The translations under genes were made by a program, and so were the position numbers. From an uncultured bacterium (GTDB lineage Bacteria > Bacillota > Clostridia > Oscillospirales > CAG-272): a stretch of 64,000 bases of DNA. The notes under the pieces were generated by a model, which was not told where the DNA came from, ran no database searches, and saw only the letters and a program-made list of their open reading frames with translations. The DNA lies in assembly GCA_945920215.1 (NCBI GenBank), contig CAMEJM010000007.1, positions 598-64,597 on the forward strand, read 5' to 3'. Below, one piece after another: positions 1 through 64,000 of the stretch (its first letter is position 1; every line of letters starts with the position of its first letter).

Positions 1-405
1 AGCCAGATCAACGCCGCTGCCTCTGCCGCCTTGGTTGTCTCCCAAAACAACGATTCTTGCCGCAACCGTCTCTCCCGCGACCTTGACGGCAACAGAGGAA
101 ACGGGAGCCGCGTTATGCGTGACAACATGCGTGTTGGTAATCGCAAACCCATCCGGGGAGATAAGCAATCCGGAACCGGCAGAGGAACCGCCCTGAAAGG
201 TGCAATTGATTTCGAGAACACCGCCGATGCACTTTTCGTAAATGTCGGCGCCGCCGCCCATCGCCGTCGCTTTCTGCGTCACAAAACTCTTGGGCGTCGG
301 AGCAAAATCAGCGGCGGAAAAGGTCTTTCCGCAGTAAACGCAGCGGTAAGAATCCGGCGCCACCTTCTGCGTACCGCCGCCGCACAGTAAACATTTATAG
401 TCCAT
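1..405 (-). CDS. Zn-ribbon + trypsin-like (chymotrypsin-fold, DegP/S1-type) serine protease; N-terminal 135 aa only, gene runs off the window
   Basis: Absent from the ORF track (no stop in window). My translation from ATG at 405 reads MDYKCLLCGGGTQKVAPDSYRCVYCGKTF (CxxC..CxxC ribbon), then ...SSAGSGLLISPDGFAITNTHVV (protease His-box). A GAGGAG SD lies 8 nt upstream and overlaps the stop of the upstream gene. Confidence 0.7.
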   Translation of the reverse strand, partial: MDYKCLLCGGGTQKVAPDSYRCVYCGKTFSAADFAPTPKSFVTQKATAMGGGADIYEKCIGGVLEINCTFQGGSSAGSGLLISPDGFAITNTHVVTHNAAPVSSVAVKVAGETVAARIVVLGDNQGGRGSGVDLA

Positions 406-417
406 GTTTTTGACTCC

Positions 418-2523
418 TCAATTCGTATTGTCGGCTTCCCACTTTTTCAGGCGTTCGATGTCCGCGCGCTGTACCGTACCGCACACGGATTCCAGCGCAG
501 TGTCAAAGTCTGCCTGACAGATATATTTCTCGTTTGTGTTGATGCCGCGGATAATGGAGATTTCCTCGATTCTATCCATCAGATTGGATACGTCCGCACC
601 GTTGAAGCCCTCTGTCTTCTCCACGACCTCATCGGTCTGCAAATCGTCTCGGATGGTGACAATTCCCTTTTGCGCGATTTTATCGAGGCGGCTCTGTATC
701 ATGTACCGCCTTGCGCCCGCGTCCGGTAATCCCACATAAATACGCGTGCCGAATCTGCCCGGGCGGACAAAGGCGCTGTCAATATCCCACGGTTTATTGG
801 TCGCGGCAATCAGAAACAGGATATGCCCGGTATCTTTCCCGTAGCTCTCAATCCCCTGCAGCTGTGCCAACAGCTCGGAGCGGAGCTGTTTCGCATACTG
901 CGAGCGCGTGTCTTTCGGCGAAATGGAATCCATCTCGTCAAAATAGATCACCGAAACAGGGAAACGCCGCGCCTGTGCAAACAGTGCCCGCACGGCTCTC
1001 TCGGACTGTCCCGCCCCCTGATGTAACAGGTCGGACGGCTTCACGGCGCAGAATTTCGCGCCGATCTCATTCGCGATGGCGGCGGCGATCATGGTTTTCC
1101 CCGTGCCGGGAGGGCCGTACAGCAGCAGCCCGCCGCCGTTCCGCTTGACGTAACCGTCAAACGCCTCCGGATTCTTGAGCGGCAGAAGCACTTTGATCTT
1201 CACGGCTTCTTTCACGCTCTCAAGCCCTGCCACGTCGTCGAAGGACACAACCGGCAGGCGATCCCATTCAAAGCGGAACTCATCCTCGTCTCCGTATGCG
1301 TCCCGCAGCAGCTTCTCCTCCGGGGAATCCGTCTTGACCTCCTCCGGCTTCTGCGGCTTGCTCTCCGGCGCCTTTTCGGTGGGCTTCTCCGTACGCCCGG
1401 TGCCGGCAGCCGTCGACTGCTCTCTGATGCTTTGCGGCAGATCCGCCATCTCAATGGTGGTCATCTCGGCATCGGTCGGGTTCTCCATGTCCGCGATTCG
1501 CTTGGATTGTATGGTGACGATGGTTTCAAAAATGTTCCGCACGCTCCGCGCATTCCCGAAATTCTTATCCCGCTCCGCATATGCCCGGCGGAAATATTCC
1601 TGCATTGTCTTTGCCGCCGTTTCGTTGAGCACATACTGATTTTTGTTTAAGAAGCCTGTGAAAATGCGATAGAGTTCCTCTCCCGTATAATCGGTAAAGC
1701 GTATGTATGTCTTGAAGCGCGAACGCAAGCCGGGGTTGGAATCGATGAATTTCTCCATCAGTTCGTCGTACCCCGCGACAATCACTACCAGATTGGAGCG
1801 ATTGTCCTCCATGGCTTTCAGCAGAGTGTCGATTGCCTCCTGACCGAAGTCATTGCCGCCACCGCCGGCAAGCGTGTACGCTTCATCAATGAACAGCACG
1901 CCGCCGATGGACTTTTTCACCACTTCCTGCGTTTTGAGAGCGGTCTGACCGACATATCCCGCCACAAGGTCGCTGCGGTCCACCTCTACCAGGTGTCCGT
2001 CGCTCAAAATACCGAGCGCGCAGTAAATCTGTGACACAATGCGGGCAACCGTGGTTTTCCCCGTTCCGGGGTTCCCCGTAAACACCATGTGATAGGACAT
2101 TTCGGGAACCGACAATCCGCGCTCCCGGCGCAGCTTGAACACCTTGATCTGATCCACCCAGTCGGATACCTGCTGTTTGACGCCTGCAAGTCCCTCCAGC
2201 TGAAACAGATTCCGGAGAGCTTCTTCAAGAGAAATCTTATCGTTCTCCTGAATCCTGACGTCCGACAGCACGCATTCTTCCTTGCTGCTCGCCTTTTTGC
2301 CGGATTGCGCAGGGATGCTGTCCGCCATCTCAATCAGGCTCTTCGCGCGCGCATATCTGCTTGCTTGCAGATTTCCCGCGCTGTCCTTCGCCATCTTCAG
2401 CATTTGTTCGGCGGCGAGCATATAGTATTTCTTTGCCAAAACATAGTCGCCTTTGCCGTAACTTTCTTTGGCCTTTTTGCTGTACAGCTCAAATGTTTCA
2501 TATAACAGGTCCATGCTTGCCAT
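418..2523 (-). CDS. MIT-like N-domain + tandem AAA+ ATPase (CbbX/SpoVK-type AAA, then classic Vps4/katanin-like AAA)
   Basis: 701-aa ORF with an AAGGAG SD. The N-terminal helical segment AKESYGKGDYVLAKKYYMLAAEQMLKMAK..ASRYARAKSLIEMADSI is MIT-like. Walker A 1 is FTGNPGTGKTTVA, with LFIDEAY and SpoVK-like flanks. After a low-complexity PEK linker comes SFDDVAGLE..LLLYGPPGTGKTMIAAAIANE..VIYFDEMDS..ATNKPWDIDSAFVRPGRF. The C-terminal helix is ADIERLKKWEADN. Confidence 0.8.
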   Translation of the reverse strand: MASMDLLYETFELYSKKAKESYGKGDYVLAKKYYMLAAEQMLKMAKDSAGNLQASRYARAKSLIEMADSIPAQSGKKASSKEECVLSDVRIQENDKISLEEALRNLFQLEGLAGVKQQVSDWVDQIKVFKLRRERGLSVPEMSYHMVFTGNPGTGKTTVARIVSQIYCALGILSDGHLVEVDRSDLVAGYVGQTALKTQEVVKKSIGGVLFIDEAYTLAGGGGNDFGQEAIDTLLKAMEDNRSNLVVIVAGYDELMEKFIDSNPGLRSRFKTYIRFTDYTGEELYRIFTGFLNKNQYVLNETAAKTMQEYFRRAYAERDKNFGNARSVRNIFETIVTIQSKRIADMENPTDAEMTTIEMADLPQSIREQSTAAGTGRTEKPTEKAPESKPQKPEEVKTDSPEEKLLRDAYGDEDEFRFEWDRLPVVSFDDVAGLESVKEAVKIKVLLPLKNPEAFDGYVKRNGGGLLLYGPPGTGKTMIAAAIANEIGAKFCAVKPSDLLHQGAGQSERAVRALFAQARRFPVSVIYFDEMDSISPKDTRSQYAKQLRSELLAQLQGIESYGKDTGHILFLIAATNKPWDIDSAFVRPGRFGTRIYVGLPDAGARRYMIQSRLDKIAQKGIVTIRDDLQTDEVVEKTEGFNGADVSNLMDRIEEISIIRGINTNEKYICQADFDTALESVCGTVQRADIERLKKWEADNTN

Positions 2524-2544
2524 ACGACTCGCTCCTTGCTCCGA

Positions 2545-3111
2545 TCACTCGGACATTCTCTTCTTCAGTGCTTCCAGTTCCTTTTCAATCATCGCGTCGG
2601 TGCTGTCCGCGTCTCCCGCGCCGTTGGAAAGCAATCCCTCCAGTTCCGCGCGATCCTCGGCGGAAGCGGGAGCGCCGGAAGCAAAGGACGCCTCGGTATC
2701 GTCCATAAACTGCTCCATCTGCTCGGTCTGCATCTCGATGCCCATCATCGCCTCACCGAACTGCTCCTGCACGCGGCGGAACTGCTTTTCGTTGGTGAGC
2801 TTCATCATATCCCGGCTCAGATCCCCCATCCCCTTAAGGAACTCGGTGGTCATCGCCGCCATATCCTTCATCTGGGAGGTGATCTCAAAGTTCAGCTTCA
2901 TCTCCGAAATACGCTTGATCTGCATCATGGTCGTACGCAGCGCCGTCAGCGCCAACTCATACTGTGCCGTCAGCCCTTTTTTCTTGGCTTCTTTCCCGGC
3001 TTCAATGTAGCGGAGTTTCTGCTCCTCAAGCTTCTGAATCTGTTTGTTCATCGAGGTGATGGTCTGTTTGACCTTCATTCTCTTCGCCAGTTCTTTTTTT
3101 GTGGAATTCAT
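2545..3111 (-). CDS. ESCRT-III/PspA-superfamily protein, Vps2/CHMP2-like, with acidic tail and MIM1-like C-terminus
   Basis: 188 aa with an AAGGAG SD. It has a basic coiled-coil N-half. The core MTTEFLKGMGDLSRDMMKLTNEKQFRRVQEQFGEAMMGIEMQTEQMEQFMDD resembles the CHMP2 alpha3-alpha5 region from memory. The tail is DADSTDAMIEKELEALKKRMSE. Confidence 0.6.
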   Translation of the reverse strand: MNSTKKELAKRMKVKQTITSMNKQIQKLEEQKLRYIEAGKEAKKKGLTAQYELALTALRTTMMQIKRISEMKLNFEITSQMKDMAAMTTEFLKGMGDLSRDMMKLTNEKQFRRVQEQFGEAMMGIEMQTEQMEQFMDDTEASFASGAPASAEDRAELEGLLSNGAGDADSTDAMIEKELEALKKRMSE

Positions 3112-3123
3112 GTCGGATGCTCC

Positions 3124-3717
3124 TTAACTGTTTGTAGTATCGGTTTTCGCCGCGGCGGCGGTGGAGGACTGCTCCTGTTCATCGGCGATCTGCTCCTCTG
3201 TCTCAAACATGGCAAGCAGCGCGTCGTCGTCCTGCCCCACCCCGTAAATCTCCGAGCTCGGCTCATACGCCTCCTCGATGGAGCGGAAGGTCTCATCCGC
3301 GTCGGTTAATACCTTTTCAGCCGAAACGCGGGTGTTCAGCGCCTGATTGAGGAAACGGGCAAGTCCCTTTTGGTCGCCGAGCAAGCCTCCGAGAGACTGC
3401 TTGGGCGTTTTCGCAAAAAACTGATTGTCATCGATCGCGCGCTTGAGCTTCTGCAACATCTGAATGTTGTACATCAGATACATGATTCGCTGTACGTCCT
3501 GCGCGCGCTCGGCTTTCAGGGCGTTGACCCTCTTTGCCCAAAGCAGCTTGACGTCCCGCACGGTTTCCGTTCTGCCTTTTTGCATCAGCGCGTCGATCTT
3601 CTTCTGCTTTTCGTCCAGCCCTGCCTCGAGGTCTGCGGATTCCTTTTCCAGCTTGCAGATGGAATCCACCACTTCCTCGCGGGTCAGCTTCTGAAATTTA
3701 CTCTTAAAAGGCCACAT
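3124..3717 (-). CDS. ESCRT-III/PspA-superfamily protein, Snf7/CHMP4-like
   Basis: 197 aa with an AAGGAG SD. The helical hairpin region is LDEKQKKIDALMQKGRTETVRDVKLLWAKRVNALKAERAQDVQRIMYLMYNIQMLQKL. The acidic C-terminus is GQDDDALLAMFETEEQIADEQEQ (compare the CHMP4 DEDELMAELEELEQ-type tail, from memory). Confidence 0.6.
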   Translation of the reverse strand: MWPFKSKFQKLTREEVVDSICKLEKESADLEAGLDEKQKKIDALMQKGRTETVRDVKLLWAKRVNALKAERAQDVQRIMYLMYNIQMLQKLKRAIDDNQFFAKTPKQSLGGLLGDQKGLARFLNQALNTRVSAEKVLTDADETFRSIEEAYEPSSEIYGVGQDDDALLAMFETEEQIADEQEQSSTAAAAKTDTTNS

Positions 3718-3728
3718 TGCGTTTCTCC

Positions 3729-4058
3729 TTATTCAACCGTTTTTCTTTCGGCGATTGCAATGTGAATGTCTTTCAGCAGCCCCTGCGCCTTTTCGTTCGC
3801 AGTCTCGTCCTTGCATTTGATAAGGGCGATTTTGAGGTCTTCAAGCAAATTTTTGATTTTTTTATCGCAGTCATACACTTTAGACTTTGCGGAGGGCATC
3901 AGGTATTTCAGCTCTTCCTGCAAATCCCGCAGCGCTGTGCGGAAGTTCTCGTCCTCGGTCTGTGCAATCAGGACTTCGACTGTTTTCGCGTTGACCTCCA
4001 CAAGGTCATAATCCTGCCGGTTTGCCTCAGCGGCTTTTTTCTTCTTGAAAAACAACAT
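3729..4058 (-). CDS. Small all-helical hypothetical protein (109 aa), operon member
   Basis: GAGGAGG SD. It sits 25 nt after the upstream gene and 11 nt before the next. Charged heptad-like composition; no family recognised. Confidence 0.5.
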   Translation of the reverse strand: MLFFKKKKAAEANRQDYDLVEVNAKTVEVLIAQTEDENFRTALRDLQEELKYLMPSAKSKVYDCDKKIKNLLEDLKIALIKCKDETANEKAQGLLKDIHIAIAERKTVE

Positions 4059-4083
4059 GATATGTATCCTCCTCAGTCTTTTC

Positions 4084-5109
4084 TCAATTCAGTTTTGTTC
4101 CGCACGCACTGCAAAAAGCCGTGTCGCCGGGATACGTCTTGCCGCACTTGGGGCAGGTCACGGTCGCAGCGGCAAGCTTCTTACCGCAGCCGGGGCAGAA
4201 TGCCGCGCCGTTTTCATAGCTGTGACCGCAATTGGGGCAGAATGCGCCGGCCGCGGTTGCGCCGCCCTTGCTTCCCACCACCTTCAGGACCTCGTAGTAT
4301 GCCGCTTTGTCCTCCTGCTCGAGGCGCTTCAGATACATCTCGCGCTCCCACTGCTTGTCGTCCAGGCGCTCCAGTTCTGCAAGATATTCTTTCATCTTGT
4401 TGCGCTGCTGGATTTCGTCCGCAACATTCTCGATCTTCTCCATATCCTCGGCGGAAATATTGAACTTTTCGATGATGAAGTCCACCAGACCGATGCCCCA
4501 GTCCCTCTCAAACTTCTCGCTGAGCATCTTACCTACCTGGACCGCAATGGTCTTGCGGTTTGCGTCAAACTGGTCGTAGGTCAGCTCCTCCTTGGCAACC
4601 ACAGTCAGGAAAACGTCCGCGAAATCGTTGACCACAGCTGCCGAGAAACGGTCGCGGAACCGCTCCAGATCGAATTCCTTGGTTGCGCCCACCACCTTGC
4701 GGAAGAACTGGTTGGCGTTGGTGATGCTGATGCCGAACTGCCCGCGCGCACCCACCTCGATCACCTTGTTGCTGATTTTATCGCGGTAAGTCACCTTATC
4801 GGGGGTCCCCCAACGAATGAGAACGCTGGTTTCTTTCGGCACATAGATGATCTCGACCGAAACCCCGTTCTTCCATGCTTTCATCTCTTCTTTGCTTTCG
4901 AAAACGGGATATGTACCGCTCTGGTAAACACGGAAATCCCCGCCGCCCTTGATCACGAACGCCATGTGCGTAAAGGGCACCTCGAACATTGCGTCCTTGG
5001 TCGTCACCACGTCGCCGACGCGGACAAACAGAATGCTGTTGTCGTTCACAGACGCGTGACAAATATTTTGCTCAAAACGGATGATTTGCTGTTTTTTACT
5101 GCCGAACAT
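4084..5109 (-). CDS. SPFH (stomatin/prohibitin/flotillin-like) protein with C-terminal double Zn-ribbon (COG4260, B. subtilis YdjI-like)
   Basis: 341 aa with an AAAGGAG SD. The body matches the virion-core/SPFH-like family as I remember it. The C-terminus is FCPNCGHSYENGAAFCPGCGKKL..TCPKCGKTYPGDTAFCSACGTKL (4 x CxxC). Confidence 0.75.
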   Translation of the reverse strand: MFGSKKQQIIRFEQNICHASVNDNSILFVRVGDVVTTKDAMFEVPFTHMAFVIKGGGDFRVYQSGTYPVFESKEEMKAWKNGVSVEIIYVPKETSVLIRWGTPDKVTYRDKISNKVIEVGARGQFGISITNANQFFRKVVGATKEFDLERFRDRFSAAVVNDFADVFLTVVAKEELTYDQFDANRKTIAVQVGKMLSEKFERDWGIGLVDFIIEKFNISAEDMEKIENVADEIQQRNKMKEYLAELERLDDKQWEREMYLKRLEQEDKAAYYEVLKVVGSKGGATAAGAFCPNCGHSYENGAAFCPGCGKKLAAATVTCPKCGKTYPGDTAFCSACGTKLN

Positions 5110-5232
5110 AATTAAAACTCCTTTATTATGTGCATTTTAATTAAAAGTTTTAATTTTGGAGGATGGAAGCGCCCGGCGCCGTATTCTTCTGCGGGCGGCG
5201 CGCTTCCCGTAGGGTGCTGTTTGTTGCCGCGG

Positions 5233-8200
5233 TTATTTGAGAGACGCGGGATCATTGTAGAACCCAATGAGCCACAGCACTTCCTTAAAAGTAATCAAGC
5301 CTTTGCCAACCGCAACCTTGTAATATCGGAACGGGAATGCGTTGAACACCTCAAGCGGTATGTAGTCCTTGAAGTCGTCGTAGGTGTACAACCCCCACTC
5401 TGCAATATCCGCAGCCATCAGGGCTTCGTCGTACTTCATATTTTCGTCGTACGCAAACAGATTCACCATACCTGCCGACAAGGTCAGCATACGGTCCGCA
5501 ATTAGGTTGATATGCCATACGGAGGCAGGGTTGTAAACCTTCATGAATTCGTTTGTTACGGTGACTTCGTTGAGAACAACGGTTCTGCTGACGGCTTCCC
5601 CGTTCTCATACGCCACGGATACAAACCTGTGTCCGACAAACCCGTCGGCGTTGTCTGCGTTGATATACACGTATTGATTCAAGTCCCTGTCAAACAACCC
5701 GTGCTCGCCGACAATCCGAAGCTCGCCTCCGTCGGAGAAGGACAGATTGACGACGTCGCGAAGAGCTGCTTCTTCTCCCGCGTGTACATTGACCAATATC
5801 GGTGAGGCCTCATATCTGCCTGTTTCGTGGTTGAAAACAAGCAGAATATCACCTGTCTGCAACTCCTCTACCGCTTTGGTGGTCCCGTCCGCCAGCATAA
5901 TCCGCGTGCCCTCGGCAAGACAGCTGGTATCCCAGCTGGAAGCGCTCACCGTTGTGTTTTTATTCAACGTAAAGGTGTATGGATTGCTGACGCTGTTTCC
6001 GTTCACGGAGAAAGACTGCCCCGAGACATCCGAATAAGAGAAGGTCGCGCTTGCAGTCACGCGAGTGCCGAGCGGCAATGTACCGTCCGTTTTCCACTGA
6101 GACTTCAGTGCTTCACTCTCAAACTCGAGCATCACTTGCGCATAGCTCTCCGAAATTTTCAGAGTGCACCACTGTTCTTCCGAGAACTGCGGAACAGCGG
6201 TAACCCAATGGTCGGGGGTATACCACTGCCCCTCCCGGTACAGTTCACCGTCTATCATCCAACCCTCGAAAACATACTTGACGATATAGTCGTTTTGCGA
6301 CGAATCCGCTTTGGTATCCGCGGGAAGTTTCAGGCGCTCGCCCTTATTCACATATTCCATGGCGATAGTGCCGTCCTCACACTCGAACCGGACTTTGTTT
6401 TTGCTCACCAGATTGGGAATTGCCTGAGAGAGATTCAACGAAACAATGACAAGCGATAACAGAGCCACAAGCACCGCAGCTTTTCCGTACTGCTTTTTAT
6501 TCTGCTTGACATACGATTCATATGTCTCGTTGGAGGACATACCGTAATTCAGTCCCAGCGCAGTTCCTACTGCCGCAATGCAGAACACAATATAGAAGAA
6601 TCGCGCCAACCCTACCGAGAGGCCTCCCGTGGCATTGATTTTATCCATCAGGCCGTGCGACTTGGTGAATACATCAATCCCGATCAGAACGGCAAGCACA
6701 GCGGGGAGAAAGAAAATGCAGGATCTGACAACCCGCCCCCTAACGTAGCGTTTTCTTGCTTTTTCCTCGCTGGTTCTGTTTCTTTCCCCGGCTGCTGCCA
6801 TGCGATGATTGAGATCATCCGGTGAACAAGTGCTGTCCCCAACGGTAACGTAGAGCAGATTTTCGCAGGAAGAAAACACATTCAATCCCAAGTTTCTAAC
6901 ATTCTTCGGAATGTTTACGGTTGCAAGTTTCCGACAGTAGGCAAACGCCTCGTTTCCAATGCTCCTGACACTACCTGGTACGGTAACGGAAACCAAATTG
7001 GTGCAGTCGAAAAACGCTCGGAATCCGATATGTGTCACTGTGTCCGGAATCGTAACGGAGCGCAGAGTTTTGCAACCTTGAAACGCCTCGGCGCCGATTC
7101 CCACAACGCGCTTGCCGTCCACATGGGAGGGAACTGTGAAGTCACAGTCAGAGCGCCGGGAAAGGGCTTCTCTCACGCCGCCTATGATTTCCACGCCTTC
7201 CCCCTTATTCCGGTATTTCAGCGTGCGCATCAGTTCCGCCTCGACCGCCAACACGCGAGAGTCACCGTTTCCAATGGACATATAGTATTCGTATTGGAAA
7301 TCGCTGGCGCAGTTTTTGGCGTTCTGGAAGTCCTGCATATCGTACAGCTTGTTGTGCCGCTTCAGCAACGCCAGGTCACTGTCCGCTTTCATGTGGCATT
7401 TCAGAAGTCCCCAGTGCGCCTGCGCGGATGTCTCATCCCGCGCCAGATACTCCTTGAAGTAAACCTCTGCATTCTTGTAGTCTCTTTCTGCCACGCACAG
7501 CTCTGCCAATTCCATGAGGAATGCGTTGACTCTTTCTTCCTCACCCAAAGCGTCATATGTGCCGACAACGGTTTCCACAAATATCTTCGCCGCTTTTTTA
7601 TTATATGAAACCTGATACTTTACCATCCGTTCCAGGCTTCCCATCGCCGCCGAGTTCTGCTTCTTATAGTCACAGATGATTATGCGCTCTATGATTTCAG
7701 CCGGCGTCAGTTCCGACAGATGCTTTGTCGCCGCATCCTCGGCAGGCGTTGCCTCCAGTGAAAACGCGGTTCGTTCGATCTCATCCGTTTTCAGGCGGCA
7801 CTCCAACAGATGCAGATAATCCTTGCCCTGCCGCTCTGCGGATGCCAGTTCCTCATAGTATTTCTGCGCCAAATCATAATGCCCGCACCGCCGCAGCGTG
7901 TTTGCATATTTCCTCATGACCGACAGACATTGCATACGGTTTTCCTCGGAGAACAACCGCCTTGCTTGAGCAAAGACCGATTCGCTCTCCTTTGGACTCG
8001 TCTCCGCATTGAAACAACAACGTCTCAGAAGTGAAGTCAACGCCACATCCACACGCTTATCGTCCAGATATTTCAGTATCTCATCATACAGCGGCTGGAT
8101 CTTCGCCCACTTCTCATCTGCGTCAAGACAGGCGAGCATTGCGTCCACGCATGCCCATGAGAATTGCTCGTCATTGGAGCATTCAATGGCGCGATGAAAT

Positions 8201-9489
8201 TCTGCAAAAGGAATACTCTTGGCTTTGAAAATCGTATCTGGCAGCTTGTCTTCCAACGAACACTTCACCATACAGAGGAACCTGCCCCAATGAGCTTCCG
8301 CATTATTCTGATTCATGCGCAGCACATTGTCGTATTCAATCATCGCATTTTTGAAAGACGAATGATTGCGCTGGTTGCGGGCACTCTGTAAGGCTCTTTC
8401 TTCCCCGGCGGAGATCTGAATCTCGCTCCCGCCTTTACCGCCGATGACCACGCGCTCCCGCGTTCCGCTGTATTCAAAGCCTGTCGCGTCATTCGTAAAG
8501 TCGGTCTGCACCGTCCGCTTCTTGATTTTGGAGGCAAGCCCCTTACTGCTCTTGACAAAGCTCAGCTTCGACTCAAGCTGACTGAACATATCCCCCTTGA
8601 ACATATCCACGCTCGGCAATTGCTTTTCTGCCAGCGCCGGGGGAAGCACCGGAAAGCTGTGGTTGTATACGTAGATCAGGGACACCTTATTCTTTTTGCC
8701 CTTGTCCATGTAGTAGAGATACCTTTTCCACTCGTTCTCTACCCACTGTGCCTCCAGATATTCCTTTTTGCTCCCCAGCAATATCATCGCCTGCGAGGTT
8801 TGCAGGGCTTTCAGAATCCGCGGCTCGTATTTTTTCCCCTCTATCTCGTGGTCCTTTCCGATCGATTCCGGAGAGAAAAACACACGGTATTTGCCTTTCA
8901 GGTGTTCATATATCTCGCGTGCCTTTTCATAGTCGTCAGTGTAAACCGTCCGGACCTCGCCATCCGCCCTCGTCACCTGTTCAGACATCTTGAATGAAAT
9001 GAAAATGTCATAGGAGGTCTCTTTCGCCACCAACTCAAAAAACTCTTTGAGCAGCGCATCCAGTTCCCGCCCCTTTTCCTCGTAGTAATTTCTGTCTTCT
9101 TCACTCGGCGCGTACTTCAGCGCGTTTGTGTAATAGGGGTTTTCCAGCACCGAGATCCTCTCGTCGTAGGTGTAACTGAAAAAGGTCGGTTTGGTTTCAC
9201 CCGTCTCCTTTTCCTTTACATACACCACTCCCAGCGACGACAGCAGCGCCTGCCAGCTTGCTTCACTGCTCTCCGGCTGCTTCTCAAGCAAGGCCTTGCA
9301 CAATTCCTCTGCCTTGATGAACTCCCTGATCTGACGGCGGTTTGTAATGTCCGCGAGCTCCGCAGAGCAGGACTCCGCCCCGCTCCGATACGCTCTCCCG
9401 CAATACACGCAGGTTGGGATGCCCGTCCTTGCATTCGGTTTTAACTCCCCACCGCAGGTCAAACATTTTGTGATTACTTCCTGTCCCAT
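5233..9489 (-). CDS. 1418-aa multidomain protein: Zn-ribbon / TIR / TPR-like helical repeats / BspA-type LRR / 3 TM helices / B-repeat-like ectodomain / Hint domain + 70-aa tail
   Basis: Start moved to ATG 9489 (GGGGAGAG SD 6 nt upstream), giving MGQEVITKCLTCGGELK..CVYCG. TIR: YDIFISFKMSE..YRVFFSPESI..AMILLGSKKEYLEAQWVENEWKRY. LRR: VGIGAEAFQGCKTLRSVTIPDTVTHIGFRAFFDCTNLVSVTVPGSVRSIGNEAFAYCRKL. TM segments lie at aa ~921-941, 956-980 and 1003-1022. Hint: CLAEGTRIMLADGTTKAVEELQTGDILL..IVGEHGLF..VYNPASVWHINLIA. Confidence 0.8.
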   Translation of the reverse strand: MGQEVITKCLTCGGELKPNARTGIPTCVYCGRAYRSGAESCSAELADITNRRQIREFIKAEELCKALLEKQPESSEASWQALLSSLGVVYVKEKETGETKPTFFSYTYDERISVLENPYYTNALKYAPSEEDRNYYEEKGRELDALLKEFFELVAKETSYDIFISFKMSEQVTRADGEVRTVYTDDYEKAREIYEHLKGKYRVFFSPESIGKDHEIEGKKYEPRILKALQTSQAMILLGSKKEYLEAQWVENEWKRYLYYMDKGKKNKVSLIYVYNHSFPVLPPALAEKQLPSVDMFKGDMFSQLESKLSFVKSSKGLASKIKKRTVQTDFTNDATGFEYSGTRERVVIGGKGGSEIQISAGEERALQSARNQRNHSSFKNAMIEYDNVLRMNQNNAEAHWGRFLCMVKCSLEDKLPDTIFKAKSIPFAEFHRAIECSNDEQFSWACVDAMLACLDADEKWAKIQPLYDEILKYLDDKRVDVALTSLLRRCCFNAETSPKESESVFAQARRLFSEENRMQCLSVMRKYANTLRRCGHYDLAQKYYEELASAERQGKDYLHLLECRLKTDEIERTAFSLEATPAEDAATKHLSELTPAEIIERIIICDYKKQNSAAMGSLERMVKYQVSYNKKAAKIFVETVVGTYDALGEEERVNAFLMELAELCVAERDYKNAEVYFKEYLARDETSAQAHWGLLKCHMKADSDLALLKRHNKLYDMQDFQNAKNCASDFQYEYYMSIGNGDSRVLAVEAELMRTLKYRNKGEGVEIIGGVREALSRRSDCDFTVPSHVDGKRVVGIGAEAFQGCKTLRSVTIPDTVTHIGFRAFFDCTNLVSVTVPGSVRSIGNEAFAYCRKLATVNIPKNVRNLGLNVFSSCENLLYVTVGDSTCSPDDLNHRMAAAGERNRTSEEKARKRYVRGRVVRSCIFFLPAVLAVLIGIDVFTKSHGLMDKINATGGLSVGLARFFYIVFCIAAVGTALGLNYGMSSNETYESYVKQNKKQYGKAAVLVALLSLVIVSLNLSQAIPNLVSKNKVRFECEDGTIAMEYVNKGERLKLPADTKADSSQNDYIVKYVFEGWMIDGELYREGQWYTPDHWVTAVPQFSEEQWCTLKISESYAQVMLEFESEALKSQWKTDGTLPLGTRVTASATFSYSDVSGQSFSVNGNSVSNPYTFTLNKNTTVSASSWDTSCLAEGTRIMLADGTTKAVEELQTGDILLVFNHETGRYEASPILVNVHAGEEAALRDVVNLSFSDGGELRIVGEHGLFDRDLNQYVYINADNADGFVGHRFVSVAYENGEAVSRTVVLNEVTVTNEFMKVYNPASVWHINLIADRMLTLSAGMVNLFAYDENMKYDEALMAADIAEWGLYTYDDFKDYIPLEVFNAFPFRYYKVAVGKGLITFKEVLWLIGFYNDPASLK

Positions 9490-9691
9490 GCAACTCTCCC
9501 CGGTCCATATTGATTTTTCGTATAAAAAGCAAAAAAGCGTATCCGAAAAAGGGTACGCAGTAAAAACGCCCGCTCCCCCATCCTTTGCCCATCTAATACA
9601 CTGCTTGTTAAGCATCGGCGGAAGAAAACAGCTTTCCGCTTGCAATTTGCGATCCGGAGCAGCGCATTTTCAAGTTCACATTTCTGTTATA

Positions 9692-9720
9692 ATGTTACCA
9701 TTTTGTTGCATACTTGTCAA
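9692..9720 (-). promoter_or_regulatory. Candidate sigma-A promoter for the TIR/ESCRT-like operon
   Basis: On the minus strand: TTGACA (9720-9715), 17 nt, TAACAT (9697-9692) preceded by TGg. It lies in an AT-rich intergenic region, about 200 nt upstream of ATG 9489. Confidence 0.4.
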
Positions 9721-9835
9721 TAATATCTGTATTTTATTTATATAAATATACCGTGCCTGCGGTGCGCGCGGGCGGGCGCGAGAGACCCGTTTGCCCGTTC
9801 GTCTCCGTTTTGCGGAAAGGTATCTGTCAAAATGC

Positions 9836-9866
9836 AAAACGGTCTCCCGCAAGGAAAGACCGTTTT
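9836..9866. terminator. Hairpin terminator downstream of the DUF898 gene (bidirectional-looking)
   Basis: aaaacggtct / agaccgtttt form a 10-bp stem with an 11-nt loop. U-rich flanks sit partly inside the stem. Confidence 0.5.
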
Positions 9867-9882
9867 GGTTCCGAAATACCGG

Positions 9883-10194
9883 TTATTGTGCGACAGGGGT
9901 TGTATGGGTGTGCTTGACCACCCATTTTTTCAGATTGATGCCCATCCAGAAGCTGTAAATGCCGAGGGTGATCAAGGTCAGCAAAAACCACTTGATATAA
10001 TTGCCGAACAGTTGTCCCCCGGTGCCGTCAAAGGTCAGCTGCACGCCGTCGATCACGGTATGCTTCACATACCATCTCTCCTTGAAGCAGATCGCCCAAG
10101 GCGTGCCGATCCCCAGCGTCAACAGCGTGATAAAAAACTGCGCGATGCCTACCCCGATAAGTCCTAAAAGTCCGCCGGTGAATTTGGATTCCAT
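9883..10194 (-). CDS. DUF898/YjgN-family small membrane protein
   Basis: 103 aa with two hydrophobic hairpins. FDGTGGQLFGNYIKWFLLTLITLGIYSFW is typical of the family. GGGAGG SD. Confidence 0.7.
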   Translation of the reverse strand: MESKFTGGLLGLIGVGIAQFFITLLTLGIGTPWAICFKERWYVKHTVIDGVQLTFDGTGGQLFGNYIKWFLLTLITLGIYSFWMGINLKKWVVKHTHTTPVAQ

Positions 10195-10416
10195 ATGTTC
10201 CTCCCGATGTCAGTATTATATCTTACGGACAAGCCGTCTGATACCGCACTCTGATATTGCTCTGAAACTAAAATAACGGATAGACAGCCCGGTGTCAATG
10301 CATATCCGCACTTTTTGACGAACCGGGGAGAAAAAATCGGAAGAACAAACAAATCCGATACCGGAATCCGTACATTTTTCACAAAAGAGGTCTTTCGGCA
10401 AGATGTCTGACGCGCC

Positions 10417-10710
10417 TCAGCGGAATTCTTTTTCGGTTGCCTTATCGTCGAGGGGGATTTCGAAATCGTCGGGATTCTCCTCCATTTTGTGGGCGATCCG
10501 TTCGGTTTCTTTCTTTTCTTTCTCCTCCTCGCACAGCTGCCAGAACAGATATCCGCCGCCCACCGCCTCAAACGCGGAGACAGCCAGAAACGCCTGTGCC
10601 AGACTGCGGCGCTTTGCCGCCTGCAAAAGGAACAGGATAAAGAACGTCAGCGCCTGCACCAGCAGCGCAACCGCCGTGATCAGGCGGGATTTTCTCAGTA
10701 ACTTTCCCAT
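10417..10710 (-). CDS. Small membrane protein, hypothetical
   Basis: 97 aa with two TM segments and an acidic tail. It starts 14 nt after the prfB stop. Confidence 0.5.
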   Translation of the reverse strand: MGKLLRKSRLITAVALLVQALTFFILFLLQAAKRRSLAQAFLAVSAFEAVGGGYLFWQLCEEEKEKKETERIAHKMEENPDDFEIPLDDKATEKEFR

Positions 10711-10723
10711 ATCGGAGCCTCCT

Positions 10724-11833
10724 TTATTTTTTGGCGTTCATGGTCAGATATGCGTTGATAAAGCCGTCGATGTCTCCGTCCATGACCGCTTGAATGTTGC
10801 CGTTTTCAAAGCCCGTGCGGGTGTCCTTGGCGAGCGTATAGGGCATGAATACGTAGGAACGGATCTGCGCCCCCCATTCGATGTTGGTTTTCACACCCTG
10901 AATATCGGATATTTTGTCAAGGTGCTCCCGCACTTTGATTTCCATCAGCTTGGAGCGCAGCATCTTCATGGCAGTCTCTTTGTTCTGCAACTGCGAACGC
11001 TCTGTCTGGCATCCTACCACAATGCCGGTGGGCAGATGGACAATGCGGATGGCGGAGTCGGTCTTGTTGATGTGCTGCCCGCCGGCGCCGCTCGAACGGT
11101 GCGCCGTGACTTCAATATCCTCGGGGCGGATTTCCACGCTGTTGTCATCCTCAAATTCCGGCATCACCTCCACCGATGCAAACGAGGTCTGCCGTCTGCC
11201 GGAGGCGTCGAACGGCGAGATGCGTACCAGCCGATGCACGCCGTTTTCGCTCTTGAGGTAACCGTATGCCCACGGCCCTTCGATCATAATCGTGGCGGAT
11301 TTGAGGCCTGCTTCGTCTCCGTCCAGCCAGTCGATGAGTTTGACGTTGTAGCCGTGCGCTTCGCCCCAGCGGCAGTACATACGGTACAGCATGGACGCCC
11401 AGTCCTGCGCCTCGGTGCCGCCGGCGCCGGGGTGGAACGAAAGAATGGCGTTGTTGTAGTCGTACTCTCCTGTGAGCAGAGTCTCAAGGCGCATACGCTC
11501 GGCTTCTTTTGCGATGAATTCCACCTCCGCGCGTATTTCGTCGACCGTGCTCTCGTCGTTTTCCTCGATCGACATTTCGATCAGCACGCCCGCGTCCTCA
11601 TAGCGGCGCACCAGCGCTTCATATTCCTCGATAGTGTCTTTGTGCTGTTTGAGCTTCTGCAGGATTTTCCCCGATTTTTCCTGGTCCGACCAGAAATCGG
11701 GGGCGTAGGTCTTGGCTTCCAACTCCTTGACCTCCTCCGCCATGGCGTCAATATGCAACGATTCCCGCAGTTGGCGCACGGGCTCCTCCAGGGTTGCCAG
11801 CTGTCTTTTCGCTTCTTCGAGCGCGATAATCAA
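10724..11833 (-). CDS. prfB: Peptide chain release factor 2
   Basis: SPF tripeptide (ISPFDASGRRQTSFA) and GGQ motif (SGAGGQHINKTDSAIR). Start set at TTG 11833, 7 nt after GGGAGGA. There is a continuous frame, so no +1 frameshift site. Confidence 0.9.
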   Translation of the reverse strand: MIIALEEAKRQLATLEEPVRQLRESLHIDAMAEEVKELEAKTYAPDFWSDQEKSGKILQKLKQHKDTIEEYEALVRRYEDAGVLIEMSIEENDESTVDEIRAEVEFIAKEAERMRLETLLTGEYDYNNAILSFHPGAGGTEAQDWASMLYRMYCRWGEAHGYNVKLIDWLDGDEAGLKSATIMIEGPWAYGYLKSENGVHRLVRISPFDASGRRQTSFASVEVMPEFEDDNSVEIRPEDIEVTAHRSSGAGGQHINKTDSAIRIVHLPTGIVVGCQTERSQLQNKETAMKMLRSKLMEIKVREHLDKISDIQGVKTNIEWGAQIRSYVFMPYTLAKDTRTGFENGNIQAVMDGDIDGFINAYLTMNAKK

Positions 11834-11861
11834 GGTTGTATCCTCCCAAATGCTTACACAG

Positions 11862-11890
11862 ATAGTATGGACGCGCACGGCGCGGGTCAA
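11862..11890 (-). promoter_or_regulatory. Candidate promoter for prfB
   Basis: On the minus strand: TTGACC, 17 nt, TACTAT. Confidence 0.45.
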
Positions 11891-11960
11891 ACGGCGGCGC
11901 TATTCATTTAATATTATCATATCTTTTCGGAGTTGTAAAGGGTGACGCCGTTATTTTTCC

Positions 11961-11989
11961 TTGACATCGGGTATCATAATCGGTATAAT
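11961..11989 (+). promoter_or_regulatory. Sigma-A type promoter for the DUF1858-trmK-nif3 operon
   Basis: TTGACA (11961-11966), 17 nt, TATAAT (11984-11989). Confidence 0.65.
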
Positions 11990-12036
11990 CATAGTGTTAA
12001 AACAGAAAGGAGCGCGGAGTATTTCCGCATACAAAT

Positions 12037-12237
12037 ATGGTTGTCACGAAAGATATGATTATCGGAGACGTGCTGGACGTCGCCCCCGAAACCGCAGAGT
12101 TCTTCTTTGAGATCGGGATGCACTGCCTCGGCTGCCCCCATTCCCGCGGGGAAAGCATTGAGGACGCCTGCCTCGTACACGGCGCAGACCTCGACGCTCT
12201 GCTCGAAAAAATCAACGCCGCAGTGGCAGATAAATAA
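12037..12237 (+). CDS. DUF1858 / hybrid-cluster-protein-associated redox disulfide domain protein
   Basis: 66 aa containing GMHCLGCPHSRGESIEDAC..HG.DLD.LL, the family signature. Confidence 0.8.
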   Translation: MVVTKDMIIGDVLDVAPETAEFFFEIGMHCLGCPHSRGESIEDACLVHGADLDALLEKINAAVADK

Positions 12238-12238
12238 A

Positions 12239-12940
12239 ATGCCGAAAACCGCTCTCGATGCGCGCCTGCGCGCGGCGGCGGAGTATGTCAGGCAGGAGGC
12301 GTACTTTGCCGATATCGGCACCGATCACGCTTACCTGCCTGTTTTTCTCTTACAGGAGGGAAAGATCCGGCGCGCCGTCTGCGCCGATATTGCGGCGGGT
12401 CCCCTGTCCCGCGCCCGGAAAACCGTGGAAACGGCGGGGCTTGCCGACCGCGTCCTGCTCCTGCAAACCGACGGCCTGCAGGGGTTGGAAGCACTGGGAC
12501 TGACCGACATTGCGCTCTGCGGCATGGGCGGAGAGCTGATTGCCGCGATTTTGGACGCCGCGCCCTTTGTGCGCGACCCTCGGATCCGGCTGATCCTGCA
12601 ACCCATGACCCGTGCGGCGCACCTGCGGCGGTATCTTGCCGCCAACGGCTTCGCCGTGGAGCGGGAAAGCCTGTGCCGGGCGGCGGGCCGGCTCTACGCC
12701 TGCCTGTGCGCGCATTACACGGGGGAGCCGTATTTCCTGACCCCGGCGGAAGCGGAGCTGGGATATTATGAAGTGCACGAGGGGCGGTCCGACCCGCTCT
12801 TTCCCGCCTATCTCGCCGCTCGGATTCAAACGGTGCGGCGCCGCGTGATCGGGCAGCACGCCGGCGGAGGCGACGCCCGCGAAAACGAAACGCTACTCAA
12901 AGAAATGGAGGCGCTGTATGACCGTCAAGGAGCTTTATGA
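12239..12940 (+). CDS. trmK: tRNA (adenine22-N1)-methyltransferase TrmK
   Basis: DIGTDHAYLPVFLL..CADIAAGPL..GMGGELI motifs. Start at ATG 12239, directly after the upstream stop. The longer ORF-track start overlaps the DUF1858 gene. Confidence 0.8.
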   Translation: MPKTALDARLRAAAEYVRQEAYFADIGTDHAYLPVFLLQEGKIRRAVCADIAAGPLSRARKTVETAGLADRVLLLQTDGLQGLEALGLTDIALCGMGGELIAAILDAAPFVRDPRIRLILQPMTRAAHLRRYLAANGFAVERESLCRAAGRLYACLCAHYTGEPYFLTPAEAELGYYEVHEGRSDPLFPAYLAARIQTVRRRVIGQHAGGGDARENETLLKEMEALYDRQGAL

Positions 12941-13676
12941 CCGCCTGTCGCTGACCTTCCCCGACAGCCTGCGCTGCGACTGGGACAGGGACGGACTGAT
13001 GCTGTGCGCCAACCCCGCAAAACCGGTCGGGCGCGTGCTGACCGCTTTGGACGTCACCCCCGCCGCCGTACAGGCGGCGATCGAGGCGGAAGCGGATGTG
13101 ATCATTTCCCACCACCCCGTCTTCTTTCACCCCCTGCCCGCACTGACCCGTACGGTGCCGGCGGCGGACAAGGCGCTCAACCTGCTCTCCCACGGCATTT
13201 CGGTCATGTGCTTTCACACCCGTGCGGACGCGGCGCCGGGCGGCGTCGGCGATCTGCTCGCCGATACCATGGAACTCGCCGACGTTGCAAGCGCGGGAGA
13301 GAACGGCATTCTGAAAATCGGCGTCCTGCCGCGGCACCTGACCGCCATGGAGCTTGCCGCGCAGGTGAAGGACAAACTCGCAACGCCTGCCGTGACGGTG
13401 GCGGACGCCGGAGCGCCCATTCGCTTCCTCGCCGTCTGCGGCGGGGAGGGCGACGATATGATAGAAGCCGCGAAAGCGGGCGGCGCGGACGCGCTTCTGG
13501 CAGGGCGCGTCGGATACCACAAAATGCAGGACGCCGCCGAGGCGGGCTTGACCGTTCTGGAAGCCGGGCACTGGTACACCGAGATCGCCGTGACCGCCCT
13601 GTTTGCCCGTCTTGTCGAGGAAGCGTCCGGCGCCGAAGTCATACGGTTTACCGAGCCGCCCGTGGCTGTGGTGTGA
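12918..13676 (+). CDS. Nif3-family dinuclear metal centre protein (YqfO-like)
   Basis: DWDRDGL, VIISHHPVFF and C-terminal GHWYTE motifs. The trmK-nif3 adjacency matches B. subtilis yqfN-yqfO. Confidence 0.85.
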   Translation: MTVKELYDRLSLTFPDSLRCDWDRDGLMLCANPAKPVGRVLTALDVTPAAVQAAIEAEADVIISHHPVFFHPLPALTRTVPAADKALNLLSHGISVMCFHTRADAAPGGVGDLLADTMELADVASAGENGILKIGVLPRHLTAMELAAQVKDKLATPAVTVADAGAPIRFLAVCGGEGDDMIEAAKAGGADALLAGRVGYHKMQDAAEAGLTVLEAGHWYTEIAVTALFARLVEEASGAEVIRFTEPPVAVV

Positions 13677-13692
13677 TGATTTTCACGCCCTA

Positions 13693-13721
13693 TTGACACC
13701 AAAATACAAAATCTGTATAAT
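13693..13721 (+). promoter_or_regulatory. Consensus sigma-A promoter for tyrS
   Basis: TTGACA (13693-13698), 17 nt, TATAAT (13716-13721). Confidence 0.7.
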
Positions 13722-13770
13722 AATCGCGTAAATTGCGCGCGCCGAGGCTTGTCCCAAGGCGCGCATTCAC

Positions 13771-15003
13771 ATGAAAAGGAACGAAACCATGACTCTCTAC
13801 GACGAGCTTGTTGCCCGCGGTCTGATCGCGCAGGTAACCAACGAGGAAGAAATCAAAAAAATGATCAACCGCGGCGAGGCGGTCTTTTATATCGGCTTTG
13901 ACCCCACGGCGGATTCCCTCCATGTGGGGCACTTCATGGCGCTGTGCCTGATGAAGCGTTTGCAGATGGCAGGCAATAAGCCCATTGTCCTGATCGGCGG
14001 CGGCACCGCCATGATAGGCGACCCCTCCGGCAGAACCGATATGCGCAAAATGATGACCGAGGAAACCATCGCGCACAACGTGGAGTGCTTCAAACGCCAG
14101 ATGAGCCGCTTCATCGATTTTTCCGAGGGGAAAGCGATTGTGGTCAACAACGCGGACTGGCTGCTCAAGCTCAACTATGTGGAGCTGCTCCGCGATGTGG
14201 GCGCCTGCTTCTCGGTCAACAATATGCTGCGCGCGGAATGCTATAAGCAGCGGATGGAGCACGGGCTGTCTTTTCTCGAATTCAACTATATGATCATGCA
14301 GTCCTACGACTTTTTGGAATTGTACAAGCGCTACGGCTGCAATATGCAGTTCGGCGGCGACGACCAGTGGTCGAATATGCTGGGCGGCACCGAGCTGATC
14401 CGCCGCAAGCTGGGCAAGGACGCGCACGCCATGACCATCACCCTCCTGCTGAACTCCGAGGGCAAGAAGATGGGAAAGACCCAGTCGGGCGCCGTCTGGC
14501 TTGACCCCGAAAAAACTTCTCCCTACGATTTTTATCAGTACTGGCGCAACGTCGACGACAAGGACGTGCTCAAGTGCATCCGTATGCTGACCTTCCTGCC
14601 CTTGGAGCAAATCGATGAGATGGAGACGTGGGAGGGCAGCCGCCTCAACGAAGCCAAGGATATCCTCGCCTACGAGCTGACTTCGCTGGTGCACGGCAAG
14701 GAAGCGGCGGAAGCCGCGCGCACAGCCGCCCGCTCCCTGTTCGGCGGCGATATGTCCGACGCCCCCGCTGTTACCCTGACCGCCGCCGACCTGACCGACG
14801 GTACCGTCGACCTGATCTCCCTGCTTGTCAAGGGCAATATGGTTCCCTCGCGCTCCGAGGGGCGCCGCGCCGTGGAGCAAGGCGGCGTGACCGTGGACGG
14901 CGAAAAGGTCACAGATCTGCGCAAGACCTTTACCGTGGAGGAGCTGCAAAAAGGAGTTCTTGTCAAACGCGGCAAGAAAACCTTTGCCAAGTTCGTGCTG
15001 TAA
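13771..15003 (+). CDS. tyrS: Tyrosine--tRNA ligase
   Basis: HVGH (class I HIGH) and KMGKT (KMSKS) motifs, plus a C-terminal S4-like domain. 410 aa. Confidence 0.95.
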
Positions 15004-15066
15004 TAGCCGAAAACACGCCAATCGGAAAGCAACGGGATTCCGCGGCGGAACCCCCAAAACCCCAAA

Positions 15067-15094
15067 GGGGCGGCGCGTTGCGCCGCCCCTTTTC
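15067..15094 (+). terminator. Rho-independent terminator after tyrS
   Basis: ggggcggcgc / gcgccgcccc stem followed by TTTT. Confidence 0.8.
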
Positions 15095-15137
15095 AGACAA
15101 TTCCACTCTGTCACACAATATCAAGGAGGAAAACGGA

Positions 15138-15785
15138 ATGATACCGAATTGGAAAATCTATCCCCGCTCTCAGGGGCACAGCACGGTTTATCTGAAAAAC
15201 GTGGTCACCGACCCCACCATCGAGGTAGGGGATCATACCATGTATGACGATTTTGTCAACGACCCCCGTGATTTTCAGAGAAACAATGTTCTTTACCACT
15301 ACCCGGCGTGCAATCCCGAAAAGCTGGTGATAGGCAAATTCTGCTCCATCGCCTGTGGCGCGAAGTTCTTGTTTAACAGTGCGAACCACGCCCTCGGAAG
15401 TCTCTCCACCTACCCTTTCCCCATCTTTTTTGAAGAATGGGGCTTGAGCTCCGATACCGCCGCCATCGCGCAGGCGTGGGATAACAAAGGAGACATTGTC
15501 ATCGGCAACGACGTCTGGATAGGATACGAAGCGGTGATTCTCGCCGGCGTGACGATCGGAGACGGCGCCGTGATCGGAGCGCGCGCCGTCGTGACAAAGG
15601 ATGTGCCGCCCTATACCATTGTCGGCGGCGTACCTGCAAAACCCATTCGCCGCCGCTTTGACGACAAAACCGTCGCAGAGCTGGAACGCCTGTGCTGGTG
15701 GGACTGGGACGAAGAAAAGATCAGGGGGAATCTCCCCGCCATCCAAAGCGGCGACATCGCCGCGCTGTTACGTGACCGGGAGTAA
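15138..15785 (+). CDS. vat: Vat-family xenobiotic (streptogramin A-type) O-acetyltransferase, hexapeptide-repeat
   Basis: [71 protein letters not shown], ending ..WWDW. AAGGAGGA SD. Confidence 0.85.
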
Positions 15786-15810
15786 TAAGTGTTGCACTTC
15801 ACTTGACAAT

Positions 15811-16572
15811 TCACTCTGCAAAATACACTTCGCATCCCAATCGTTTTTCTATGTTTGCCCAGTTCGCAAACTCGGAGCCACGATCACAGGTAATCGTTTT
15901 TACTAATTCGCTCGGAAAACGAGACAATATTTCCACAATTGCGTTTTCCATGGTGTCTGCTTTTCTGTCCGGGATTTTCACTGCTATGTAAAACCGTGTT
16001 TTTCGTTCTGCCAAGGTCGCAAAACAAGCTTTGCTCTTTCCTTGTCCGCTTACCACTGTATCCGCTTCCCAATGCCCCGCTTCTTTTCGGCTGTATACGC
16101 TCTTGTCTCTCTTCCGTATGGACTTCCCGAGATTGTATTTACCTCTGGTTTCTTTCCCCGCGTGTGTCTTTCCTTTTCTTCGGAGGACTTTCAGGTTCCC
16201 GTTCACCAAATACTTTTCGTATATCCATCGGTAGATGGTTCTCCATGAAGGTACCTTTACCGGTGCGGCTGCACACGCGATCTGTTCCGGCGACCATGTC
16301 GCTTTCAGTTTCTCGTTTATATATTGAATTGTCTCTTCGTTCCAATACATTCCTCGGTGACAGTATGAACGCCGTAGCATTTATTTCTTTTGTGCTGTAT
16401 GGGGATAGTAGCTCGGTATCTCATACATATGCGTGCAGTTCCGACGCAGTTCCCGTGACACCGTGCTCACGCTCCGCCCTATCATTTTCGCTATTTCTCT
16501 GTAACTGTATCCCTTTTTGTAATATTCCCGTAGACAACAACGCTCTTCTATGGTAAGATGTATATAGCTCAT
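15811..16572 (-). pseudogene. IS30-family transposase with an in-frame TAA and 3' truncation
   Basis: The HTH part MSYIHLTIEERCCLREYYKKGYSYREIAKMIGRSVSTVSRELRRN ends ..AQKK-TAA-MLRRSY in the same frame. The catalytic D (HWEADTV) and D (TCDRGSEF) are present, but the ORF stops at VYFAE before the third acidic residue. Confidence 0.8.
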
Positions 16573-16650
16573 ATCGCTTTTCCCCTGTTTCTTGTTTGTG
16601 TGGTAACTACATTATAACAGGTTTGCGGTATGAGTGTTTTCTTTTTTCAT

Positions 16651-16721
16651 GTGTTGCACTTGATAGTATAATTCACCGTTTTTTCTTTTTCCAAGTGTTG
16701 CACTTGATAGTATAATTCACC
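16651..16721. repeat. Two perfect 27-bp direct repeats (gtgttgcacttgatagtataattcacc), 17-bp spacer
   Basis: Copies at 16651-16677 and 16695-16721. A related copy gtgttgcacttcacttgacaattcac lies at 15789-14 in the same orientation. Confidence 0.9.
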
Positions 16722-16727
16722 CTGATT

Positions 16728-16757
16728 TAAAAAATGCCAGCACAAAAGTGCTGGCAT
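16728..16757 (-). terminator. Rho-independent terminator after the DUF4926 gene
   Basis: atgccagcac / gtgctggcat form a 10-bp stem with a 4-nt loop, followed by TTTTT on the minus strand. Confidence 0.7.
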
Positions 16758-16939
16758 TTCGATAAGATGATATGCATATCACAAATTAACATATTTGTCA
16801 ATAGGTTTTTGCAATAATTATTGAAAATCTATTGCAAATTTTGAAAAATATGATATAATAAGTATACGGTTAAGTGGTGTGCTTTGGCATATCACCCTGC
16901 ACCAGGAAGCTATTGGCGTAGTTTCTTGGTGCTTTCTTG

Positions 16940-17128
16940 TTATTTGTATGATTTGGCGAGTTCTATTACGTTTTTAGGAGTGGTAACTACATCGAGTGTG
17001 TCTCCGTCTTTGTTGAAAAACTCAACTTCATACATTGAATCGTCGTATTTGTGGACAATGGTTCCTTCTGTGCCCATAGGAAAGCCTTGGAACTCTCGAA
17101 CCAAACGCACAACATCTAATTCTTTCAT
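16940..17128 (-). CDS. DUF4926 domain protein (62 aa)
   Basis: MKELDVVRLVREFQGFPMGTEGTIVHKYDDSMYEVEFFNKDGDTLDVVT matches the family pattern. Start at ATG 17128 with an AAGGAGG SD. The longer ORF-track start overlaps the upstream gene. Confidence 0.7.
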   Translation of the reverse strand: MKELDVVRLVREFQGFPMGTEGTIVHKYDDSMYEVEFFNKDGDTLDVVTTPKNVIELAKSYK

Positions 17129-17138
17129 AAAAACCTCC

Positions 17139-17540
17139 TTAATCGGGATATACCGTAATAATCTTGTATGTGACATGACCGTGATCCTTTTGGATAACCA
17201 CGACCACTTTTGCCGATACGCTTTGTCCGTTTTTACCAACCAATGTAGTGTGATATGTGTGTTTCACTCCGTATTGCGTGGTTTCGGTTTTTGTTGGTGT
17301 CTTTACAAGGATTGACTTGGTCACATTTTCATGAAAGAGTTTGGAATCGCTTTGCGTATAGCCCAAAACATCTCTCATAAACTTCGCTTTAGCAGCACCA
17401 ACGGGATGATTGGGGTTCAGCAGGTATCCCTCCGTTTTTTGCTGACTGTATTGCAAGTCCGAAGTGTTTTTGATAGGTGCAGAACTGTTATTGTTTGCAC
17501 CTTTAGTGTTTGAATAATTTCCGGACATACCTGCGCCCAT
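17139..17540 (-). CDS. DUF6883 domain protein
   Basis: YLLNPNHPVGAAKAKFMRDVLGYT ... TQYGVKHTY...GKNGQS...VVVIQKD...ITVYP matches the family as I recall it. TAATG overlap with the upstream stop. Confidence 0.6.
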   Translation of the reverse strand: MGAGMSGNYSNTKGANNNSSAPIKNTSDLQYSQQKTEGYLLNPNHPVGAAKAKFMRDVLGYTQSDSKLFHENVTKSILVKTPTKTETTQYGVKHTYHTTLVGKNGQSVSAKVVVVIQKDHGHVTYKIITVYPD

Positions 17541-18211
17541 TATACCGCCCTCCTTCTCTTTGTTGAAGTCCAGTCGGGATAATTGACAAATTGTGTTCTG
17601 TTCTTAAATTCACCAAAGATACATTCGGGCATACCTCCGTATACAAGCACTACTTCCGGTGAGAGCTCATCAAGCATTGCAGACAATCCTTTACGGAAAT
17701 AATTCTTGTTTTCTCGGCTTTGAATACAACCGTATGTACCAATAGAAACAATACTGTTTTTCGGTGCGCCAAGAAATGCGAATTTTTCAGGCAACTCAAC
17801 TGTTGTAAAACTACGTTCATCTCCCCAACGGATATTCGGGATAACATACAATCCTCGGGATTGCAGATAATGTCCTACTGCACGGTTCATGTAGGTGTTT
17901 GCTATTTGCAAGCACAACGGCATATCGCGATACAGAGAGCAGTCTGGAGAAATGACCGCAGAGAAGCTCGAAAGCTCTGGAAGCAATTCTTTTGTACAGG
18001 TAAGTACATCAGAGAACCTCTTGTCGTGCTCATAAAAATGAACAGCCTCTGACTTAGTTTCGCTTCTTTTCATTTGTGTGAAGGGAATGAGTCCAGATGG
18101 AATAATGATTTCTTTGGGTTTCTCGATAATAGGAATTTCCAAGAGACCGTCAAAGAAAGCGTTGGAAACAAGTTCGGCATTAAAGCCGTCATCGATGATA
18201 GTTTTTGACAT
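17540..18211 (-). CDS. DUF4417 domain protein
   Basis: 223 aa containing VHFYEHDKRF..SPDCSLY.DMP...N.YMNRAVG.YLQSRG..VIPN.RWGDERS. This is family-level recognition only. Confidence 0.65.
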   Translation of the reverse strand: MSKTIIDDGFNAELVSNAFFDGLLEIPIIEKPKEIIIPSGLIPFTQMKRSETKSEAVHFYEHDKRFSDVLTCTKELLPELSSFSAVISPDCSLYRDMPLCLQIANTYMNRAVGHYLQSRGLYVIPNIRWGDERSFTTVELPEKFAFLGAPKNSIVSIGTYGCIQSRENKNYFRKGLSAMLDELSPEVVLVYGGMPECIFGEFKNRTQFVNYPDWTSTKRRRAV

Positions 18212-18423
18212 GTGTGTTTTAACCTTTCTCCTCGTAACGAGGCAATGTGATTTTGCTGTTAGTCAATAGTTAAGAAAGGGTAGGCTAAAACACTCGTTTC
18301 GGTTAAGTGGTGTGCTTTAGCATATCCTGTCTATATTGATTGTGTGAGATTCATCAAGCGTTGTTGGCGCAACCCTTGATATTGCGTAAAATCATAAGGC
18401 ATCACTCCTTTCAAAGTGCTATT

Positions 18424-18948
18424 TTAGTATGTTAATCTCTTTTTGGCTGCAGCATCTGATACTCCATATGTGTCCTTAAGTTGTTCGACTGTCATTCCTT
18501 TCGTCGCATCATATGGCATCATTACTTCTCCGGCAAGTGCCATAACAACCCATTCGAGACTTCGATATACGGGAATATCTTTTGTCAGTTGCCTCGAGAA
18601 AATCGGCTTGAATCCGAGTTTGTCCGCAAACACGTGCATGATCTCGTGTATGATATGCATTCGATGTCCGCCAGTTTTCTTCTCATGCGCACCGATGTAT
18701 ACGGTATCTTTGATTTGAATCAAATAGCCATCATCGGTTAGTATACATTGAGCAGGAACATTTTGGGGAAGTTCGTTTCCGTATACGATTTCGTATCGCA
18801 CATCTTCAAAACCTTTCAAATCAGGGAGTCTATCGAGAAGAACAATCGGGTCAATACATTCATCAGGAGTGAACCCGCAAATGGAACGGAACAGTAAGGC
18901 GTACAGCCGTAACTCTCTTCGGTTGGTGGCTTTGGTTTCGTAATCCAT
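18424..18948 (-). CDS. ImmA/IrrE-family zinc metallopeptidase
   Basis: HEIMH (HExxH) motif in a 174-aa protein. It overlaps the stop of the XRE gene (ATGA-type junction). Confidence 0.85.
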   Translation of the reverse strand: MDYETKATNRRELRLYALLFRSICGFTPDECIDPIVLLDRLPDLKGFEDVRYEIVYGNELPQNVPAQCILTDDGYLIQIKDTVYIGAHEKKTGGHRMHIIHEIMHVFADKLGFKPIFSRQLTKDIPVYRSLEWVVMALAGEVMMPYDATKGMTVEQLKDTYGVSDAAAKKRLTY

Positions 18949-19310
18949 TAACTATCCTCCCCGCCGAGAAGTTTGATGATGGCTGCTGCTGTGGCTTCAT
19001 CAAGATTCTCAAAAGAACGCTGAAACTGAACCGCCAATCTTCTTTGGGTGTTGTTCGCGGTTGTCAAATTGATTTTCATCTGCGTCTTAGAATGTTCAAC
19101 TGCGTCAATCAATTCTGCTTGTTCGATGGGTGATAAATTATAGTGTTCAATCAACACAGGAATCCATTCTTCAGGCACATTTCTCTTGCCACTTTCAACT
19201 GTCGAGATAAAAGGGAGTTTGACACCGAATAATTTAGCAGTATCTCCCATAACCTCGTGGTGTTTTATTCTTTGTATTCGCATGAATTCTCCGAATTTCG
19301 TATATCCCAT
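18948..19310 (-). CDS. XRE-family HTH transcriptional regulator (ImmR-like)
   Basis: FGEFMRIQRIKHHEVMGDTAKLFGVKLPFISTVESGKRNVP helix-turn-helix. It is paired with ImmA. Confidence 0.85.
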   Translation of the reverse strand: MGYTKFGEFMRIQRIKHHEVMGDTAKLFGVKLPFISTVESGKRNVPEEWIPVLIEHYNLSPIEQAELIDAVEHSKTQMKINLTTANNTQRRLAVQFQRSFENLDEATAAAIIKLLGGEDS

Positions 19311-19337
19311 AATAAATCTCCTTTCTCTGTTAGTAGT

Positions 19338-19366
19338 ATTATATCATATGTTTTTCAATTTGTCAA
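19338..19366 (-). promoter_or_regulatory. Consensus promoter for the immR-immA pair
   Basis: On the minus strand: TTGACA (19366-19361), 17 nt, TATAAT (19343-19338). Confidence 0.65.
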
Positions 19367-19451
19367 TAACTAATTTAATCAAAATTTGATTAAATATAAA
19401 AATGAATTAAAAATGTCGATTATCAAAAGCAGAGAACCGCCATTATTTTGT

Positions 19452-19677
19452 GTGAGCTTTTTGAGTTATATCGTTTACCTTGTAAACGGTTATATTGTTT
19501 ACGTTGCAAACAGTTATATTTTTGCCGGAGGCAAAAGTTGTATTATATTTGCCTTAACTTCTCTTTGAAAAAGAGAAATAAAACTTTGCGTAAGCAAAAT
19601 ATCACGCCGTAGGCATATCACTTGCCGTAAGGCAAATATAGCTGTGGCGTAGCGATAAATCCCTATCGCTACGCCAC
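19452..19677 (-). repeat. 226-bp modular multi-hairpin element, copy 1 (sense strand taken as minus, 3' of ruvX)
   Basis: It holds 8 short hairpins separated by (G)NNATAT-type spacers and capped by the 12-bp stem gtggcgtagcga/tcgctacgccac. It is the inverted homolog of 49380-49628. Confidence 0.85.
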
Positions 19678-19756
19678 TAACGCGCCGTCCTCTTTGATTT
19701 CGCCGTGCAGGAGGGGAAGCCGCCCTTACAGCGCGGCAAATCAAGTCTGCTTCCGC

Positions 19757-20185
19757 TCAGCCTCTGTTCCGCTCCCTGTCCATGAAATCCTGCAAAATGA
19801 TCTGCGCCGAAAGGGTATCCACCCGCTCCTTGCGCTTCTGACCGTGCGTGCCGGTCAGAGAAAGCATTTTATGCGCCTGCATGGTGGAAAGGCGCTCGTC
19901 AAAAAAGTGCAGCGGCAGGTCGGTATATTCGCGCAGCAGCTCCCCGAACGCTTTGACCGCCTCGGCACGGAACCCCTCGCTGCCGTCCATGTTGCGCGGG
20001 AGCCCGATGACGATCCCCGTCGCGCCCCGTTCCTTTGCCTCGCGCGCCACCCGCTCGGCGGTGTGGCGCATCCCCGACTCGCTGATATATCCGATCCCGC
20101 CCGCCAGCAGTCCCGACGCGTCCGAAATGGCAAGCCCGGTGCGCTTGTCGCCGTAATCGACCCCCAACAGTTTTCCCAGTTGCAT
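19757..20185 (-). CDS. ruvX: Holliday junction resolvase-like protein RuvX (YqgF)
   Basis: LGVDYGDKRTGLAISD..GIVIGLPRNMDGSEG....V..F; 142 aa from ATG 20185. Confidence 0.9.
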   Translation of the reverse strand: MQLGKLLGVDYGDKRTGLAISDASGLLAGGIGYISESGMRHTAERVAREAKERGATGIVIGLPRNMDGSEGFRAEAVKAFGELLREYTDLPLHFFDERLSTMQAHKMLSLTGTHGQKRKERVDTLSAQIILQDFMDRERNRG

Positions 20186-20352
20186 ATGACTCCCCCGCGC
20201 GGCTCGCGCCGCGATTTGGTATTTCCGAAATATCGAAAAAAGATTTCCGATATGTATTTTACCACATTTGCGCGGAGGTTTCCACACTTTTCTTGACACC
20301 CGCCGCACAAAGGTCTATAATCGGTGCATTCAAAGAAGAAAGCGAGACCGCC

Positions 20353-21207
20353 ATGACGGAACCGATATTGCTTTGCCCCGTGTGCCGTGCCGTCTTGGTG
20401 CGCACAGAGGGCGGATACCGCTGCCAAGCGGGTCACAACTTTGACCGGGCGCGGCAGGGATACACCAACCTGCTCACCGGGCGCGCGGCAGGACAGCACG
20501 GCGACAACGCGGACATGATCCGCGCCCGCCGCGATTTTCTGAACGGCGGCTACTATGCCCCCCTGCGGGACGCGTTGTGCCGGCTTGCCGAAGCCCTTTT
20601 CCCCGCGGAAGGCACCCTGATTGACGCCGGGTGCGGAGAATGCTATTACACCGACGGCGTGATGAACGCCCTCTCGGAAAAGCACGCGCGCGGAATCGGG
20701 CTGGATATTTCACGGGAGGCGCTGCGCGCTGCGGGCGCACGGCAATCCGTTCGGGAGGGGGCGCTGACCCTCTTTGCCGCGGGCGTGTACGATATGCCGC
20801 TGCGGGACGGCTGTGCGGATATGGTGCTGAACCTGTTCGCCCCGCTCGCGGACGCGGAATACCGGCGGGTACTGAAGCCCGACGGCGTGCTGCTCATGGC
20901 AATTCCCGCCGCGCGCCACCTGTGGGAATTGAAAGAGCTTCTGTATGATACGCCCTATGAAAACCAAGTCCGGGATTTCCGCCTGCCGGGTTTTGCACTG
21001 CTCTCCTCGCAAAAAATCATCGCACCGTTTACGCTGACCGACCGGGAAAGCGTCCGGGCGCTGTTCTCCATGACCCCGTATTGCTACCGCACCCCCGCCG
21101 CGGGTCGCGCAAGACTGGAAGCGTGCGAACGGCTCTCGGTCACGGCGGAGTTTCATTTGCTTGCATATCGCCTCGCCGATGAAAAATCCGTCAGTGCGGA
21201 GCCGTAA
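20353..21207 (+). CDS. rlmA: 23S rRNA (guanine-N1)-methyltransferase, RlmA family
   Basis: N-terminal Zn finger CPVC..RC..GH.FD.ARQGY.NLL, then ARRDFL..G.Y.PL and DAGCGECYYT (SAM motif I). Confidence 0.75.
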   Translation: MTEPILLCPVCRAVLVRTEGGYRCQAGHNFDRARQGYTNLLTGRAAGQHGDNADMIRARRDFLNGGYYAPLRDALCRLAEALFPAEGTLIDAGCGECYYTDGVMNALSEKHARGIGLDISREALRAAGARQSVREGALTLFAAGVYDMPLRDGCADMVLNLFAPLADAEYRRVLKPDGVLLMAIPAARHLWELKELLYDTPYENQVRDFRLPGFALLSSQKIIAPFTLTDRESVRALFSMTPYCYRTPAAGRARLEACERLSVTAEFHLLAYRLADEKSVSAEP

Positions 21208-21347
21208 GATCCTGTTTTGTTCCGCAACTGCAAAATCCGCCGCGCCACGCCCCTTGACACACGACCCGAATTGCGTTACAATAGATATTACAAAACGGCG
21301 ACCGCATAGCGGCTGACCGTCCTCTCTCTCTTTGGAAAGGGTGCGAC

Positions 21348-21653
21348 ATGAAAGACCTGCTTTTGAAAATCCGCGACAAGTTTGTTGCTTTCGGCATGAA
21401 GTTCGTTGCTTTCTTTGTGAAAGTCGGGCACTTCTTCCGCTGCTTCCCGCGCAACTTCGTCACCTTTTGGAAGAATTTCGGTATCGGTTTCTACCGTTTC
21501 TTCCGTTATCTGCCTCAGAACACCAAGCACTTCTTCCAAACCATGACCAAGGATAAGGCAATCGACCTGCTGATCGGTACCGGCGCCGTCGTCGTCTGGA
21601 GTATGCCGCTCGCGATCGTACTGTACGTGCTGATCTGGTTCCTCTCGAAATAA
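21348..21653 (+). CDS. Small hypothetical membrane protein (101 aa)
   Basis: C-terminal TM segment, its own terminator at 21712-21742, and a weak SD. No family recognised. Confidence 0.45.
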   Translation: MKDLLLKIRDKFVAFGMKFVAFFVKVGHFFRCFPRNFVTFWKNFGIGFYRFFRYLPQNTKHFFQTMTKDKAIDLLIGTGAVVVWSMPLAIVLYVLIWFLSK

Positions 21654-21711
21654 TTTCGAAAAGAATGGATATATTTCCATTTCCTCTGTAAGACGCCTTA
21701 CAAAAGCAAAA

Positions 21712-21742
21712 ACACCTGCGGAAAGCCCCGCGGGTGTTTTTA
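21712..21742 (+). terminator. Rho-independent terminator
   Basis: acacctgcgg / ccgcgggtgt stem (one G.U pair) followed by TTTTT. Confidence 0.75.
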
Positions 21743-21834
21743 TATCGGGGTGAATGATACTGTCAAGTACAACACTTGAAAAAGAAAACACCCATACCGC
21801 AAATCTGTTATCAGCAGTTGCGCCGTAAATAACC

Positions 21835-22236
21835 CCTCCGCTCCGGCTTATCCCGGTGCTCATCGAAAGAATTTCGCGCAAGACAAGGCGCACCGCAGAC
21901 GCCCTCCCGACGGCGTACATTCCTACGACGAGGGAGTAGGCGAGGAGCAACGCCTATTGCACCCTGCACCTCCGCTCCGGCTTATCCCGGTGCTCATCGA
22001 AAGAATTTCGCGCAAGACAAGGCGCACCGCAGACGCCCTCCCGACGGCGTACATTCCTACGACGAGGGAGTAGGCGAGGAGCAACGCCTATTGCACCCTG
22101 CACCTCCGCTCCGGCTTATCCCGGTGCTCATCGAAAGAATTTCGCGCAAGACAAGGCGCACCGCAGACGCCCTCCCGACGGCGTACATTCCTACGACGAG
22201 GGAGTAGGCGAGGAGCAACGCCGTATTGCGCGAAAT
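21835..22236. repeat. Tandem repeat, 3 x 134 bp
   Basis: Units start at 21835, 21969 and 22103 (cctccgctccggcttatcc...). Units 1 and 2 look identical by eye. Unit 3 diverges in its last ~13 nt as it runs into the queA 3' end. Confidence 0.9.
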
Positions 22237-23315
22237 TATTCGATGAGCATGGCGTCGCCGAAACTGAAGAAGCGATACCTCTCATCCACCGCTTCTTTGT
22301 AAGCGCGCATGATAAAATCTTTCCCCGCGAGCGCCGAAACCAACATCAGAAGCGTGGATTCCGGCAGATGGAAATTGGTAATCAAAGCGTCGATTGCCTT
22401 GAAGCGATACCCCGGATAAATGAAAATCTGCGTATTTCCGCTCATGGGACGCACCACTCCGTTTTCATCGGAAACGGATTCCAGCACCCGACAGGTCGTG
22501 GTACCGACCGACACAATTCTGCCGCCCGCGGCGCGGCGGCGGTTGATTTCGTCAGCCACTTCCGGCGTGATGCAGAAATGCTCTGCGTGCATCAGATGGT
22601 CCTCGATCCGCTCCACCTTGACAGGACGGAAAGTGCCCAGCCCCACGTGGAGAGTCACCTCACCGTACCCCACGCCCTTTTGCCGCAGCTCCGCAAGCAG
22701 CTCCTGTGTGAAATGCAGCCCCGCGGTGGGCGCGGCGGCGGAGCCTTCCTCCTTGGCATAGACCGTCTGGTAACGGTTTTTGTCCTCCAAACGGGTCTTG
22801 ATGTACGGCGGCAGAGGCATATTCCCCACTGCGTTCAGCACCTCGTAAATGTTGCGGTACGCATTCGTATCGTAGGTAAAGCGTACCGTGCGGTTGCCGT
22901 CCGGAAGTACCGCGGTCACCTCCGCGCGCAATACCTCCCCGAACACAAAACGGGCGCCCTCCTTGGCGCGTTTCCCGGGTCGCACCAGCGTCTCCCACTC
23001 GCCGCTCGGCAGCATTTTCAGGAGCAGCAGTTCCATCGGCGCGCCGTTCTTTTCACTCACGCCGAGCAAACGGGCGGGAATGACCTTGGAGGAGTTCACC
23101 ACCAGCATATCCTCCGGGCGCAGATATTCCACAACGTCGTGGAAGATCCGATGCTCGATTCGCCCGCTGTCGCGGTGCAGAACCATGAGTCGGCTTTGAT
23201 CGCGCTTTTCCGCCGGGGTTTGGGCAATCAGTTCCTCCGGCAGGTCATAAAAAAAGTCATGCGTGACAAGAGGCGTCGCCACACGTTCGTTGACAATATT
23301 TTTTTCTTCGTCCAT
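22236..23315 (-). CDS. queA: S-adenosylmethionine:tRNA ribosyltransferase-isomerase
   Basis: 359 aa containing [17 protein letters not shown] start, [31 protein letters not shown]. Confidence 0.95.
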
Positions 23316-23396
23316 GTAAAATACCTTTTGGGCTTTCCCTCATATAATGGTACCAGTATACAATATCCCGTACAGAAATGCAAGACGAGGCAAGAC

Positions 23397-24284
23397 ATGA
23401 ATCATACAAAAAACACTCTATTCGACGGGGTCTGCACTGCGCTTGCCACCCCGTTCCGCGACGGTACCATAGACTGGGACGCCCTGCGCGAAATGATTGA
23501 TACGCAGATAGAAGGAGGCGTGAGCGCCGTCTGTATCTGCGGTACCACCGGGGAGGCGGCAACCCTGACGGACGGGGAGCGGCTCCAACTGGTCGCCCGC
23601 GCCGGAGAACTGATCGACGGCAGGGTGGATTACATCGTCGGGGTGGGTTCCCCCTCCACTTCCCGCTCCGTCTCTTACGCCCGCTTTGCCGCGGCGCACG
23701 GCGCGGACGCGCTGCTGGCGGTCACCCCGTACTATAACCGCGGCACGCGCGCCGGTATCACCGCGCACTTCAAAACCATTGCCGATTCCACCGAACTGCC
23801 GGTGATCCTCTATAACGTTCCCTCCCGCACGGGGGTCAACCTGACCGTTGCGCACATCGCCGAAATCGCACGCCACCCCAATATCCGCGGGCTCAAGGAA
23901 GCGGGGGATTCGCTTGACAAAATCGCGGATTTCATGGCGGAGCTGGGCGGCAGCATGAAGCTGTACTCCGGCAACGATTCCCAGTTCGTCCCCACGCTCT
24001 CTCTCGGCGGGAGCGGCATTGTATCGGTACTGTCTAACATCCTGCCGTCCGAGACGGTGGAGATCTGGCGCCTGTGGCGCGCGGGGAAAACAGAAGAGGC
24101 GGCAAAACTGCAACTGACCTTCCTGCCGCTCATCCGTCTTTTGTTTGCGGAAACCAATCCCGCCCCGCTCAAATGCGCTTTGGAAATGATGGGGCTCTGC
24201 ACCGGAGAGTTGCGGCTGCCTCTCTCTCCCGTCCCGGACGACTTGCGCCGGCGTATCGCAGAGCAGTTGGGGCTGATAAATTGA
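23397..24284 (+). CDS. dapA: 4-hydroxy-tetrahydrodipicolinate synthase
   Basis: GVCTALATPF..GTTGEAATLT..YNVPSRTG..GLKEA. Start at ATG 23397. The 343 aa upstream in the ORF track is antisense to queA. Confidence 0.93.
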   Translation: MNHTKNTLFDGVCTALATPFRDGTIDWDALREMIDTQIEGGVSAVCICGTTGEAATLTDGERLQLVARAGELIDGRVDYIVGVGSPSTSRSVSYARFAAAHGADALLAVTPYYNRGTRAGITAHFKTIADSTELPVILYNVPSRTGVNLTVAHIAEIARHPNIRGLKEAGDSLDKIADFMAELGGSMKLYSGNDSQFVPTLSLGGSGIVSVLSNILPSETVEIWRLWRAGKTEEAAKLQLTFLPLIRLLFAETNPAPLKCALEMMGLCTGELRLPLSPVPDDLRRRIAEQLGLIN

Positions 24285-24338
24285 CAAATCCGACCGCATA
24301 TGCTACAATTGTCCAAAACAGAAGCAGGATGACAGAAT

Positions 24339-25016
24339 ATGCGGATGCGCAGAAAAAAGCACGGCGCCGAACGGCTTGCCGCGCAGGCAAAATATCTTTT
24401 GGAAAAACCGGAAGCCCCCATCTCCTCCCCCGAACCTGTATTCGGGCGGGGGGGCGAGATGCGTCTTGAGATCGGGTGCGGCAAGGGCGGCTTTGCCTGC
24501 GGCATGGCGGCGGCATACCCCGACGTCAATTTCATCGCCATGGAAAAGGTACCCGACGTCATGGTCATCGCCGTCGAAACCGCGGAGGCAAGGCAGGAGG
24601 AGCGCACGCAGGACAACCTCCGCTTCTTCATCGGAGACGCGCACGATCTGCCCGCTTGGTTTGCCCCGGAAAGCCTTGACGCCATCTATCTGAATTTCAG
24701 CGACCCGTGGCCGAAAGCAAGACACGCAAAGCGCCGCCTCACGCACCGCGCCTTGATTGAAACGTATCTGAAGCTGCTGCGCGACGGCGGTCAGCTCCAC
24801 TTCAAAACCGACAACCGTCCGCTGTTTGACTTCACCTTGGAGGAACTCTCCGCGCTCGGCCTGACCCCCGACCTCGTCACCTACGACCTACATCATTCGC
24901 CCTATAACGAAGGAAATATCCGCACCGAATATGAGGACAACTTCTCCGCCAAGGGCTTTTCCATCAACGCCCTGCGCCTGACCGTACGCCACGCAAAGAC
25001 GGCAGAGCAGGCATAA
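24339..25016 (+). CDS. trmB: tRNA (guanine46-N7)-methyltransferase
   Basis: EIGCGKGGF..NFSDPWPK.RH.KRRL.. Confidence 0.9.
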   Translation: MRMRRKKHGAERLAAQAKYLLEKPEAPISSPEPVFGRGGEMRLEIGCGKGGFACGMAAAYPDVNFIAMEKVPDVMVIAVETAEARQEERTQDNLRFFIGDAHDLPAWFAPESLDAIYLNFSDPWPKARHAKRRLTHRALIETYLKLLRDGGQLHFKTDNRPLFDFTLEELSALGLTPDLVTYDLHHSPYNEGNIRTEYEDNFSAKGFSINALRLTVRHAKTAEQA

Positions 25017-25019
25017 CCC

Positions 25020-25274
25020 TTACAAACGGAGGCTCGGCGGGACGCGCCCGGCGAAGTCTTGGGCGCAGTGTACCAGATACATCAGCACGTCCTCTTTCGG
25101 CACGGCGGTATGATGAATATGCTCCCGGCTCTCGCGCTGCCCCGGATGCCCGATATGAGACCCCCCCTGCGCCGTGCTGCCCGCCCCGGGCGCGGGAAAG
25201 AGAAGCAGCAGCGCCAAGGCGGTCACAAGGAACGACAGCGCAATCAGTTTCAGTTTATTTCCCGGCTCCCGCAT
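25020..25274 (-). CDS. Hypothetical signal-anchored small protein (84 aa)
   Basis: GGAGAGAG SD 6 nt before ATG 25274, and one TM segment. No family recognised; weak call. Confidence 0.35.
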   Translation of the reverse strand: MREPGNKLKLIALSFLVTALALLLLFPAPGAGSTAQGGSHIGHPGQRESREHIHHTAVPKEDVLMYLVHCAQDFAGRVPPSLRL

Positions 25275-25465
25275 ATCGTTCTCTCTCCTTTTCTTTTTCG
25301 TATCAGACCTGCCGCGCAAGAAACGCGGAACGGCAACCGCCGCCGTTGTTTCTTTTCAATGATATTTTGCGAAAACAAGGACAAAAATATACTTGTAAAA
25401 CAATGCCGTCATTTGACCACAATATCAAAAACACGGGGCGCCGCCCCGCTTCGGAGGTAATCGCC

Positions 25466-25684
25466 GTGAAACAATTCCCGAAAAAGATCTTCGCCGTGCT
25501 GCGCAGCTTTAATCCCGCCGTCCGCCGCCGTTATGACGTCGCCGGAGAGGTGTATTCCAATCCGCATGATTCCGACCCTGCGTTCGCATATGCTTTCAAA
25601 GGGGAATACAAAATCAGCTTCCGTCAGGTGCTTGCCCTGCTCATGTGCCTCGGCTCTCTTGTCCTGTTCCGCCGCCGCAAATAA
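25466..25684 (+). CDS. Hypothetical tail-anchored small protein (72 aa)
   Basis: GGAGGT SD 7 nt before GTG 25466, and a C-terminal TM segment. Weak call. Confidence 0.3.
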   Translation: MKQFPKKIFAVLRSFNPAVRRRYDVAGEVYSNPHDSDPAFAYAFKGEYKISFRQVLALLMCLGSLVLFRRRK

Positions 25685-25791
25685 AGCCGCGGCGTAAAAA
25701 CCTCTTTGTGATTTTGCCGCGTGCCGCAGAGTGCGCGGTTTTTGTGTTTTCTCTCCCCGCCGGAAGCCGTCGGGTGCGGCGTGTTTGACGA

Positions 25792-25820
25792 TTGATTTTT
25801 CAGTCGTTTTTTTGTATAAT
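25792..25820 (+). promoter_or_regulatory. Candidate promoter for the radC pair
   Basis: TTGATT, 17 nt, TATAAT (25815-25820). Confidence 0.55.
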
Positions 25821-25852
25821 AACTCTATTGACAGGAAAGGAGGTGTCGCGAT

Positions 25853-26572
25853 ATGGCGATGCACACCGGGCACAGACAACGCATGAAAGAAAAATTCGAG
25901 CGTGACGGCTTTGAAAACTTTGCCGACCACGAGGTTCTGGAGACCCTGCTCTTCTATGCGATTCCCTACCGCGACACCAATCCCACCGCGCATGAACTGA
26001 TTGACCGCGGCGGTACCCTTTGGGGTGCCCTGCATCTGTCCGACGGGCAGGTGACCGGAGTGCCACTGTGCGGAGAACACGCCGCGCTGTTCCTGAAGCT
26101 GTTCGCGGAAGCGGGACGGCGCGCCGCCGGCGCCTGCATTTCGGGGGAGTGCTACGATTCCCGCGCCGCCCTGCGGCAGTTGGCTCTCAAAACGGCAGAG
26201 AACGCTGCGGGAGACGAAACCTATTTGGTTTTATTTGATAATCATTACCGTGTTCTCTCCACCCGTCTTGTGTTCCGCGGCTATTATGCGTCTGCCGCGT
26301 TCCGCGCCAAATCGGTAGCCGAACCGGCTCTGCTCGCCCGTGCCTCCATGGCGATGCTGGTCTCCACCCACGCAAACAGGATCGCCCGCCCCGACCCCTA
26401 CGAAGCAGAAGCCTCCCGCTATCTTGCCCGTTCGCTTTCCCTCGTGGGCATCAAACTGTTGGATCATTTCATTGCCGCGGCGGGGATCTGCACCTCGGCG
26501 CTGACCGCGGGCGCGGCAGCAGGCAACAGCCATCCCTGCGCCATGATTGCCAACAAGGAGGAGCCGCGATGA
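25853..26572 (+). CDS. RadC-like protein with degenerate JAB/MPN metal motif
   Basis: The N-terminus HRQRMKEKF..G...F.DHEVLE.LLFY is RadC-like. The position of HNHPSG..PS reads STHANRIARPD. Confidence 0.7.
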   Translation: MAMHTGHRQRMKEKFERDGFENFADHEVLETLLFYAIPYRDTNPTAHELIDRGGTLWGALHLSDGQVTGVPLCGEHAALFLKLFAEAGRRAAGACISGECYDSRAALRQLALKTAENAAGDETYLVLFDNHYRVLSTRLVFRGYYASAAFRAKSVAEPALLARASMAMLVSTHANRIARPDPYEAEASRYLARSLSLVGIKLLDHFIAAAGICTSALTAGAAAGNSHPCAMIANKEEPR

Positions 26573-27246
26573 AAGCCTATCACGAGCTGGTGGATCTCCG
26601 AGAAAATCTGCGCGGCAAAGACATGGCGGCTCTGACAGACCAAGAACTGCTGACCGCGCTGCTTTCCTATACCGAGCCGACAGGGGCGAGGGAACTCGCC
26701 GCGAAACTCCTCGATACATTCGGCGGTATCTCCGACGTTTTGCTTGCAAGCGACCGGTCGCTCGGCGCATGCGGCGTCAGCCGGCACGCCTCCTCTCTTT
26801 TGCGGATGCTTCTGCCCGCCTATGGGCGCGCCATGCTTTCGGAAATTCCCGCAGACACTCGTTTTGACACCGTGGAAAAGCTCGGCGATTATTTTTCGAG
26901 ACGCTTCTGCGGTATCTCGGTAGAAACCGTGTACATGATGCTGCTCCGAGAAGACTATACCCTAATCGACTGCCGCCGCGTGGCGCGCGGCTCCGTGAAC
27001 TCCGCCAATCTCAACACCCGCGCCCTGGTGGAAACGGCGCTCTTCTGCGGCGCCTCGTTCGTCGCGCTTGCGCACAATCACCCCGGCGGCAGTACGGTTC
27101 CCTCTCAATGCGACATCACCACGACGGTCAATCTGAAAAGCGCCTTTGAAACGGTGGGCATTCAGCTCCTTGATCATCTGGTGGTGGCAGGAGACCGCTA
27201 TGTCCCCATTCTGCTCTCCTCCGGGGAGCTGTGCCGGGAAACCTGA
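26569..27246 (+). CDS. radC: RadC-family JAB/MPN domain protein
   Basis: The ALAHNHPGGSTVPSQCD JAMM motif is intact. ATGA overlap with the upstream paralog. Confidence 0.85.
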   Translation: MKAYHELVDLRENLRGKDMAALTDQELLTALLSYTEPTGARELAAKLLDTFGGISDVLLASDRSLGACGVSRHASSLLRMLLPAYGRAMLSEIPADTRFDTVEKLGDYFSRRFCGISVETVYMMLLREDYTLIDCRRVARGSVNSANLNTRALVETALFCGASFVALAHNHPGGSTVPSQCDITTTVNLKSAFETVGIQLLDHLVVAGDRYVPILLSSGELCRET

Positions 27247-27488
27247 TTCCGCACTGCTGTTTTCCCGGGGTGATTTTCCGGTTGTTACCGCCCGCCGCGG
27301 TGAACGCGCCCTGCAATACGGGTACGGTCGCCTGCGCGGGCCTTTTTTTGTCACTGATACACAAACCCGTCAGGAAAATGTGTGCGGATTTGCGCTTGAC
27401 GGTCCCTTGCTTGTCTTGTATAATCTATCTATACAAAAGTCTATCTCAATAGATATGTGTAAATCATTCATCACTCAGGAGGATTTTT

Positions 27489-30422
27489 ATGAAACACCTT
27501 TGGAAAGTGCTTGCAGCTCTGCTGCTTGTCTGCACATTGGTTGTTTGTCTTGCCGCGTGCGGAGAAGATACCCCCGCCCCTACGCCCGACGGTAACGGCG
27601 GCAACAATAACAATGGTGGAACCACTGTTCTCGATGATATTGACATCAGCGAGATCAAACTCAAGGACGTTGTCTTTGACTATGACGGCGACTTCCACAA
27701 AATTGAGGGAAAAACCTACTACACCGGAAAAACCAATCTCAACAACCGCGTTGAAGTCCGTTATGAGATCTGGAAGGACGGCGTAAAGGTTGCCGACGGC
27801 TCCGACGGCGTCAAAGACGTCGGCGTGTACGAGCTTCGTTTGATCTTCTCGGCGGAGGGGTACAAGGAAGCGACCGTCACCTCTACCCTGACGATCAATA
27901 AGACCGAAACCATTACATACGCCCTCGGTCTGCCCACCACCGCTCCCGTCGGCACAGAAATGACGGTCGGCAGCGACAACCCGGAGCGCTATTCGACCAG
28001 CTCCGTGGGTCTGACGCTGGGCACGGCAACCCTGCAGGGGTATAAGTTCAAGGGCTGGTACAAGACGGCTGCCTGCCCGGATTCCGATTTGGTCACCGCC
28101 ATTGACGGAAAGGACTATACCGGTTCCATCACCCTGTATGCGAAGTTCCAGAAATACGTCGATTACCCGACTCCTTATGTGTACTCGACTGCCGTGACCG
28201 AGAAGCCCGCGCAGCTTCCCGCCATTCCCGGCTATGACAAAATGATCGAAGACTCCTTCAAGTTGCTTGACATGAGTATGCTCACTGCCGAAAGCACAGA
28301 GGATATGACTTTCAAATATGAGACGCCTGACAAGAGTAGTTATTATTTCAAACGCAACGACAGCGAGCTGACCGCAGGCGGTCAGTACGCATTCCAGTGG
28401 TTGGACTACAACGACACCTTGACCGTCAGCAACTGGAACGGCACTGAGTCTTCTTACGAGGCAGGCGACGGTATATACAACGGCTGCATCTCTTTCTACG
28501 CTCCTCTGTCCGGCTACGGAGCGAGCGACTACAATACGGTTGAGTTCTGGCTCTATTGCGCGAACACTACCGTCACGGAAGCGAATCCCGCAGGCGATAA
28601 CATTTATCTGATCCTGTTCGGCAAAACGGACAACGATACCCGCCGTATCAGCATTCCGCTGAATTTCTCCGGCTGGAAGAAGTTCTCCTTTGCATACAGC
28701 GATTTCAACACCATCGGCTCGGTCGACACCATCGGCAAAGTGCAGATTACCGCAAGTACCCTGTACGGCTCCGAAGCGACGCTGTCTCAGAACAAGACGA
28801 CCAACTTCATCTACCTCTCCGATATGTTCCTGACCAACCGCAAGACCTCCTACAATGTCAGCCCCAACTTCGGCGACGCAGAGCTGGTCAAAGTGCTTGA
28901 GAACTACGGGGAACTGACTACCAAGGCGGACATGACCGACGCGCAGGTTGCAAGCGTCGTGGATGCCCTCAATGACCTCACGGTAAGCACTACCACAACG
29001 CCGTGGTCCGACCTGGACATCACCACAGGCGAGGGTTATGCCGAAGTTTACAACCGTCTGATGGGACTTGCCATGAGCTGGAACTGCAAGACCAGCACTT
29101 ACTTCCATCAGGAAGAGCTTCTGAACAAGATGGTATCCGTGCTGAACTTCATGACCCCCGTCGGCTATGATCTGATCGATACCGCCAGCGCCGACCTCAA
29201 CGCGCGCTATGCGATGCCTAACCTGGTCGGAGTCGTGAACCTCATCGGCGACTATATCGAACCGGCGCACGCCAAGGCTTGGCTGCTGCCCGCTCTGTAC
29301 TTCTTCCCGTCCTCCGTCGGCGAGGGTGAAGAGGCGTTGCTCTCCGCATGGGTTTACGCAAGTGCCAATCTTGCGATGGGCAACAAGCGCGAGGCGGTTG
29401 ACGGCTTCCGTCAGTTCACCTCCCTGTTCTCCGAAGAGAAGCTCACGCTCGGTACCAATCAGCCCGGTTCCGAAACCGCCAGCTATATGAGCCTGCTGGC
29501 AGCCGCAAAGGGCACCGCGCTTATTCCGAGCGATCCCACTTTCATCAACGATATGTTCGCATGGTTCTACACCTGCATCGACAGCGTTCTGTGGAACGGT
29601 TCTCCGTTTATCACGGACCAGGATTCTCTTGATACCTTCGTTGCCTCCCTGCGTGCGATGCTCCTGCTCTACGATATGGCGCCCGAAACCACGCAGAACA
29701 AATTTGCGGCAACCGTGAAGTACTATCTGGCGCAGAACACCAATGTATATTTCAATCTGGAGACCCTGCTTGCCGACTCCATGATGTTTGACATGGAAAA
29801 GACCGCGCTTGACGCCATCAAGGCAAACACCGTAGCGGCTGATACCCAAAGCGCGCACATCTCCTACATCAACGAATCCATCGGTCAGGCAATTTACAGA
29901 AGCGAAAGCTACAACATGGTGATTACCGCCGACGGTACTCCGAGAATTATCGGCAAGAGCGGTGTGGTGCTTGAAAGCGGTCCTTACACCGTGTTCAAGG
30001 GTCTGGCGACCGATGACGCGCTTGCACTCATTGCGGGCAACAACCTGGTGATCGCAATGGACAATGACATCACGGTCAACACGGAAGGCGGCATAGCTTA
30101 CGCGGTCAACGGGGACATCGGCGCCTATATCATCACCGATGACGGGAAGAGCAGCAAGTTCACAGGCAGCGACGCCCTGATTACCCAATCCAATACCGCA
30201 CTGATCGTGATTACCAAGCAGAACGCGGACGGCACCATCACCTGCACCGTCTATAACTACCTGAATTCCACCGAGGAAATCAAGTTGTTTGTCAACGGTC
30301 TGTATGATATCGTGGAAAACGTGGCGGCATTTGAAGCAACCATTGAAAGCGGAAAGACCTTGGTCTCCATTGTCGATGGCGCCTCCAACGTCTACACCTT
30401 TACGCTGGAATCCATCGAATAA
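27489..30422 (+). CDS. Large surface lipoprotein (977 aa) with a Listeria-Bacteroides (InlB B-type) repeat; function unknown, possibly glycan-acting
   Basis: Lipobox LAAC-G after a hydrophobic signal, then a GGNNNNGG linker. The repeat is LQGYKFKGWYKTAACPDSDLVTAIDGKDYTGSITLYAKF. AGGAGG SD. Confidence 0.8.
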   Translation: MKHLWKVLAALLLVCTLVVCLAACGEDTPAPTPDGNGGNNNNGGTTVLDDIDISEIKLKDVVFDYDGDFHKIEGKTYYTGKTNLNNRVEVRYEIWKDGVKVADGSDGVKDVGVYELRLIFSAEGYKEATVTSTLTINKTETITYALGLPTTAPVGTEMTVGSDNPERYSTSSVGLTLGTATLQGYKFKGWYKTAACPDSDLVTAIDGKDYTGSITLYAKFQKYVDYPTPYVYSTAVTEKPAQLPAIPGYDKMIEDSFKLLDMSMLTAESTEDMTFKYETPDKSSYYFKRNDSELTAGGQYAFQWLDYNDTLTVSNWNGTESSYEAGDGIYNGCISFYAPLSGYGASDYNTVEFWLYCANTTVTEANPAGDNIYLILFGKTDNDTRRISIPLNFSGWKKFSFAYSDFNTIGSVDTIGKVQITASTLYGSEATLSQNKTTNFIYLSDMFLTNRKTSYNVSPNFGDAELVKVLENYGELTTKADMTDAQVASVVDALNDLTVSTTTTPWSDLDITTGEGYAEVYNRLMGLAMSWNCKTSTYFHQEELLNKMVSVLNFMTPVGYDLIDTASADLNARYAMPNLVGVVNLIGDYIEPAHAKAWLLPALYFFPSSVGEGEEALLSAWVYASANLAMGNKREAVDGFRQFTSLFSEEKLTLGTNQPGSETASYMSLLAAAKGTALIPSDPTFINDMFAWFYTCIDSVLWNGSPFITDQDSLDTFVASLRAMLLLYDMAPETTQNKFAATVKYYLAQNTNVYFNLETLLADSMMFDMEKTALDAIKANTVAADTQSAHISYINESIGQAIYRSESYNMVITADGTPRIIGKSGVVLESGPYTVFKGLATDDALALIAGNNLVIAMDNDITVNTEGGIAYAVNGDIGAYIITDDGKSSKFTGSDALITQSNTALIVITKQNADGTITCTVYNYLNSTEEIKLFVNGLYDIVENVAAFEATIESGKTLVSIVDGASNVYTFTLESIE

Positions 30423-30475
30423 GTCTCTTTCAAGTGGCGCGGCGGTTTCCCGCCTTGCCACACGCGAAATACCCT

Positions 30476-30507
30476 GCCGCGGCAGCTTAGGCTGCCGCGG
30501 CTTTTTT
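30476..30507 (+). terminator. Rho-independent terminator after the lipoprotein gene
   Basis: gccgcggcagc / gctgccgcggc stem with a ttag loop, followed by TTTTTT. Confidence 0.85.
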
Positions 30508-30671
30508 CGTGCTGCCGGGGATGCCCCAGGAAATCGGAAACGTCTTTTTTCGCCCCCGCCGCATTTCCCGAGAAATATTTTCCCTCACACCGCGCACAAG
30601 TCGTCGTCCACGCCCGACAATAGAAAAATGCCAACCGGCGTACCCGTCTGGGATTCTCTCCGGCGAAAGCA

Positions 30672-30721
30672 TAAAAACACAGCACACCATTCTTCCGTAC
30701 AAAGCAGAAGCATGGTGTGCT
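30672..30721 (-). terminator. Candidate terminator after pyk
   Basis: Long imperfect stem agcacaccat..atggtgtgct, followed by a GTGTTTTTA-type U tract on the minus strand. Confidence 0.5.
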
Positions 30722-30819
30722 TTCATCAATCGTATTTTTCCTGTATACAGGGATATGATTCTCTTGCGGCAACAGACAAGCGCCGTTGCTGACTTTTCAT
30801 CATTCTTGCCGCTCCCGAA

Positions 30820-32244
30820 TCAGTCCACCGTGACCACCTTCAGAACGTTGGTGGTTCCCGTCTGCCCGAGAGGTGCGCCGGCGGTGATGACCACTTTATC
30901 CCCGCACGTGACCACGTCCGCGTTCTTGGCGCAATCGATGGCATGGCGGTACAGGTTGTCGGCATTGCTCTGGTGCAGGGCAAGCACCGGAATCACGCCC
31001 CACGACAGCGCGAGCTGATGGAAAGTCTTGCGGTCGGGAGTTGCCGCCACAATCGGCTCCTTGGGACGGAACTTGGATACGCGGCGCGCGGAAAGACCCG
31101 ATTCGGTGACCGCCACAATGGCTTTCGCGTGCAGGTCGCGCGAGAGGGTGCAGGCGGCGTCGCAGACCGCGCCGGTCGTATCGTTCAAATCATGGTCGTA
31201 ATAGATATTGCCGAACGCGTTCTGTTCCAGCGCGTCCTGCTCCGCCTGTTCCACGATCTTGCTCATCACGCTGACCACGTGCGCGGGGTCGTCGCCCATC
31301 GCCGTCTCCCCGGATAGCATCACCGCGGAGGTGCCGTCGAACACGGCGTTCGCCACGTCGCTGATTTCGGCTCTGGTCGGGGTAGCGGAATGAATCATGG
31401 ATTCCAGCATCTGCGTGGCGGTGATAACCATCTTGCCGGAACGGTAGCAGGCGCGAATAAAGCGCTTCTGAATACCGGGCAGGCGCTCAAACTCGATCTC
31501 CACGCCCATATCGCCGCGCGCCACCATGATACCGTCGGCGTATTTCAGGATCTCCTCGAAGTTTTCCACGCCCTCATTGTTCTCAATCTTGGCAATGATA
31601 CGGATTTTATGCCCGCCGTAATAATCCAGGAATTTCCGCATGGTGATGACGTCCTCGGCGCGGCGCACAAAGGAGGCTGCCACAAAGTCCACGTCATGCT
31701 CAATGCCGAACAGCAGATCCTTCTCGTCGCGCTCCGACATGAACGGCATATTCAGGTGAATGTAAGGGAGATTGATCCCCTTGCGGTTGGTCACCTTGCC
31801 GCCCGTTTCTACGCGGCAAATCACTTCTGTCTCATTGGTCTTCTGTACCGTCAGCACCACGCGCCCGTCGTCGATCAGAATACGGTTGCCCTCGGTCAGC
31901 TCCCGCGGCAGGTCTGCATAGCTGACCCAAACGCGCTGCTCATCCCCTTCCGTTTCCTCGGTGGTCAGAGTAAAGGTTTGCCCGTTCTTCAGGACGATTC
32001 CGTTCGGGTCCTTGAAGGTGCCGAGGCGGATTTCCGGACCCTTGGTGTCCAGCATCACGGCAGCCGGCATTTTCAGAAGATCGCGTACACGGCGGAACAT
32101 GGCGATGGTCTTTTCATGCTCCTCGTGCGTGCCGTGCGAGAAGTTCAGGCGTGCGACGTTCATCCCCGCGCGCAGCATCTGTTCCATGACCGCTTCATTG
32201 GTACTGGCAGGACCCAACGTGCATACGATTTTTGTTTTTTTCAT
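30820..32244 (-). CDS. pyk: Pyruvate kinase
   Basis: KTKIVCTLGPAS..NVARLNFSHG..MVARGDMGVEI. 474 aa from ATG 32244. Confidence 0.95.
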   Translation of the reverse strand: MKKTKIVCTLGPASTNEAVMEQMLRAGMNVARLNFSHGTHEEHEKTIAMFRRVRDLLKMPAAVMLDTKGPEIRLGTFKDPNGIVLKNGQTFTLTTEETEGDEQRVWVSYADLPRELTEGNRILIDDGRVVLTVQKTNETEVICRVETGGKVTNRKGINLPYIHLNMPFMSERDEKDLLFGIEHDVDFVAASFVRRAEDVITMRKFLDYYGGHKIRIIAKIENNEGVENFEEILKYADGIMVARGDMGVEIEFERLPGIQKRFIRACYRSGKMVITATQMLESMIHSATPTRAEISDVANAVFDGTSAVMLSGETAMGDDPAHVVSVMSKIVEQAEQDALEQNAFGNIYYDHDLNDTTGAVCDAACTLSRDLHAKAIVAVTESGLSARRVSKFRPKEPIVAATPDRKTFHQLALSWGVIPVLALHQSNADNLYRHAIDCAKNADVVTCGDKVVITAGAPLGQTGTTNVLKVVTVD

Positions 32245-32454
32245 GACGAATCTATCTCCTTTGACGCCGCGCACGGCGTCTCTAACTGTATAGCGCCTAC
32301 ATTTTAACATACTATTCCTCCGTTTTCAAGGGCGGTACGGGAGTTTCGGGCAAATTTGCGCCCGTCTGCCTCCCTTGACTTTCCCATACAAAAATTTTAT
32401 AATAAAAACACCGGGTTGAAAACGCCCCGAAACCTCCCAAAGAAAGGAGACCCC

Positions 32455-32769
32455 ATGGAACTGACTCTTACCGATAAAAACTTTGATTCCGAGGTGCTTG
32501 CCTGCCCCTCGCTTGTCCTTGTGGATTTTTACGCCGTCTGGTGCGGCCCCTGCGCCATGATTGCGCCCCACGTTGCCGCGCTGGCAGAGGAATATCCCGC
32601 TTTGAAGGTCTGCCGCCTCGATGTGGATGAGGCCTCCGGCATTGCCGCGCGCTATGCCGTGCAGTCCATTCCCACCCTGATGTATTTCCGCGGCGGTCAG
32701 TTAATCAAGACTCTGGTCGGCTACCGCACCCTTGCGGAGCTGAAAGCAGAAACGGAGGCGCTGCTGTGA
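32455..32769 (+). CDS. trxA: Thioredoxin
   Basis: WCGPC active site; 104 aa from ATG 32455 (AAGGAGA SD). Confidence 0.9.
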   Translation: MELTLTDKNFDSEVLACPSLVLVDFYAVWCGPCAMIAPHVAALAEEYPALKVCRLDVDEASGIAARYAVQSIPTLMYFRGGQLIKTLVGYRTLAELKAETEALL

Positions 32770-32960
32770 GCGTGCGCCTGAATCCGGACGCCGAAGCGGT
32801 GCGCCGTATCATGCGCGGTCTGGAAGCCAAAGAGGGCTTTTGCCCCTGCCGCGTCGAAAAAACCGAAGAGAACCGTTGTATCTGCCGTGAATTCCGGGAG
32901 CAGCTTGAAGACCCGTCCTTCCACGGTTACTGTCACTGCCGCCTGTATTATAAGGAATAA
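32766..32960 (+). CDS. Ferredoxin-thioredoxin reductase catalytic-subunit-like protein
   Basis: CPCR...C.C.EF....DP.F.G.CHC.LY pattern. GTGA overlap with trxA. Confidence 0.75.
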   Translation: MSVRLNPDAEAVRRIMRGLEAKEGFCPCRVEKTEENRCICREFREQLEDPSFHGYCHCRLYYKE

Positions 32961-32972
32961 TTCTGCTTTATC

Positions 32973-34883
32973 ATGATTGCTTTCAGCGTATCCGATCTGG
33001 GTCTTTCATTCGGCAAGAGAGAGGTTTTGCACAACCTCTCTTTTGCAGTCAATGAGGGAGACCGCGTGGGAATCATCGGCGTGAACGGTGCGGGAAAGAC
33101 CTCCCTGTTCCGCTGCCTGACCGGGGAATATACTCCGACAGAGGGCGCCGTGTTTATCGCGCGCGGAAAACGGGTGGGCATGCTCTCGCAGAACACCGAT
33201 CTCTCTTCTCTCGGCTCCGTGACCCTGTTTGAATATCTGTGCGGCGCGTTCCCCGAACTGGAGGAAATCGAGCGCGAGCTTTCCAAAGCCGAAGACGCTC
33301 TTTCCAAAGCCGCCCCCGCGGAAGCGGAGGCTCTTTCCTCGTTCCTTGCCGCCCTGCATGAGAAGTATGCCCGGCTCGGAGGGTTGGAATACCGCTCCCG
33401 CTGCCGCGCCATGCTCACGCGTATGGGCTTCCCCGAAGAGGTGCAGAATCAAGCCGTCTCCTGCCTGTCCGGCGGGCAGCATACCCGACTTTCTTTGGCG
33501 CGGCTGCTGGCGCGGGAGCCGGATATTCTTCTGCTCGACGAGCCGACAAACCATCTGGACATCGATGCTCTGACGTGGCTTGAGGAATACCTCTCCGCCT
33601 ACCGCAAAACCCTGTGCGTCATCTCGCATGACCGCTATTTTCTGGACCGCGTCACCACCAAGACCCTGCACATTGCCCTCGGCGGTGGCAGGCTCTATCC
33701 CGCCCCCTATTCCCGCGCGCGGGAGATGGAGGACGCCGAGGCGTCCTCGCTTGAGCATCGCTATCGCGAGCAGCAAAAAGAAATCGCCCGTATCCGCGCC
33801 AATATCGATTTCCAGCGCCGGTGCGGGCAGGCGCATAACTTTGTCACCATCCGCTCCAAGGAAAAACAGCTCGCCCGCATGGATCGGGTGGAGGCGGCGG
33901 CACCGCCGCCCCGTCAGATACGGCTCCGCTTTGCCACGGAGGAGCAAAGCGCCAACAACGTGCTGAAGGCGCGCAACCTCTCGTTTTCCTATACCGACAA
34001 GCCTTTGATTCAGGACCTGAATTTCCTTGTCCGCCGCGGGGAATGCGTGCTGTTCCTCGGTGCCAACGGCTGCGGGAAATCCACTCTGATGAAGCTTATC
34101 ACCGGGGAAATCAAACCCACGCGCGGCGTGCTGGAACTTGGCTACAATATCAAAATCGGTTATTACGACCAGGAAAACCGTAGGCTCTGCCCTACCAACA
34201 CGGTGCTGGAAGAACTGCGGGCGGCGCACCCCGACCTCGGCAATACCGAAATCCGCTCCACGCTCGCTCTGTTTCTGTTCGGCGCGGAGGACGTGGATAA
34301 GCTCGTCAGCGCGCTGTCGGGCGGAGAGCGCGCACGGCTTTCCCTTGCCAAACTTGTCCTGCAAAAGGTCAATCTCCTTGTTCTTGACGAGCCGACTAAC
34401 CATCTGGACATCGGCTCCCGCGAGGCGCTGGAAACAGCGCTTGCCGCGTTTGGCGGCACCATCATCGCCGTCTCCCATGACCGCTATTTCATTTCCCGCC
34501 TGGCAACCCGTATCATTGAACTTGACGCTGCGGCGGCAGGCGGACTGTTCGACTACCCTCTCGAAAGCTATGACGACGCCTATGAGGCGTATATGAACCT
34601 GCGCCGCGCCCGCACGGCAAACACCCCTACCCCGCAGAACGCCCCCTCGGACGAGAAGCGCCGCTTCGAGGAGCAGAAGCGGGAGAATGCCGAACGCCGC
34701 AACGCCGAAAAGCGCAAGGAACGCGCCAAAGCAAAAGCCGCGGAATTGGAAGCCGAACTGACAAAGCTCGACGAGGAGCTGTTCGGCGCCGCGGCGGCGG
34801 ATTATGTCCGCGCCGCCGAAATCGAAGCGCGCAAAAACGAAATAGAAGAAGAGCTTTTGTCTCTTTATGAGCAGATTATGTAA
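32973..34883 (+). CDS. ABC-F family ATPase (two ABC cassettes, no TM domain)
   Basis: GVNGAGKTS and GANGCGKST Walker A motifs, two LSGG(Q/E) signatures, and a K/E-rich coiled C-terminus. Confidence 0.9.
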   Translation: MIAFSVSDLGLSFGKREVLHNLSFAVNEGDRVGIIGVNGAGKTSLFRCLTGEYTPTEGAVFIARGKRVGMLSQNTDLSSLGSVTLFEYLCGAFPELEEIERELSKAEDALSKAAPAEAEALSSFLAALHEKYARLGGLEYRSRCRAMLTRMGFPEEVQNQAVSCLSGGQHTRLSLARLLAREPDILLLDEPTNHLDIDALTWLEEYLSAYRKTLCVISHDRYFLDRVTTKTLHIALGGGRLYPAPYSRAREMEDAEASSLEHRYREQQKEIARIRANIDFQRRCGQAHNFVTIRSKEKQLARMDRVEAAAPPPRQIRLRFATEEQSANNVLKARNLSFSYTDKPLIQDLNFLVRRGECVLFLGANGCGKSTLMKLITGEIKPTRGVLELGYNIKIGYYDQENRRLCPTNTVLEELRAAHPDLGNTEIRSTLALFLFGAEDVDKLVSALSGGERARLSLAKLVLQKVNLLVLDEPTNHLDIGSREALETALAAFGGTIIAVSHDRYFISRLATRIIELDAAAAGGLFDYPLESYDDAYEAYMNLRRARTANTPTPQNAPSDEKRRFEEQKRENAERRNAEKRKERAKAKAAELEAELTKLDEELFGAAAADYVRAAEIEARKNEIEEELLSLYEQIM

Positions 34884-34920
34884 ATCATTGTTTGCATTTT
34901 GATGGCCTTGCATATGCTTG

Positions 34921-34953
34921 GAAGCCGCGGCAGAATTGCCGCGGCTTTTCTTT
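34921..34953 (+). terminator. Rho-independent terminator after the ABC-F gene
   Basis: aagccgcggc / gccgcggctt stem followed by TTCTTTTG. Confidence 0.85.
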
Positions 34954-35494
34954 TGCCCGCCGCCTCCGTGTCGGGAAATCGGCATATTCCTGTTTTCCGC
35001 ACGCCTTGCGGCGGGGAATGGCGGCGGCATTTCCCCGCCTCTTTCTCTCTGCGGCGGCAAAAATCAGCTCGGTTTTCCTTCGCCCGCCCTTTTTCCCGGC
35101 ATGCTGACTTCTTCCGCCGTTTTTCCCCTCAGCCCGCGCTTCTCCGCCCTGCTGCGGCAGACTTCGGCTCGATACGCCCCCGATTGTGCCGTTTCGCTTT
35201 CTTTCGCGCGCTTTCCTCTCCTCCGACAAAATGCGACGGTGCCGCACGCGCTTTCTCTCGGGGCATTTCCCCTGTCTTTGCGGGGGGAGTTTACGGGAAC
35301 CGCATTTGCGGCGGCGTATTTCGTGCTTTTTCGACAATCGGACAGCCCGCGCAAATTGCGACCTTTTTCACGCCGCGTCCCCATTTTTTACGCCTCCGCT
35401 CCGTCCAAGCAAGCACGATTTCGCACGATGCGAACAGCAGCGCAATCCCCTGTTTTTTGCGCTTTTTCGCCTCCTTCCGCGCATGGCGCTGCGG

Positions 35495-36073
35495 TCAGTC
35501 GTTCGGAATGATGGCGACCCCCTCCATCAAGGATTCGAAGCAATCTTCCGTGTCCGGTACTTTTTGGCGCACCCCGTCGATATGCAGGAAACGGTCCTTG
35601 TCGTATGTATAGGTATCCAAGCGCCTGTCGAGCGCGTCATCGGACTGCGCCGCCACAAGCGGGGTCCCGTCCTCGGTGTACCCCACAAGAAGCAGCGAGT
35701 GATACCAGCCTTTTCCCTCCCGGTACAACTGTATGACGTCGCCCACCTCTGCCTCCTGAAGCGGCACCTGATGCGCGAACGGCCCCGGACCCGTGTTCTT
35801 TATCAGAAAATCGTATAGAAACTCCACCCCCGTCCAGGAGGCGGTTCTCTCGTTCTCCGACAGATAGTACCAGCCGAAAATCGGGGTAAAATTCATGGTA
35901 CACCCTCCGGCATACATGGCTTGGGATACAAAATTGGTGCAGTTGCCGCCCTGACCCGTGTAGTCGATGAATAGCGGATTGCGGCTCAGCGCCCACTTCC
36001 GTGCATAGGCGACCGCACGCTCTCTCAGATAAGTTTTGGTTACCAACATAATCTGCCCTCCTGTCTGATTCAT
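35495..36073 (-). CDS. Putative amidase-domain protein (Amidase_6-like, papain/NlpC-type Cys)
   Basis: AVAYARKWALSRNP.F......GNCTNFVSQAMYAGG...WYY....SW. Confidence 0.7.
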   Translation of the reverse strand: MNQTGGQIMLVTKTYLRERAVAYARKWALSRNPLFIDYTGQGGNCTNFVSQAMYAGGCTMNFTPIFGWYYLSENERTASWTGVEFLYDFLIKNTGPGPFAHQVPLQEAEVGDVIQLYREGKGWYHSLLLVGYTEDGTPLVAAQSDDALDRRLDTYTYDKDRFLHIDGVRQKVPDTEDCFESLMEGVAIIPND

Positions 36074-36176
36074 TTCAGTCTATGCGGGGAGGGGCACAGA
36101 TGTGCATATTTCCGATCCGGCGGCGCCGTGTTTGCGGCGGAATCCGCATGCGTGATGACAAAATCGTGTTTTTCTC

Positions 36177-36205
36177 TTGCGCGCGCGGCGGGAAATATGT
36201 ATAAT
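36177..36205 (+). promoter_or_regulatory. Candidate guaA promoter
   Basis: TTGCGC, 17 nt, TATAAT (36200-36205). Confidence 0.4.
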
Positions 36206-36247
36206 GAAAAGGCAATGAACAAATGAACTCATCAGAGGTTGAAAAGA

Positions 36248-38119
36248 ATGGAAAAACTCGCGATTGTCGACTGCGGCGGACAGTATACCAAGGTCATTGA
36301 CCGTAAGATCCGTGAAGCAGGCGTCTATACCGATATTCTTCCCATGGGGGTCGCCGCCGAGAAGCTGGCGCCCTATAATGCCATCATTCTTTCGGGCGGC
36401 CCCGCCAGCGTGTGGGAAAGCGGCGCGCCCGCATACGACGGCAGAATATTCGATTTGGGCATTCCGATTCTCGGTATCTGCTATGGAATGCAGATGCTGG
36501 TGGATCACTTCGGCGGCACCGTCGCCCCCGAGGTCAAAACCGAATACGGTCAGATAGAAATCGACGTCGACCCCACCTGTCCCTTGTTCAAAGGGCTGTC
36601 CAAGCGTGAAAAGGTGCTGATGAGCCACGGGGACGCGGTCAGCGTCCTGCCCGCCGGCTTCCGCCAGGTCGCCAGCACCGGCACGGTCTGCGCGGGCGTG
36701 TGGAATGCCGAAAAGAAAATCGCCGGGGTACAGTTCCACCCCGAGGTGGACCCCACCGTGCACGGCGTGGAAATCCTGACCAACTTTGTCCGCGGGATCT
36801 GCGGGCTAAAAGAAGTGTATGCGCTGGAGGACCGCATTGAAACCTCCATCCGCGCCATCCGTGAAAAGGTCGGCGACGGCAAGGTTGTCGTGCTGGTCAG
36901 CGGCGGCGTGGACTCTGCCGTGACCGCCGCGCTCCTGGTGCGCGCCCTGAAGCCGGAACAGGTTTACGGCATTCATATCGACCACGGCATGATGCGCAAA
37001 AACGAGTCCGACCTCATCTGTGCGAATCTGGCGGAACTGGGACTCACGCAGATGCAGCGTATCAACGCCGAGGACGCCTTTTTCAATACCCCCCTTGTCA
37101 TCGACGGAGAGCAGTACGCCCCCCTGTGCGAGACCTGCGAGCCGGAGAAGAAGCGCGCCATCATCGGGCATATGTTCTTCGTGGTAACCGAGGAAGCCGC
37201 GAAGAAACTCAATTTGGATTTTGACCACGCGTTCCTCGGACAGGGCACCCTGCGCCCCGACTTGATCGAGTCGGGCAACCCCGATGTCAGCGGCTACGCG
37301 AAGAAAATCAAGACCCATCACAACGACGTCGGTATCATCCGCGCCCTGCGCGACAAGGGGCACGTCATTGAAACCAACTGGGACTGGCACAAGGACGAGG
37401 TACGGCAGGTGGCGCGTATGCTCGGTCTTGACGAAGCCATCGCCTCTCGCCAGCCGTTCCCCGGCCCCGGTCTGGGCGTGAGAATCCTCTGCACCGACGC
37501 CGATAAGACCGCAGACCCGGAAAAGGAAGCGCTTTTGCAGGGCTATATGAAGACCCTCCCCGGCGCCTATACCGCCACCGTCGCCCCCGTGCAGTCGGTC
37601 GGCGTGCAGGGCGACCACCGCTCCTACCGCTCCCTCGCCATTCTTGCAGGCCATGGGCTGAACACGAATTGGGACGAGTTGTTTGAACTTGCCAAGTCCA
37701 TTCCCAACAACCTGAATTTCATCAACCGCACGGCATACCTGCTGAACCGCGACGAGGTGGGAGGAGAGCTGAAAAGCGTGCGCAGCCGCGTCTGCCACGA
37801 GGAAGCCGATCTGCTCCGTGAAGCGGACAGCATCGTCACCGATGAGATCCTCCGCCCCATGACCCCCGGCGGCAAATGCCGTATCGCGCAGTGCTTCGCG
37901 GTACTGCTCCCGGTCTCGGATAAGGGGAAATTCTCCATCGCCGTCCGCGCCGTCGTCACCAACGACTTCATGACCGCGCAGTCCGCCGTCCCCGGCGTGG
38001 ACTTCCCCGCGGACGCCCTCTCCCATATCGTCCGCCGCATTGAAGCGGCGCTGCCCGACGTCGATATGATTCTCTACGACGTCACCGGCAAGCCCCCCGC
38101 AACCGTCGAGTGGGAGTAA
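36248..38119 (+). CDS. guaA: GMP synthase (glutamine-hydrolysing), long eukaryote-like form
   Basis: GATase ILGICYGMQ..HPE, and the PP-loop LVSGGVDSAV. At 623 aa it is about 100 aa longer than the usual bacterial form. Confidence 0.93.
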   Translation: MEKLAIVDCGGQYTKVIDRKIREAGVYTDILPMGVAAEKLAPYNAIILSGGPASVWESGAPAYDGRIFDLGIPILGICYGMQMLVDHFGGTVAPEVKTEYGQIEIDVDPTCPLFKGLSKREKVLMSHGDAVSVLPAGFRQVASTGTVCAGVWNAEKKIAGVQFHPEVDPTVHGVEILTNFVRGICGLKEVYALEDRIETSIRAIREKVGDGKVVVLVSGGVDSAVTAALLVRALKPEQVYGIHIDHGMMRKNESDLICANLAELGLTQMQRINAEDAFFNTPLVIDGEQYAPLCETCEPEKKRAIIGHMFFVVTEEAAKKLNLDFDHAFLGQGTLRPDLIESGNPDVSGYAKKIKTHHNDVGIIRALRDKGHVIETNWDWHKDEVRQVARMLGLDEAIASRQPFPGPGLGVRILCTDADKTADPEKEALLQGYMKTLPGAYTATVAPVQSVGVQGDHRSYRSLAILAGHGLNTNWDELFELAKSIPNNLNFINRTAYLLNRDEVGGELKSVRSRVCHEEADLLREADSIVTDEILRPMTPGGKCRIAQCFAVLLPVSDKGKFSIAVRAVVTNDFMTAQSAVPGVDFPADALSHIVRRIEAALPDVDMILYDVTGKPPATVEWE

Positions 38120-38180
38120 TTCCCCGAAAGTCGGTTGCAAAAGCGCGATACAAGACGCTTCTCTCCGCCGAGAAAGCCGA

Positions 38181-38217
38181 CAGCCCCGAAAGCGGTTTCG
38201 GGGCTGTTTTCTTTCTT
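38181..38217 (+). terminator. Rho-independent terminator after guaA
   Basis: cagccccgaaa / tttcggggctg stem followed by TTTTCTTTCTT. Confidence 0.85.
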
Positions 38218-38285
38218 GCCGAAAACGAATACCAAAAACACCAATAAAAATTTACTTTTGAAAAGCCGTGCGGGAGCCGGCGGTA

Positions 38286-38314
38286 TTGAAAAGAAAGCGG
38301 CGCCGTGCTATAAT
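38286..38314 (+). promoter_or_regulatory. Sigma-A type promoter for the FAD protein-luxS-mtnN cluster
   Basis: TTGAAA, 17 nt, TATAAT (38309-38314). Confidence 0.6.
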
Positions 38315-38393
38315 CAATATGTATGGTCTGCCGGTGCAGACCCGAAAAAGGACGCCGTGCGGGAAATCCCGCACGCAAAAAGGAGTTACCGAA

Positions 38394-39806
38394 ATGAAAT
38401 ACGATGTGGTGATTGTCGGGGCGGGCCCCGCAGGTATTTTCACCGCCATTGAGCTCTTGAGACGGGGGTCTCACCAGAGCATTCTGATTGTCGAAAAGGG
38501 ACAGGCGATTGAAAACCGCCGCTGCCCCAAGGTCAAAACCAAGCAGTGCGTCAACTGCAAACCCTACTGCCATATTACCACCGGCTTTTCCGGAGCGGGC
38601 GCATTCTCGGACGGCAAACTGTCCCTCTCTCCGGAGGTGGGCGGCGACCTGCCGAGCCTGATCGGCGAGTCTCTCGCGGAAGAGCTAATCGACTATGCCG
38701 ACAAAATCTACCTTGAATTCGGCGCGGACGAGCACGTTGAGGGGGTTTCCGACCCCGAGCGCGTCAAGGACATCCGCAAGCGCGCCATTCAGGCAGGACT
38801 GAAACTGGTCGACTGCCCGATCCGCCACCTCGGCACCGAAAAGGCGCAGCAGATTTACCTCGCCATTGAGCATTATCTGCAAAACAACGGCGTGGATATG
38901 ATGTTCGGTTACGAATGCTCCGACCTGCTGCTCGGCGGCGGCATATGCCGCGGCGTGGTCGTGACAAAGGGAAGTGACAGACGCGAAATCGAGGCGAAAG
39001 CCACCATCATCGCCACCGGACGCCGCGGCGCCGACTGGCTTGAAAAAATCTGTGCGGAATACGATGTCGCCCACCAGCCCGGCACGGTTGATATCGGCGT
39101 GCGCGTGGAAGTGCGCAACGAGGTCATGGAGGAGGTCAATAAAACCCTCTATGAATCCAAGCTGATCGGTTATCCCCGCCCCTTCAAGAACAAGGTGCGT
39201 ACCTTCTGCCAGAACCCCGGCGGCTTCGTCAGCCAGGAGAATTACGACAACGATCTGGCGGTCGTCAACGGTCACTCCTACAAGGACCTCAAGAGCGATA
39301 ACACCAACGTGTCCATTCTCTGCTCCCACAACTTCTCCTCCCCCTTCAATCAGCCGATTGCCTATGCGCAAAAGGTCGGGGAGCTGACCAATATGCTGGG
39401 CGCGGGGCACATTCTGGTGCAGCGCTTCGGCGATATTCTGGACGGCAAGCGTACCTGGCCCAAGGAGCTTTCGCAGTCTAACCTCCGCCCCACCCTGCCC
39501 GACGCCGTGGCAGGCGACATCACGGCAGCGATGCCCTACCGCGCCATGACAAATATCATCAATTTCATTCAGGCGGTCGACCAGGTAGTCCCCGGCTTTG
39601 CCTCCTATGAAACCCTGCTCTATTCTCCCGAACTGAAATTCTATTCCAACCGCGTAAAGATGGACGCCGACCTGAATACCAACGTCCCGGGGCTCCACTG
39701 TCTCGGCGATTCGAGCGGCTGGACGCGCGGACTGATGATGGCGTCGGTCATGGGCGTGCTCATGGGCAGAAAGCTCTATGAGGCGGAAATCGGAGAAAAA
39801 GCATGA
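38394..39806 (+). CDS. NAD(P)/FAD-dependent oxidoreductase (COG2509-like)
   Basis: YDVVIVGAGPAGIF dinucleotide-binding motif; 470 aa from ATG 38394 (AAGGAG SD). Confidence 0.8.
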   Translation: MKYDVVIVGAGPAGIFTAIELLRRGSHQSILIVEKGQAIENRRCPKVKTKQCVNCKPYCHITTGFSGAGAFSDGKLSLSPEVGGDLPSLIGESLAEELIDYADKIYLEFGADEHVEGVSDPERVKDIRKRAIQAGLKLVDCPIRHLGTEKAQQIYLAIEHYLQNNGVDMMFGYECSDLLLGGGICRGVVVTKGSDRREIEAKATIIATGRRGADWLEKICAEYDVAHQPGTVDIGVRVEVRNEVMEEVNKTLYESKLIGYPRPFKNKVRTFCQNPGGFVSQENYDNDLAVVNGHSYKDLKSDNTNVSILCSHNFSSPFNQPIAYAQKVGELTNMLGAGHILVQRFGDILDGKRTWPKELSQSNLRPTLPDAVAGDITAAMPYRAMTNIINFIQAVDQVVPGFASYETLLYSPELKFYSNRVKMDADLNTNVPGLHCLGDSSGWTRGLMMASVMGVLMGRKLYEAEIGEKA

Positions 39807-40264
39807 AGCGCATCACCAGTTTCACGGTCGACCACGACCTCGTGGTTCCGGGAATGTATATCTCCCGCGTCGACGGAGATGTGATCACCTATGATCTGCG
39901 CACCCGCCGCCCCAACGCGGGGGAGTATATGAGCGACCTCGCCATGCACTCGGTGGAGCATATGGCGGCAACCCTGTTGCGCAACAGCCGCATTGCGGAC
40001 AGCGTGATTTACTTCGGACCCATGGGCTGTCAGACCGGTTTTTACCTGTTGGTGCGGGATACCGTTTCTCCCGCCGAGGTGTACGAAGTGCTGTGCGAAG
40101 TGCTGGACGCCGTCACGCGTGAAACCGTGATGTACGGCGCCTCCCGGAAGGAATGCGGGAATTACCGCAATCTGTCGCTGGACGCCGCCAAAGAGGAATG
40201 CCGCGCCTACCTTGCCGCTCTGCGCGCACGCGGTGCAGACTTCAATTATCCCACCAAGGAGTAA
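39803..40264 (+). CDS. luxS: S-ribosylhomocysteine lyase
   Basis: HSVEH metal motif, GPMGCQTGFY and ECGN; 153 aa. Confidence 0.93.
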   Translation: MKRITSFTVDHDLVVPGMYISRVDGDVITYDLRTRRPNAGEYMSDLAMHSVEHMAATLLRNSRIADSVIYFGPMGCQTGFYLLVRDTVSPAEVYEVLCEVLDAVTRETVMYGASRKECGNYRNLSLDAAKEECRAYLAALRARGADFNYPTKE

Positions 40265-40268
40265 CACT

Positions 40269-40979
40269 ATGACAGGAATCATCGGCGCCATGGAATCCGA
40301 AGTCTCACGTCTGCTCGGACAGATGGAAAGCCGCACGGAGGAAACCGTATGCGGCGTCACCTTTTACCGCGGCTTTCTTGCCGGGCAGGAAACGGTGGTT
40401 GCCCGCGCAGGCGTGGGCAAGGTCAACGCCGCCCTGTGCGCCCAGACGATGATCTTGCGCTACGCCGCCTCTCCCATCATCAATACCGGGGTCGCGGGAG
40501 CGCTTTCCCCCGCCCTGAAGCAGGGAGACGCGGTGGTCGCCTCCTCCCTTGCGGAATATGACATGGACACCACCCCCCTCGGCGACCCCGCAGGACTGCT
40601 CACCGTCGCGGGAGAAAACCTGACCGTCCTCCCCGCCGACCCCGCTGTCGGCGCCGCTCTTCTGGAAGCCGCAAAAGCCGAAGGGCTCTATGCGGTATTC
40701 GGAAAAATCGCCTCCGGAGATCGCTTCGTTGCCTCTCACGCGGAGAAAGAACGGATCCGCTCTCTTTTCGGCGCAGACGCGTGCGAAATGGAAGGCGCGG
40801 CAATCGCCCACGCCTGCCATGCGGCAAAGGTCCCGTGCGGGATCCTGCGCGTCATGTCCGACGCCGCCGACGGCGGCGCCGCGACGGATTTTCCGACGTT
40901 CGTCAAAGGCGCGGCGGATCAAAGCGCGAACATCCTTCTGCGCTACCTTGCCTCTCTGCCCCGCTCCGCGGCGCGCTGA
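40269..40979 (+). CDS. mtnN: 5'-methylthioadenosine/S-adenosylhomocysteine nucleosidase
   Basis: IIGAMESE..GVGKVNAA..EMEGAAIAH..RVMSD. Confidence 0.9.
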   Translation: MTGIIGAMESEVSRLLGQMESRTEETVCGVTFYRGFLAGQETVVARAGVGKVNAALCAQTMILRYAASPIINTGVAGALSPALKQGDAVVASSLAEYDMDTTPLGDPAGLLTVAGENLTVLPADPAVGAALLEAAKAEGLYAVFGKIASGDRFVASHAEKERIRSLFGADACEMEGAAIAHACHAAKVPCGILRVMSDAADGGAATDFPTFVKGAADQSANILLRYLASLPRSAAR

Positions 40980-41013
40980 GCGCCGTCTCGCTTCCTCGTA
41001 TATCGTATTTCAT

Positions 41014-41060
41014 ACGGCGCGGCGCCGCAGCTGACGGTACCGCGCCGTTTTCTTTTTTTG
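41014..41060 (+). terminator. Rho-independent terminator after mtnN
   Basis: acggcgcgg / ccgcgccgt stem followed by TTTCTTTTTTTG. Confidence 0.8.
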
Positions 41061-41170
41061 TCCTGCTCTCTTCGAGCACGTAAGAATTACTTTTGAAAAC
41101 TTCTCCGGGGTTCGTTTTCCGCCGCCGCGCGCATATACTGGTTGCGACCGAAAAAGCGGAGGAGAAGAAG

Positions 41171-41713
41171 ATGGACTACACTTGGCGTTTTGACCGCCCG
41201 ACCGTGCGGCTGTTTGAAAGCGGAGGGCTCCCATTGGTGGAGTTGACGATTCACCCCGTGGCTCTGACCGAAATGCCTCCGGCGACAGAAGCGTACTACG
41301 CGGCGCTTGCCGACGCCTATGAGCTCTATTGCCGCGAGGTTCTCCTGCCCGCCCGTGCGGCGGCGTACGAGCGTTCCGAGGATCCGCGCAAGCGCTTCAC
41401 CTTCCGCCGCCTTTGTCTGGCGCTGAAGCTGGAGGGGAGCGTTTCGGGAGGATACCTCTCCGTGCGGCGCAGAACCCTGCTGCGCTGCGGCATACACACC
41501 GCCGAATGCCTGCGGGGCGAGGTTTTCCGCCTCTGCGACGGCTTGCGGATGCCCCTTGCCCATTTTACCGGCAGGCACGCGCGGGCATTGCGCCCGAAAC
41601 ACCCCCGCCTGCGCCCCTCGGAAAAGCGCGGCGACAGTTACGTTTTGCAAGACAACGGTATCTTATTATTCACAACCGCGGGGGAAGTTCCCGTTTTCAG
41701 GCGCTATGTATAA
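41171..41713 (+). CDS. Hypothetical protein (180 aa)
   Basis: GAGGAG SD before ATG 41171. No family recognised. Confidence 0.45.
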   Translation: MDYTWRFDRPTVRLFESGGLPLVELTIHPVALTEMPPATEAYYAALADAYELYCREVLLPARAAAYERSEDPRKRFTFRRLCLALKLEGSVSGGYLSVRRRTLLRCGIHTAECLRGEVFRLCDGLRMPLAHFTGRHARALRPKHPRLRPSEKRGDSYVLQDNGILLFTTAGEVPVFRRYV

Positions 41714-41805
41714 CAAAAATGAACAATATGTTCTCATTTCTTGCATAATCTTCTCTTTACATTTCACAAAATTTCATAAAATGGGAAATTGTTCACACTC
41801 TCCCA

Positions 41806-41834
41806 TTGATTTTACCCGCGCGTGGGGATATAAT
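41806..41834 (+). promoter_or_regulatory. Candidate atp operon promoter
   Basis: TTGATT, 17 nt, TATAAT (41829-41834). Confidence 0.6.
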
Positions 41835-41917
41835 TGTAAAAAATAAAGTAATATACATCTGTATGCAGTCAGGCGCCGCCCCGTGCGGGCAACGCCGCGG
41901 TGCCGAAAGGAATATCC

Positions 41918-42202
41918 ATGAAAAAACAGTCCCGGTTTGAGATCCTCTCCGGGCTTGCCATGGTAGGGCAGCTCGGCATCACTCTGATTTTCCCCATTCT
42001 GCTCTGCACGCTGCTCGGCGTGTGGATTCAGGAAAAATATCAGACGGGCGTCTGGGTCATTATTGTTTCCGTGCTGGCAGGAGTTCTGACCGCCGGATGC
42101 AGTTTTTATCACTTTGCCCGCGGCATACTTCTCCGCGCGCGGCGGGAGAACAAAACCTCCGATACGCCGCATGACACCGAACAGGAGGACAGCAACCGTT
42201 GA
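41918..42202 (+). CDS. atpZ: AtpZ/AtpI-family small membrane protein
   Basis: Two TM segments, and position as first gene of the atp operon. Confidence 0.65.
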   Translation: MKKQSRFEILSGLAMVGQLGITLIFPILLCTLLGVWIQEKYQTGVWVIIVSVLAGVLTAGCSFYHFARGILLRARRENKTSDTPHDTEQEDSNR

Positions 42203-42750
42203 AAATCGATCGATCCGTCAAAGAAGCCACCGCGTGGGTCGCCCTCGGGGTTCTGTTTCTCAGCGTCCTGATGCAGCTCATTTATCTGATTGTGGTACTG
42301 ATTGCGCCTACGCTTTCTTGGCACTATTCCTTTTTGCTCGGCAATCTGCTGATGGGCGTAACCGTGGTGCTCAATTTTTTCCTGATGTCGCTCGGCATTC
42401 AGAACGCCGTCTCCTCCGGCAACGAGGAATTTGCCCGGAAACGGGTACGGTACAGCCAATCCCTGCGTTCTCTGATGGTCATTGCCGTGCTGGTGGTCGC
42501 GTTTGTGTTCCGGAATGTGTTCAACATTGTCTCCACCATCATCACCGTTGCGTTCCCTCAGATTTCAATTTACCTGATCCGCATCATCCGGCGAGACCGC
42601 TTTGACGGCACGGCGGAAGGCACGACCGCCGCAGCAGGAGAGACTCTTCCCTCCGATCAGACCGCCGCGGATTCCACCGAAGAAATAGCGGCGGAGGGCG
42701 CCGCAGTGGCGCCGATCGGAAACGAGGAGGTGAAAAAGCAAAATGACTGA
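42199..42750 (+). CDS. atpI: ATP synthase subunit I-like membrane protein
   Basis: Four hydrophobic segments, positioned before atpB. It has an unusual ~50-aa acidic/Ala-rich C-terminal extension. Confidence 0.6.
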   Translation: MKIDRSVKEATAWVALGVLFLSVLMQLIYLIVVLIAPTLSWHYSFLLGNLLMGVTVVLNFFLMSLGIQNAVSSGNEEFARKRVRYSQSLRSLMVIAVLVVAFVFRNVFNIVSTIITVAFPQISIYLIRIIRRDRFDGTAEGTTAAAGETLPSDQTAADSTEEIAAEGAAVAPIGNEEVKKQND

Positions 42751-43681
42751 TCGTTCCCGTGTACGCGCACGGGTAGTGGACGGGCTTCTGATAGCCATGA
42801 TGATCCTGCCGTTTGTCGGCTGTATCCTCCTGAAAATCCTGTTTACCCCCGCGTCCGAAGGCATTACCATCGCGGGTCCTCAGATTTACCTCACCGTTCC
42901 CATGCCGCTCCAGCCCCTCTATATCAGCGAGTCCACCGTGGTCAGCGCCGCAGTGGTGATCGCGGTCATCGGGCTGTGCCTGTACCTGACGCACGGCATC
43001 AAAGAGGTGCCCGACTCCAAGCGGCAGCTTGTCGCCGAGTTCATTGTCGAAAAGGTCACGGACTTTGTCGGAGAGAACATGGGCGCCCGTTTCATCGGCT
43101 TCGCCCCGTTTGTCACGGCGATTCTCGCGCTGTCCGCGCTGTCCAGCATGTCGTCGCTGTTCGGTCTTTATTCCCCGACCTCGGATATCAACATTGTCGC
43201 GGGCTGGGCGGTGCTTGTCTTCATTCTGATCACCCATTACAAGCTTCGCGGCGGGCTCGGCAATTATCTCAAGAGCTTCGGAGACCCCATTCCGATTTTC
43301 TATCCGTTCAACGTGATTTCGGAAATTGCCACCCCCGTCTCCATGACCTTCCGTCATTACGGCAACATTCTGTCGGGCGCGGTCATCTCCACACTGATTG
43401 CCACGGTGCTTGCAAAGCTCTCCAATCTGCTTCTGTCGCTGACGCACAATTTCTACATCGCCAATATTCCTTTTCTGCGCGTCGGGCTGCCGGCGGTGCT
43501 CTCCCTTTACTTCGACGTGTTCAGTTCGGTTTTGCAGGCGTATATCTTCGCCATGCTGACCATGCTGTTCATCTCCGGCGGTTACCCGGAGGAAGCGGTG
43601 GAAAAGCGCCGTGAAAAACGCGCGGCAAAGAAAGCGGCGAAAGAAGCGAAGAAAAGCGAAGAAGCCGCCGCGAAGCAATAA
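42743..43681 (+). CDS. atpB: F0F1 ATP synthase subunit a
   Basis: Essential Arg context TFRHYGNILSG. Lys-rich C-terminal tail. Confidence 0.9.
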   Translation: MTDRSRVRARVVDGLLIAMMILPFVGCILLKILFTPASEGITIAGPQIYLTVPMPLQPLYISESTVVSAAVVIAVIGLCLYLTHGIKEVPDSKRQLVAEFIVEKVTDFVGENMGARFIGFAPFVTAILALSALSSMSSLFGLYSPTSDINIVAGWAVLVFILITHYKLRGGLGNYLKSFGDPIPIFYPFNVISEIATPVSMTFRHYGNILSGAVISTLIATVLAKLSNLLLSLTHNFYIANIPFLRVGLPAVLSLYFDVFSSVLQAYIFAMLTMLFISGGYPEEAVEKRREKRAAKKAAKEAKKSEEAAAKQ

Positions 43682-43742
43682 CGGGGACAAGCCCCGTATT
43701 CCCTGTCTCTTATATTCATTCGTTTATCCAATTTGCAAATAA

Positions 43743-44054
<312 letters not shown>

Positions 44055-44094
44055 GTAACCCCCGGCAAAAGTCTGTTAAAAGGAGGCTCCGGCA

Positions 44095-44631
44095 GTGAAA
44101 GGACCTTTGTTCTTCGCCCTCGCGGCGGAGTATCTGGACGTTATTTACATTAACATCTGGAGTATTATTGTATCGCTTGCCAACCTGCTGATTCTGTATC
44201 TGATTCTGAAAAAACTGCTCTTCAAGCCTGTCACAAAGGTGGTTTCCGCCCGCCGGGAAAAGGTGGACGGTATGCTGCGCGAAGCACAGGAAGCCAAAGA
44301 GAAAGCCGAGCAGGATCGCGAGACCTATGCCGCGCAGCTCTCCCACGCACAGGAGGACGCCGCGGAGGTCATGCGCCGCGCCGCGCAGAGCGCCAACCGC
44401 ACGGGCGATGAAATCATCCGTGCCGCCGAGACCCGCGCGCAGGAAATGCTGAAGCGGGCGGATGAAGACATCGCGCAGGAAAAGAAAAAGGCTGTCAACG
44501 AAATGAAAGAGGAACTCTCCGGCATTTCCCTGACCATCGCCGAAAAGGTGGTGGGGCGTGAAATCAAGGAGCAGGACCACAAAAAGCTCATCGACGATTT
44601 CATCAGCGAAGTAGGTGAAGACCATGAGTGA
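44095..44631 (+). CDS. atpF: F0F1 ATP synthase subunit b
   Basis: N-terminal TM segment plus a long charged helix. GTG start 8 nt after AGGAGG. Confidence 0.85.
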   Translation: MKGPLFFALAAEYLDVIYINIWSIIVSLANLLILYLILKKLLFKPVTKVVSARREKVDGMLREAQEAKEKAEQDRETYAAQLSHAQEDAAEVMRRAAQSANRTGDEIIRAAETRAQEMLKRADEDIAQEKKKAVNEMKEELSGISLTIAEKVVGREIKEQDHKKLIDDFISEVGEDHE

Positions 44632-45160
44632 GCTGGCGCAGGAATACGCGGGCGCGCTGTTCGCGCTCTCTGAAGAAGACGGTATCTCGGACGAGCTGCG
44701 CGAGCAGGTAGCCTGCACGGCGGCGCTGTTCGCGGAAAACCGGGATCTGACGCGCCTGCTGAGCTCCCCTTCCCTGACCCTTGCGGAAAAGCAGGCGTGT
44801 GTGACGCGCGCGTTCGGCGCCGTGCACCCGCATTTGCTTCACTTTCTGCTCCTGCTGACCGAACGCGGTTACGCGCAGAGCATTCCCGCCTGTCTTGACG
44901 AATACGTCACCCTTTGGCGCCGCTCCCGCGGCGTGGCGGTGGCAGTGGCGGAAAGCGCCGTGCCGCTCACCGACAAGCAGAAAAAGGCTCTGACCGCACA
45001 GCTCTCGCACAGATACGGAAAGACCATTGAACTGATAGAGCGGGTCAACCCCGCGCTCATCGGCGGCGTGCGCGTCACCGTGGAGGGCGAGCTGCTTGAC
45101 AACAGCATCCGCGCGCGGCTTGACGGTGTGCGTGCGCGTCTTTCCGAAACCGTACTCTGA
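44624..45160 (+). CDS. atpH: F0F1 ATP synthase subunit delta (OSCP)
   Basis: YAGALFAL start and IGGVRV near the C-terminus. Confidence 0.85.
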
Positions 45161-45195
45161 CAATCCTTCTTAAAAGAAAAAGAAAGGAACTTCCC

Positions 45196-46712
45196 ATGAA
45201 TCTCCGTCCCGAAGAAATCAGCAGAATCATCAAGGAAGAGATCCGCAATTACTCTGTCAAAACCGAACAGGCAGAGGTCGGCACGGTCGTGCTGGTCGGC
45301 GACGGCATTGCGCGTATCTTCGGGCTTGATAACTGTATGGCAAACGAGCTGCTTGCCTTTGAGGGCGACGCCTACGGTATGGCGCTCAACCTGGAAGAAA
45401 ACGCAGTATCCGCCGTTCTGCTTTCCAATCAGAATACCATCAAGGAAGGCTCCGTCGTCCGCCGTACCGGTCAGGTGGTCAGCGTCCCCGTCGGCAAGAA
45501 TCTGCTGGGGCGCGTTGTCAACGCCTTGGGCGAACCCATCGACGGCCGCGGACCTGTCAAATACGAAACCACCCGCCCCATTGAGAGCGAGGCGCCCGGC
45601 ATCATCAAGCGCAAGAGCGTCAGCGTTCCTCTGCAAACGGGCATCAAAGCGATTGACTCCATGGTGCCGATCGGCCGCGGTCAGCGCGAGCTGATTATCG
45701 GCGACCGCCAGACGGGCAAAACCGCCATCGCGGTAGACACCATTCTCAACCAGCGCGATACCGGCGTGCTTTGCGTGTACGTTGCGATCGGACAGAAGGA
45801 ATCCACCGTTGCGCAGCTTGTGGAGACCCTGACCGCCGGCGGCGCCATGGATTACACCGTTGTGGTCAGCGCCGCCGCCTCCGAGACCGCGGCACTCCAG
45901 TATATCGCCCCTTATGCGGGCTGCGCCATCGCCGAGCATTTCATGCAGCAAGGCAAGGATGTGCTGATCGTGTATGACGATCTCTCCAAGCACGCCGTCG
46001 CTTACCGCGCCCTGTCCCTTCTGATTCGCCGTCCGCCGGGCAGAGAAGCCTATCCCGGCGACGTGTTCTATCTCCATTCCCGCCTTTTGGAGCGCGCCGC
46101 ACGGGTAGACGCCAAGTACGGCGGGGGTTCCATCACCGCCCTGCCGATCATTGAAACGCAGGCGGGCGACGTCTCCGCATATATTCCGACGAACGTCATT
46201 TCCATCACCGACGGACAGATTTATTTGGAGAGCGAGCTGTTTCACGCGGGAATCATGCCTGCCGTCAACCCCGGTATTTCCGTCTCCCGTGTCGGCGGTA
46301 ACGCGCAGACCAAGGCAATGAAAAAGGTGGCAGGCTCCCTCAAGCTTCTCTATTCCCAGTACCGTGAATTGCAGGCGTTCGCTCAGTTCGGCTCTGACCT
46401 GGACGCCGATACCAAGGCGCGTCTGGCGCAGGGCGAGCGGATTGTGGAAATCCTCAAGCAAGACAAAACCGCCCCCGTGAAGATGGAGTATCAGGTAGCG
46501 GTGATCTATGCCGCCGTGCATGATCTGCTCGCCGACATTCCCGTGGAGCAGGTACGGACATGGGAAAGCGGCTTGGGAGAATACCTGGACTCTCATGTGC
46601 CGGAGCTTCTGTTCCGTATCCGCGACACCGGGGCGCTCACAGACGAGGACGCCGCGGCGCTGGGCGAGGCGCTGACCTCCTACAACCAAGCCTTTTTGAG
46701 TGAGGTCCACGT

Positions 46713-46716
<4 letters not shown>
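45196..46716 (+). CDS. atpA: F0F1 ATP synthase subunit alpha
   Basis: GDRQTGKT Walker A; 506 aa. Confidence 0.97.
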
Positions 46717-48984
<2,268 letters not shown>

Positions 48985-48996
48985 CGGAGGTCTTTC

Positions 48997-49278
48997 ATGA
49001 ATACCTTTCATCTGGAAATCGCCGCCCCCGACGGACTTGTCTACGACGGAGATGCCTATATGGTCAGCGCGCGCGGCACGGAGGGGTCTCTTTCCGTGTT
49101 AGCGGGGCATATTCCGTTTGTCACCGCCCTGCGCGAGGGCGATTGCCGGGTCTACCGGTCGGCGAACGAAGAGCCGCGGGTCGGGCACGCCTCCGGCGGG
49201 ATTCTGACCGTCTCCGACAGCGGGGTACGCATTCTCGCCGCCGATTTCGCATGGCGCGAGGGAGAAGCCGCGCAGTAA
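48997..49278 (+). CDS. atpC: F0F1 ATP synthase subunit epsilon, short form (93 aa)
   Basis: Beta-sandwich N-domain signature (L.I..P.....G....V......G..SVLAGH.P). There is no room for the C-terminal helical hairpin. Confidence 0.85.
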   Translation: MNTFHLEIAAPDGLVYDGDAYMVSARGTEGSLSVLAGHIPFVTALREGDCRVYRSANEEPRVGHASGGILTVSDSGVRILAADFAWREGEAAQ

Positions 49279-49379
49279 CGCTTCCCGCAGGAAGCCGCGG
49301 GCAAATCGCCCGCCTGCCGTCATTGCCTTTCCAACAGAAATATGCTTTGCATTTTGCTCTCAAAAGGGGCGCAGCGTAA

Positions 49380-49628
49380 GTGGCGTAGCGAAAGGGATTG
49401 ATCGCTACGCCACAACTATATTTGCCTTGCGGCAAGCGATATGCCTTCGGCGCGATAGTTTGCTGAAAGCAAAGTGATATTTTCCCTATCGGGAAAGTGA
49501 AGGCAAATATAATATCACTTCGGCTGAAAGCCGAAATATCTCTTTCACCGCAGGTGAAAATATCTCTGTTTGCGACAGCAAACAATATAACCGTTTACAA
49601 AGTAAACGATATAACTCAAAAAGCTCAC
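49380..49628 (+). repeat. 249-bp modular multi-hairpin element, copy 2 (sense = plus, 3' of atpC)
   Basis: Reverse-complement homolog of 19452-19677 with one extra hairpin module. It has the same 12-bp capping stem and the same ATAT-type spacers. Confidence 0.85.
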
Positions 49629-49670
49629 TTCCTTGCAATGCAGGGTATCGTGAGCTTTTCTTTTTTCTTA
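49619..49670 (+). terminator. Hairpin + U-tract closing the element / atp operon
   Basis: aaaagctcac / gtgagctttt form a 10-bp stem with a 21-nt loop, followed by cTTTTTTcTTaTTc. Confidence 0.55.
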
Positions 49671-49906
49671 TTCTTGTAGAATTTCCCTAACGGGAACACC
49701 ATTGCGGACGCCCCTTTTCCTGTTGTCCGCTTTGTCCCGCTCCCCGTCTTGCGCTTCCGCGCGCGCCGCTTTGCAAAGGGAAAGGAAACAAACAGGACGG
49801 AGACGGAAAAAAGCCCTCCTTGTTTCTTTTTGTATTTCCCTTATAAAAAGAAAATTCCGGAATATACTATAACAATCAGCCAAATCGTAAAAAAGGAGGA
49901 AACCGC

Positions 49907-51127
49907 GTGATCAAAGAGAACCACCGTTTCAGATGGGCGGTGTGCCTCCTGCTGTGCTATGCCGTCCTTGCCGTGCGCGGGGTCTGTCTGTTGCCTCCCG
50001 TCCTGCGCGCCGGCGCGCAGGAGGCTGAAATCGCCATGCCGGAAGCCGAAGACAGCGCCCCCCTCCCCGACAGAGATAAACAGGGGGCGGAAACGCTTGA
50101 AGCGCGCCTGCTGCGCGGTCTTACGGCAGAGGAGAACACCATTGACCTCTCGCAATACGGGATCAACGAAGAAGAGCTGCGCGCGGCGTTTTCACGCCTG
50201 TACGCCTCGGTGCCGGAGCTGTACTTTGTCGCTTCCGCCTATTCCCTGCGCACCTGCGGAGAGCGGGTTCTGTATATGCGCCCGCAGTATCGCTTCACCG
50301 GTCAGGCGCGCCGCCGGGCGGATATGGACTTTGCCGCGCGGATCGCGGACATCACCGCCCCCGTCACCGAAACATGGAGCGCGCTTGAAAAGGTGACCTA
50401 TCTGCACGACTATATGGTCACGCACTTCGCCTACGACTATGCGTACGAGGTCTACGACCCCTATACCCTGCTCACCGAGGGGCGGGGCGTCTGTCAGGCA
50501 TACACCCTGCTGTTCTGCGCCCTGTGCCGCGCCGTGGGGGTGGATTGCGAAGCCGTGCTGTGCTTTGAAATGGAACATGAGTGGAATCAGGTGCGGATAG
50601 GCGATAATTGGTACCACGTCGACCTGACGTGGGATGAAACCGAGTTGCCCTATCTGAACCGGGTTCCCCACACCTACTTTCTGTTGGACGACGACACCCT
50701 CCGCGCACGCCGTGCGGAAGCGAGGGAGGAGTGGCAGAACGCCGCCCCGTGGACGGCGCCGCACGCCTGCGGCGACCCGCGCTTTGCAAGGACCCCTCTG
50801 TCCGACGCCTGCGGGTGCATGGCGGTCAACGGCGAGGGATTGATCTATTACGCCACGCGGCTGGAACTGCGGTGTATCAGAGCCGCGGACGGTCAGGATA
50901 CCTCGGTTTTTTCTTTTCCGTCCGAGGCGGCAGGGGACCCTTTCGTCACCGCGGTGTTTCTTGACGGCGCGGTGTACTTCAATCTGCCCGACCGCATCTG
51001 GCGCGTTTCCGCGCCGGGCGCCGTTGCCGCCCCCCTCGGCGCACCTTTGGATTCCTCCGATGGGTCGCGCTACTTCGGGCTTGCCGCCGCGGGCGGCGTG
51101 CTTGCCGCGCAAACGGCATTGCCGTAA
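49907..51127 (+). CDS. Secreted transglutaminase-like (papain-fold Cys protease superfamily) protein
   Basis: Signal-like N-terminus. The core is GRGVCQAYTLLF..EHEWNQVRIGDNWYHVDLTWDE (Cys-His-Asp arrangement). Confidence 0.75.
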   Translation: MIKENHRFRWAVCLLLCYAVLAVRGVCLLPPVLRAGAQEAEIAMPEAEDSAPLPDRDKQGAETLEARLLRGLTAEENTIDLSQYGINEEELRAAFSRLYASVPELYFVASAYSLRTCGERVLYMRPQYRFTGQARRRADMDFAARIADITAPVTETWSALEKVTYLHDYMVTHFAYDYAYEVYDPYTLLTEGRGVCQAYTLLFCALCRAVGVDCEAVLCFEMEHEWNQVRIGDNWYHVDLTWDETELPYLNRVPHTYFLLDDDTLRARRAEAREEWQNAAPWTAPHACGDPRFARTPLSDACGCMAVNGEGLIYYATRLELRCIRAADGQDTSVFSFPSEAAGDPFVTAVFLDGAVYFNLPDRIWRVSAPGAVAAPLGAPLDSSDGSRYFGLAAAGGVLAAQTALP

Positions 51128-51130
51128 GCA

Positions 51131-51165
51131 AATAAAAGAATGCGGCGCGGCGGGAACCGCCGCGC
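51131..51165 (-). terminator. Terminator for the helicase/small-protein unit
   Basis: gcgcggcgg / ccgccgcgc stem followed by ATTCTTTTATT on the minus strand. Confidence 0.6.
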
Positions 51166-51173
51166 ACGGAAAA

Positions 51174-51218
51174 GCGCAGACCGTCCCGCCTGTCCGGTCT
51201 GCGCCGATTTGTCTTTTT
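51174..51218 (+). terminator. Terminator after the transglutaminase-like gene
   Basis: gcgcagaccg / cggtctgcgc stem followed by cgaTTTgTCTTTTT. Confidence 0.7.
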
Positions 51219-51225
51219 GTATATG

Positions 51226-51546
51226 TCAGTCTGCTCCGCCGTGGGTGGAGTCCTCGGTATTTTTTTCGTCCGTTAGGCTTTCCCCCGCCTGTTGCGCCTT
51301 TTCAGAGGGGGGTTCCGTATCATTTTCGTCGCTTTCCCAGGTATCTGCCCGTTCTTCCGGCGGCAGCGGCACGGTATGGTGCGCCGCGATCAGCTGGCAC
51401 AGCAGGACAAGCCCCGCCAAAGCAAACAGAATCACCCCTACCGCGAACAGATAGTGCCCGACGGGCGCCCCCTCCCGCGGCATTCCCAGCACGTATGCAA
51501 TCAGGTCGCGAAAGGACTGCTTGAAAAACTCTCCGAAGCCTTTCAT
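51226..51546 (-). CDS. Small membrane protein (106 aa) with acidic tail, translationally coupled to the helicase
   Basis: ATGA overlap with the helicase stop. One TM segment (HYLFAVGVILFALAGLVLLCQLI). Confidence 0.5.
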   Translation of the reverse strand: MKGFGEFFKQSFRDLIAYVLGMPREGAPVGHYLFAVGVILFALAGLVLLCQLIAAHHTVPLPPEERADTWESDENDTEPPSEKAQQAGESLTDEKNTEDSTHGGAD

Positions 51547-53912
51547 GTTTTCTCCCCCCAGAACCGTCCGAGCAGGCGGGTCAGCGCCTCGCCGTCCCCG
51601 ACATAATGCAGCCCGTGCCAATGGGCGGGGATCAGCGTGCGGTACTCCGGCTCTCCCAAGCGGTCGTCAATGAGGAGCACCACCCCTCGGTCCTCATCTG
51701 TACGGATGACGCGTCCAGCCGCCTGCAATACCCGGTTCATTCCGGGATACACATAGGCATAGGCGCGCCCGGATTCATTCTTTTCATCAAAATAAGCACG
51801 GATGGCTTCGCGCTCGTCGGACAGGGTAGGCAGCCCTACCCCCACAACCACAGCGCCGATCAGGCGCCGTCCCACAAGGTCGATGCCCTCGGAGTAAATG
51901 CCGCCCATCACGCAGAAGCCCACCAGCGCGGACTTGGAATGCTCGTCAAACGCGGCGAGAAACGCCGCGCGCTCCGCGGCGCTCATGTTCTTGCTCTGCA
52001 CCAGCGTCGCCAGCTTCGGCACCGCCCTGTGCAAAGCCTCGTGAAGCAGAGTCATATAGTGATAGGAGGGGCAGAACACCATGTAGTTTCCCGGCTTCGC
52101 CTTGACGCAGGTCAGGATCGCCCTCACCACCGTCCGCACGGTGTCCTGCCGCTCGAGGTAGCGTGTGGAGATTTTGTCCATCACCGCCACGCACAGACGG
52201 CTTTCATCAAAGGGAGACGGCACATCGATGGTCATGCTGTCCCGCCGCCCGCCGAGTACCTCGCGGTAATAGGAAAGCGGCGTGAGCGTGGCGGAAAAGA
52301 GCACCGCGCTTTCCCCGAGCGACAGGCGGGCGCCCACCACCTCCGCGGGGTCGAGGCACACCGTGCGGCACTCAAAATCTCCCCCCTCGAAGCGGTAAAA
52401 GGTCACAAACCGTTCATCGTACAGCGACAGCTTGTCCAGGATATCCCGCAACTCGTAATATGCGGCGCGCAAAGGCTTTTCGCTCTCGCCGAGTCCTTGA
52501 TTGCGCCCTTGTGTGACTTCGGCAAGCTCATAGACAAGTTCGCACAGCGCGCCGTAATAGTCCTCTGGCAGTTCCCCGCTTGCCGCAAAGGCGTGTTTGG
52601 CGCCGTCGGCACCCGTCTTGACCTCTCCGTGCAGCGCACGCTTCATCATTCCCTCAAAGCAGGTGCGGAAAGCGCCCACAGCAGCCGTCAGGCGCGCCTG
52701 CCCGCGCGCGAGCAAAGCCAACGCGTCCACATAGGAAAGGGTCAGAGAGGTACCGTAAATTTTGCGCGCGCGCTCAACAAGATTGTGCGCCTCGTCAATT
52801 AAGAATGTAAAACGCCCCGGCTGGGCAAAATACCGTTTGAGAGATACGCGCGGGTCAAACAGATAGTTGTAGTCGCAAATCACGACGTCGCAGTACATAC
52901 TGTACTGTAAAGACAACTCATAGGGGCAGACGCCGTGCTTGCGCGCCGCCTCCAGAAGTTCCTTTTGCCCGATCACCGCCCGCCCGCAGGACAGGAGTTC
53001 CCGCGCCGCCGCGTCCATGCGTGAAACGGCAACGGGAGACAGAGAGCAGCGCACCCGGTCGCGGCAAAGCATTCTCTCGGGGCAGACGGTTTCCTTGGCG
53101 TTCAGGCACACGCCGCGCACCGGTGCGCCCGCCGCCGCAAATTTTTCCAGCGCCGCACGCGCGGAATCCGCAGCGGTGTTTTTCGGGGTCAGGTAAAAAA
53201 TCTTGTCGGTTGCCCCGGCGCCGAGCGCCCGCAGGGCGGGATACAGCACCGATACGGTCTTGCCGATTCCGGTCGGCGCGCAGGCGTACAGACGGCGACG
53301 GCGGCGGATGGCGGCGTACACGGTTTCCATCAACTCCTGCTGTCCCTCTCGCACCCTCTCGAACGGAAAGCGGGCGTTTTTGATAGCCGGCAGACGGCGG
53401 GATACGCGGTCTATCTCCGGCGCGGCATATACCGCCGCTTCCCTCATCACCTTTTCAAAGAACCGGGCGGGGGCGTCCTTTTTCGGCTCCTCCTCGACAA
53501 TGTGAGGCACGGGGCAATCATCGCTGACGAATATCAGCCGCAGGCGATAGTTCCCCCCGCAACTCTCGTGCAGGATGTGGGCGGCGCAATATCCTTCGCC
53601 GCGCGCCTGCGCCACCGCCGCCGCACTCGGACGGTCGGGGCGGGTGGGGACCCGCCGTATGACCGTGATCACATACCCGCTGACGTCGTCGGGCGCCGCT
53701 TCTATTTCATAGGAAATGCCGTCCCGGGAAGTCTCAAGAAAAAGGGATTGCGCTTCCCGATGAGAGGTCAACTGTAACCGTCGGCTCTCGTCCGCCGGGC
53801 AGCCGGCGCCCTCCTCCACCGCGCTGTACAGCAGGGCGGAACGGGTGCGCGCGATCGCCACAAGTTCCCCGGCGGTCATACGGATTCTTTGTGTTTTTGC
53901 ATCAAAGCGCAT
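51543..53912 (-). CDS. XPD/DinG-family (Rad3-like) ATP-dependent DNA helicase with a ~190-aa N-terminal extension
   Basis: ACAPTGIGKT Walker A, DEAHNL box, and a Cys cluster CLNAKETVCPERMLCRDRVRC (FeS-domain-like). The C-terminal helicase motifs are GGIYSEGID..VGLP and QAAGRVIR. Start chosen at ATG 53912. Confidence 0.85.
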   Translation of the reverse strand: MRFDAKTQRIRMTAGELVAIARTRSALLYSAVEEGAGCPADESRRLQLTSHREAQSLFLETSRDGISYEIEAAPDDVSGYVITVIRRVPTRPDRPSAAAVAQARGEGYCAAHILHESCGGNYRLRLIFVSDDCPVPHIVEEEPKKDAPARFFEKVMREAAVYAAPEIDRVSRRLPAIKNARFPFERVREGQQELMETVYAAIRRRRRLYACAPTGIGKTVSVLYPALRALGAGATDKIFYLTPKNTAADSARAALEKFAAAGAPVRGVCLNAKETVCPERMLCRDRVRCSLSPVAVSRMDAAARELLSCGRAVIGQKELLEAARKHGVCPYELSLQYSMYCDVVICDYNYLFDPRVSLKRYFAQPGRFTFLIDEAHNLVERARKIYGTSLTLSYVDALALLARGQARLTAAVGAFRTCFEGMMKRALHGEVKTGADGAKHAFAASGELPEDYYGALCELVYELAEVTQGRNQGLGESEKPLRAAYYELRDILDKLSLYDERFVTFYRFEGGDFECRTVCLDPAEVVGARLSLGESAVLFSATLTPLSYYREVLGGRRDSMTIDVPSPFDESRLCVAVMDKISTRYLERQDTVRTVVRAILTCVKAKPGNYMVFCPSYHYMTLLHEALHRAVPKLATLVQSKNMSAAERAAFLAAFDEHSKSALVGFCVMGGIYSEGIDLVGRRLIGAVVVGVGLPTLSDEREAIRAYFDEKNESGRAYAYVYPGMNRVLQAAGRVIRTDEDRGVVLLIDDRLGEPEYRTLIPAHWHGLHYVGDGEALTRLLGRFWGEKT

Positions 53913-54048
53913 GGGCGTTCCCCTTTCCCCGGACGGCGCGCGGCGGGTCCGATGATAATTTTTTTCAATTAGGTATTGCAATTTGGGTTTTGAGTTGGTA
54001 TAATAATCTCCGTCAGTATTACCCGCAGCCTTGTTTTGCGAAAGACAT

Positions 54049-54125
54049 GGAGGCATAGCTCAGTCGGTTAGAGCACTTGCTTCACATGCAAGGGGTCACA
54101 GGTTCGAGTCCTGTTGTCTCCACCA
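54049..54125 (+). tRNA. tRNA-Val (anticodon CAC), CCA encoded
   Basis: Hand-folded cloverleaf. Acceptor ggaggca/tgtctcc, D arm gctc..gagc, anticodon stem cttgc/gcaag with loop ttCACat, T arm acagg-ttcgagt-cctgt. Confidence 0.88.
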
Positions 54126-54158
54126 TTCTTTTTCAAAAAAGCGTCGGGGTTCTGCTTT

Positions 54159-54235
54159 GGAGGCATAGCTCAGTCGGTTAGAGTACTTGCTTGACATGCA
54201 AGGGGTCACTGGTTCGAGTCCAGTTGTCTCCACCA
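54159..54235 (+). tRNA. tRNA-Val (anticodon GAC), CCA encoded
   Basis: Same scaffold as the neighbour, with loop ttGACat and T stem cactgg/ccagtt variants. Confidence 0.88.
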
Positions 54236-54338
54236 GCCACACTCATTTGCAGCATTGCAGATGGGTGTTTTTTCTTGGCTTACACACCCCGTTATTTTAT
54301 CACAGCGGCGCCGACTTGTCAACGCGCCGGGAGGACGT

Positions 54339-55460
54339 ATGGAATACAAAAAGAAACTGGGTGGCAATCTGCTCCTGCTTGCCACCGCCATGATCTGGGG
54401 CTTCGCCTTTACCGCCCAGAAAGTCGCGGGGGATCTGCTCGCCACCTTTGTCATCAACTGCATCCGCTTCTTCATCGGCGGGCTGTTTCTGATTCCCGCC
54501 CTGTACCTCCTTGACCGCGTACGCAAAAACGGCAGGGTTCTGTTTTCGCGCAGCAATCCGCATTTCATCGACCTGACAAAAACCGAGCTGCTGTCGGGGA
54601 TTGTCTGCGGGGTGGTGCTGCTTGCCGCCACCTCCTTTCAGCAATATGGGCTGGTGCTTGCCTCTTCCGGGAAAGCCTCGTTTATGACTGCGCTGTATAT
54701 GGTGTTCGTGCCGTTCTTCGGACTGCTCCGCAAGAAAATCGCTTCCCCCAACGTATGGGCAAGCGTGGCGATTGCCGTCGGCGGCGCCTATCTGCTCACC
54801 TCCGGCGGGACCGGCGGCTTCTCCCTTTCGTCTGACGACCTGTTGCTGATCCTCTCCGCCATGACCTTTGCCCTGCATATCACGGTCATTGATATCTTTG
54901 CGGGCAAGGTGGACGGCGTGCGGATGTCCATGGTGCAGTTCCTGACCGCGGGGGTTCTGAGCCTGCCGCTCATGTTCTTCGGTCCGCTTCCGTCCGGCGC
55001 GGTACTCCTGCAGGCGCTTCCCTCCCTGCTCTTCCTCGGCATCGGCTCCAGCGGTATCGCCTACACCTCGCAGGTGGTCGGGCAGCAGCTCTCCGGCACG
55101 CCCACCATTGCCTCTCTGATCATGTCTCTGGAATCGGTTTTCGGCGCCGTCGGCGGCGCGCTGATCCTGCATGAGACCATGAACGGGTATCAGATAGCCG
55201 GCTGTGCCGTCATTCTCTTCGCCGTGATATTCTCGCAGCTCCCCTTGGACGTATGGTGGAAGCGCGTCTCCCGCCGCCCCGCGGGACAAAGTACTCCGGC
55301 GGCGGAAGCCGCCTCTGCCGCCCCCGCTCCCGCCGCGCCTGTCGCCACCGGCAGCCCGGTAAACGTCATGCCCCCCGCCGCAGAGATGGAAACCGCAGAG
55401 TTGCCGGAAGCGGCGCCCGAAGCGGAAAAGACGGACGCCAACGGCTCGGAACTCCGCTGA
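54339..55460 (+). CDS. DMT-superfamily (EamA-type) transporter
   Basis: About 10 TM segments. MIWGFAFTAQK start. Ala/Pro-rich C-terminal tail. GGGAGGA SD. Confidence 0.85.
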   Translation: MEYKKKLGGNLLLLATAMIWGFAFTAQKVAGDLLATFVINCIRFFIGGLFLIPALYLLDRVRKNGRVLFSRSNPHFIDLTKTELLSGIVCGVVLLAATSFQQYGLVLASSGKASFMTALYMVFVPFFGLLRKKIASPNVWASVAIAVGGAYLLTSGGTGGFSLSSDDLLLILSAMTFALHITVIDIFAGKVDGVRMSMVQFLTAGVLSLPLMFFGPLPSGAVLLQALPSLLFLGIGSSGIAYTSQVVGQQLSGTPTIASLIMSLESVFGAVGGALILHETMNGYQIAGCAVILFAVIFSQLPLDVWWKRVSRRPAGQSTPAAEAASAAPAPAAPVATGSPVNVMPPAAEMETAELPEAAPEAEKTDANGSELR

Positions 55461-55485
55461 GAGCCCCCATCGGAATCAAGCGGCA

Positions 55486-55521
55486 AAAACAGGCAGGCTG
55501 TACCGACAGCCTGCCTGTTTT
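55486..55521. terminator. Bidirectional rho-independent terminator
   Basis: aaaacaggcaggctgt / acagcctgcctgtttt form a 16-bp stem with an accg loop, between convergent genes. Confidence 0.85.
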
Positions 55522-55550
55522 GTATTACAAAAGGAATATTCCGGGAAAAA

Positions 55551-56708
55551 TCACAGTTTGCTGATATCTCTGCTTTCCAAAGCCCCCAGCGCCACGCGCA
55601 GGGCATACGCCGCCGCCTGCTTCTCCTCCTCGGTGCCGGTGCGCATTTGGGGAATCAGAGTTCTGCACACCTCGCCGCGCACGGTCATGTCTCTTGCCAC
55701 GGCGCTCTCGTCAAAGGACGGCAGCGTGCGGTCGACAAGTTCAAACACATACAGTCCGAAGTTTTCGTTGGTCAAGGTCTTCGGCACGGCAAACCCGATA
55801 GGCGTTCTGCCCGTCAGGATCACACGGAGCGCCGTCTCCTGCCCGTAGCCGCGTTCCCGGATCACTGCGGTGATACGGTTGAGCAGTTCGTTCTGGCTCT
55901 TCACGCCCGTGACGTCAAATTCCTCCATGGCGTACCGGCGACAGCCGAAATCCACGCGCGCCGTCTCTACGCGCGCGCCCTGCCCGACCGCAAACGGATA
56001 AAGGGTGATCAGGTTCGCCCCGCCGAAGCCGGGCTCCTCATAGCAGGAATTTTCCAAGGCGCCGCTGTATGCGTATGTCGCGGAAGCCGCACGGTGAAAA
56101 CCGTCGAAAAGGTTGCCGCCGGAAAGCGCGGTGAACTCCCCGCCGAACTCCCCTATCTGACTGATACTGACAGGCGCGTCCCCCTCCTCGCCTCCGTCGG
56201 TTGCATAACCCGCCACCAGTGTCACGCCTTGCTCATACGGCTCCGCACTGTTGTTCTCCAAGGGGGAACCGGGATAGTTTCTGTCGCAGAACGCCCAGCC
56301 GACCACCGCCGTACAAATGTCCTCGAACACCACGCGTTTGGGCGCTACGCTGTCCATGACGGTGACGTTGGAGGGCAGGCGCCCCATCTGATAAATGCTG
56401 GCGTCGCCGAGGCAGTCATGGGGACCGGGGCAAATCACAAACCGGCACGCCGGAGCCGAAGAAAAAGCCCCCCGCAGAAGCTCCAGCGTCTCCAGCGTGG
56501 CGTAGCTGTTGTCGATCAGGTTACCGGTAATCAGCACCACGTCGATCTCCTGCTCCGCCGCATATCTGACGGCGCGCAGAAATGTGTTGCGCGTTTCCGC
56601 GCGGCGCGCGGCGCTTTGAGACGCGCTCATGGCGGAAAAGGGACAATCCAGAAAGACGTCCCCGAAATGCAATACCTTAACGGGCGTGCGCGCTTGCTGT
56701 TCGGACAT
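55551..56708 (-). CDS. Calcineurin-like metallophosphoesterase-fold protein (YhaO/SbcD-like) with substituted metal motifs
   Basis: VLHFGDVFLD / VVLITGNLID / ICPGPHD sit where DxH / GDxxD / GNHD are expected. 385 aa from ATG 56708. Confidence 0.7.
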   Translation of the reverse strand: MSEQQARTPVKVLHFGDVFLDCPFSAMSASQSAARRAETRNTFLRAVRYAAEQEIDVVLITGNLIDNSYATLETLELLRGAFSSAPACRFVICPGPHDCLGDASIYQMGRLPSNVTVMDSVAPKRVVFEDICTAVVGWAFCDRNYPGSPLENNSAEPYEQGVTLVAGYATDGGEEGDAPVSISQIGEFGGEFTALSGGNLFDGFHRAASATYAYSGALENSCYEEPGFGGANLITLYPFAVGQGARVETARVDFGCRRYAMEEFDVTGVKSQNELLNRITAVIRERGYGQETALRVILTGRTPIGFAVPKTLTNENFGLYVFELVDRTLPSFDESAVARDMTVRGEVCRTLIPQMRTGTEEEKQAAAYALRVALGALESRDISKL

Positions 56709-56917
56709 ACAACGCTCCTCCGTGATTTTTTCGTGCGTTTTTATCATTTTTCACCATTTTAGCACAGATCCCCCCTCAGCGCAAGAGCGCAAAGGGCGTT
56801 TTTCTGTCGAAAAAGAGCAAAAATGCGGAAAATAACTCTTGTATCAGGGCAGAAACTATGCTACAATGTTAAAAACAAATTCGTTCCGCGCTCCCGCGCG
56901 CGTTTGGGAGGTACGCC

Positions 56918-58402
56918 ATGCTGAATCTGGCTGTCCGCAATACCAAAAAACTGATCCGGCAGAAATCCGCCGAGGAGAAGATCCGTATCGGCCGCTTCTT
57001 CACCAAGCGGGACACCGCCCGCCTGATGGCGGACTCCCTTGTCTGCGTGCAGAAGAGCGCCGTTTACGTACTGGACGCGGGCGCGGGCACCGGCATCCTT
57101 GCCGCCGCCGCGGTGGAAACCGTTTGCCGCGCGGGGGGCGTGGGCGAGATCTTCCTGACCTGCTACGAGAACAACCCCGCCTATCTCCCCATGCTGGAAA
57201 ACAACCTGGAGCGGGTGCGCAAAAAAGCCCGCCACGACTACCACGTCAAGGTCCGCGTCACCGTGCGCGAGGAGAACTTTCTGCTCGCCGACCACCCGGA
57301 GGACGAACGGTACGACTATATTCTCATCAATCCTCCGCACGAGCTTGCGGCGGAGGGCTCGGAGGAGGAGAAACTCCGCCCGGAGATTTTCCCCGCCGCA
57401 AACGTCAGCCTCGACTGCCTGTTTGTCGCCGTCGCGGCGGAGCTGCTTGCGCCGGACGGACAGATGTCGGTGGTTCTGCCCGTGAGCGCGGCGACCTCGG
57501 TGTCTCTCTCCCGTTTCCGCTCTCGCCTGTTTGAGGAAACGCATCTCGAAAGCGTTTGGCTCTTCCGCCGCGAAAAGACGGCTGAGCCGCTCCATAAAAA
57601 CATGGTTCTGAAGCTCCGCGAGGGAAAAACCCCCGGGGAAAAGGTGGCGTTCTATGTGGCAAGCGACGACGGCACCCCCGAAAACACGCGGGCGCTCGAA
57701 AGCCGCCCTTACGGGGAAGTGGTGAACCCCGCCGACGCCTCGCTTTTGCTTCTGACGGACGACGATGAGAATCTGATTCTCGAATATATGAAGAGTCTGC
57801 CGTGCACTTTCGAGACCTTCCACCTGAAGATTCACACCGGTCTGACGCTCGAATCCCGCTACCCGGAGCTGCTGCGCGACAAGCCCGTGGAGGGCGCCGT
57901 GCCGCTGATTCACCCGCGCTGCCTGCATGACGGCACCGTGACCTTCCCGCTGCCGGGCGTAAAAAACCAGTATATCGTTCCCGCGATTCCCTCGCTCAAG
58001 CAGCCCAACAAGAACCTGCTGCTCATCAAGCGTGCTCCGGCAAAATCCGCCAAACGGAAACTGGTATGCGCCGCCTATCTTGCGGGCACCATGATGTATA
58101 AGCATATCAGCACACACAACAAGCTCAACTATATCGACGCCCCCGGCAACGAACAAATGGACCCGCCGTTTTTGTTCGGACTGCTCGGTTTTCTGTCCTC
58201 CGAGGCAGTGGATCGCTATATCCGCATCGTCTCGAAATCCGCACAGGTCAACGCAACGGAACTTGCTTCGATTCCTCTGCCGACAGCGGAACAACTGCGC
58301 GCCATCGGCGCCAAACTGATGGCGGTGCGCGTCTACAAGCCGGACTATTGCGACCGCGTGGTCAAGAGCGAGCTGTTCCACCACGCAGCAAACCGGGGAT
58401 AA
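56918..58402 (+). CDS. Orphan gamma-class N6-adenine DNA methyltransferase-like protein (Eco57I/TaqI-type with C-terminal TRD)
   Basis: VLDAGAGTGIL (SAM motif I) and ILINPPH (motif IV, NPPY variant). The C-terminal ..ATELASIPLP is TaqI-C-like. Confidence 0.65.
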   Translation: MLNLAVRNTKKLIRQKSAEEKIRIGRFFTKRDTARLMADSLVCVQKSAVYVLDAGAGTGILAAAAVETVCRAGGVGEIFLTCYENNPAYLPMLENNLERVRKKARHDYHVKVRVTVREENFLLADHPEDERYDYILINPPHELAAEGSEEEKLRPEIFPAANVSLDCLFVAVAAELLAPDGQMSVVLPVSAATSVSLSRFRSRLFEETHLESVWLFRREKTAEPLHKNMVLKLREGKTPGEKVAFYVASDDGTPENTRALESRPYGEVVNPADASLLLLTDDDENLILEYMKSLPCTFETFHLKIHTGLTLESRYPELLRDKPVEGAVPLIHPRCLHDGTVTFPLPGVKNQYIVPAIPSLKQPNKNLLLIKRAPAKSAKRKLVCAAYLAGTMMYKHISTHNKLNYIDAPGNEQMDPPFLFGLLGFLSSEAVDRYIRIVSKSAQVNATELASIPLPTAEQLRAIGAKLMAVRVYKPDYCDRVVKSELFHHAANRG

Positions 58403-58513
58403 ATCCGCCTTGTCGGGCGCGCCCCGGAAACGCGCGGGAAATAAATACGGGAAACCTCTTGCAATTTCAATCTCAGTATGTTACAATGACAGTGTTCAAT
58501 ATCTATCGGAAGG

Positions 58514-58855
58514 ATGGGTTTTCCCACAAATACTATGACCGCATTTGAAATTACAATGATGATTCTTCTGCTCGCCATGGGTGTTTTCCTGATTGTCGCC
58601 ATGCTGTTGCAGAAAAGTAAAAAAGGGCTGTCCGGTACCATCGCCGGCGGCACGGATACCTATTACGGCAAAGACCCCGGCGCGCGCGCGGATATCATTC
58701 TGAACATTCTCACCGCGGTAGTCGGTGTGGCGTTCGTGGCGATCGTGCTGTTCGTGTATGTCATTCAACCCAATTACGGTGAAATCCCCGTCGGAAACGA
58801 ATGGCAAAGCACCTCGGATTTTTTCAAAAACTTCGCGCAGTCACAGGGAAAGTAA
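58514..58855 (+). CDS. secG: Preprotein translocase subunit SecG
   Basis: TM - QKSKKGLSGTIAGG - TM layout, and position directly upstream of rnr. The alternative start at ATG 58535 is equally possible. Confidence 0.7.
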   Translation: MGFPTNTMTAFEITMMILLLAMGVFLIVAMLLQKSKKGLSGTIAGGTDTYYGKDPGARADIILNILTAVVGVAFVAIVLFVYVIQPNYGEIPVGNEWQSTSDFFKNFAQSQGK

Positions 58856-58860
58856 GAGAA

Positions 58861-58889
58861 AGCGGGAAAAAATCCCGCTTTTCTTTTTA
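58861..58889 (+). terminator. Hairpin + U tract between secG and rnr
   Basis: agcggga / tcccgct stem followed by TTTCTTTTTAT. Confidence 0.75.
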
Positions 58890-58903
58890 TCCGAAGGAGA
58901 GTT

Positions 58904-61189
58904 ATGAAACAGAACAAAAAACAGCAGCATAAAAAAGGGCGCGGTGCCGGGAACGGCAAGCGCTTTCTGCCGCGCACCTCAAAATCGCGCGAAAATCCCC
59001 GCGCCCGCGGCGCCCTGCGCCCTACCGCCCCCGTGCGTGAGGCAGAGGGCGTTTTTGCGGGTACCAAAAACGGCTACGGCTTTGTCGAGCTTGACGGGCA
59101 GACGGGAGGAGACATTTTCATTCCCGCAGCCAAAACCCTCGGCGCGATCGACGGGGACCGCGTGGCGATACGCTACCGCGCCTATACGCGCGACGGCGTC
59201 ACGCACACGGAGGGCGAGGTCACCCGTATCGTCGAGGTCGGCCGCACCACCGTGATCGGCACCCTGTGCGAAGACGTCTTCCTCGGCAGGGGGCATCGCC
59301 GTATGCCGCGCTATACCGTCGTGCCCGATGATACACACCTGAACATGGAGGTCTTTGTAAAGGACCCCGAGGGGGCAAAGCCGGGCGATAAGGTAGAGGT
59401 GCTGCTTTCCGCCCGCCGCCCCGGCGCCGTGGAGCTGACGGGCACAATCCTCTGCAATTTCGGTCCCGCCGCCTCGCGGGAGGCCAATTACGCCGCCATT
59501 CTGGCAGACTGCGGAATCACCGTGGACTTCACGCAGGAGGAGCTGGAGGAAGCCGAGCAAGCCGCAAAAGAGCCGCTCTCGGCGGAGGGACGAACCGACC
59601 TGCGCGACAGAATCATCTTCACCATCGACGGCGCAGACGCAAAGGACCTCGACGACGCAATTTCCCTGACCCGCCTGAAGAACGGCGCCTACGAGCTGGG
59701 CGTTCACATCGCCGACGTTTCCAACTATGTCGCCCCGAAAACCCGTTTGGACGCCGCAAGCCTTGCGCGCGGCACCAGCGTTTACTTCACGGATAAGGTG
59801 GTCCCCATGCTCCCGCCCGCGCTCTCCAACGGCGCCTGCTCCCTCAACGCACATGAGGATAAATACGCGCTGTCAGCCATCATGGAAATCGCCCCGGACG
59901 GCACCCTCGGCAAGACCCGCATCGAGCGCACTCTGATCCGCAGCTGCGTCCGCGGAGTATACAGCGAGGTCAACGACCTGTTTGAAAAAGGAAAAGGATC
60001 GCCGTTCTACGAAAAATACAAGGCGGCATACCCCACATTGACCGAAATGCGCGGTCTCTATCTGATTCTTGCCGCAAAGGCGCGCAAGCGCGGGGCGCTT
60101 GAACTGGAGCAGACCGAAGCGAAAATCCTGCTTGACGAAGACGGAATGCCCTCGGACATTGTGCCGCGTGTGCGCGGCGACGCCGAAAAGATGATCGAGC
60201 AGTTCATGCTCGCCGCCAACGAAAGCGTGGCGACCCTGCTGAACAGCCGGGAGCTGCCCTGCGTGTACCGCGTCCATGAAGCGCCGAACAAGGAAAAACT
60301 TGCGGAATTCGCCATCTACGTGCACAACCTCGGCTTTGACGCATCGTTCATCACCCGGTCGGACCCCACCGGATGCGACTTCTCTCACCTGCTGGAGGAA
60401 GCCGGAGAGCGCGGGCTGGGCGGCGCCCTTTCCTATACCCTGCTGCGCACCATGGCGAAAGCCCATTACAGCGAGATCTGCCACCCGCATTTCGGGCTCG
60501 GCATTGAAAAATACTGCCATTTCACCTCTCCTATCCGCCGCCTGTCGGATCTGGCAACCCACCGCATGATCAAAGCGGTACTGCTGGACGGGGAGCCGAA
60601 AGCACGCTATGCGGGCTACGCCCGCCGCGCCGCCGCCGCGGCGAGCGAAACAGAACTGAAAGCCCTGAGCGCGGAGCGCCGCATTGACGCGCTTTACAAA
60701 GCGCTTTACCTTTCCAAACGCCTCGGCGAGGTATATCCCGCCACCGTCAGTTCCGTGACCCGCTTCGGCGTGTTTGCCGCGCTGGACAACACCTGCGAGG
60801 GGCTGATTCCCATGACGGAGCTGCCCGGCGGCATTTGGATATTTGATGAGGGGAACCTGTCCCTGCGCTCCCCGCGCGGGCAGATCCTGACCCTCGGCAA
60901 CCGCATTGAAATCTGTGTGGAGGAAGTGGATATTGCCCGCGGTAAGGTGCGCTTCTCACTGGTGAGCGCAGACAGCGAGGAGCCGGAAAATCCCCCTGCC
61001 GCCCGCCTCACGACAGCCGAAAAAGCCGACGGCGCCCGCAAGCCGCGCCCCGCCGTGCAGAAGCAGACAAGTCACGCACAGCACACCGCCGCCGAAAAAA
61101 AGCATCCCGGCGGCAAAAAGCAGACCAACAACAGAAAGCATACCGCCTCCGGCAAAAAAGCCGCGGGAAAAGGCAAGCGCAGAAAATAA
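58904..61189 (+). CDS. rnr: Ribonuclease R
   Basis: RNB domain TIDGADAKDLDDAISL, HFGLG..YCHFTSPIRR, an S1 domain near the C-terminus, and basic tails at both ends. Confidence 0.95.
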   Translation: MKQNKKQQHKKGRGAGNGKRFLPRTSKSRENPRARGALRPTAPVREAEGVFAGTKNGYGFVELDGQTGGDIFIPAAKTLGAIDGDRVAIRYRAYTRDGVTHTEGEVTRIVEVGRTTVIGTLCEDVFLGRGHRRMPRYTVVPDDTHLNMEVFVKDPEGAKPGDKVEVLLSARRPGAVELTGTILCNFGPAASREANYAAILADCGITVDFTQEELEEAEQAAKEPLSAEGRTDLRDRIIFTIDGADAKDLDDAISLTRLKNGAYELGVHIADVSNYVAPKTRLDAASLARGTSVYFTDKVVPMLPPALSNGACSLNAHEDKYALSAIMEIAPDGTLGKTRIERTLIRSCVRGVYSEVNDLFEKGKGSPFYEKYKAAYPTLTEMRGLYLILAAKARKRGALELEQTEAKILLDEDGMPSDIVPRVRGDAEKMIEQFMLAANESVATLLNSRELPCVYRVHEAPNKEKLAEFAIYVHNLGFDASFITRSDPTGCDFSHLLEEAGERGLGGALSYTLLRTMAKAHYSEICHPHFGLGIEKYCHFTSPIRRLSDLATHRMIKAVLLDGEPKARYAGYARRAAAAASETELKALSAERRIDALYKALYLSKRLGEVYPATVSSVTRFGVFAALDNTCEGLIPMTELPGGIWIFDEGNLSLRSPRGQILTLGNRIEICVEEVDIARGKVRFSLVSADSEEPENPPAARLTTAEKADGARKPRPAVQKQTSHAQHTAAEKKHPGGKKQTNNRKHTASGKKAAGKGKRRK

Positions 61190-61217
61190 TTCCGCCTTCA
61201 GCCGTTGCTCCGATACC

Positions 61218-61250
61218 GCCGCCGTCGCTTCCGTGACGGCGGCTTTTCTT
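61218..61250 (+). terminator. Rho-independent terminator after rnr
   Basis: gccgccgtc / gacggcggc stem followed by TTTTCTT. Confidence 0.8.
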
Positions 61251-61366
61251 GCCGGGGAGTTTCCCTCTTCCGCGCTCGGGAAGCGCGGGCTTGCAATGTG
61301 CGCGCAAATGTGCTACAATGCTTTTGTACGGTTTTCCGACCGAATTTTCATGGGAGGACACATCGC

Positions 61367-62230
61367 ATGAGAAACAGCTACACCGCGCTTTTCATCCTTT
61401 GTCTGACATACGTTGCCGTCTTTTCCCTCTCCTCATTCAGCAGTTTTTGGTGGCTGAGCTGTCTTATCGAAATCGCGGCGTTCGCCGCTGCGGCAATTCT
61501 GTCAAAGCGTCTTTTGATCTGTCAGGCGTCCCCGCGGGATTATGACATCGGCTTCTCGGTACGTTCCCTGCCGCTGTCCCTGCCTTTTCTGCCTTTCTTT
61601 ATCGGCGGGGTGATTCTGCTCTCAAACGCCTCCTCCGCTTTGGCAAACGCCGTGGGATACGTATGGGACTACCCGTACGAGGAGAATATCTGGATATGCC
61701 TCTTTGCCTCGGCGCTTCTCCCCGCGGTTCTGGAGGAGTTGTTTTGCCGCTATATTTTTCTGCCGCGTCTGACCGTGTACTCCCGCGGAGGCGCCATTTT
61801 GGCGTCCGCCATCTTCTTCTCCCTGTTACACGGCAACTTCATTCAGATCCCGTATGCCTTTTTCGCAGGTCTGTTTTTGGGCTCGCTTGCCGTTTTCTGC
61901 GGCTCCGTAGTCCCTTGTATTCTGTTCCATTTCTGTAATAACGCCGTTTCGGTTCTTCTGCACTTCTACGGGGATACCGTCCTGCCGCGCGTGCTGCTGT
62001 GGGTATTGGTCGGCTCTCTGATCGTCGGCGCCGCCGCCATGATTCTTCTGCGGAGGCAGATCCGGCAGCGCGTGCGCTGTATCTGCGCGGAGAACGATGA
62101 TGAAAGCAAAGAAATCAAAGGCAGCGCAACCAAACGGGAAAGTATCGGCAAAGTCACGGCGGGGCTGTTTACCTCCCCCTTGGTGCTGCTCCTGATCCTG
62201 TTTGTGGCGGAAGCCGTTTTATCGGTTTGA
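61367..62230 (+). CDS. CPBP-family intramembrane glutamic endopeptidase
   Basis: EELFCRY (EExxxR), FFSLLHGN and FHFCNN motifs in a polytopic protein. Confidence 0.8.
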   Translation: MRNSYTALFILCLTYVAVFSLSSFSSFWWLSCLIEIAAFAAAAILSKRLLICQASPRDYDIGFSVRSLPLSLPFLPFFIGGVILLSNASSALANAVGYVWDYPYEENIWICLFASALLPAVLEELFCRYIFLPRLTVYSRGGAILASAIFFSLLHGNFIQIPYAFFAGLFLGSLAVFCGSVVPCILFHFCNNAVSVLLHFYGDTVLPRVLLWVLVGSLIVGAAAMILLRRQIRQRVRCICAENDDESKEIKGSATKRESIGKVTAGLFTSPLVLLLILFVAEAVLSV

Positions 62231-62240
62231 CGAGGTATAT

Positions 62241-62714
62241 ATGGAACTGTCGGACGAAATCTGTATGAAAGAGGCGCTGACCCTTGCGGGGGAGGCGGCG
62301 GCACGCGACGAAGTGCCCGTCGGGGCTGTCATTGTCCGCCGCGGTGAAATCATTGCGCGCGCCTCCAACACGCGGGAGGGCTCGAAATGCGCCACGCACC
62401 ACGCTGAAATCCTTGCGATTGAGGAAGCCTGCCGCACCTTAGGCGGCTGGCGCCTGCCGGAATGCACCCTGTATGTGACGTTGGAGCCCTGCCCCATGTG
62501 CGCGGGCGCAATCGTCAACGCGCGGATTGACCGCGTGGTATTCGGCGCCGCAGACCCCAAGGGGGGCGCTTTCGGTTCGGTGCTCAACCTCAACGACCTG
62601 CCCCTCAACCACAAGCCCGCTCTGACCCATGGCGTGTGCGAAGAGGAATGCCGCGACATACTGGCAAGCTATTTCCGCCGGAAACGCGAGAAAAAAAGGA
62701 GGGGTCACACATGA
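62241..62714 (+). CDS. tadA: tRNA adenosine(34) deaminase
   Basis: HAEILAI ... TLEPCPMCAGA zinc motifs. Confidence 0.92.
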   Translation: MELSDEICMKEALTLAGEAAARDEVPVGAVIVRRGEIIARASNTREGSKCATHHAEILAIEEACRTLGGWRLPECTLYVTLEPCPMCAGAIVNARIDRVVFGAADPKGGAFGSVLNLNDLPLNHKPALTHGVCEEECRDILASYFRRKREKKRRGHT

Positions 62715-63241
62715 AAGAACAGAATGAACAGCGCCCCGCCCTGCTGGAGTGCGGCAGGATCGTCGCCGCGCACGGCGTGCGCGGTGCGGTCAAGGTGGAG
62801 CCGTGGTGTGACGGCGCCGCCGTGCTGGCAGGCTTCTCCCGCGTTTACCTGATGGAAAAAGACGGCTATGCCGCGCACGAGGTGTGCGGTGCCTTTGTGC
62901 ACGGCGGCAGAGCGGTTCTGACCCTCTCCGGCGTGGAAAACATGGACGCGGCGCTTGCCCTGAAAGGAAAAACCCTGTATGTCGCGCGGGAGGAGATTCC
63001 CGTCCCCGCCGGCGCCATGCTGCAAGCCGATATGATAGGCTTGCCCGTCAAGGACGCCGACACCGGCGTCACCTACGGTACCCTCATCCGTATCGACCCC
63101 TCGCCCGCGGCGGAGCTGTACGTGGTGAGTACCCCGCGCGGCGAAGTGCTTTTACCGGCGGTGCCCGCATTTATCAAGGAGGTAAATCCGACGGACGGGA
63201 TTATGGTAACCCCGATTCCGGGTTTTTTCAATGATATTTGA
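62711..63241 (+). CDS. rimM: 16S rRNA processing protein RimM
   Basis: GRIVAAHGVRGAVKV start and a PRC-barrel C-half. Position before trmD. Confidence 0.88.
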   Translation: MKEQNEQRPALLECGRIVAAHGVRGAVKVEPWCDGAAVLAGFSRVYLMEKDGYAAHEVCGAFVHGGRAVLTLSGVENMDAALALKGKTLYVAREEIPVPAGAMLQADMIGLPVKDADTGVTYGTLIRIDPSPAAELYVVSTPRGEVLLPAVPAFIKEVNPTDGIMVTPIPGFFNDI

Positions 63242-64000
63242 TATTCTGACTTTATTTCCCGATATGGTGGCGGGCGTGCTCGGAGAATCCGTCATCGGCC
63301 GTGCGCAGCGCGCCGGTTGCCTGACCGTCCGCTGTCATCAGATCCGCGACTATACCCTCGACCGACACCGCAATGTCGACGACACCCCGGCGGGCGGCGG
63401 AAAGGGCATGGTCATGGCGGCGCAGCCGATTTATGACTGCTTCCGCGCCGTCACACAGGACGCGCCCGCAGGAGAGCGCCGCCGCGTCATTTATCTCTCG
63501 CCGAAAGGCAGGGCGTTCACCCAAACCGTGGCGCGGGAGCTGGCGGGTTACGACCGTCTTGTTCTGCTTTGCGGGCACTACGAGGGCGTCGACCAACGGG
63601 TACTGGACGAGATAATCGACGAAGAAATTTCCATCGGCGATTACGTGCTGACGGGCGGCGAAATGCCCGCCTGCATTGTGGTGGACGCCGTTGCGCGACT
63701 TCTGCCCGGCGTTCTGGCGGAACCTGCGTGCTATGAGGAAGAATCCATTGCCTCCGGGCTTCTGGAATATCCCCAGTATACCAAGCCCGCGGTTTGGCAT
63801 GACAAAGAGATCCCCGCCGTGCTGCTGTCCGGCGACCACGGCAAGGTGGAAGCATGGCGGCTGGAACAGGCGCTTGCCCTGACCGCCGCCCGCCGCCCCG
63901 ACCTGTACGAAGCATGGATCGCCGCGCACCCGCCGAAAGTCAAAAAGCCCCGTCGCAAAAAGCACGCGCCCGCGCAGGCAGAGCGGGAGAACGGCGCCGC
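63231..64000 (+). CDS. trmD: tRNA (guanine37-N1)-methyltransferase, 3' end outside the window
   Basis: My translation reads MIFDILTLFPDM...DDTPAGGGKGMVM...LLCGHYEGVDQRV...SIGDYVLTGGE. Not in the ORF track because there is no stop before the window end. Confidence 0.92.
   Translation, partial: MIFDILTLFPDMVAGVLGESVIGRAQRAGCLTVRCHQIRDYTLDRHRNVDDTPAGGGKGMVMAAQPIYDCFRAVTQDAPAGERRRVIYLSPKGRAFTQTVARELAGYDRLVLLCGHYEGVDQRVLDEIIDEEISIGDYVLTGGEMPACIVVDAVARLLPGVLAEPACYEEESIASGLLEYPQYTKPAVWHDKEIPAVLLSGDHGKVEAWRLEQALALTAARRPDLYEAWIAAHPPKVKKPRRKKHAPAQAERENGA

Follow-up and report, generated by a model that had tools for sequence, protein, structure and literature searches.

ESCRT-III and its partner ATPase, Vps4 or CdvC, are known from archaea and eukaryotes. 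A Vps4-like ATPase regulating ESCRT-III "appears absent in bacteria" according to one review (PMC7619361), and whether an equivalent ATPase exists was left undecided when PspA and Vipp1 were assigned to the ESCRT-III superfamily (PMC8281802). Partial resemblances have nevertheless been described. The pspA-ydjGHI operon of Bacillus subtilis encodes an ESCRT-III-superfamily protein together with an SPFH protein of the Band_7_1/YdjI type, and YdjI localises PspA (PMC8581546); archaeal ESCRT loci also contain proteins that combine SPFH, coiled coil and Zn-ribbon (PMC11188069). In the dyads of PspA with a two-AAA+ protein reported by Ravi et al. (2024), a bacterial ESCRT-III-superfamily gene adjoins a double AAA+ protein whose N-terminal classical AAA domain is inactive and which has no MIT domain (PMC11237479). 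Here we describe a chromosomal locus of an uncultured clostridial bacterium of the gut, contained in a window of 64,000 nucleotides (the whole stretch of DNA that was analysed), which probably encodes a bacterial module for membrane remodelling of the ESCRT-III/Vps4 kind, itself probably part of a conflict system. Our literature search found no earlier description of such a module, at whose centre stand an MIT-bearing ATPase and the small protein N1. The features of the locus are listed below in window coordinates.

1..405, minus: Zn-ribbon and trypsin-like serine protease, first 134 codons, truncated at the window edge
418..2523 (stop included), minus: MIT-SpoVK-D2 double AAA+ ATPase, 701 aa, ATG start (ORF and domain calls)
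421..1266, minus: D2, classical AAA, residues 420-701; Walker A GPPGTGKT, Walker B YFDEMDS and SRH RPGRF intact
427..477, minus: Vps4_C-like C-terminal helix VQRADIERLKKWEADN (Pfam Vps4_C, katanin alignment)
1000-1023, minus: D2 pore loop 1 HQGAGQSE, without an aromatic residue
1267..1428, minus: variable P/E/K-rich linker, residues 366-419 (conservation profile)
1429..2226, minus: D1, SpoVK/CbbX/EccA-type AAA+, residues 100-365; Walker A GNPGTGKT, Walker B FIDEAY
1942-1962, minus: D1 pore loop AGYVGQT (motif conservation)
2314..2523, minus: predicted MIT-like three-helix domain, residues 1-70 (AlphaFold2, Foldseek, profile comparison)
2545..3111, minus: N1, 188 aa, putative Snf7/CHMP-type ESCRT-III homologue directly upstream of the ATPase (hhalign)
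2554..2589, minus: MIM1-like C-terminal motif of N1, IEKELEALKKRM, residues 175-186 (conservation, alignment with verified MIM1s)
3124..3717, minus: N2, 197-aa helical-hairpin protein with N-terminal MWPFKSK and acidic DDALLAMFETEE tail (AlphaFold2, Foldseek, profile)
3729..4058, minus: N3, 109 aa, conserved, N-terminal M-x-[LF]-F-K-K-K motif (synteny)
4084..5109, minus: N4, SPFH (Band_7_1, YdjI-like), coiled coil and double zinc ribbon (Pfam)
5233..9489, minus: N5, Zn-ribbon-TIR-TPR-LRR_5-TM-Hint protein (Pfam; 1418-aa gene call)

Comparison with described systems

With Vps4 and CdvC the locus ATPase shares a predicted N-terminal three-helix domain of MIT type (at fold level) and a classical AAA cassette bearing the signatures ATN-x-PW-x-ID and RIY[IV], and its terminal helix comes close to Vps4_C; the gene next door encodes a putative ESCRT-III homologue of Snf7/CHMP type that ends in a MIM1-like motif, and there are MIT-D2 relatives with one cassette that match Vps4 in size (P0140, 427 aa; P0215, 393 aa). 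In contrast to Vps4, the locus ATPase has a second AAA cassette, the SpoVK/CbbX-type D1, placed between the MIT-like domain and D2. D2 carries RPGRF instead of RRRF, lacks the beta-domain and has a non-aromatic pore loop 1, so that both the SRH type xRRR[FL]/LRRF and the pore loop K-[WYF]-x-G of Vps4 and the meiotic clade are missing; in our tree it falls into a separate bacterial clade. The host is a bacterium, and SPFH, TIR and protease genes share the operon.

As in the B. subtilis operon, an ESCRT-III-superfamily protein is encoded with a YdjI-type SPFH protein, and as in the dyads of Ravi et al. an ESCRT-III-superfamily gene stands beside a protein with two AAA+ domains; here, however, D1 is of SpoVK type with Walker A, Walker B and pore loop intact, and N1 is Snf7/CHMP-like without the PspA signal. 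Type II AAA unfoldases (p97/CDC48/VAT, NSF) likewise stack two AAA cassettes in each chain and have one ring with a non-aromatic pore loop (KLAG in D1 of VCP, verified sequence P0406), but the N-domain of the locus ATPase is MIT-like and not a double-psi barrel, its cassettes come from two AAA+ families (SpoVK-type and classical) and it is the C-terminal ring that is degenerate. SpoVK, CbbX and EccA, finally, share with D1 the AAA plus AAA_lid_6 organisation and the VAGY and GxRSRF motifs; in the locus protein this unit is fused to an MIT-like domain and a second AAA, scores under all equivalog cutoffs and lies in surroundings unrelated to sporulation, ESX secretion or Rubisco.

The ATPase gene is conserved

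The ATPase is composed, from N- to C-terminus, of the three-helix domain, D1, the linker, D2 and the terminal helix. All motifs quoted in the earlier note for the two AAA+ domains and the terminal helix were located in the 701-aa ORF: GNPGTGKTT lies at residue 150, LFIDEAY at 210, GPPGTGKT at 470, YFDEMD at 527, ATNKPW at 574, VRPGRF at 586 and ADIERLKKWEADN at 687. The strand, which had not been given before, is minus. The ORF is not a chance reading frame but a real feature, since its full-length architecture is common to more than 120 database clusters (63-99% identity), it is found in about 38 species-level genomes and its catalytic motifs are all kept across an alignment of 158 members. 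The distribution is patchy and limited to some Clostridia and Bacilli. The domain combination, which had been called unusual, is indeed so in the literature; in gut Clostridia it is common.

The N-terminal domain resembles MIT domains in fold

AlphaFold2 places helices at residues 4-24, 27-47 and 51-69 with pLDDT above 94, and the best Foldseek matches of this model are nearly all MIT domains (VPS4A/B, Sulfolobus Vps4, spartin, MITD1 and katanin p60), MITD1 superposing with a TMt of 0.80 and an rmsd of 1.3 A; the E-values of these matches are weak, at 0.05-0.7. A profile of the N-terminal domain compared with verified MIT domains gave P=0.0037 (reversed control 0.21). The Pfam MIT profile does not match the window ATPase; it does match the homologous N-terminal domain of a relative, L079, with E=0.0012. 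The structure prediction suggested in the earlier note thus returned the three-helix, MIT-resembling fold expected there, and we describe the N-terminus as a predicted MIT-like bundle at the level of fold only, with weaker support from sequence.

D1 belongs to the SpoVK/CbbX/EccA family

The assignment of the first AAA+ domain to the SpoVK/CbbX type holds. D1 scores 296 bits with TIGR02881 (SpoVK), 260 with EccA and 244 with CbbX; its AAA_lid_6 reaches 60.9 bits against a Pfam cutoff of 24.3, and CbbX (PDB 3zuh) aligns over 263 residues with E=1.3e-56. Walker A, Walker B and the aromatic pore loop (GYVG) are intact. Because every score remains under the equivalog cutoffs of 423-467 bits, we class D1, by these profile comparisons, as a member of the family yet an orthologue of none of the three. 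The view that D1 is an insertion fits the natural variants, as there are MIT-D2 proteins without D1, and other variants encode the SpoVK module in a gene of its own. The linker that follows is P/E/K-rich as first described, but measures about 55 aa (residues ~366-419) rather than 45; it is closed by a conserved [FY]xFxWDxLP motif that also precedes D2 in the MIT-D2 and N1-D2 relatives.

D2 forms a bacterial clade of its own

Whole-protein and D2-only rankings against PDB and NCBIfam were set aside, because two-domain targets dominate them through summed stretch scores and because the HMM scores of CDC48, PAN, CdvC and FtsH are too close, and were replaced by per-domain comparison with verified references. 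The references closest to D2 are katanin, Vps4 and CDC48-D2, and HMMs of the D2 clade scored VCP-D2 about as high as katanin/Vps4. The signatures of D2 form a mosaic in which ATNKPWDID and RIYV are those of Vps4/katanin and VRPGRF is that of VCP-D2 (CDC48), PAN and FtsH. Katanin aligns with D2 end to end, reaching the last residues; the alignment with Vps4 breaks at the Vps4-specific beta-domain insertion in the lid. The terminal helix of the window ATPase scores 20.3 bits with Pfam Vps4_C, just under the cutoff of 21.3, and relatives exceed that cutoff (P0121 37.8, P0127 27.4, P0128 23.9 and P0126 23.0 bits).

In a neighbour-joining tree (a crude method, with 300 bootstraps and with archaeal Vps4 absent from the references) D2 forms a clade with 99% support outside the meiotic references (69%), and 254 of the 300 replicates place this clade as sister to all references. 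A Sulfolobus CdvC sequence that had no exact database match was left out. Judged by this tree, D2 is a separate bacterial clade, neither grouping with FtsH nor nested in the meiotic clade, and is phylogenetically not a Vps4. The description of D2 as Vps4/katanin-like stands for its PW and RIYV signatures and for katanin and Vps4 among its closest references, but not for its RPGRF or its position outside the Vps4/katanin clade. Firm clustering of D2 with FtsH or CDC48, together with an N-terminus lacking a three-helix bundle, had been named as the outcome that would speak against the proposal; neither was found.

In all family members pore loop 1 of D2, reading HQGAG or NQG[AV]G, has lost the aromatic residue, compared with KWMG in verified Vps4 and KYRG in katanin, while the Walker B motif YFDEMDS is kept across the family alignment. 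Judged by the pore loops, of which that of D1 is intact and that of D2 is without an aromatic residue, D1 is the more likely threading ring. In every variant, a D2 with this degenerate loop occurs together with an MIT-bearing AAA whose own pore loop is canonical and aromatic.

N1 is an ESCRT-III homologue with a MIM1-like tail

Shallow profiles of orthologues alone gave nothing for N1 or N2 against PDB or against each other, and only P=4e-4 against ESCRT-III; the signal appeared once divergent N1 members of other operon types had joined the profile. This diverse N1 family matches six verified ESCRT-III proteins in hhalign with 94% probability (P=1.4e-7, 160 columns), residues 2-166 of N1 aligning with 13-174 of CHMP2A and thereby spanning the alpha1-alpha5 core. 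The score of 52.8 compares with 12.7-24.3 for reversed and block-shuffled controls, and in the reciprocal ESCRT-III HMM search the N1 family makes up 16 of the 20 top ORFs. Neither Pfam PspA_IM30 nor Snf7 recognises N1, and comparison of N1 and N2 with E. coli PspA gave no signal. By profile comparison, then, N1 is a Snf7/CHMP-type ESCRT-III homologue and not PspA-like.

At the extreme C-terminus of N1, after a variable acidic linker, lies the pattern I-E-K-E-L-E-x-L-K-K, in which I175 is invariant and E178, L179, L182, K183 and K184 are at least 90% conserved among 27 orthologues. In alignment it coincides with the MIM1 at the C-terminus of verified CHMP2A, Vps2 and CHMP1B, with Glu at the position of the conserved Arg of MIM1; the free-standing N1 proteins of type-B operons are without such an end. 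We interpret this conserved amphipathic motif as MIM1-like, a putative recruiting tail of the Vps4 type, and N1 as a predicted substrate or partner of the ATPase. The earlier note had anticipated a MIM-bearing ESCRT-III-like substrate from the ATPase, and the adjoining gene answers to that description.

The remaining operon proteins and the natural variants

N2 was modelled with AlphaFold2 using database homologues; its hairpin (residues 13-50 and 54-96) has a pLDDT of 80-89 and the rest of the model is poor, with a mean of 65. About 20 of the 50 top Foldseek matches belong to the ESCRT-III superfamily, at weak E-values of 0.17-2.5, and the N2 profile against ESCRT-III plus N1 gave P=0.0016 (reversed 0.28). 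N2 is probably a second, more divergent ESCRT-III-like subunit, although the assignment is weak. The N3 profile gave nothing above reversed controls against ESCRT-III or N1; some N3 orthologues bear an N-terminal TM helix. N4, the conserved first gene of the operon, matches Pfam Band_7_1 (52.6 bits), Zn_Ribbon_1 and DZR. The ORF of N5 reaches 9645, with the likely start at Met53 (9489) according to the source gene call, and matches TIR_2 (35.7 bits), LRR_5 (83.3 bits), TPR and, weakly, Hint; its TIR domain found no useful match among PDB sequences. A 502-aa plus-strand ORF at 10403..11911 is spurious, the actual gene there being prfB on the minus strand.

Besides the ATPase and N1, the conserved chromosomal operon comprises the SPFH/YdjI-like protein, two further small proteins of helical type, TIR proteins and the Zn-ribbon trypsin-like protease. 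Synteny assigns about 36 genomes to type A, about 11 to type B and 2 to type C, and in every architecture found an N1-like gene accompanies the D2-type ATPase, either immediately upstream or, in some variants, fused as N1-D2. Natural split and fused forms comprise MIT-D2, N1-D2, MIT-SpoVK and MIT-SpoVK-D2.

Proposed mechanism and alternative readings

In the model that we favour, N1, probably with N2, would polymerise on the cytoplasmic membrane at a platform formed by the SPFH protein N4, and the exposed N1 tail would serve as docking site for the MIT-like domain. The ATPase would assemble as a stacked double hexamer in which D1, with its aromatic GYVG loop, threads and extracts subunits, so that the polymer is disassembled or remodelled; D2, hydrolysing ATP with its non-aromatic QGAG loop, would act as the assembly and ESCRT-III-engaging ring, like p97-D1 or NSF-D2. 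The TIR, protease and LRR neighbours suggest a role of the module in a conflict or cell-death system involving membrane damage or repair, and not in routine housekeeping.

The same neighbours can be read differently, with the ATPase regulating or chaperoning an abortive-infection system of TIR and protease proteins, whose effectors (the TIR-LRR proteins and the Zn-ribbon protease) it would assemble, activate or reset, and with the coiled-coil proteins as adaptors or sensors and not a membrane-remodelling polymer. The protease gene starts 12 nt downstream of the ATPase stop, matches a 261-aa Trypsin/Trypsin_2 gene of the source contig and is conserved directly downstream of the ATPase in at least 20 loci; ZnR-TIR proteins adjoin most loci, TIR genes flanking or interrupting the operon; zinc ribbons are common to N4, N5 and the protease; and divergent relatives neighbour NYN, ThiF, a DUF4011 helicase and TIR genes. 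PADLOC found no known anti-phage system at the locus and no matches for N1-N5; D2 does score with the defence ATPase models IetA and TRIP13, but the similarity is that of AAA domains in general, and membership in IetA/IteA was rejected at 88-117 bits against a cutoff of 510. We regard this reading as unlikely, as it leaves unexplained the ESCRT-III homology of N1, its MIM-like tail, the SPFH protein and the fact that N1 alone is an invariant partner, in places even fused to D2; it is in any case compatible with an ESCRT-III/Vps4-like module.

Were the TIR, protease and LRR genes functionally unlinked neighbours, the locus could be a housekeeping system for envelope stress or membrane repair like PspA-YdjGHI. 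Its YdjI-family SPFH gene beside ESCRT-III-like genes, its position between the housekeeping genes prfB/trmK and spoIIA/groESL and its absence from the phage and plasmid collections searched accord with this. We nevertheless hold it improbable, for the TIR/protease association recurs in types A, B and C at varying positions, even between N1 and the ATPase, which chance hardly explains, and the patchy distribution also speaks against it. More improbable still, and close to dismissal, is a SpoVK/EccA/CbbX-like remodelling ATPase of sporulation, secretion or enzyme activation with an incidental extra AAA and unrelated coiled-coil neighbours. The best D1 scores are in its favour, as is the spoIIA operon, which in the source genome lies about 3 kb downstream, but the scores fall short of equivalog level, ESX and Rubisco genes are absent nearby, stand-alone SpoVK-like matches (L054-L074) have no N1/N2/SPFH surroundings, and the strict N1 linkage and the fusions argue for a dedicated partner.

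Implications

The ESCRT-III/Vps4-like module favoured here is a concrete, widespread and experimentally tractable candidate for a bacterial Vps4-type partner of ESCRT-III, resting on the fixed genetic linkage of an MIT-bearing AAA ATPase to a Snf7/CHMP-type protein whose tail is MIM1-like, plus an SPFH partner, and its natural split and fused variants dissect the roles of each ring. That Bacillota possess a genuine ESCRT-III/Vps4-type machine, with MIM-tailed Snf7/CHMP subunits, disassembly by an MIT-bearing AAA, an SPFH platform and immune or cell-death wiring through TIR and protease, is a wider proposition that we consider quite possible and stop a little short of calling probable. In eukaryotes, membrane repair by ESCRT and cell death interact, and the link of ESCRT-III-like machinery to TIR/protease effectors hints that bacteria have a counterpart. 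If Bacillota do possess such a machine, the coupling of ESCRT-III through MIT and MIM to an AAA ATPase dedicated to it would not be confined to archaea and eukaryotes, and its bacterial form could be ancestral, the product of an ancient transfer or an independent bacterial elaboration.

A two-cassette ATPase with an MIT-like N-terminus

The gene of the two-cassette ATPase described in the earlier note is real: its coordinates are exact, every motif quoted for it was found, and the described layout of a helical N-terminus, a SpoVK/CbbX-type AAA+ domain, a linker and a second AAA domain holds.

Features of the ATPase gene
418..2523, minus strand: ATPase ORF, ATG start, 701 aa
Residues 1-70: helical
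Residues ~100-365: SpoVK/EccA/CbbX-type AAA+ with AAA_lid_6 (D1)
Residues 366-419: P/E/K-rich linker, variable
1267..1300, minus strand: motif [FY]xFxW[DS]x[LIT]P, residues ~409-419; also in P0124-P0141
Residues 420-701: classical AAA (PF00004, AAA_lid_3) and terminal helix (D2)

D1 scores 296 bits with TIGR02881 (SpoVK), 260 with EccA and 244 with CbbX, all below the respective equivalog cutoffs, and 263 residues of the ATPase align with the CbbX structure 3zuh. The full-length architecture is common to >120 database clusters (63-99% identity), mainly from Clostridia MAGs and labelled merely 'AAA family ATPase' or 'SpoVK/Ycf46/Vps4 family'; the protein is present in ~38 species-level genomes of Christensenellaceae and other uncultured Clostridia from animal guts. 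Walker A, Walker B, sensor and arginine motifs are retained in both cassettes across 158 aligned members. A conserved aromatic motif directly in front of D2 recurs in all proteins of the D2 clade, regardless of what lies N-terminal to it, and may act as an arm for ring docking or as a pseudo-substrate.

The N-terminus had been likened to MIT, the three-helix domain of Vps4-type ATPases, and structure prediction favours this reading. AlphaFold2, run on a 27-sequence alignment, predicts helices at residues 4-24, 27-47 and 51-69 (pLDDT 94-98), and the top Foldseek matches of the model in the PDB are almost exclusively MIT domains, including those of VPS4B, Sulfolobus Vps4-like, spartin, katanin p60, calpain-7, VPS4A (TMt 0.76) and MITD1 (TMt 0.80, rmsd 1.3 A). 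The E-values of these matches (0.05-0.7) are usual for a bundle of 70 residues. Support at the sequence level is weak but consistent: the family profile aligns in register with the verified MITs of Vps4, VPS4B, katanin and spastin (P=0.0037; reversed control 0.21), and in L079, a split relative, the homologous domain is matched by Pfam MIT from end to end (E=0.0012). Pfam MIT gives no match to the window protein.

Placement of the second AAA domain

D2 had been taken as Vps4/katanin-like. HMM scores of 168 for CDC48, 158.5 for PAN, 152.9 for CdvC (aligned to the C-terminus) and 147.9 for FtsH do not separate the candidate clades. References were limited to sequences confirmed by exact database look-up, together with E. 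coli FtsH taken from the genome. Pairwise, D2 scores 171 bits with katanin (end to end), 158 and 147 with Vps4, 142 with VCP-D2 and 141 with VCP-D1, and lower with spastin (137), PAN (130), FtsH (120), ATAD1 (116) and Rpt6 (114); an HMM of the D2 clade gives katanin 184.6, VCP-D2 179.0, Vps4 175.9 and FtsH 138. A bootstrapped NJ tree groups D2 with its relatives in a separate clade (99% for the core, 91% once a relative whose pore loop reads DKWQG is added), which falls outside the meiotic references (69%) and outside the VCP/PAN/FtsH group. The signatures are a mosaic, ATNKPWDID and RIYV being as in Vps4/katanin and RPGRF as in CDC48-D2, PAN and FtsH; Vps4_C scores 20.3 bits in the window protein against a cutoff of 21.3 and exceeds the cutoff in close relatives. 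Together these comparisons place D2 in a bacterial lineage of its own within the classical AAA, about as near to the meiotic clade as to CDC48-D2. D2 is clearly unlike FtsH, and it does not belong to the Vps4 family strictly defined; of the earlier assignment, the layout and part of the signatures stand and the clade membership does not.

An ESCRT-III homologue upstream

Neighbours of the ATPase gene
1..405, minus strand: Zn-ribbon trypsin-like serine protease, first 134 codons, cut by the window edge
2545..3111, minus strand: N1, 188 aa
3124..3717, minus strand: N2, 197 aa
3729..4058, minus strand: N3, 109 aa
4084..5109, minus strand: N4, 341 aa, SPFH Band_7_1, coiled coil and double Zn ribbon
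5233..9645, minus strand: large TIR protein with Zn ribbon, TIR, TPR, BspA-type LRR_5, ~3 TM and C-terminal Hint-like module

N1, N2, N3, N4 and the large TIR protein are all encoded upstream of the ATPase on the same strand. Profiles built from orthologues alone were too shallow and found nothing. Iterative searches over all ORFs of the collected loci identified N1-like proteins as the universal partner of D2-type ATPases: an N1-like gene lies directly upstream in every architecture found, and N1-like proteins are also fused to the D2 N-terminus in ~11 genomes as well as in P0124 and P0125. Against a template of six verified ESCRT-III proteins (CHMP2A, CHMP3, CHMP4B, CHMP1B, Snf7 and Vps2) the diverse N1 family aligns by hhalign over 160 columns (94% probability, P=1.4e-7), N1 2-166 pairing with CHMP2A 13-174, the entire alpha1-alpha5 core. 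Reversed templates gave P=0.33-0.38, the reversed query 0.41, and 60 block-shuffled templates scored 16.6 +/- 2.4 (max 24.3), whereas the unshuffled alignment reaches 52.8. Reciprocally, 16 of the 20 top matches of a six-sequence eukaryotic ESCRT-III HMM over 4,573 ORFs belong to the N1 family. These profile comparisons identify N1 as an ESCRT-III homologue. Comparison with E. coli PspA gave no signal, which argues that N1 is of the Snf7/CHMP rather than the PspA type, PspA being itself barely detected by the eukaryotic profile (P=0.063).

At the C-terminus of the N1 orthologues an acidic linker of variable sequence leads into a conserved I-E-K-E-L-E-x-L-K-K-R-M, which aligns with verified MIM1s, the C-terminal ESCRT-III motif, with Glu where MIM1 has Arg.

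Alignment of the N1 tail with MIM1 motifs
N1: IEKELEALKK
CHMP2A: LEERLKNLRR
Vps2: LQARLNTLKK
CHMP1B: LSQRLARLRD

The MIM-bearing ESCRT-III-like substrate that had been predicted for the ATPase thus has a likely candidate in the adjacent gene. The N1 (~883 clusters) and N2 (~475) families carry no Pfam domain and are labelled hypothetical proteins only; no N1 relatives were found in phage and plasmid collections.

N2 probably represents another ESCRT-III-like subunit, one that has diverged further. Its predicted structure contains a confident helical hairpin, ~20 of the 50 top fold matches belong to the ESCRT-III superfamily (E 0.17-2.5; Vipp1, CdvB/CdvB2, Asgard ESCRT-IIIB, CHMP1B, CHMP2A-CHMP3), the profile matches in register (P=0.0016), and the N-terminal MWPFKSK is reminiscent of MWSSLFGW in Snf7. 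The N-terminus of N3 (the window gene and orthologues in L005, L006, L007, L012, L017 and L034), M-x-[LF]-F-[KR]-K-K, resembles the N-terminal membrane motif of CHMP3 (MGLFGK), with a TM helix predicted there instead in several species; one orthologue was weakly matched by the ESCRT-III HMM (E=0.0028), and N3 profile tests were negative.

Operon types and a proposed division of labour between the rings

Three main operon types were found; the gene order of the window is kept in ~36 genomes.

Operon types
Type A (window): SPFH-ZnR / N3 / N2 / N1 / [TIR] / MIT-SpoVK-D2 / ZnR-trypsin / [TIR]
Type B: N1 / N1-D2 fusion / MIT-D2 / SPFH / separate SpoVK-type AAA gene, sometimes with its own MIT
Type C: [SPFH] / N1 / MIT-D2 / ... 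TIR

Since its modules occur as separate genes at other loci, the window protein is a fusion, and the recurring core is MIT-D2, the Vps4 layout, beside an ESCRT-III-like gene. At two further loci (type D; L048, L049) an SPFH gene stands ahead of D2-type AAA genes, three or four in number and each separate, and ~195-aa proteins there match the eukaryotic ESCRT-III HMM directly (E=4e-5 to 3e-3) and are missed by the N1 HMM.

Across the 158 members D1 retains an aromatic pore loop, AGYVGQT, and pore loop 1 of D2 reads (H/N)QG(A/V)G, with an aromatic residue in none. The degenerate QGxG loop is a property of the N1-fused D2 in type B, and wherever a QGxG-type D2 occurs, an MIT-bearing AAA whose aromatic loop is canonical is present too (CYVG in type B, GYVG in the SpoVK-type D1 of the window). 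This pairing suggests D1 as threading ring and likelier motor, and for the D2 ring a role in assembly or in engaging ESCRT-III. The main points of the earlier interpretation are supported, the predicted MIM-bearing ESCRT-III-like substrate among them; it needs correcting on the clade of D2 and on D1 as the likelier motor.

Genomic setting

The protease gene begins 12 nt beyond the ATPase stop. It is a conserved part of the operon, occupying this place in at least 20 loci, and the Zn ribbon at the N-terminus of its product is similar to the ones in the large TIR protein and N4. The Hint-like module of the large TIR protein resembles self-cleaving release modules of polymorphic toxins. In contig JAIFIP010000246.1 (GCA_019972995.1) the locus lies between prfB/trmK and the spoIIA operon/groESL, with a Zn-ribbon trypsin-like protease and, across the operon from the large TIR protein, a second TIR-LRR_5 protein downstream of the ATPase. 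PADLOC recognised no known system at the window locus. At a separate locus (L076, that of P0215) the MIT-AAA relative whose pore loop is the canonical DKWQG is clustered with genes for NYN, a ThiF/E1-like enzyme, a WYL/WCX-like protein, TIR and a DUF4011 helicase, a gene content that resembles a defence island.

Genes beyond the operon
About 10724..11890, minus strand: prfB (PCRF/RF-1), from the gene calls of JAIFIP010000246.1
12107..12940: trmK, following prfB
12918..13676: NIF3-family gene, following trmK
15811..16380: rve integrase fragment
17540..18211: DUF4417
18424..18948: IrrE/Peptidase_M78-like gene

The long plus-strand ORF 10403..11911, which Pfam does not match, is probably spurious; prfB is called on the minus strand there. 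The last three genes lie in a low-GC island (~15800..20000; 0.42 vs ~0.58), which is probably what remains of a mobile element and has no relation to the operon.

Relation to known systems and proposed mechanism

Ravi et al. 2024 (PMC11237479) report that certain bacterial phyla acquired Vps4-like ATPases by transfer while lacking Snf7, and that PspA occurs in a pair with a protein of two AAA+ copies, of which the N-terminal one is inactive; neither matches the window system. ESCRT components have been stated not to be identifiable in bacteria, and archaeal ESCRT loci carry proteins that combine SPFH, a coiled coil and a Zn ribbon (Makarova et al. 2024, PMC11188069). In B. subtilis PspA is brought to the membrane by the SPFH protein YdjI (PMC8581546). 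A Vps4-like ATPase 'appears absent' from bacteria according to a 2025 review (PMC7619361), and the existence of an equivalent ATPase was left open by Liu et al. 2021 (PMC8281802). Targeted searches of part of the literature found no published account of this operon; an earlier description may exist elsewhere.

As a whole mechanism we infer that the MIT-like domain of the ATPase would be recruited through the MIM-like tail of N1, that ESCRT-III-like subunits would then be extracted in an ATP-driven manner at an SPFH platform, and that this machinery would operate within a TIR- and protease-armed system.

Follow-up and report, generated by a model that had tools for sequence, protein, structure and literature searches.

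A predicted one-off fusion of a TIR receptor unit and a Hedgehog-like Hint unit in a membrane protein from a gut Clostridia bacterium

The gene located at positions 5233-9489 of the window (the whole 64,000-nucleotide stretch of DNA analysed here) encodes a genuine polytopic membrane protein of a gut Clostridia bacterium, and comparison with its relatives indicates that this 1418-aa protein arose, as a one-off, by fusion of units found separately elsewhere, two in number. The predicted Unit 1 (residues 1-900) is a cytoplasmic arrangement of zinc ribbon, TIR, TPR and LRR that belongs to a large Clostridia family, and the predicted Unit 2 (residues 900-1418) is a membrane protein made of three TM helices, an ectodomain, a Hint domain and a tail. 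Our preferred reading, to which we assign roughly an even chance, is that the extracellular Hint domain would serve for constitutive maturation and the TIR would act together with a membrane operon; the functions in it are all ones that we infer. The features of the gene are the following:

5233..9489 (-), whole gene, 1418 aa plus stop, with the order Znr-TIR-TPR-LRR-3TM-ectodomain-Hint-tail (ORF and translation)
9692..9720 (-), promoter-like site upstream of the gene: TTGACA, 17 nt, TG-extended TAACAT (consensus match)
9400..9465 (-), N-terminal CxxC...CxxC zinc ribbon, residues 9-30 (four Cys invariant in 115 relatives)
8590..9012 (-), TIR domain, residues about 160-300 (Pfam TIR_2 and profile match to plant TIRs)
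8731-8733 (-), codon of the catalytic-type Glu253 (invariant, aligned with the Glu of NADase TIRs)
7150..8502 (-), TPR-like helical region, residues about 330-780 (TPR_19, TPR_14 and TPR_12 matches)
6820..7137 (-), BspA-type LRR (LRR_5), predicted cytoplasmic here (Pfam)
6418..6732 (-), three TM helices, about 920-1024, with a basic stretch ahead (hydropathy and K+R counts)
5923..6417 (-), predicted extracellular beta region, 1025-1189: a Flg_new-like stretch and a second beta domain (conservation in relatives)
5470..5922 (-), Hint domain, residues 1190-1340 (AlphaFold and Foldseek; conservation in 133 sequences)
5236..5469 (-), 78-aa helical tail, residues 1341-1418 (conserved family, obligate partner of this type of Hint)

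The ORF is single and uninterrupted, running for 4.25 kb without a stop from an ATG at 9489 that has the Shine-Dalgarno-like GGGGAGAG directly ahead. Two public contigs carry the identical 1,418-residue protein, and each of its domains keeps its catalytic and structural motifs. The promoter-like site is a consensus match only, and the region surrounding it is not enriched in such sites. The nucleotide coordinates given to the domains by the initial annotation were right to within a few codons, and its calls of zinc ribbon, TIR, TPR, LRR, three TM helices, Hint and tail were correct as judged by Pfam, conservation and AlphaFold.

Regarding the N-terminal half, the zinc-ribbon residues C9, C12, C27 and C30 were invariant in 115 relatives. 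A TIR domain with a catalytic-type Glu had been proposed, and this was borne out: Pfam TIR_2 matched residues 185-300 (E=1.3e-8, exceeding the gathering score), and the family profile matched the plant TIR NADases RUN1, RPV1 and Roq1 (E about 1e-5), aligning WVENEW with their WCLDEL. Both W249 and E253 were invariant in 115 sequences. These data point to a TIR that is probably of the enzymatic, NAD-cleaving type, sharing its fold and catalytic-position Glu with enzymatic TIRs such as those of plant RUN1/Roq1, Thoeris ThsB and AbTir. Animal TIR domains serve as scaffolds, and on this precedent the domain could instead lack enzymatic activity and act as a scaffold for assembly, like the TIRs of animal TLR adaptors, nucleating an SPFH/ESCRT-III-like complex with the help of the protein-binding TPR, LRR and zinc-ribbon modules; however, the invariance of the Glu and of the Trp preceding it, and the fact that the profile matched best to plant TIRs that are enzymes, make such a role distinctly improbable.

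The TPR-like region is collinear with that of the family members (44-64% identity); it contains the strings AEAHWG (397-402) and AQAHWG (689-694), and TPR_19 and TPR_14 narrowly exceed the Pfam cut-off at about 658-702. It is followed by LRR_5 at residues 796-885 (E=1.7e-23). In the closest relatives a TM helix lies ahead of the LRR, and this same helix is deleted in the 1418-aa protein.

The three hydrophobic segments (~920-938, 956-974 and 1006-1024) are preceded by KARKRYVRGR and are homologous to the corresponding region of stand-alone 3TM proteins. Counts of K+R were 12 inside vs 5 outside for an N-in/C-out orientation, and the trend was likewise found in four of five stand-alone homologues. 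Together with the signal-bearing proteins that carry the Hint-tail pair elsewhere, this bias supports a predicted topology with the N-terminus inside and the C-terminus outside, in agreement with the earlier placement of the Hint domain outside and of TIR, TPR and LRR inside. The beta region that follows is conserved in L032_567 and in proteins of ~600 aa (P0318, P0291 and P0266). AlphaFold was confident in it only for about 1105-1189, while residues 1025-1100 gave pLDDT <50 and no match to Pfam Flg_new; the description of this stretch as a B-repeat-like beta domain was the sole weak domain call, and the region is conserved in stand-alone relatives.

At the level of the fold the Hint domain was clear. 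Its AlphaFold model (pLDDT >90) matched in Foldseek the RecA mini-intein (TM 0.83), the Hedgehog Hint 1at0 (0.75) and also BIL domains, among them the C. thermocellum BIL structure 2lwy. No Pfam Hint-family model reached the cut-off (sub-threshold only, E=0.004), and PT-HINT gave no match. The predicted nucleophile is Cys1190 and the block-B His is His1263. Among 133 Hint sequences the first Cys was present in 99% and the block-B His in 100%, an acidic Asp/Glu occupied the position equivalent to Hedgehog D46 in 84%, and none had a terminal His-Asn, the domain ending here in LTLSAG. Of the Cys/His/Thr blocks anticipated by the initial annotation, the Cys and His were recovered, and the usual block-B Thr is replaced by Val or Ile (V-G-E-H in this protein). 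In addition, the subfamily of the window protein carries N-V-H at a position that is Asp in Hedgehog and in most members, and therefore adduct transfer may differ or be absent in this protein.

The tail, predicted by AlphaFold to form four helices, belongs to a family of 2180 clusters at E<=1e-3, located in nearly all cases at the extreme C-terminus, and 132 of 132 tail-bearing proteins also had the Hint domain. When the Hint-tail representatives of at least 500 aa starting with Met were considered, 78 of 117 had an N-terminal signal or anchor, and the carriers in a sample of nine included subtilases and LRR/Flg_new proteins. We therefore infer that Hint and tail form a widespread Hog-like C-terminal autoprocessing module, mainly of gut-metagenome Clostridia, whose carriers are mostly secreted-looking. 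By these sequence features the pair has the layout of the Hedgehog "Hog" module, and is neither an intein nor a polymorphic-toxin cassette: both are C-terminal modules of secreted proteins with a Cys start, a block-B His, no C-terminal His-Asn, an obligate extension after the Hint that is helical and about 75 aa long and, in most bacterial Hint-tail members, an acidic residue at the Asp46 position. The module described here differs in being bacterial, in the Val or Ile that takes the place of the TxxH Thr, in the N-V-H of the window protein's subfamily, and in a tail whose sequence shows no detectable resemblance to the sterol-recognition region of Hedgehog (SRR/ARR). With BIL and PT-HINT domains it shares a bacterial origin, an occurrence in secreted or surface proteins and auto-cleavage without splicing (predicted here), whereas those domains are internal or precede variable toxins and this Hint is always terminal with the same tail.

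In polymorphic toxins Hint domains lie ahead of toxin modules (PMC3482391), and the analogy drawn earlier would have the Hint free the 78 residues of the tail for delivery to competitors, either as a toxin or as an effector peptide, an idea to which a faint PT-VENN match in one relative could be added. The analogy did not survive, and we regard it as extremely improbable: one conserved domain, and no variable cassette, makes up the tail across more than 2000 clusters, no immunity-like gene follows it here or in L081, L083 and L085, Pfam PT-HINT does not match, and the Hint lacks a C-terminal Asn or other evident means of cleavage on its C-terminal side.

The conclusion that two units have been joined derives from their separate occurrence. 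No homologue covering more than 63% of the 1418-aa protein was found, and no second TIR-Hint fusion appeared among 145 tail-bearing representatives. Stand-alone 3TM-ecto-Hint-tail proteins do exist, in L032 as a separate gene inside the same type of operon. In the Znr-TIR-TPR family, 93 of 114 members have a TM helix and 81 an odd number of them; most are TLR-like, with a cytoplasmic TIR, a single TM helix or three of them, and an ectodomain that varies between LRR, Flg_new and propeller, and soluble TIR-TPR-LRR proteins are a normal variant. Most relatives share with Toll-like receptors an ecto-LRR or other sensor, a TM segment and a cytoplasmic TIR; in contrast to those systems the TIR is N-terminal here, behind a zinc ribbon and followed by TPR, and the LRR of the window protein is predicted on the cytoplasmic side.

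As the fusion is unique, linking TIR to Hint may serve no dedicated purpose. A rival view, an accident of recent recombination that attached the Hint unit by chance and gave the fusion little or no selected function, in which the operon's working TIR partner would be a 716-aa TIR-LRR gene, is rather unlikely. The unique architecture, the loss of the ancestral TM helix that stranded the LRR in the cytoplasm, the second TIR gene of the operon, the heavy shuffling of these loci and the frameshifted Hint-tail genes of three other loci would fit it; the 4.25-kb ORF with all domain motifs intact, the identical sequence on two contigs and the normality of soluble TIR-TPR-LRR proteins in the family would not.

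Hint chemistry is normally a single-turnover maturation and not a regulated switch, and eukaryotic autoproteolytic receptors of comparable logic are the GAIN-domain receptors and Notch. With the latter as precedents, the initial annotation's self-cleaving trigger, in which envelope damage or phage contact acts on the extracellular Hint and a signal passes through the three TM helices to the TIR and then to ESCRT-like genes, could draw on the presence of a predicted outside Hint and inside TIR in one polypeptide and on a gene co-oriented with an SPFH/ESCRT-III-like operon, with no evident terminator between. The proposal nevertheless loses ground and is in our view markedly unlikely: the fusion is unique, the Hint unit is elsewhere a separate protein (as in L032) or sits on subtilases and adhesins without a signalling part, its reactions are single-turnover steps, and most TIR family members have different ectodomains or none.

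The co-orientation itself, and an ESCRT-III-fold product among those of the downstream genes, were as described earlier. These genes are:

4084..5109 (-), SPFH protein (Band_7_1) with coiled coil and double zinc ribbon, 341 aa, downstream operon gene (Pfam)
3729..4058 (-), small coiled-coil protein s109 (conserved in 30/36 cassettes)
3124..3717 (-), coiled-coil protein s197 (conserved in 33/36 cassettes)
2545..3111 (-), ESCRT-III-fold protein s188 (AlphaFold/Foldseek and weak Pfam Snf7)
418..2523 (-), double AAA+ ATPase, D1 CbbX-like, D2 Cdc48/VAT-like (Pfam, PDB search, sequence)
1..405 (-), 5' part of a Zn-ribbon trypsin-like protease that runs off the window (L001 19085-19870)
L001 20015-22165, outside the window after the protease gene: second Znr-TIR-LRR gene, 716 aa

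Five helices make up the s188 model, helices 1 and 2 forming a long pair, and its best Foldseek matches were CHMP2A/3, CHMP1B, Asgard ESCRT-IIIB, CdvB, Snf7 and Vipp1, with probabilities mostly of 0.75-0.99 but weak E-values (0.06-0.6). Pfam Snf7 matched 7 of 17 orthologues, weakly and below threshold, and an HMM search of the PDB gave no ESCRT-III match; on the Foldseek and Pfam data we call s188 ESCRT-III-like. Pfam and hhalign gave no match for s109 and s197. Both ATPase domains have Walker A and B motifs. Of the ESCRT-like genes expected downstream, s188 alone among the three small proteins showed ESCRT-III similarity, and the ATPase is not specifically Vps4-like.

This operon was conserved in 36 non-redundant loci, with the TIR-TPR gene adjacent in 24, and is apparently without earlier description. 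Its loci are heavily shuffled: they contain several paralogues, and the positions of the genes vary. A TIR gene was present in only 10 of 18 well-flanked operons, and so it is an accessory rather than a core part; the SPFH gene is kept beside the TIR family, and the pairing extends to a distant Intestinimonas member. A CxxCGG...CxxCG ribbon like that of the TIR protein heads 21 of 21 operon trypsin-like proteases. PADLOC assigned none of the TIR, SPFH and small proteins to a known defence model, and bacterial TIR defence systems differ further in that no ThsA, STING, CBASS or Argonaute partner accompanies this TIR. The BcTir/Tpr anti-phage pair of Bacillus cereus resembles it by description in combining TIR chemistry and TPR in a Firmicute (bioRxiv 10.1101/2023.05.26.542521), but is a two-gene soluble system without membrane parts, zinc ribbon, SPFH or ESCRT-III-like genes.

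In Firmicutes, SPFH/Band-7 and Zn-ribbon proteins partner with PspA; in PspA-YdjGHI, as here, an ESCRT-III-superfamily protein has as its neighbour an SPFH protein (Band_7_1) that also contains a coiled coil and zinc ribbons (PMC11237479, PMC10936438), and an AAA+ ATPase in the operon is shared with archaeal ESCRT-III/Vps4 (Cdv). In contrast to both, s188 is as similar to Snf7, CHMP and CdvB as it is to PspA, the ATPase combines a CbbX-like and a Cdc48-like domain, no MIT domain was detected, and TIR receptors and a Zn-ribbon protease are undescribed in those systems. Budding by ESCRT-III is directed away from the cytoplasm, and archaeal ESCRT forms vesicles (PMC7619361), so the SPFH, ESCRT-III-like and AAA+ proteins might bud membrane outward with the Zn-ribbon TIR membrane proteins and protease as cargo, carried inside extracellular vesicles or exposed on them, consistent with one ribbon type on otherwise unrelated operon proteins. 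Adhesin-like LRR_5 or Flg_new ectodomains, the Hint-processed one included, would then be targeting or adhesion parts. This reading is quite unlikely: in bacteria, those relatives of ESCRT-III that have been studied to date serve membrane repair (PMC7619361), no ESCRT-I/II-like or ubiquitin-like components turned up in the operon loci, soluble TIR variants occur, and the invariant Glu suggests catalysis in the producer's cytoplasm.

Returning to constitutive maturation, after membrane insertion Cys1190 would attack the bond that joins it to Ser1189, an N-to-S acyl shift in which His1263 assists, and the thioester would be resolved by water or by a nucleophile that the helical tail positions. 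A 229-aa Hint-tail fragment would be shed, and the C-terminus of the ectodomain would then be either free or covalently linked with a molecule of the envelope; such cleavage would be a constitutive maturation rather than a regulated switch. On the other side of the membrane the TIR may cleave NAD+ upon clustering with the SPFH/ESCRT-III-like machinery, for which the zinc ribbon common to the TIR proteins and the protease is a likely docking element. The most likely role would be that of an envelope-stress or anti-phage module on a membrane-repair-type operon. In this protein, a predicted TIR receptor module and an outward-facing Hedgehog-like module, the latter common on bacterial surface proteins, stand on the same chain.

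The reverse strand of the window carries at 5233-9489 a single unbroken ORF of 1418 codons that begins with an ATG directly preceded by GGGGAGAG. The identical protein was found on two public contigs, one of which belongs to the Clostridia MAG GCA_019972995.1 and runs past the window start. Every domain listed in the initial annotation of this window protein was found where it had been placed: all four Cys residues of the N-terminal ribbon were invariant in 115 relatives, Pfam detected TIR_2 at residues 185-300 (35.7 bits against a cut-off of 28) and LRR_5 at residues 796-885 (exceeding its gathering score), TPR_19 and TPR_14 were marginally over their gathering scores, and three hydrophobic segments (~920-938, ~956-974 and ~1006-1024) lie downstream of the basic KARKRYVRGR. 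The beta ectodomain was also present, although its description as B-repeat-like (residues 1025-1100) is weak, as Pfam found no Flg_new repeat in this stretch and the AlphaFold model of it was of low confidence. An NCBIfam search of the window protein returned partial, far sub-threshold matches only.

The window-protein gene is the first of its operon, whose elements are listed here with the features that the products show in the conserved neighbourhood of the family:

9720-9692, reverse strand: promoter-like site with a TG-extended -10, upstream of the window-protein gene
5233-9489, reverse strand: window protein (Zn ribbon, TIR, TPR, LRR, three TM helices, ectodomain, Hint at residues 1190-1340, tail at 1341-1418)
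4084-5109, reverse strand: SPFH (Band_7_1) protein with a coiled coil and a double Zn ribbon
3729-4058, reverse strand: s109, first of three small coiled-coil proteins, ~110 aa
3124-3717, reverse strand: s197, second small coiled-coil protein, ~200 aa
2545-3111, reverse strand: s188, third small coiled-coil protein, ~190 aa
418-2523, reverse strand: double AAA+ ATPase, ~700 aa
1-405, reverse strand: 5' part of the gene for a trypsin-like protease, ~255 aa, often present in the neighbourhood

A scan of the coding strand revealed no terminator-like site between the window-protein gene and the SPFH gene, and the search for an internal start that would allow separate expression of the Hint unit led to Met896, which has no SD-like sequence. 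Upstream of the operon, a 103-aa ORF (9883-10194, reverse strand) matches only the first ~64 of the 336 positions of the DUF898 profile, and it therefore probably represents a truncated gene for a membrane protein. Just downstream of this ORF, at ~9820-9860 of the reverse strand, a putative GC-rich hairpin with a T run behind it was read by eye; it is absent from the list of the terminator scan, and the promoter-like site of the operon comes after it. The operon (~400-9500) is somewhat GC-poor (0.50-0.56). The region at 15800-20000 has a GC content of 0.42 vs ~0.58 elsewhere. It contains a fragment of an rve integrase together with an HTH gene and small genes of the DUF4417, DUF6883 and DUF4926 types, and probably represents the remnant of a mobile element.

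None of the whole-protein homologues covers more than 63% of the window protein. In a locus from a Christensenellaceae MAG (L032), the same operon contains a separate gene whose 567-aa product comprises a Zn ribbon, a basic linker, three TM helices, an ectodomain and the Hint-tail, and shares 46% identity with residues 920-1418; proteins of ~600 aa having a basic N-terminus and the same body also exist. The closest relatives of residues 1-900, on the other hand, carry either one TM helix (P0008, P0012 and P0014) or three (P0003) between the TPR and the LRR, which places their LRR outside the cell. This segment ahead of the LRR is deleted in the window protein, and therefore its LRR precedes all TM helices, in contrast to the TLR layout of P0008, P0012 and P0003, where the ecto-LRR lies outside the TM. 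Because of the stand-alone proteins and of the pre-LRR deletion, sequence comparison identifies the window protein as a Znr-TIR-TPR-LRR unit, now of the soluble type, joined to a complete unit of three TM helices, ectodomain and Hint-tail. Soluble TIR-TPR-LRR proteins are normal in these loci, and one of 716 aa belongs to the window operon itself. The fusion could have been a recombination accident with little or no selected function, a reading that we find unlikely since all the domains are intact. No further TIR-Hint fusion and no Zn ribbon were found among 145 tail-bearing representatives.

The 716-aa protein, a second Znr-TIR protein with a coiled coil and LRR_5, is encoded just past the window start (20015-22165 in L001, the same operon on a longer contig); it closes the operon after the trypsin-like protease and is followed by spoIIAA/AB/sigF-like genes.

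The AlphaFold model of residues 1025-1418, based on an alignment of 19 sequences, reached pLDDT values >90 over Hint and most of the tail, for which four helices were predicted. For the Hint domain Pfam returned nothing but sub-threshold matches, and a Foldseek search of the PDB retrieved the RecA mini-intein (TM 0.81-0.83, rmsd 2.5), Hedgehog (1at0 and 6tyy, TM 0.75) and BIL domains, including that of C. thermocellum (2lwy, TM 0.77). A profile of the tail alone matched 2180 clusters at E<=1e-3 when 1.84 billion representative proteins were searched; in the best 150 of these clusters the tail nearly always formed the very C-terminal end of proteins 500-3900 aa long, and among the matches listed Hint was immediately upstream in 132 of 132 representatives of at least 260 aa. 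The tail is covered by neither a Pfam nor an NCBIfam model, and two Hint-tail members bear the NCBI names "S8 family serine peptidase" and "hypothetical protein".

An alignment of 133 Hint sequences upheld two of the expected catalytic residues and not the third: position 1 is Cys in 99% (Cys1190 in the window protein) and the block-B His is found in 100%, mostly as E-H (His1263), whereas the block-B Thr is replaced by Val or Ile. In these sequences Hint ends with M-P-G-G or L-S-A-G (as LSMPGG or LTLSAG) and never with His-Asn. The position that we tentatively equate with Hedgehog Asp46, the acidic residue required for adduct transfer, by motif spacing and the Hedgehog sequence and not by structural superposition, is Asp or Glu in 84% of the 133 and reads N-V-H in the window subfamily (N1234-V1235-H1236).

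These data allowed us to discard two familiar contexts for a Hint domain. An intein was rejected, as there is no C-terminal His-Asn and the conserved tail that follows Hint closes the protein, leaving no C-extein. The initial annotation had pointed to polymorphic toxins, in which Hint releases a C-terminal module; this reading was rejected too, since the tail is a single conserved family and not a variable toxin, and no immunity gene follows. The next gene encodes SPFH in the window operon, and L081, L083 and L085 have unrelated genes downstream. The Hog arrangement of Hedgehog is described in PMC2362128, and the window module is Hog-like in its terminal Hint, its N-terminal catalytic pair, the lack of C-terminal cleavage means, the obligate helical extension of ~75 aa and its presence on a secreted protein. 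As judged from alignment and model, the predicted layout of the Hint-tail is that of Hog and differs from both the intein and the polymorphic-toxin layouts. We found no description of the Hint-tail in the literature searched and no name for it in the databases searched, and to that extent this widespread Hog-like module is undescribed.

In each of the three other loci that were inspected (L081, 5464-11086; L083, 6363-10450; L085, 6415-8045) a frameshift alone parts the Hint-tail ORF from a large surface-protein ORF upstream. In L083 it falls within Hint, and in both L081 and L085 within the Flg_new repeat ahead of Hint; these could be pseudogenes, assembly errors or cases of phase variation.

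In a sample of nine, the carriers of the Hint-tail included subtilases, LRR_5/Flg_new proteins and one trypsin-like protein, and 78 of the 117 Met-initiated tail representatives of at least 500 aa start with a signal or anchor sequence. This distribution bears on the main proposal of the initial annotation, a self-cleaving trigger at the surface whose regulated cleavage would be relayed across the membrane to the TIR. Two points weaken the case for such a trigger: the fusion is unique, and the Hint-tail also occurs on enzymes and adhesins devoid of any signalling part.

The orientation assumed in that proposal, with Hint outside and the TIR part in the cytoplasm, did gain support. Lys and Arg residues number 12 on the predicted inner side (N-flank and loop 2) and 5 on the outer side (loop 1 and C-flank), and the same bias was observed in 4 of 5 stand-alone homologues of the 3TM unit. 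In agreement with an N-in/C-out arrangement, the Hint-tail is elsewhere mostly found on proteins with N-terminal signal peptides or anchors, and the N-terminus of the window protein has a Cys4 ribbon as well as an NAD-dependent domain. The predicted topology with the strongest support is N-in/C-out.

A phmmer search of the PDB with the single TIR sequence was uninformative, and a family profile built from 20 sequences matched the plant TIRs RUN1, RPV1 and Roq1 in the same database (E 1e-5 to 5e-5). The W-V-x-N-E-W of the family was aligned on the W-C-L-D/E-E-L of the plant TIRs, with E253 opposite the Glu of RUN1 WCLDEL, which we take to be the catalytic E100; Glu253 and Trp249 were invariant in 115 family N-termini. 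Together, the TIR_2 match, the match to the plant proteins and the invariant E253 substantiate the earlier call of a TIR domain with Glu at the catalytic position, and neither loss that would have refuted it, that of the profile or that of the Glu, is observed. The TIR of the window protein would then probably have NADase-type chemistry; that it serves as a pure, non-enzymatic scaffold is unlikely because the Glu is invariant.

At least one TM helix is predicted after the TIR in 93 of 114 Znr-TIR relatives; 81 of these 93 have an odd number of helices and 66 have at least 150 aa past the last one. The ectodomains of the family include LRR_5, Flg_new, RCC1-like, DUF6273 and periplasmic-binding domains, and its predicted architecture is a TLR-like layout. 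The gene neighbourhood of the family is kept across differing chromosomal settings. A scan of species-representative genomes yielded 36 non-redundant cassettes, the named ones from Clostridia or Christensenellaceae MAGs, with a TIR-TPR gene adjacent in 24, at least two TIR-TPR copies in 6 and a trypsin-like protease in 21; all 21 proteases start with a CxxCGG...CxxCG ribbon like that of the TIR proteins. Among the 18 loci flanked by 7 kb or more on each side, 10 carried the TIR-TPR gene, whose position inside the cassette was variable. Almost all the carriers found here are uncultured MAGs. The culturable species Intestinimonas butyriciproducens encodes a distant Znr-TIR-TM member of 875 aa, present on many contigs, directly upstream of a Band_7_1 gene, the other cassette genes being absent. 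With this minimal TIR-SPFH pair (10001-13768 in L086/L087) in view, TIR-SPFH is the most persistent link.

In one relative, the gene that immediately follows the TIR-TPR-LRR gene encodes an ADP-ribosylglycohydrolase (L002, 14855-15676; L003, 5781-6602), which could process TIR-derived ADP-ribose products. PADLOC v2 was applied to the TIR protein together with six neighbours; neither the TIR protein nor SPFH nor any of the small proteins matched a model of anti-phage defence, and the ATPase drew generic AAA matches only (IetA, TRIP13).

The genes downstream had been described as ESCRT-like. Pfam Snf7 aligned collinearly with s188 at E=0.39 and was sub-threshold in 7 of 17 s188 orthologues (best E 0.02), and an s188 HMM profile retrieved from the PDB designed helical proteins only and no ESCRT-III. 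The AlphaFold model of s188 (43 sequences, mean pLDDT 70) consists of five helices, a long first pair forming a would-be hairpin and three more, and 13 of its 14 best Foldseek matches were ESCRT-III or Vipp1 (the latter in ranks 11-14), with probabilities mostly of 0.75-0.99 and E of 0.06-0.6. The ESCRT-III matches comprised CHMP2A-CHMP3, CHMP1B, Asgard ESCRT-IIIB, Sulfolobus CdvB, Loki CHMP4-7 and Snf7, and PspA ranked lower. The model makes s188 a probable member of the ESCRT-III superfamily, an assignment of moderate strength. To our eyes, its last helix (IEKELEALKKRM) and the preceding acidic stretch resemble MIM-type C-terminal motifs, by means of which ESCRT-III proteins bind their ATPase. 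Since hhalign detected no similarity of s188 to s197 and s109, or between these two, we do not call all three ESCRT-III-like; the earlier description suits s188, by its probable fold, and extends neither to s197 and s109 nor to a Vps4 ATPase. The N-termini of s197 and s109 are hydrophobic-basic (MWPFKSK and MLFFKKKK, respectively) and could be membrane-binding.

The Walker motifs of the ATPase are intact in both D1, which is CbbX-like, and D2, which is Cdc48/VAT-like. We dropped the label Vps4-like because the protein has two AAA domains and its best structural relatives are Cdc48/VAT and CbbX, Vps4 being outside the best 60 PDB matches. An N-terminal MIT domain, guessed from sequence, was likewise dropped, as Pfam was blank even at E up to 10. 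The ATPase is not a member of the Vps4 family, and it could do a job similar to that of Vps4.

A second operon variant was observed in L043, L045-L048, L050, L052, L053, L056 and L059 (~8600-13300 in each). It begins with a free s188-like gene, after which most loci have a gene in which an s188-like domain is fused to a CbbX-like AAA (532-667 aa). Next come genes for a separate ~375-aa AAA and for a trypsin-like protease that is longer than usual, and some loci add a shorter SPFH; this variant represents a direct ESCRT-III-like-to-AAA+ fusion in bacteria. In L045 a TIR-TPR-LRR gene adjoins it. Band-7 and Zn-ribbon partners and two-AAA proteins have been reported near PspA, with TIR unmentioned (PMC11237479, PMC10936438). 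According to a 2025 review, which does not mention TIR, bacterial ESCRT-III systems appear to lack a Vps4-like ATPase (PMC7619361), whereas in the loci described here the predicted ESCRT-III-fold protein is always next to a classical-clade AAA+ ATPase, and fused in the variant.

Domain order, conserved catalytic-type residues, fold, fusion origin and operon conservation rest on direct results; as to function, we infer the following scheme from sequence, predicted structure and gene context. Cys1190, with His1263, would carry out an N-to-S acyl shift at the Ser1189-Cys1190 bond, either water or a tail-held nucleophile would resolve the thioester, and a 229-aa Hint-tail fragment would be released to the outside in what would be constitutive maturation. 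We regard autoprocessing by Hint as reasonably likely, and the transfer of an adduct by the Hint-tail as doubtful. On the cytoplasmic side, the TIR would cleave NAD+ once clustered, the common Zn ribbon would dock the TIR proteins and the protease onto an SPFH/ESCRT-III-like assembly, and the operon would handle membrane damage or phage attack. This role in defence or repair is put forward tentatively; a vesicle or cargo-sorting role of the operon is possible, though unlikely. In a bolder and quite improbable version, the Hint-tail would be the bacterial counterpart of Hog, covalently anchoring the C-termini of surface proteins to an envelope molecule independently of sortase; the ectodomain of the TIR protein would be tethered to the wall, and separation of wall and membrane, whether caused by phage attack, by damage to the wall or by lysis from without, would be sensed mechanically and passed to the TIR and the ESCRT-III-like repair or suicide operon.

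In summary, the parts of this system are of known kinds (TIR, Hint, SPFH, ESCRT-III-like and AAA+), and both the window protein itself and the operon link between a TIR receptor and SPFH/ESCRT-III-like/AAA+ proteins are undescribed in the literature and databases searched. Our results point to a large unnamed family of bacterial membrane proteins, in which a variable ectodomain and TM helices are combined with an enzyme-type TIR, tied to an SPFH/ESCRT-III-like/AAA+/protease operon; if this is a defence or repair system, it would join TIR immunity to membrane remodelling in bacteria. Furthermore, the Hint-tail, with its >2,000 clusters, is a candidate for a bacterial analogue of Hedgehog autoprocessing and may provide a new route by which the surface proteins of gut Clostridia are processed or anchored.

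What the first reader, a model, noticed from the sequence alone, without database searches (positions are those of the whole stretch)
19452..19677. Modular multi-hairpin element with compensatory stem changes (structured RNA candidate)
SEEN, layout (read on the minus strand, the same sense as the upstream ruvX):
- The element is a 12-bp capping stem (gtggcgtagcga..tcgctacgccac) followed by a train of 5-8-bp hairpins.
- Each hairpin is separated by ATAT-containing spacers (atataac, gtgatat, tgatat).

SEEN, comparison with the second copy (49380-49628, plus strand):
- Spacers and architecture are conserved, but the stems differ in a base-pair-preserving way.
- Examples are ttttgcc-tcc-ggcaaaa vs tttcacc-gca-ggtgaaa, and ttctcttt-ttc-aaagagaa vs ttccc-tatc-gggaa.
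- One stem (tgtttgc..gtaaaca) is a G.U pair in this sense but A.C on the other strand.
- Several loops read as C(UNCG)G-type tetraloops (cUACGg, cUCCGg here; cUUCGg in copy 2).

ESTABLISHED: Covariation, G.U asymmetry and UNCG loops are hallmarks of selection at the RNA level.

INFERENCE: This is a transcribed 3'-UTR or sRNA element, perhaps an exonuclease roadblock or a multivalent protein-binding array. Alternatively it is a REP/BIME-like ssDNA element. I do not recognise it as a named RNA family.
Basis: partly seen in the sequence, partly recalled or inferred. Interest (0 to 1): 0.7.

Follow-up and report, generated by a model that had tools for sequence, protein, structure and literature searches.

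The report
Gut-1 hairpin-array repeat in terminators
The multi-hairpin element is real, but it is a copy of the already catalogued "Gut-1" motif, which here looks like a multi-copy, strand-symmetric palindromic repeat sitting in transcription terminators of gut Clostridia rather than a dedicated structured RNA.

Summary
The hairpin train at 19452-19677 (-) and its second copy (49380-49628, +) exist and fold far better than shuffles. Compensatory stem changes are confirmed: 98% of cells paired across 97 relatives, and 14 of 18 pairs change on both sides.

It is not unnamed. The core hits Rfam RF01706 (Gut-1 RNA) at 49.0 bits against a gathering score of 50. Close relatives score 53-68 bits.

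- G.U pairs equal A.C pairs in every stem class.
- The "UNCG tetraloops" are C(UNC)G triloops.
- Left-half linkers and loops (AGTGATATT, T..C) are exact reverse complements of right-half ones (AATATCACT, G..A), p=6e-27.

The element is multi-copy and dispersed behind unrelated genes and tRNAs. It is absent from the syntenic atpC site in sister lineages. It is capped by a 12-16 bp hairpin and often enclosed by an A-run/T-run terminator stem (copy 2: 49362-49718).

Copy 1 is cut at the apex of its inner terminator by a low-GC island.

Best reading: a REP/BIME-like repeat embedded in terminators and co-transcribed as a 3' tail (confidence 0.55). It is a new member of a known family of unknown function.

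The parts
19683..19697 (-). Copy 1: 5' flank homologous to the outer-stem arm of copy 2 (TCAAAGAGGACGGCG). Its 3' partner is missing.
   Evidence: Alignment A1. No reverse-complement partner was found elsewhere in the window.
19644..19677 (-). Copy 1 cap hairpin (15 predicted pairs, followed by AGCUAUAUUU).
   Evidence: Flagged as terminator-like. A cap directly abuts the left domain in 93 of 95 relatives.
19535..19643 (-). Copy 1 left domain. Four short hairpins are joined by GTGATAT-type linkers. The distal arm AAGGCAAATATA can also pair with the 5' TATATTTGCCTT. It contains the Rfam Gut-1 match 19573-19644.
   Evidence: Model R1 scores 101.2 bits. Gut-1 scores 49.0 bits, E 5e-9.
19465..19536 (-). 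Copy 1 right array. Three 7-bp hairpins (19520-19536, 19496-19512, 19472-19488) are each followed by ATATAAC.
   Evidence: TRF finds a 24-nt period, 2.4 copies, at 19464-19520.
19452..19464 (-). Copy 1: 5' arm of the inner terminator (TCAAAAAGCTCAC). Homology to copy 2 stops here, at the hairpin apex, where the low-GC island begins.
49362..49371 (+). Copy 2 outer stem, 5' arm (AAAAGGGGCG).
   Evidence: It forms in the minimum-energy and centroid folds.
49380..49413 (+). Copy 2 cap hairpin.
49414..49520 (+). Copy 2 left domain. It contains the Gut-1 match 49413-49485.
   Evidence: Model R1 scores 94.4 bits. Gut-1 scores 40.3 bits.
49519..49615 (+). Copy 2 right array. Four hairpins are joined by ATATCTC or ATATAAC linkers, one more unit than copy 1. 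On the opposite strand it resembles a left domain.
   Evidence: Gut-1 hits the minus strand at 49507-49593 with 29.3 bits.
49618..49667 (+). Copy 2 inner intrinsic terminator: AAAAAGCTCAC..GTGAGCTTTT followed by a T-run, preceded by an A-run.
   Evidence: RNA-run contigs stop at about 49683.
49709..49718 (+). Copy 2 outer stem, 3' arm (CGCCCCTTTT).
   Evidence: Such outer stems occur in 35 of 77 relatives against 7.6% in the control.

Best explanation
WHAT IT IS
Both window copies belong to the Gut-1 family (Rfam RF01706). That family is best read as a dispersed, multi-copy, non-coding palindromic-unit array of gut Clostridia. It is REP/BIME/REPIN-like in logic but not in sequence. It is lodged in or beside intrinsic terminators at the 3' ends of genes and tRNAs.

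ANATOMY (shown)
- An optional outer A-run/T-run stem.
- A 12-16 bp cap hairpin.
- A 105-nt left domain of four tagged hairpins: tag AGTGATATT, then a stem with a C(TNC)G loop.
- A right array of 0-5 of the same kind of unit in inverted orientation: a stem with a C(GNA)G loop, then AATATCACT.
- An inner terminator.

HOW IT WORKS (inferred)
- The unit of selection or recognition is a DNA-level tagged hairpin that must pair on both strands. This explains almost pure Watson-Crick stems.
- Arrays grow and shrink by duplication or loss of 22-26-nt hairpin-plus-linker units.
- Copies are spread by an unidentified trans-acting activity, or by recombination, to terminator palindromes.
- Because the insert is wholly self-folding, the host terminator arms can still meet. 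The element is therefore tolerated and co-transcribed as a 3' tail.
- There it may add termination or 3'-exonuclease protection in either direction.
For: FAMILY IDENTITY
- Gut-1 near-hit on both copies.
- 18 Gut-1 matches in the 18 loci scanned pass Rfam's gathering score.
- The flanks printed in the original Gut-1 alignment show the same cap, closing stem and hairpin train.

STRAND SYMMETRY
- Linkers are GTGATAT/GTTATAT on the left against ATATCAC/ATATAAC on the right.
- Loops are T..C 53 to G..A 1 on the left, and 2 to 52 on the right. Fisher p=6e-27.
- The left-domain model hits the opposite strand over right arrays in about 20 loci.
- Both strands of full copy 2 fold to -142.7 kcal/mol.

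NO RNA-STRAND SIGNAL
- Stems are 97-98% Watson-Crick, and G.U is about equal to A.C.

DISPERSAL
- Up to 3 copies within 8 kb.
- About 7 independent unseeded copies (my reading of 12 extra arrays, some of which continue seeded elements) in 0.79 Mb.
- Metagenome depth on the element is 25-85 times that of the flanks.
- No neighbouring protein family is enriched.
- 18 of 111 copies lie directly after tRNA genes of nine amino-acid specificities.
- Each window copy is closer to a copy at a non-orthologous locus in another genome (89% and 88%) than to the other window copy (77%).

PRESENCE/ABSENCE
- In the syntenic atpD-atpC-transglutaminase arrangement, the spacer is 628 nt here. It is 159-235 nt, with plain terminator hairpins, in lineages whose AtpC is 73-75% identical.
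- None of 80 more distant atpC loci has the element.
- A relative with 86% identical AtpC has it with fewer right units.

TERMINATOR ASSOCIATION
- 93 of 95 copies have a cap. 26 caps are A-run/T-run terminators.
- 35 of 77 copies have locus-specific outer stems, against 7.6% in the control.
- Genomic contexts: 27 convergent, 32 tandem, 4 divergent.
Against: - No transposase, RAYT-like gene or target-site duplication was found.
- Copy number in a complete genome was not measured.
- The left domain is unusually conserved across families for a selfish repeat.
- Orientation is biased towards the upstream gene: 64 to 19, and 18 of 18 tRNAs. A purely DNA-level repeat does not predict this.
- One metatranscriptome has contigs running from atpC through the element and stopping at its terminator.
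- Weinberg et al. rated Gut-1 'certainly RNA' on covariation (PMC2864571).
- The outer arms of the two window copies resemble each other. They may therefore belong to the element rather than to a pre-existing host terminator.
Confidence: 0.55

Rival explanations
1. A genuine structured RNA element selected at the RNA level. This could be a 3'-UTR exonuclease roadblock or terminator extension, or a multivalent protein-binding (sponge) RNA. The mirror symmetry would arise because the site lies between convergent genes and must work for transcripts from both directions.
For: - Strong covariation.
- It is placed 0-30 nt after stop codons and directly after tRNA 3' ends, co-oriented 82 to 19.
- It ends in an intrinsic terminator.
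- RNA-run contigs cover atpC through the element and none lie beyond 49740, while DNA runs do cover that region.
- 27 of 63 contexts are convergent.
- Rfam and Weinberg classify it as an sRNA.
Against: - There is no G.U excess on the sense strand in any stem class.
- The loops are not UNCG or GNRA motifs shared by both halves. They are reverse complements of each other.
- In 26 of 93 copies the cap is itself a full terminator, so the body lies beyond it.
- There are tens of copies behind unrelated genes.
- It is absent from orthologous sites.
- The RNA evidence consists of contigs from one metatranscriptome, with no strand information and possible DNA carry-over.
Confidence: 0.27
2. An array of double-stranded DNA binding sites (ATATCAC in two orientations) for a nucleoid, segregation or regulatory protein. 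The hairpins would be incidental.
For: - The conserved 7-9-nt linker is repeated 5-9 times.
- It appears in inverted orientation in the two halves.
Against: - The sequence between the sites is variable but kept 97-98% self-complementary, with many double changes. A dsDNA site array does not require this.
- Spacing varies: about 16-20 nt on the left and 22-26 nt on the right. There is no helical phasing.
- The element is located at gene ends, not at promoters.
Confidence: 0.08
3. A self-contained portable bidirectional terminator module. The outer stem, cap and inner terminator would all be parts of one unit whose selected function is termination. Dispersal would be by ordinary recombination or horizontal transfer rather than transposition.
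For: - Outer stems carry an A-run and a T-run.
- Terminator-type caps are present.
- The outer arms of the two window copies are alike.
- The full element folds with its ends paired on both strands.
Against: - A plain 30-nt hairpin does the same job in sister lineages, so the 300-nt interior is unexplained.
- Outer arms are locus-specific in other genomes.
- 21 of 85 copies have no right-half linkers and several are cut short by unrelated DNA, yet they are retained.
Confidence: 0.1

Closest known systems
Gut-1 RNA motif (Rfam RF01706; Weinberg et al. 2010, PMC2864571)
   Same: - Same core: tandem short hairpins joined by GUGAAAU/GUGAUAU linkers.
- Gut metagenome origin.
- Relatives of the window copies pass the family's gathering score.
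- Flanks in the original alignment show the same cap, closing stem and AUAUCAC hairpin train.
   Different: - The window copies score 49.0 and 40.3 bits, just under the 50-bit cut-off.
- The Rfam model covers only 77 nt of a unit of roughly 280-430 nt.
- The family is filed as an sRNA gene of unknown function found only in human gut. Here it is in pig and ruminant gut MAGs as well. It is multi-copy, strand-symmetric and tied to terminators.
REP / BIME / REPIN elements (definition from PMC3733652 and PMC3116915)
   Same: - Short palindromic units with an unpaired conserved tag at one end.
- Units clustered in opposite orientation that can fold into larger structures.
- Located downstream of ORFs between convergent or unidirectional genes.
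- Plausibly transcribed.
- Multi-copy (abstract read).
   Different: - The tag is GTGATAT, not GTAG or CGTC.
- Stems differ from unit to unit within one element, whereas REPs of one genome share a consensus.
- Units are arranged as a block of direct units followed by a block of inverted units, not as simple doublets.
- The host is Clostridia, which the REP survey read here does not mention.
- No RAYT gene was identified.
BOX elements of Streptococcus pneumoniae (from my own knowledge)
   Same: - Modular non-coding intergenic repeats with a variable number of internal modules.
- Strong predicted secondary structure.
- Co-transcribed with neighbouring genes.
- No encoded protein.
   Different: - Unrelated sequence and host.
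- BOX modules (boxA, boxB, boxC) are 45-59 nt with conserved sequence, not 17-25-nt variable palindromes with a constant linker.
- BOX is not known to be nested in terminators.
Rho-independent (intrinsic) terminators
   Same: - The inner hairpin 49618-49667 and 26 of 93 caps have an A-run, a GC-rich stem and a T-run.
- Outer stems have the same form.
   Different: A terminator is a single hairpin of 20-40 nt. Here about 300 nt of further hairpins lie inside or behind it.

Membership tests
Rfam RF01706 Gut-1 RNA | Covariance-model score at or above the curated gathering score (50 bits). | tested here: not met
   Copy 1 scores 49.0 bits and copy 2 scores 40.3 bits. The miss is narrow. Homologues with the same architecture score 53.2-67.6 bits, 18 matches in the 18 loci scanned.
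Rfam RF01706 Gut-1 RNA | Three tandem short hairpins separated by a conserved GUGAAAU-type linker. | tested here: met
   Alignment to the model consensus over positions 1-77. The linker here is GUGAUAU, as in several members of the original alignment.
Rfam RF01706 Gut-1 RNA | Homology to accepted members. | tested here: met
   Model R1, built from 78 relatives, scores the window copies at 101.2 and 94.4 bits. It scores Rfam-passing loci at 99.5-123 bits.
Rfam RF01706 Gut-1 RNA | Functions as an RNA (filed as Gene; sRNA). | tested here: inconclusive
   RNA-run contigs cover it. However, there is no wobble bias and the halves are mirror images.
REP/BIME/REPIN | Short extragenic palindromic units in many copies per genome. 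| tested here: inconclusive
   Units are extragenic palindromes. Evidence for many copies: 2 per 64 kb here, up to 3 per 8 kb, and depth 25-85 times the flanks in metagenomes. No complete genome was counted.
REP/BIME/REPIN | Unpaired GTAG or CGTC tag at one end of the palindrome. | tested here: not met
   The tag is A-GTGATAT-T or its complement.
REP/BIME/REPIN | Units close together in opposite orientation that can fold into larger structures. | tested here: met
   The left block is direct and the right block is inverted. The whole element folds on both strands.
REP/BIME/REPIN | A cognate single-copy RAYT (Y1 transposase) gene flanked by the repeats. | not testable with these tools
   Only 8-kb stretches around matches were available. 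No enriched neighbouring gene was seen. Nothing coding lies between the inverted copies in L005.
MITE | Terminal inverted repeats, direct target-site duplication, and a related autonomous IS. | tested here: inconclusive
   - A cap and an inverted cap-like hairpin bound many type-B copies. Outer flanks are inverted, not direct.
- One case (L114) has a direct repeat of the terminator's 3' arm.
- No autonomous partner was found.
Intrinsic terminator | GC-rich hairpin followed by a U-run. | tested here: met
   The inner hairpin 49618-49659 is followed by CTTTTTTC. The copy-1 cap was flagged as terminator-like.

The most novel reading that the evidence does not exclude
Gut-1 elements may be a previously unrecognised class of non-autonomous mobile DNA of gut Clostridia. 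They would be built from tagged hairpin units (GTGATAT tag, C(TNC)G loop) in two inverted blocks. They would insert at the apex of intrinsic-terminator palindromes and be mobilised by a still unknown enzyme. This would be a Firmicute counterpart of REPIN/RAYT systems, and the Rfam label 'sRNA gene' would then be wrong.
Probability: 0.35. Interest if true: 0.65.

Novelty: new member of a known kind. Interest (0 to 1): 0.42.

Why it matters
Gut-1 has sat in Rfam since 2010 as an orphan 'sRNA' known only from human gut metagenomes. No other paper in the library searched mentions it.

What this work adds:
- It places the family in named gut Clostridia lineages from pigs, ruminants and humans.
- It shows that the 77-nt model is a fragment of a modular unit of roughly 280-430 nt.
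- It shows that the unit is strand-symmetric, multi-copy and tied to terminators.

This changes which experiments make sense. The useful ones are a search for a mobilising enzyme, tests of termination and strain polymorphism. A search for a trans-acting sRNA target is less useful.

It also matters in practice. The repeat breaks short-read assemblies of these genomes: many matches lie at contig ends. It also marks sites where other mobile DNA lands.

Tried and rejected
- Rfam at gathering threshold on the whole window found only two tRNAs. The Gut-1 match appeared only in E-value mode.
- A partner for the broken terminator arm or outer arm of copy 1 was sought at the far end of the low-GC island. 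None was found. A simple 'island inserted into an intact element' model cannot be shown, and an IS30-like fragment abuts that end.
- Strains with an identical RuvX (L118, L119) diverge from the window exactly at the stop codon and run into an IS end. They give no clean empty site.
- Phage or plasmid origin is rejected. There were 0 matches in IMG/VR, 0 in plasmids, and 2 partial matches in unannotated faecal 'Bacteriophage sp.' records.
- Cis-regulation of a gene family is rejected. No upstream gene cluster exceeds 2 members and no downstream cluster exceeds 4.
- Long-range pairing of left and right linkers as RNA did not form in minimum-energy folds. The linkers of copy 1 (GUGAUAU on the left, AUAUAAC on the right) are not complementary.
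- The choice between local hairpin 1 and the long-range closing stem cannot be made. Both rest on the same single covarying column.
- RNA-seq for a human-gut relative (L103) was uninformative. The hits were to the neighbouring tRNA.
- Literature searches for REP-like repeats in Clostridia or for tandem hairpins in Oscillospiraceae returned nothing.

Full report
1. WHAT IS IN THE SEQUENCE

Copy 1, read on the minus strand, has these parts:
- A 34-nt cap hairpin at 19677-19644.
- A 109-nt left domain at 19643-19535. It holds four short hairpins joined by GUGAUAU-type linkers and ends in AAGGCAAAUAUA, which can pair with the domain's first bases UAUAUUUGCCUU.
- Three 7-bp hairpins, each followed by AUAUAAC, at 19536-19465.
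- UCAAAAAGCUCAC at 19464-19452.

Copy 2 has the same order on the plus strand. It carries one extra right-hand hairpin. It also has the missing half of the last stem, so that AAAAAGCTCAC..GTGAGCTTTTCTTTTTT (49618-49667) is a complete intrinsic terminator.

The copies are 86% identical. Several stems differ on both arms. Both fold far better than shuffles, with z -6.3 and -8.2. Copy 1 folds equally well on the opposite strand, with z -6.7.

Copy 1 follows ruvX and copy 2 follows atpC. Each is co-oriented with its upstream gene.

2. IT HAS A NAME

At gathering thresholds Rfam reports only two tRNAs. In E-value mode the core of both copies matches RF01706, the Gut-1 RNA:
- 19573-19644 (-): 49.0 bits against a cut-off of 50, E about 1e-8.
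- 49413-49485 (+): 40.3 bits.
- 49507-49593 on the opposite strand: 29.3 bits.

Gut-1 was described by Weinberg et al. 2010 (PMC2864571) as a probable non-coding RNA seen only in human gut metagenomes. No function was given. The paper's own alignment file prints flanks, and members such as BAAZ01000095 show the same cap hairpin, closing stem and AUAUCAC-spaced hairpin train. No other paper in the library mentions the motif.

3. RELATIVES

Nearly all are gut Clostridia MAGs: Oscillospiraceae, Acutalibacteraceae, Faecousia, Christensenellaceae and others. They come from ruminants, deer and humans, and many matches lie at contig ends. Public runs holding the window itself are pig gut metagenomes.

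The left domain has a nearly fixed length of 104-106 nt. A covariance model built from 78 relatives (A2, R1) finds 100 strong matches. The two window copies score 101.2 and 94.4 bits, and nothing else in the window matches.

Eighteen matches in the 18 loci scanned pass Rfam's own Gut-1 threshold at 53-68 bits. They include L004 and L008, which carry the window's cap type. Membership by homology is therefore secure, although the window copies narrowly miss the curated score.

4. COVARIATION IS REAL

On the model-guided alignment A4 (97 distinct rows):
- 98.2% of cells form standard pairs. Shuffles give 77% and slid partners give 31-52%.
- 14 of 18 pairs change on both sides, in 307 cells.
- 0 of 500 shuffles reach any of the observed measures.

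The long-range stem TTATATTYGCC/GGCRAATATAA is 96% paired. However, it varies at only one column, which is the same column that supports the competing local hairpin 1. The choice between the two cannot be made.

5. THE OTHER TWO 'RNA HALLMARKS' FAIL

Wobble pairs show no strand bias.

| Stem class | Sense G.U | Sense A.C |
|---|---|---|
| About 250 distinct inter-linker hairpins (97-98% Watson-Crick) | 11 | 13 |
| Left-domain alignment | 23 | 17 |
| 95 caps | 15 | 18 |

For the left-domain alignment the binomial p is 0.43.

The supposed C(UNCG)G loops cannot form without breaking the next pair. The loops are 3-4 nt closed by C-G.

6. MIRROR SYMMETRY

- Left-half linkers are GTGATAT (199) and GTTATAT (92).
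- Right-half linkers are their reverse complements, ATATCAC (163) and ATATAAC (35).
- Left loops read T..C 53 to G..A 1. Right loops read 2 to 52. Fisher p=6e-27.
- Right-half stems are longer: 6.6 against 4.7 bp.
- The left-domain model hits the opposite strand over right arrays in about 20 loci.
- The full copy 2 folds to -142.7 kcal/mol on either strand.

The unit is therefore a tagged hairpin that occurs as a block of direct copies followed by a block of inverted copies. This is a property of the DNA, or of transcripts from both strands. It is not what a one-strand RNA motif would show.

From my own knowledge, C(GNA)G is the classic very stable DNA mini-hairpin loop. This is a lead only and was not tested.

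7. WHERE IT SITS

- A cap hairpin (median 12 bp) directly abuts the left domain in 93 of 95 cases. Twenty-six caps are full A-run/T-run terminators of differing sequence.
- Eighteen of 111 elements start 34-42 nt after a tRNA gene of nine amino-acid specificities, and all are co-oriented.
- With a crude gene call, the upstream gene is co-oriented 64 to 19. It often ends 0-30 nt before the cap.
- Genomic contexts are 27 convergent, 22 tandem co-oriented, 10 tandem opposite and 4 divergent.
- No protein family is enriched on either side.
- In 35 of 77 elements with enough flank, the 9-20 nt just 5' of the cap are reverse-complementary to a segment a median of 364 nt downstream. Mismatched controls give 7.6%.
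- These arms differ from locus to locus. As read by eye in the listing, the arms commonly carry an A-run 5' and a T-run 3' (the script counted 26 and 11 of 35). The whole element then sits inside what looks like a bidirectional terminator.
- Copy 2 has such a stem (49362-49371 with 49709-49718), and it forms in the predicted fold.

8. DISPERSED AND POLYMORPHIC

- It is absent from IMG/VR and from plasmids. Only two partial matches were found, in unannotated faecal phage-labelled records.
- Some 8-kb loci hold two or three copies. About 7 independent unseeded copies (my reading of 12 extra arrays, some of which continue seeded elements) occur in 0.79 Mb.
- In pig-gut DNA runs, depth over the element is 25-85 times that of the flanks.
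- None of 80 atpC loci from more distant relatives carries an array.
- Two lineages with 73-75% identical AtpC keep the atpD-atpC-transglutaminase order. Their spacers are 159-235 nt and contain a terminator-like hairpin, against 628 nt here.
- A lineage with 86% identical AtpC has the element with only two right-hand units.
- Each window copy is closer to a copy at a non-orthologous locus in another genome (89% and 88%) than to the other window copy (77%).
- Within copy 1, the right array is a 24-nt tandem duplication. This shows how arrays grow.

9. TRANSCRIPTION

One metatranscriptome, available only as contigs with no strand information, has contigs from the 3' end of atpC into the cap and across the element up to about 49683. 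It has none beyond 49740, where DNA runs do have coverage. This weakly supports co-transcription that ends at the inner terminator. Data for copy 1 and for a human-gut relative were uninformative.

10. COPY 1 IS BROKEN

- Identity with copy 2 stops at 19452, the apex of the inner terminator.
- From there to about 15787 runs a 42% GC island, against about 58% around it.
- The island encodes a weak HTH protein, an ImmA/IrrE peptidase, DUF4417, DUF6883 and DUF4926. It ends in an IS30-like integrase-core fragment.
- The missing 3' arms are not found elsewhere in the window.
- Several relatives are likewise cut inside a hairpin by unrelated DNA (L108, L011, L100, L104).
- Twenty-one of 85 lack any right-half linker.

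11. INTERPRETATION

Shown:
- Family identity.
- Anatomy.
- Covariation.
- Strand symmetry.
- Lack of wobble bias.
- Terminator association.
- Dispersal.
- Presence/absence at a syntenic site.

Inferred:
- The element behaves like a REP/BIME/REPIN-type repeat with its own tag.
- Arrays change by unit duplication or loss.
- It lands in or carries terminator palindromes.
- It is tolerated because it is entirely self-folding.
- It may help termination or 3'-end protection in both directions.

It fails the REP tag criterion (GTAG/CGTC; PMC3733652), and no mobilising gene is known. I therefore call it REP-like in logic and not a member of that family. An RNA-level role remains possible at about one chance in four. 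The orientation bias and the RNA contigs are its best support.

Noticed in passing
window 15787-19451: A low-GC (42%) island lies next to copy 1. It carries a perfect TTGACA-17-TATAAT promoter at 19338-19366 (-), a weak HTH protein (18948-19310), an ImmA/IrrE M78 peptidase (18424-18948), DUF4417 (17540-18211), and DUF6883 (17139-17540) overlapping DUF4926 (16940-17239), which may be a toxin-antitoxin-like pair. An IS30-like integrase-core fragment (15811-16380) abuts the stop codon of a hexapeptide acetyltransferase gene.
   Followed up: partly
window 16614-16646 and 21779-21811: A 33-nt inverted repeat, 94% complementary, lies 5.1 kb apart. It brackets most of the island, copy 1, ruvX and an RlmA-like methyltransferase gene. 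It could be IS ends or an invertible segment. One arm overlaps a 44-nt tandem duplication (16637-16721) that contains a promoter-like TTGCAC..TATAAT.
   Followed up: no
window 21835-22229: A 134-nt unit is repeated 2.9 times at 99% identity, just beyond the inverted-repeat arm. Its coding status was not examined.
   Followed up: no
window 54049-54122 and 54159-54232: Two tandem tRNA genes, 95% identical, lie 110 nt apart start to start. Neither is followed by a Gut-1 element, although 16% of elements elsewhere sit directly behind tRNA genes.
   Followed up: no
L013, L016, L018, L022, L099, L101, L105, L115 (3' of the right array): Copies with the GAGGCGCACTCC cap share a further conserved 3' module. 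It consists of ..CCCACTATGACACTTTCA..TGAAAGTGTCAT-T-run, followed by a hairpin GGGAGA.CACTTC-TTTAC-GAAGTG.TCTCCC that resembles the cap in inverted orientation. This gives the roughly 400-nt unit hairpin 'terminal inverted repeats'.
   Followed up: partly
L096 3860-4150, L107, L110: Other short repeats lie next to Gut-1 arrays. Examples are GTAGGGGACGGCGCCCTCGACGTCCCGAAAAA and GGGAGGTGGCACGGCGAAGCCGTGACGGAGGGA. In L096 they alternate in tandem with partial Gut-1 units.
   Followed up: no
L001, L020, L102, L103 (downstream of the element): A roughly 120-aa protein (MSDSILRCKSKDFAKQIVFLCRD...) that I take, from memory and untested, for a four-helix-bundle (23S-rRNA-intervening-sequence / Avd-like) protein is the nearest gene in 4 loci. 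It is the only recurring neighbour, and the count is too low to call an association.
   Followed up: no
L118 966-1139, L119 580-704, window 15787-15830: Strains with an identical RuvX protein carry an IS end (..CTTGACAATTCACTCT..) within about 45 nt of the ruvX stop codon. That is where the window has copy 1 and the island. The same IS end occurs in the window at the far side of the island, in the opposite orientation.
   Followed up: partly
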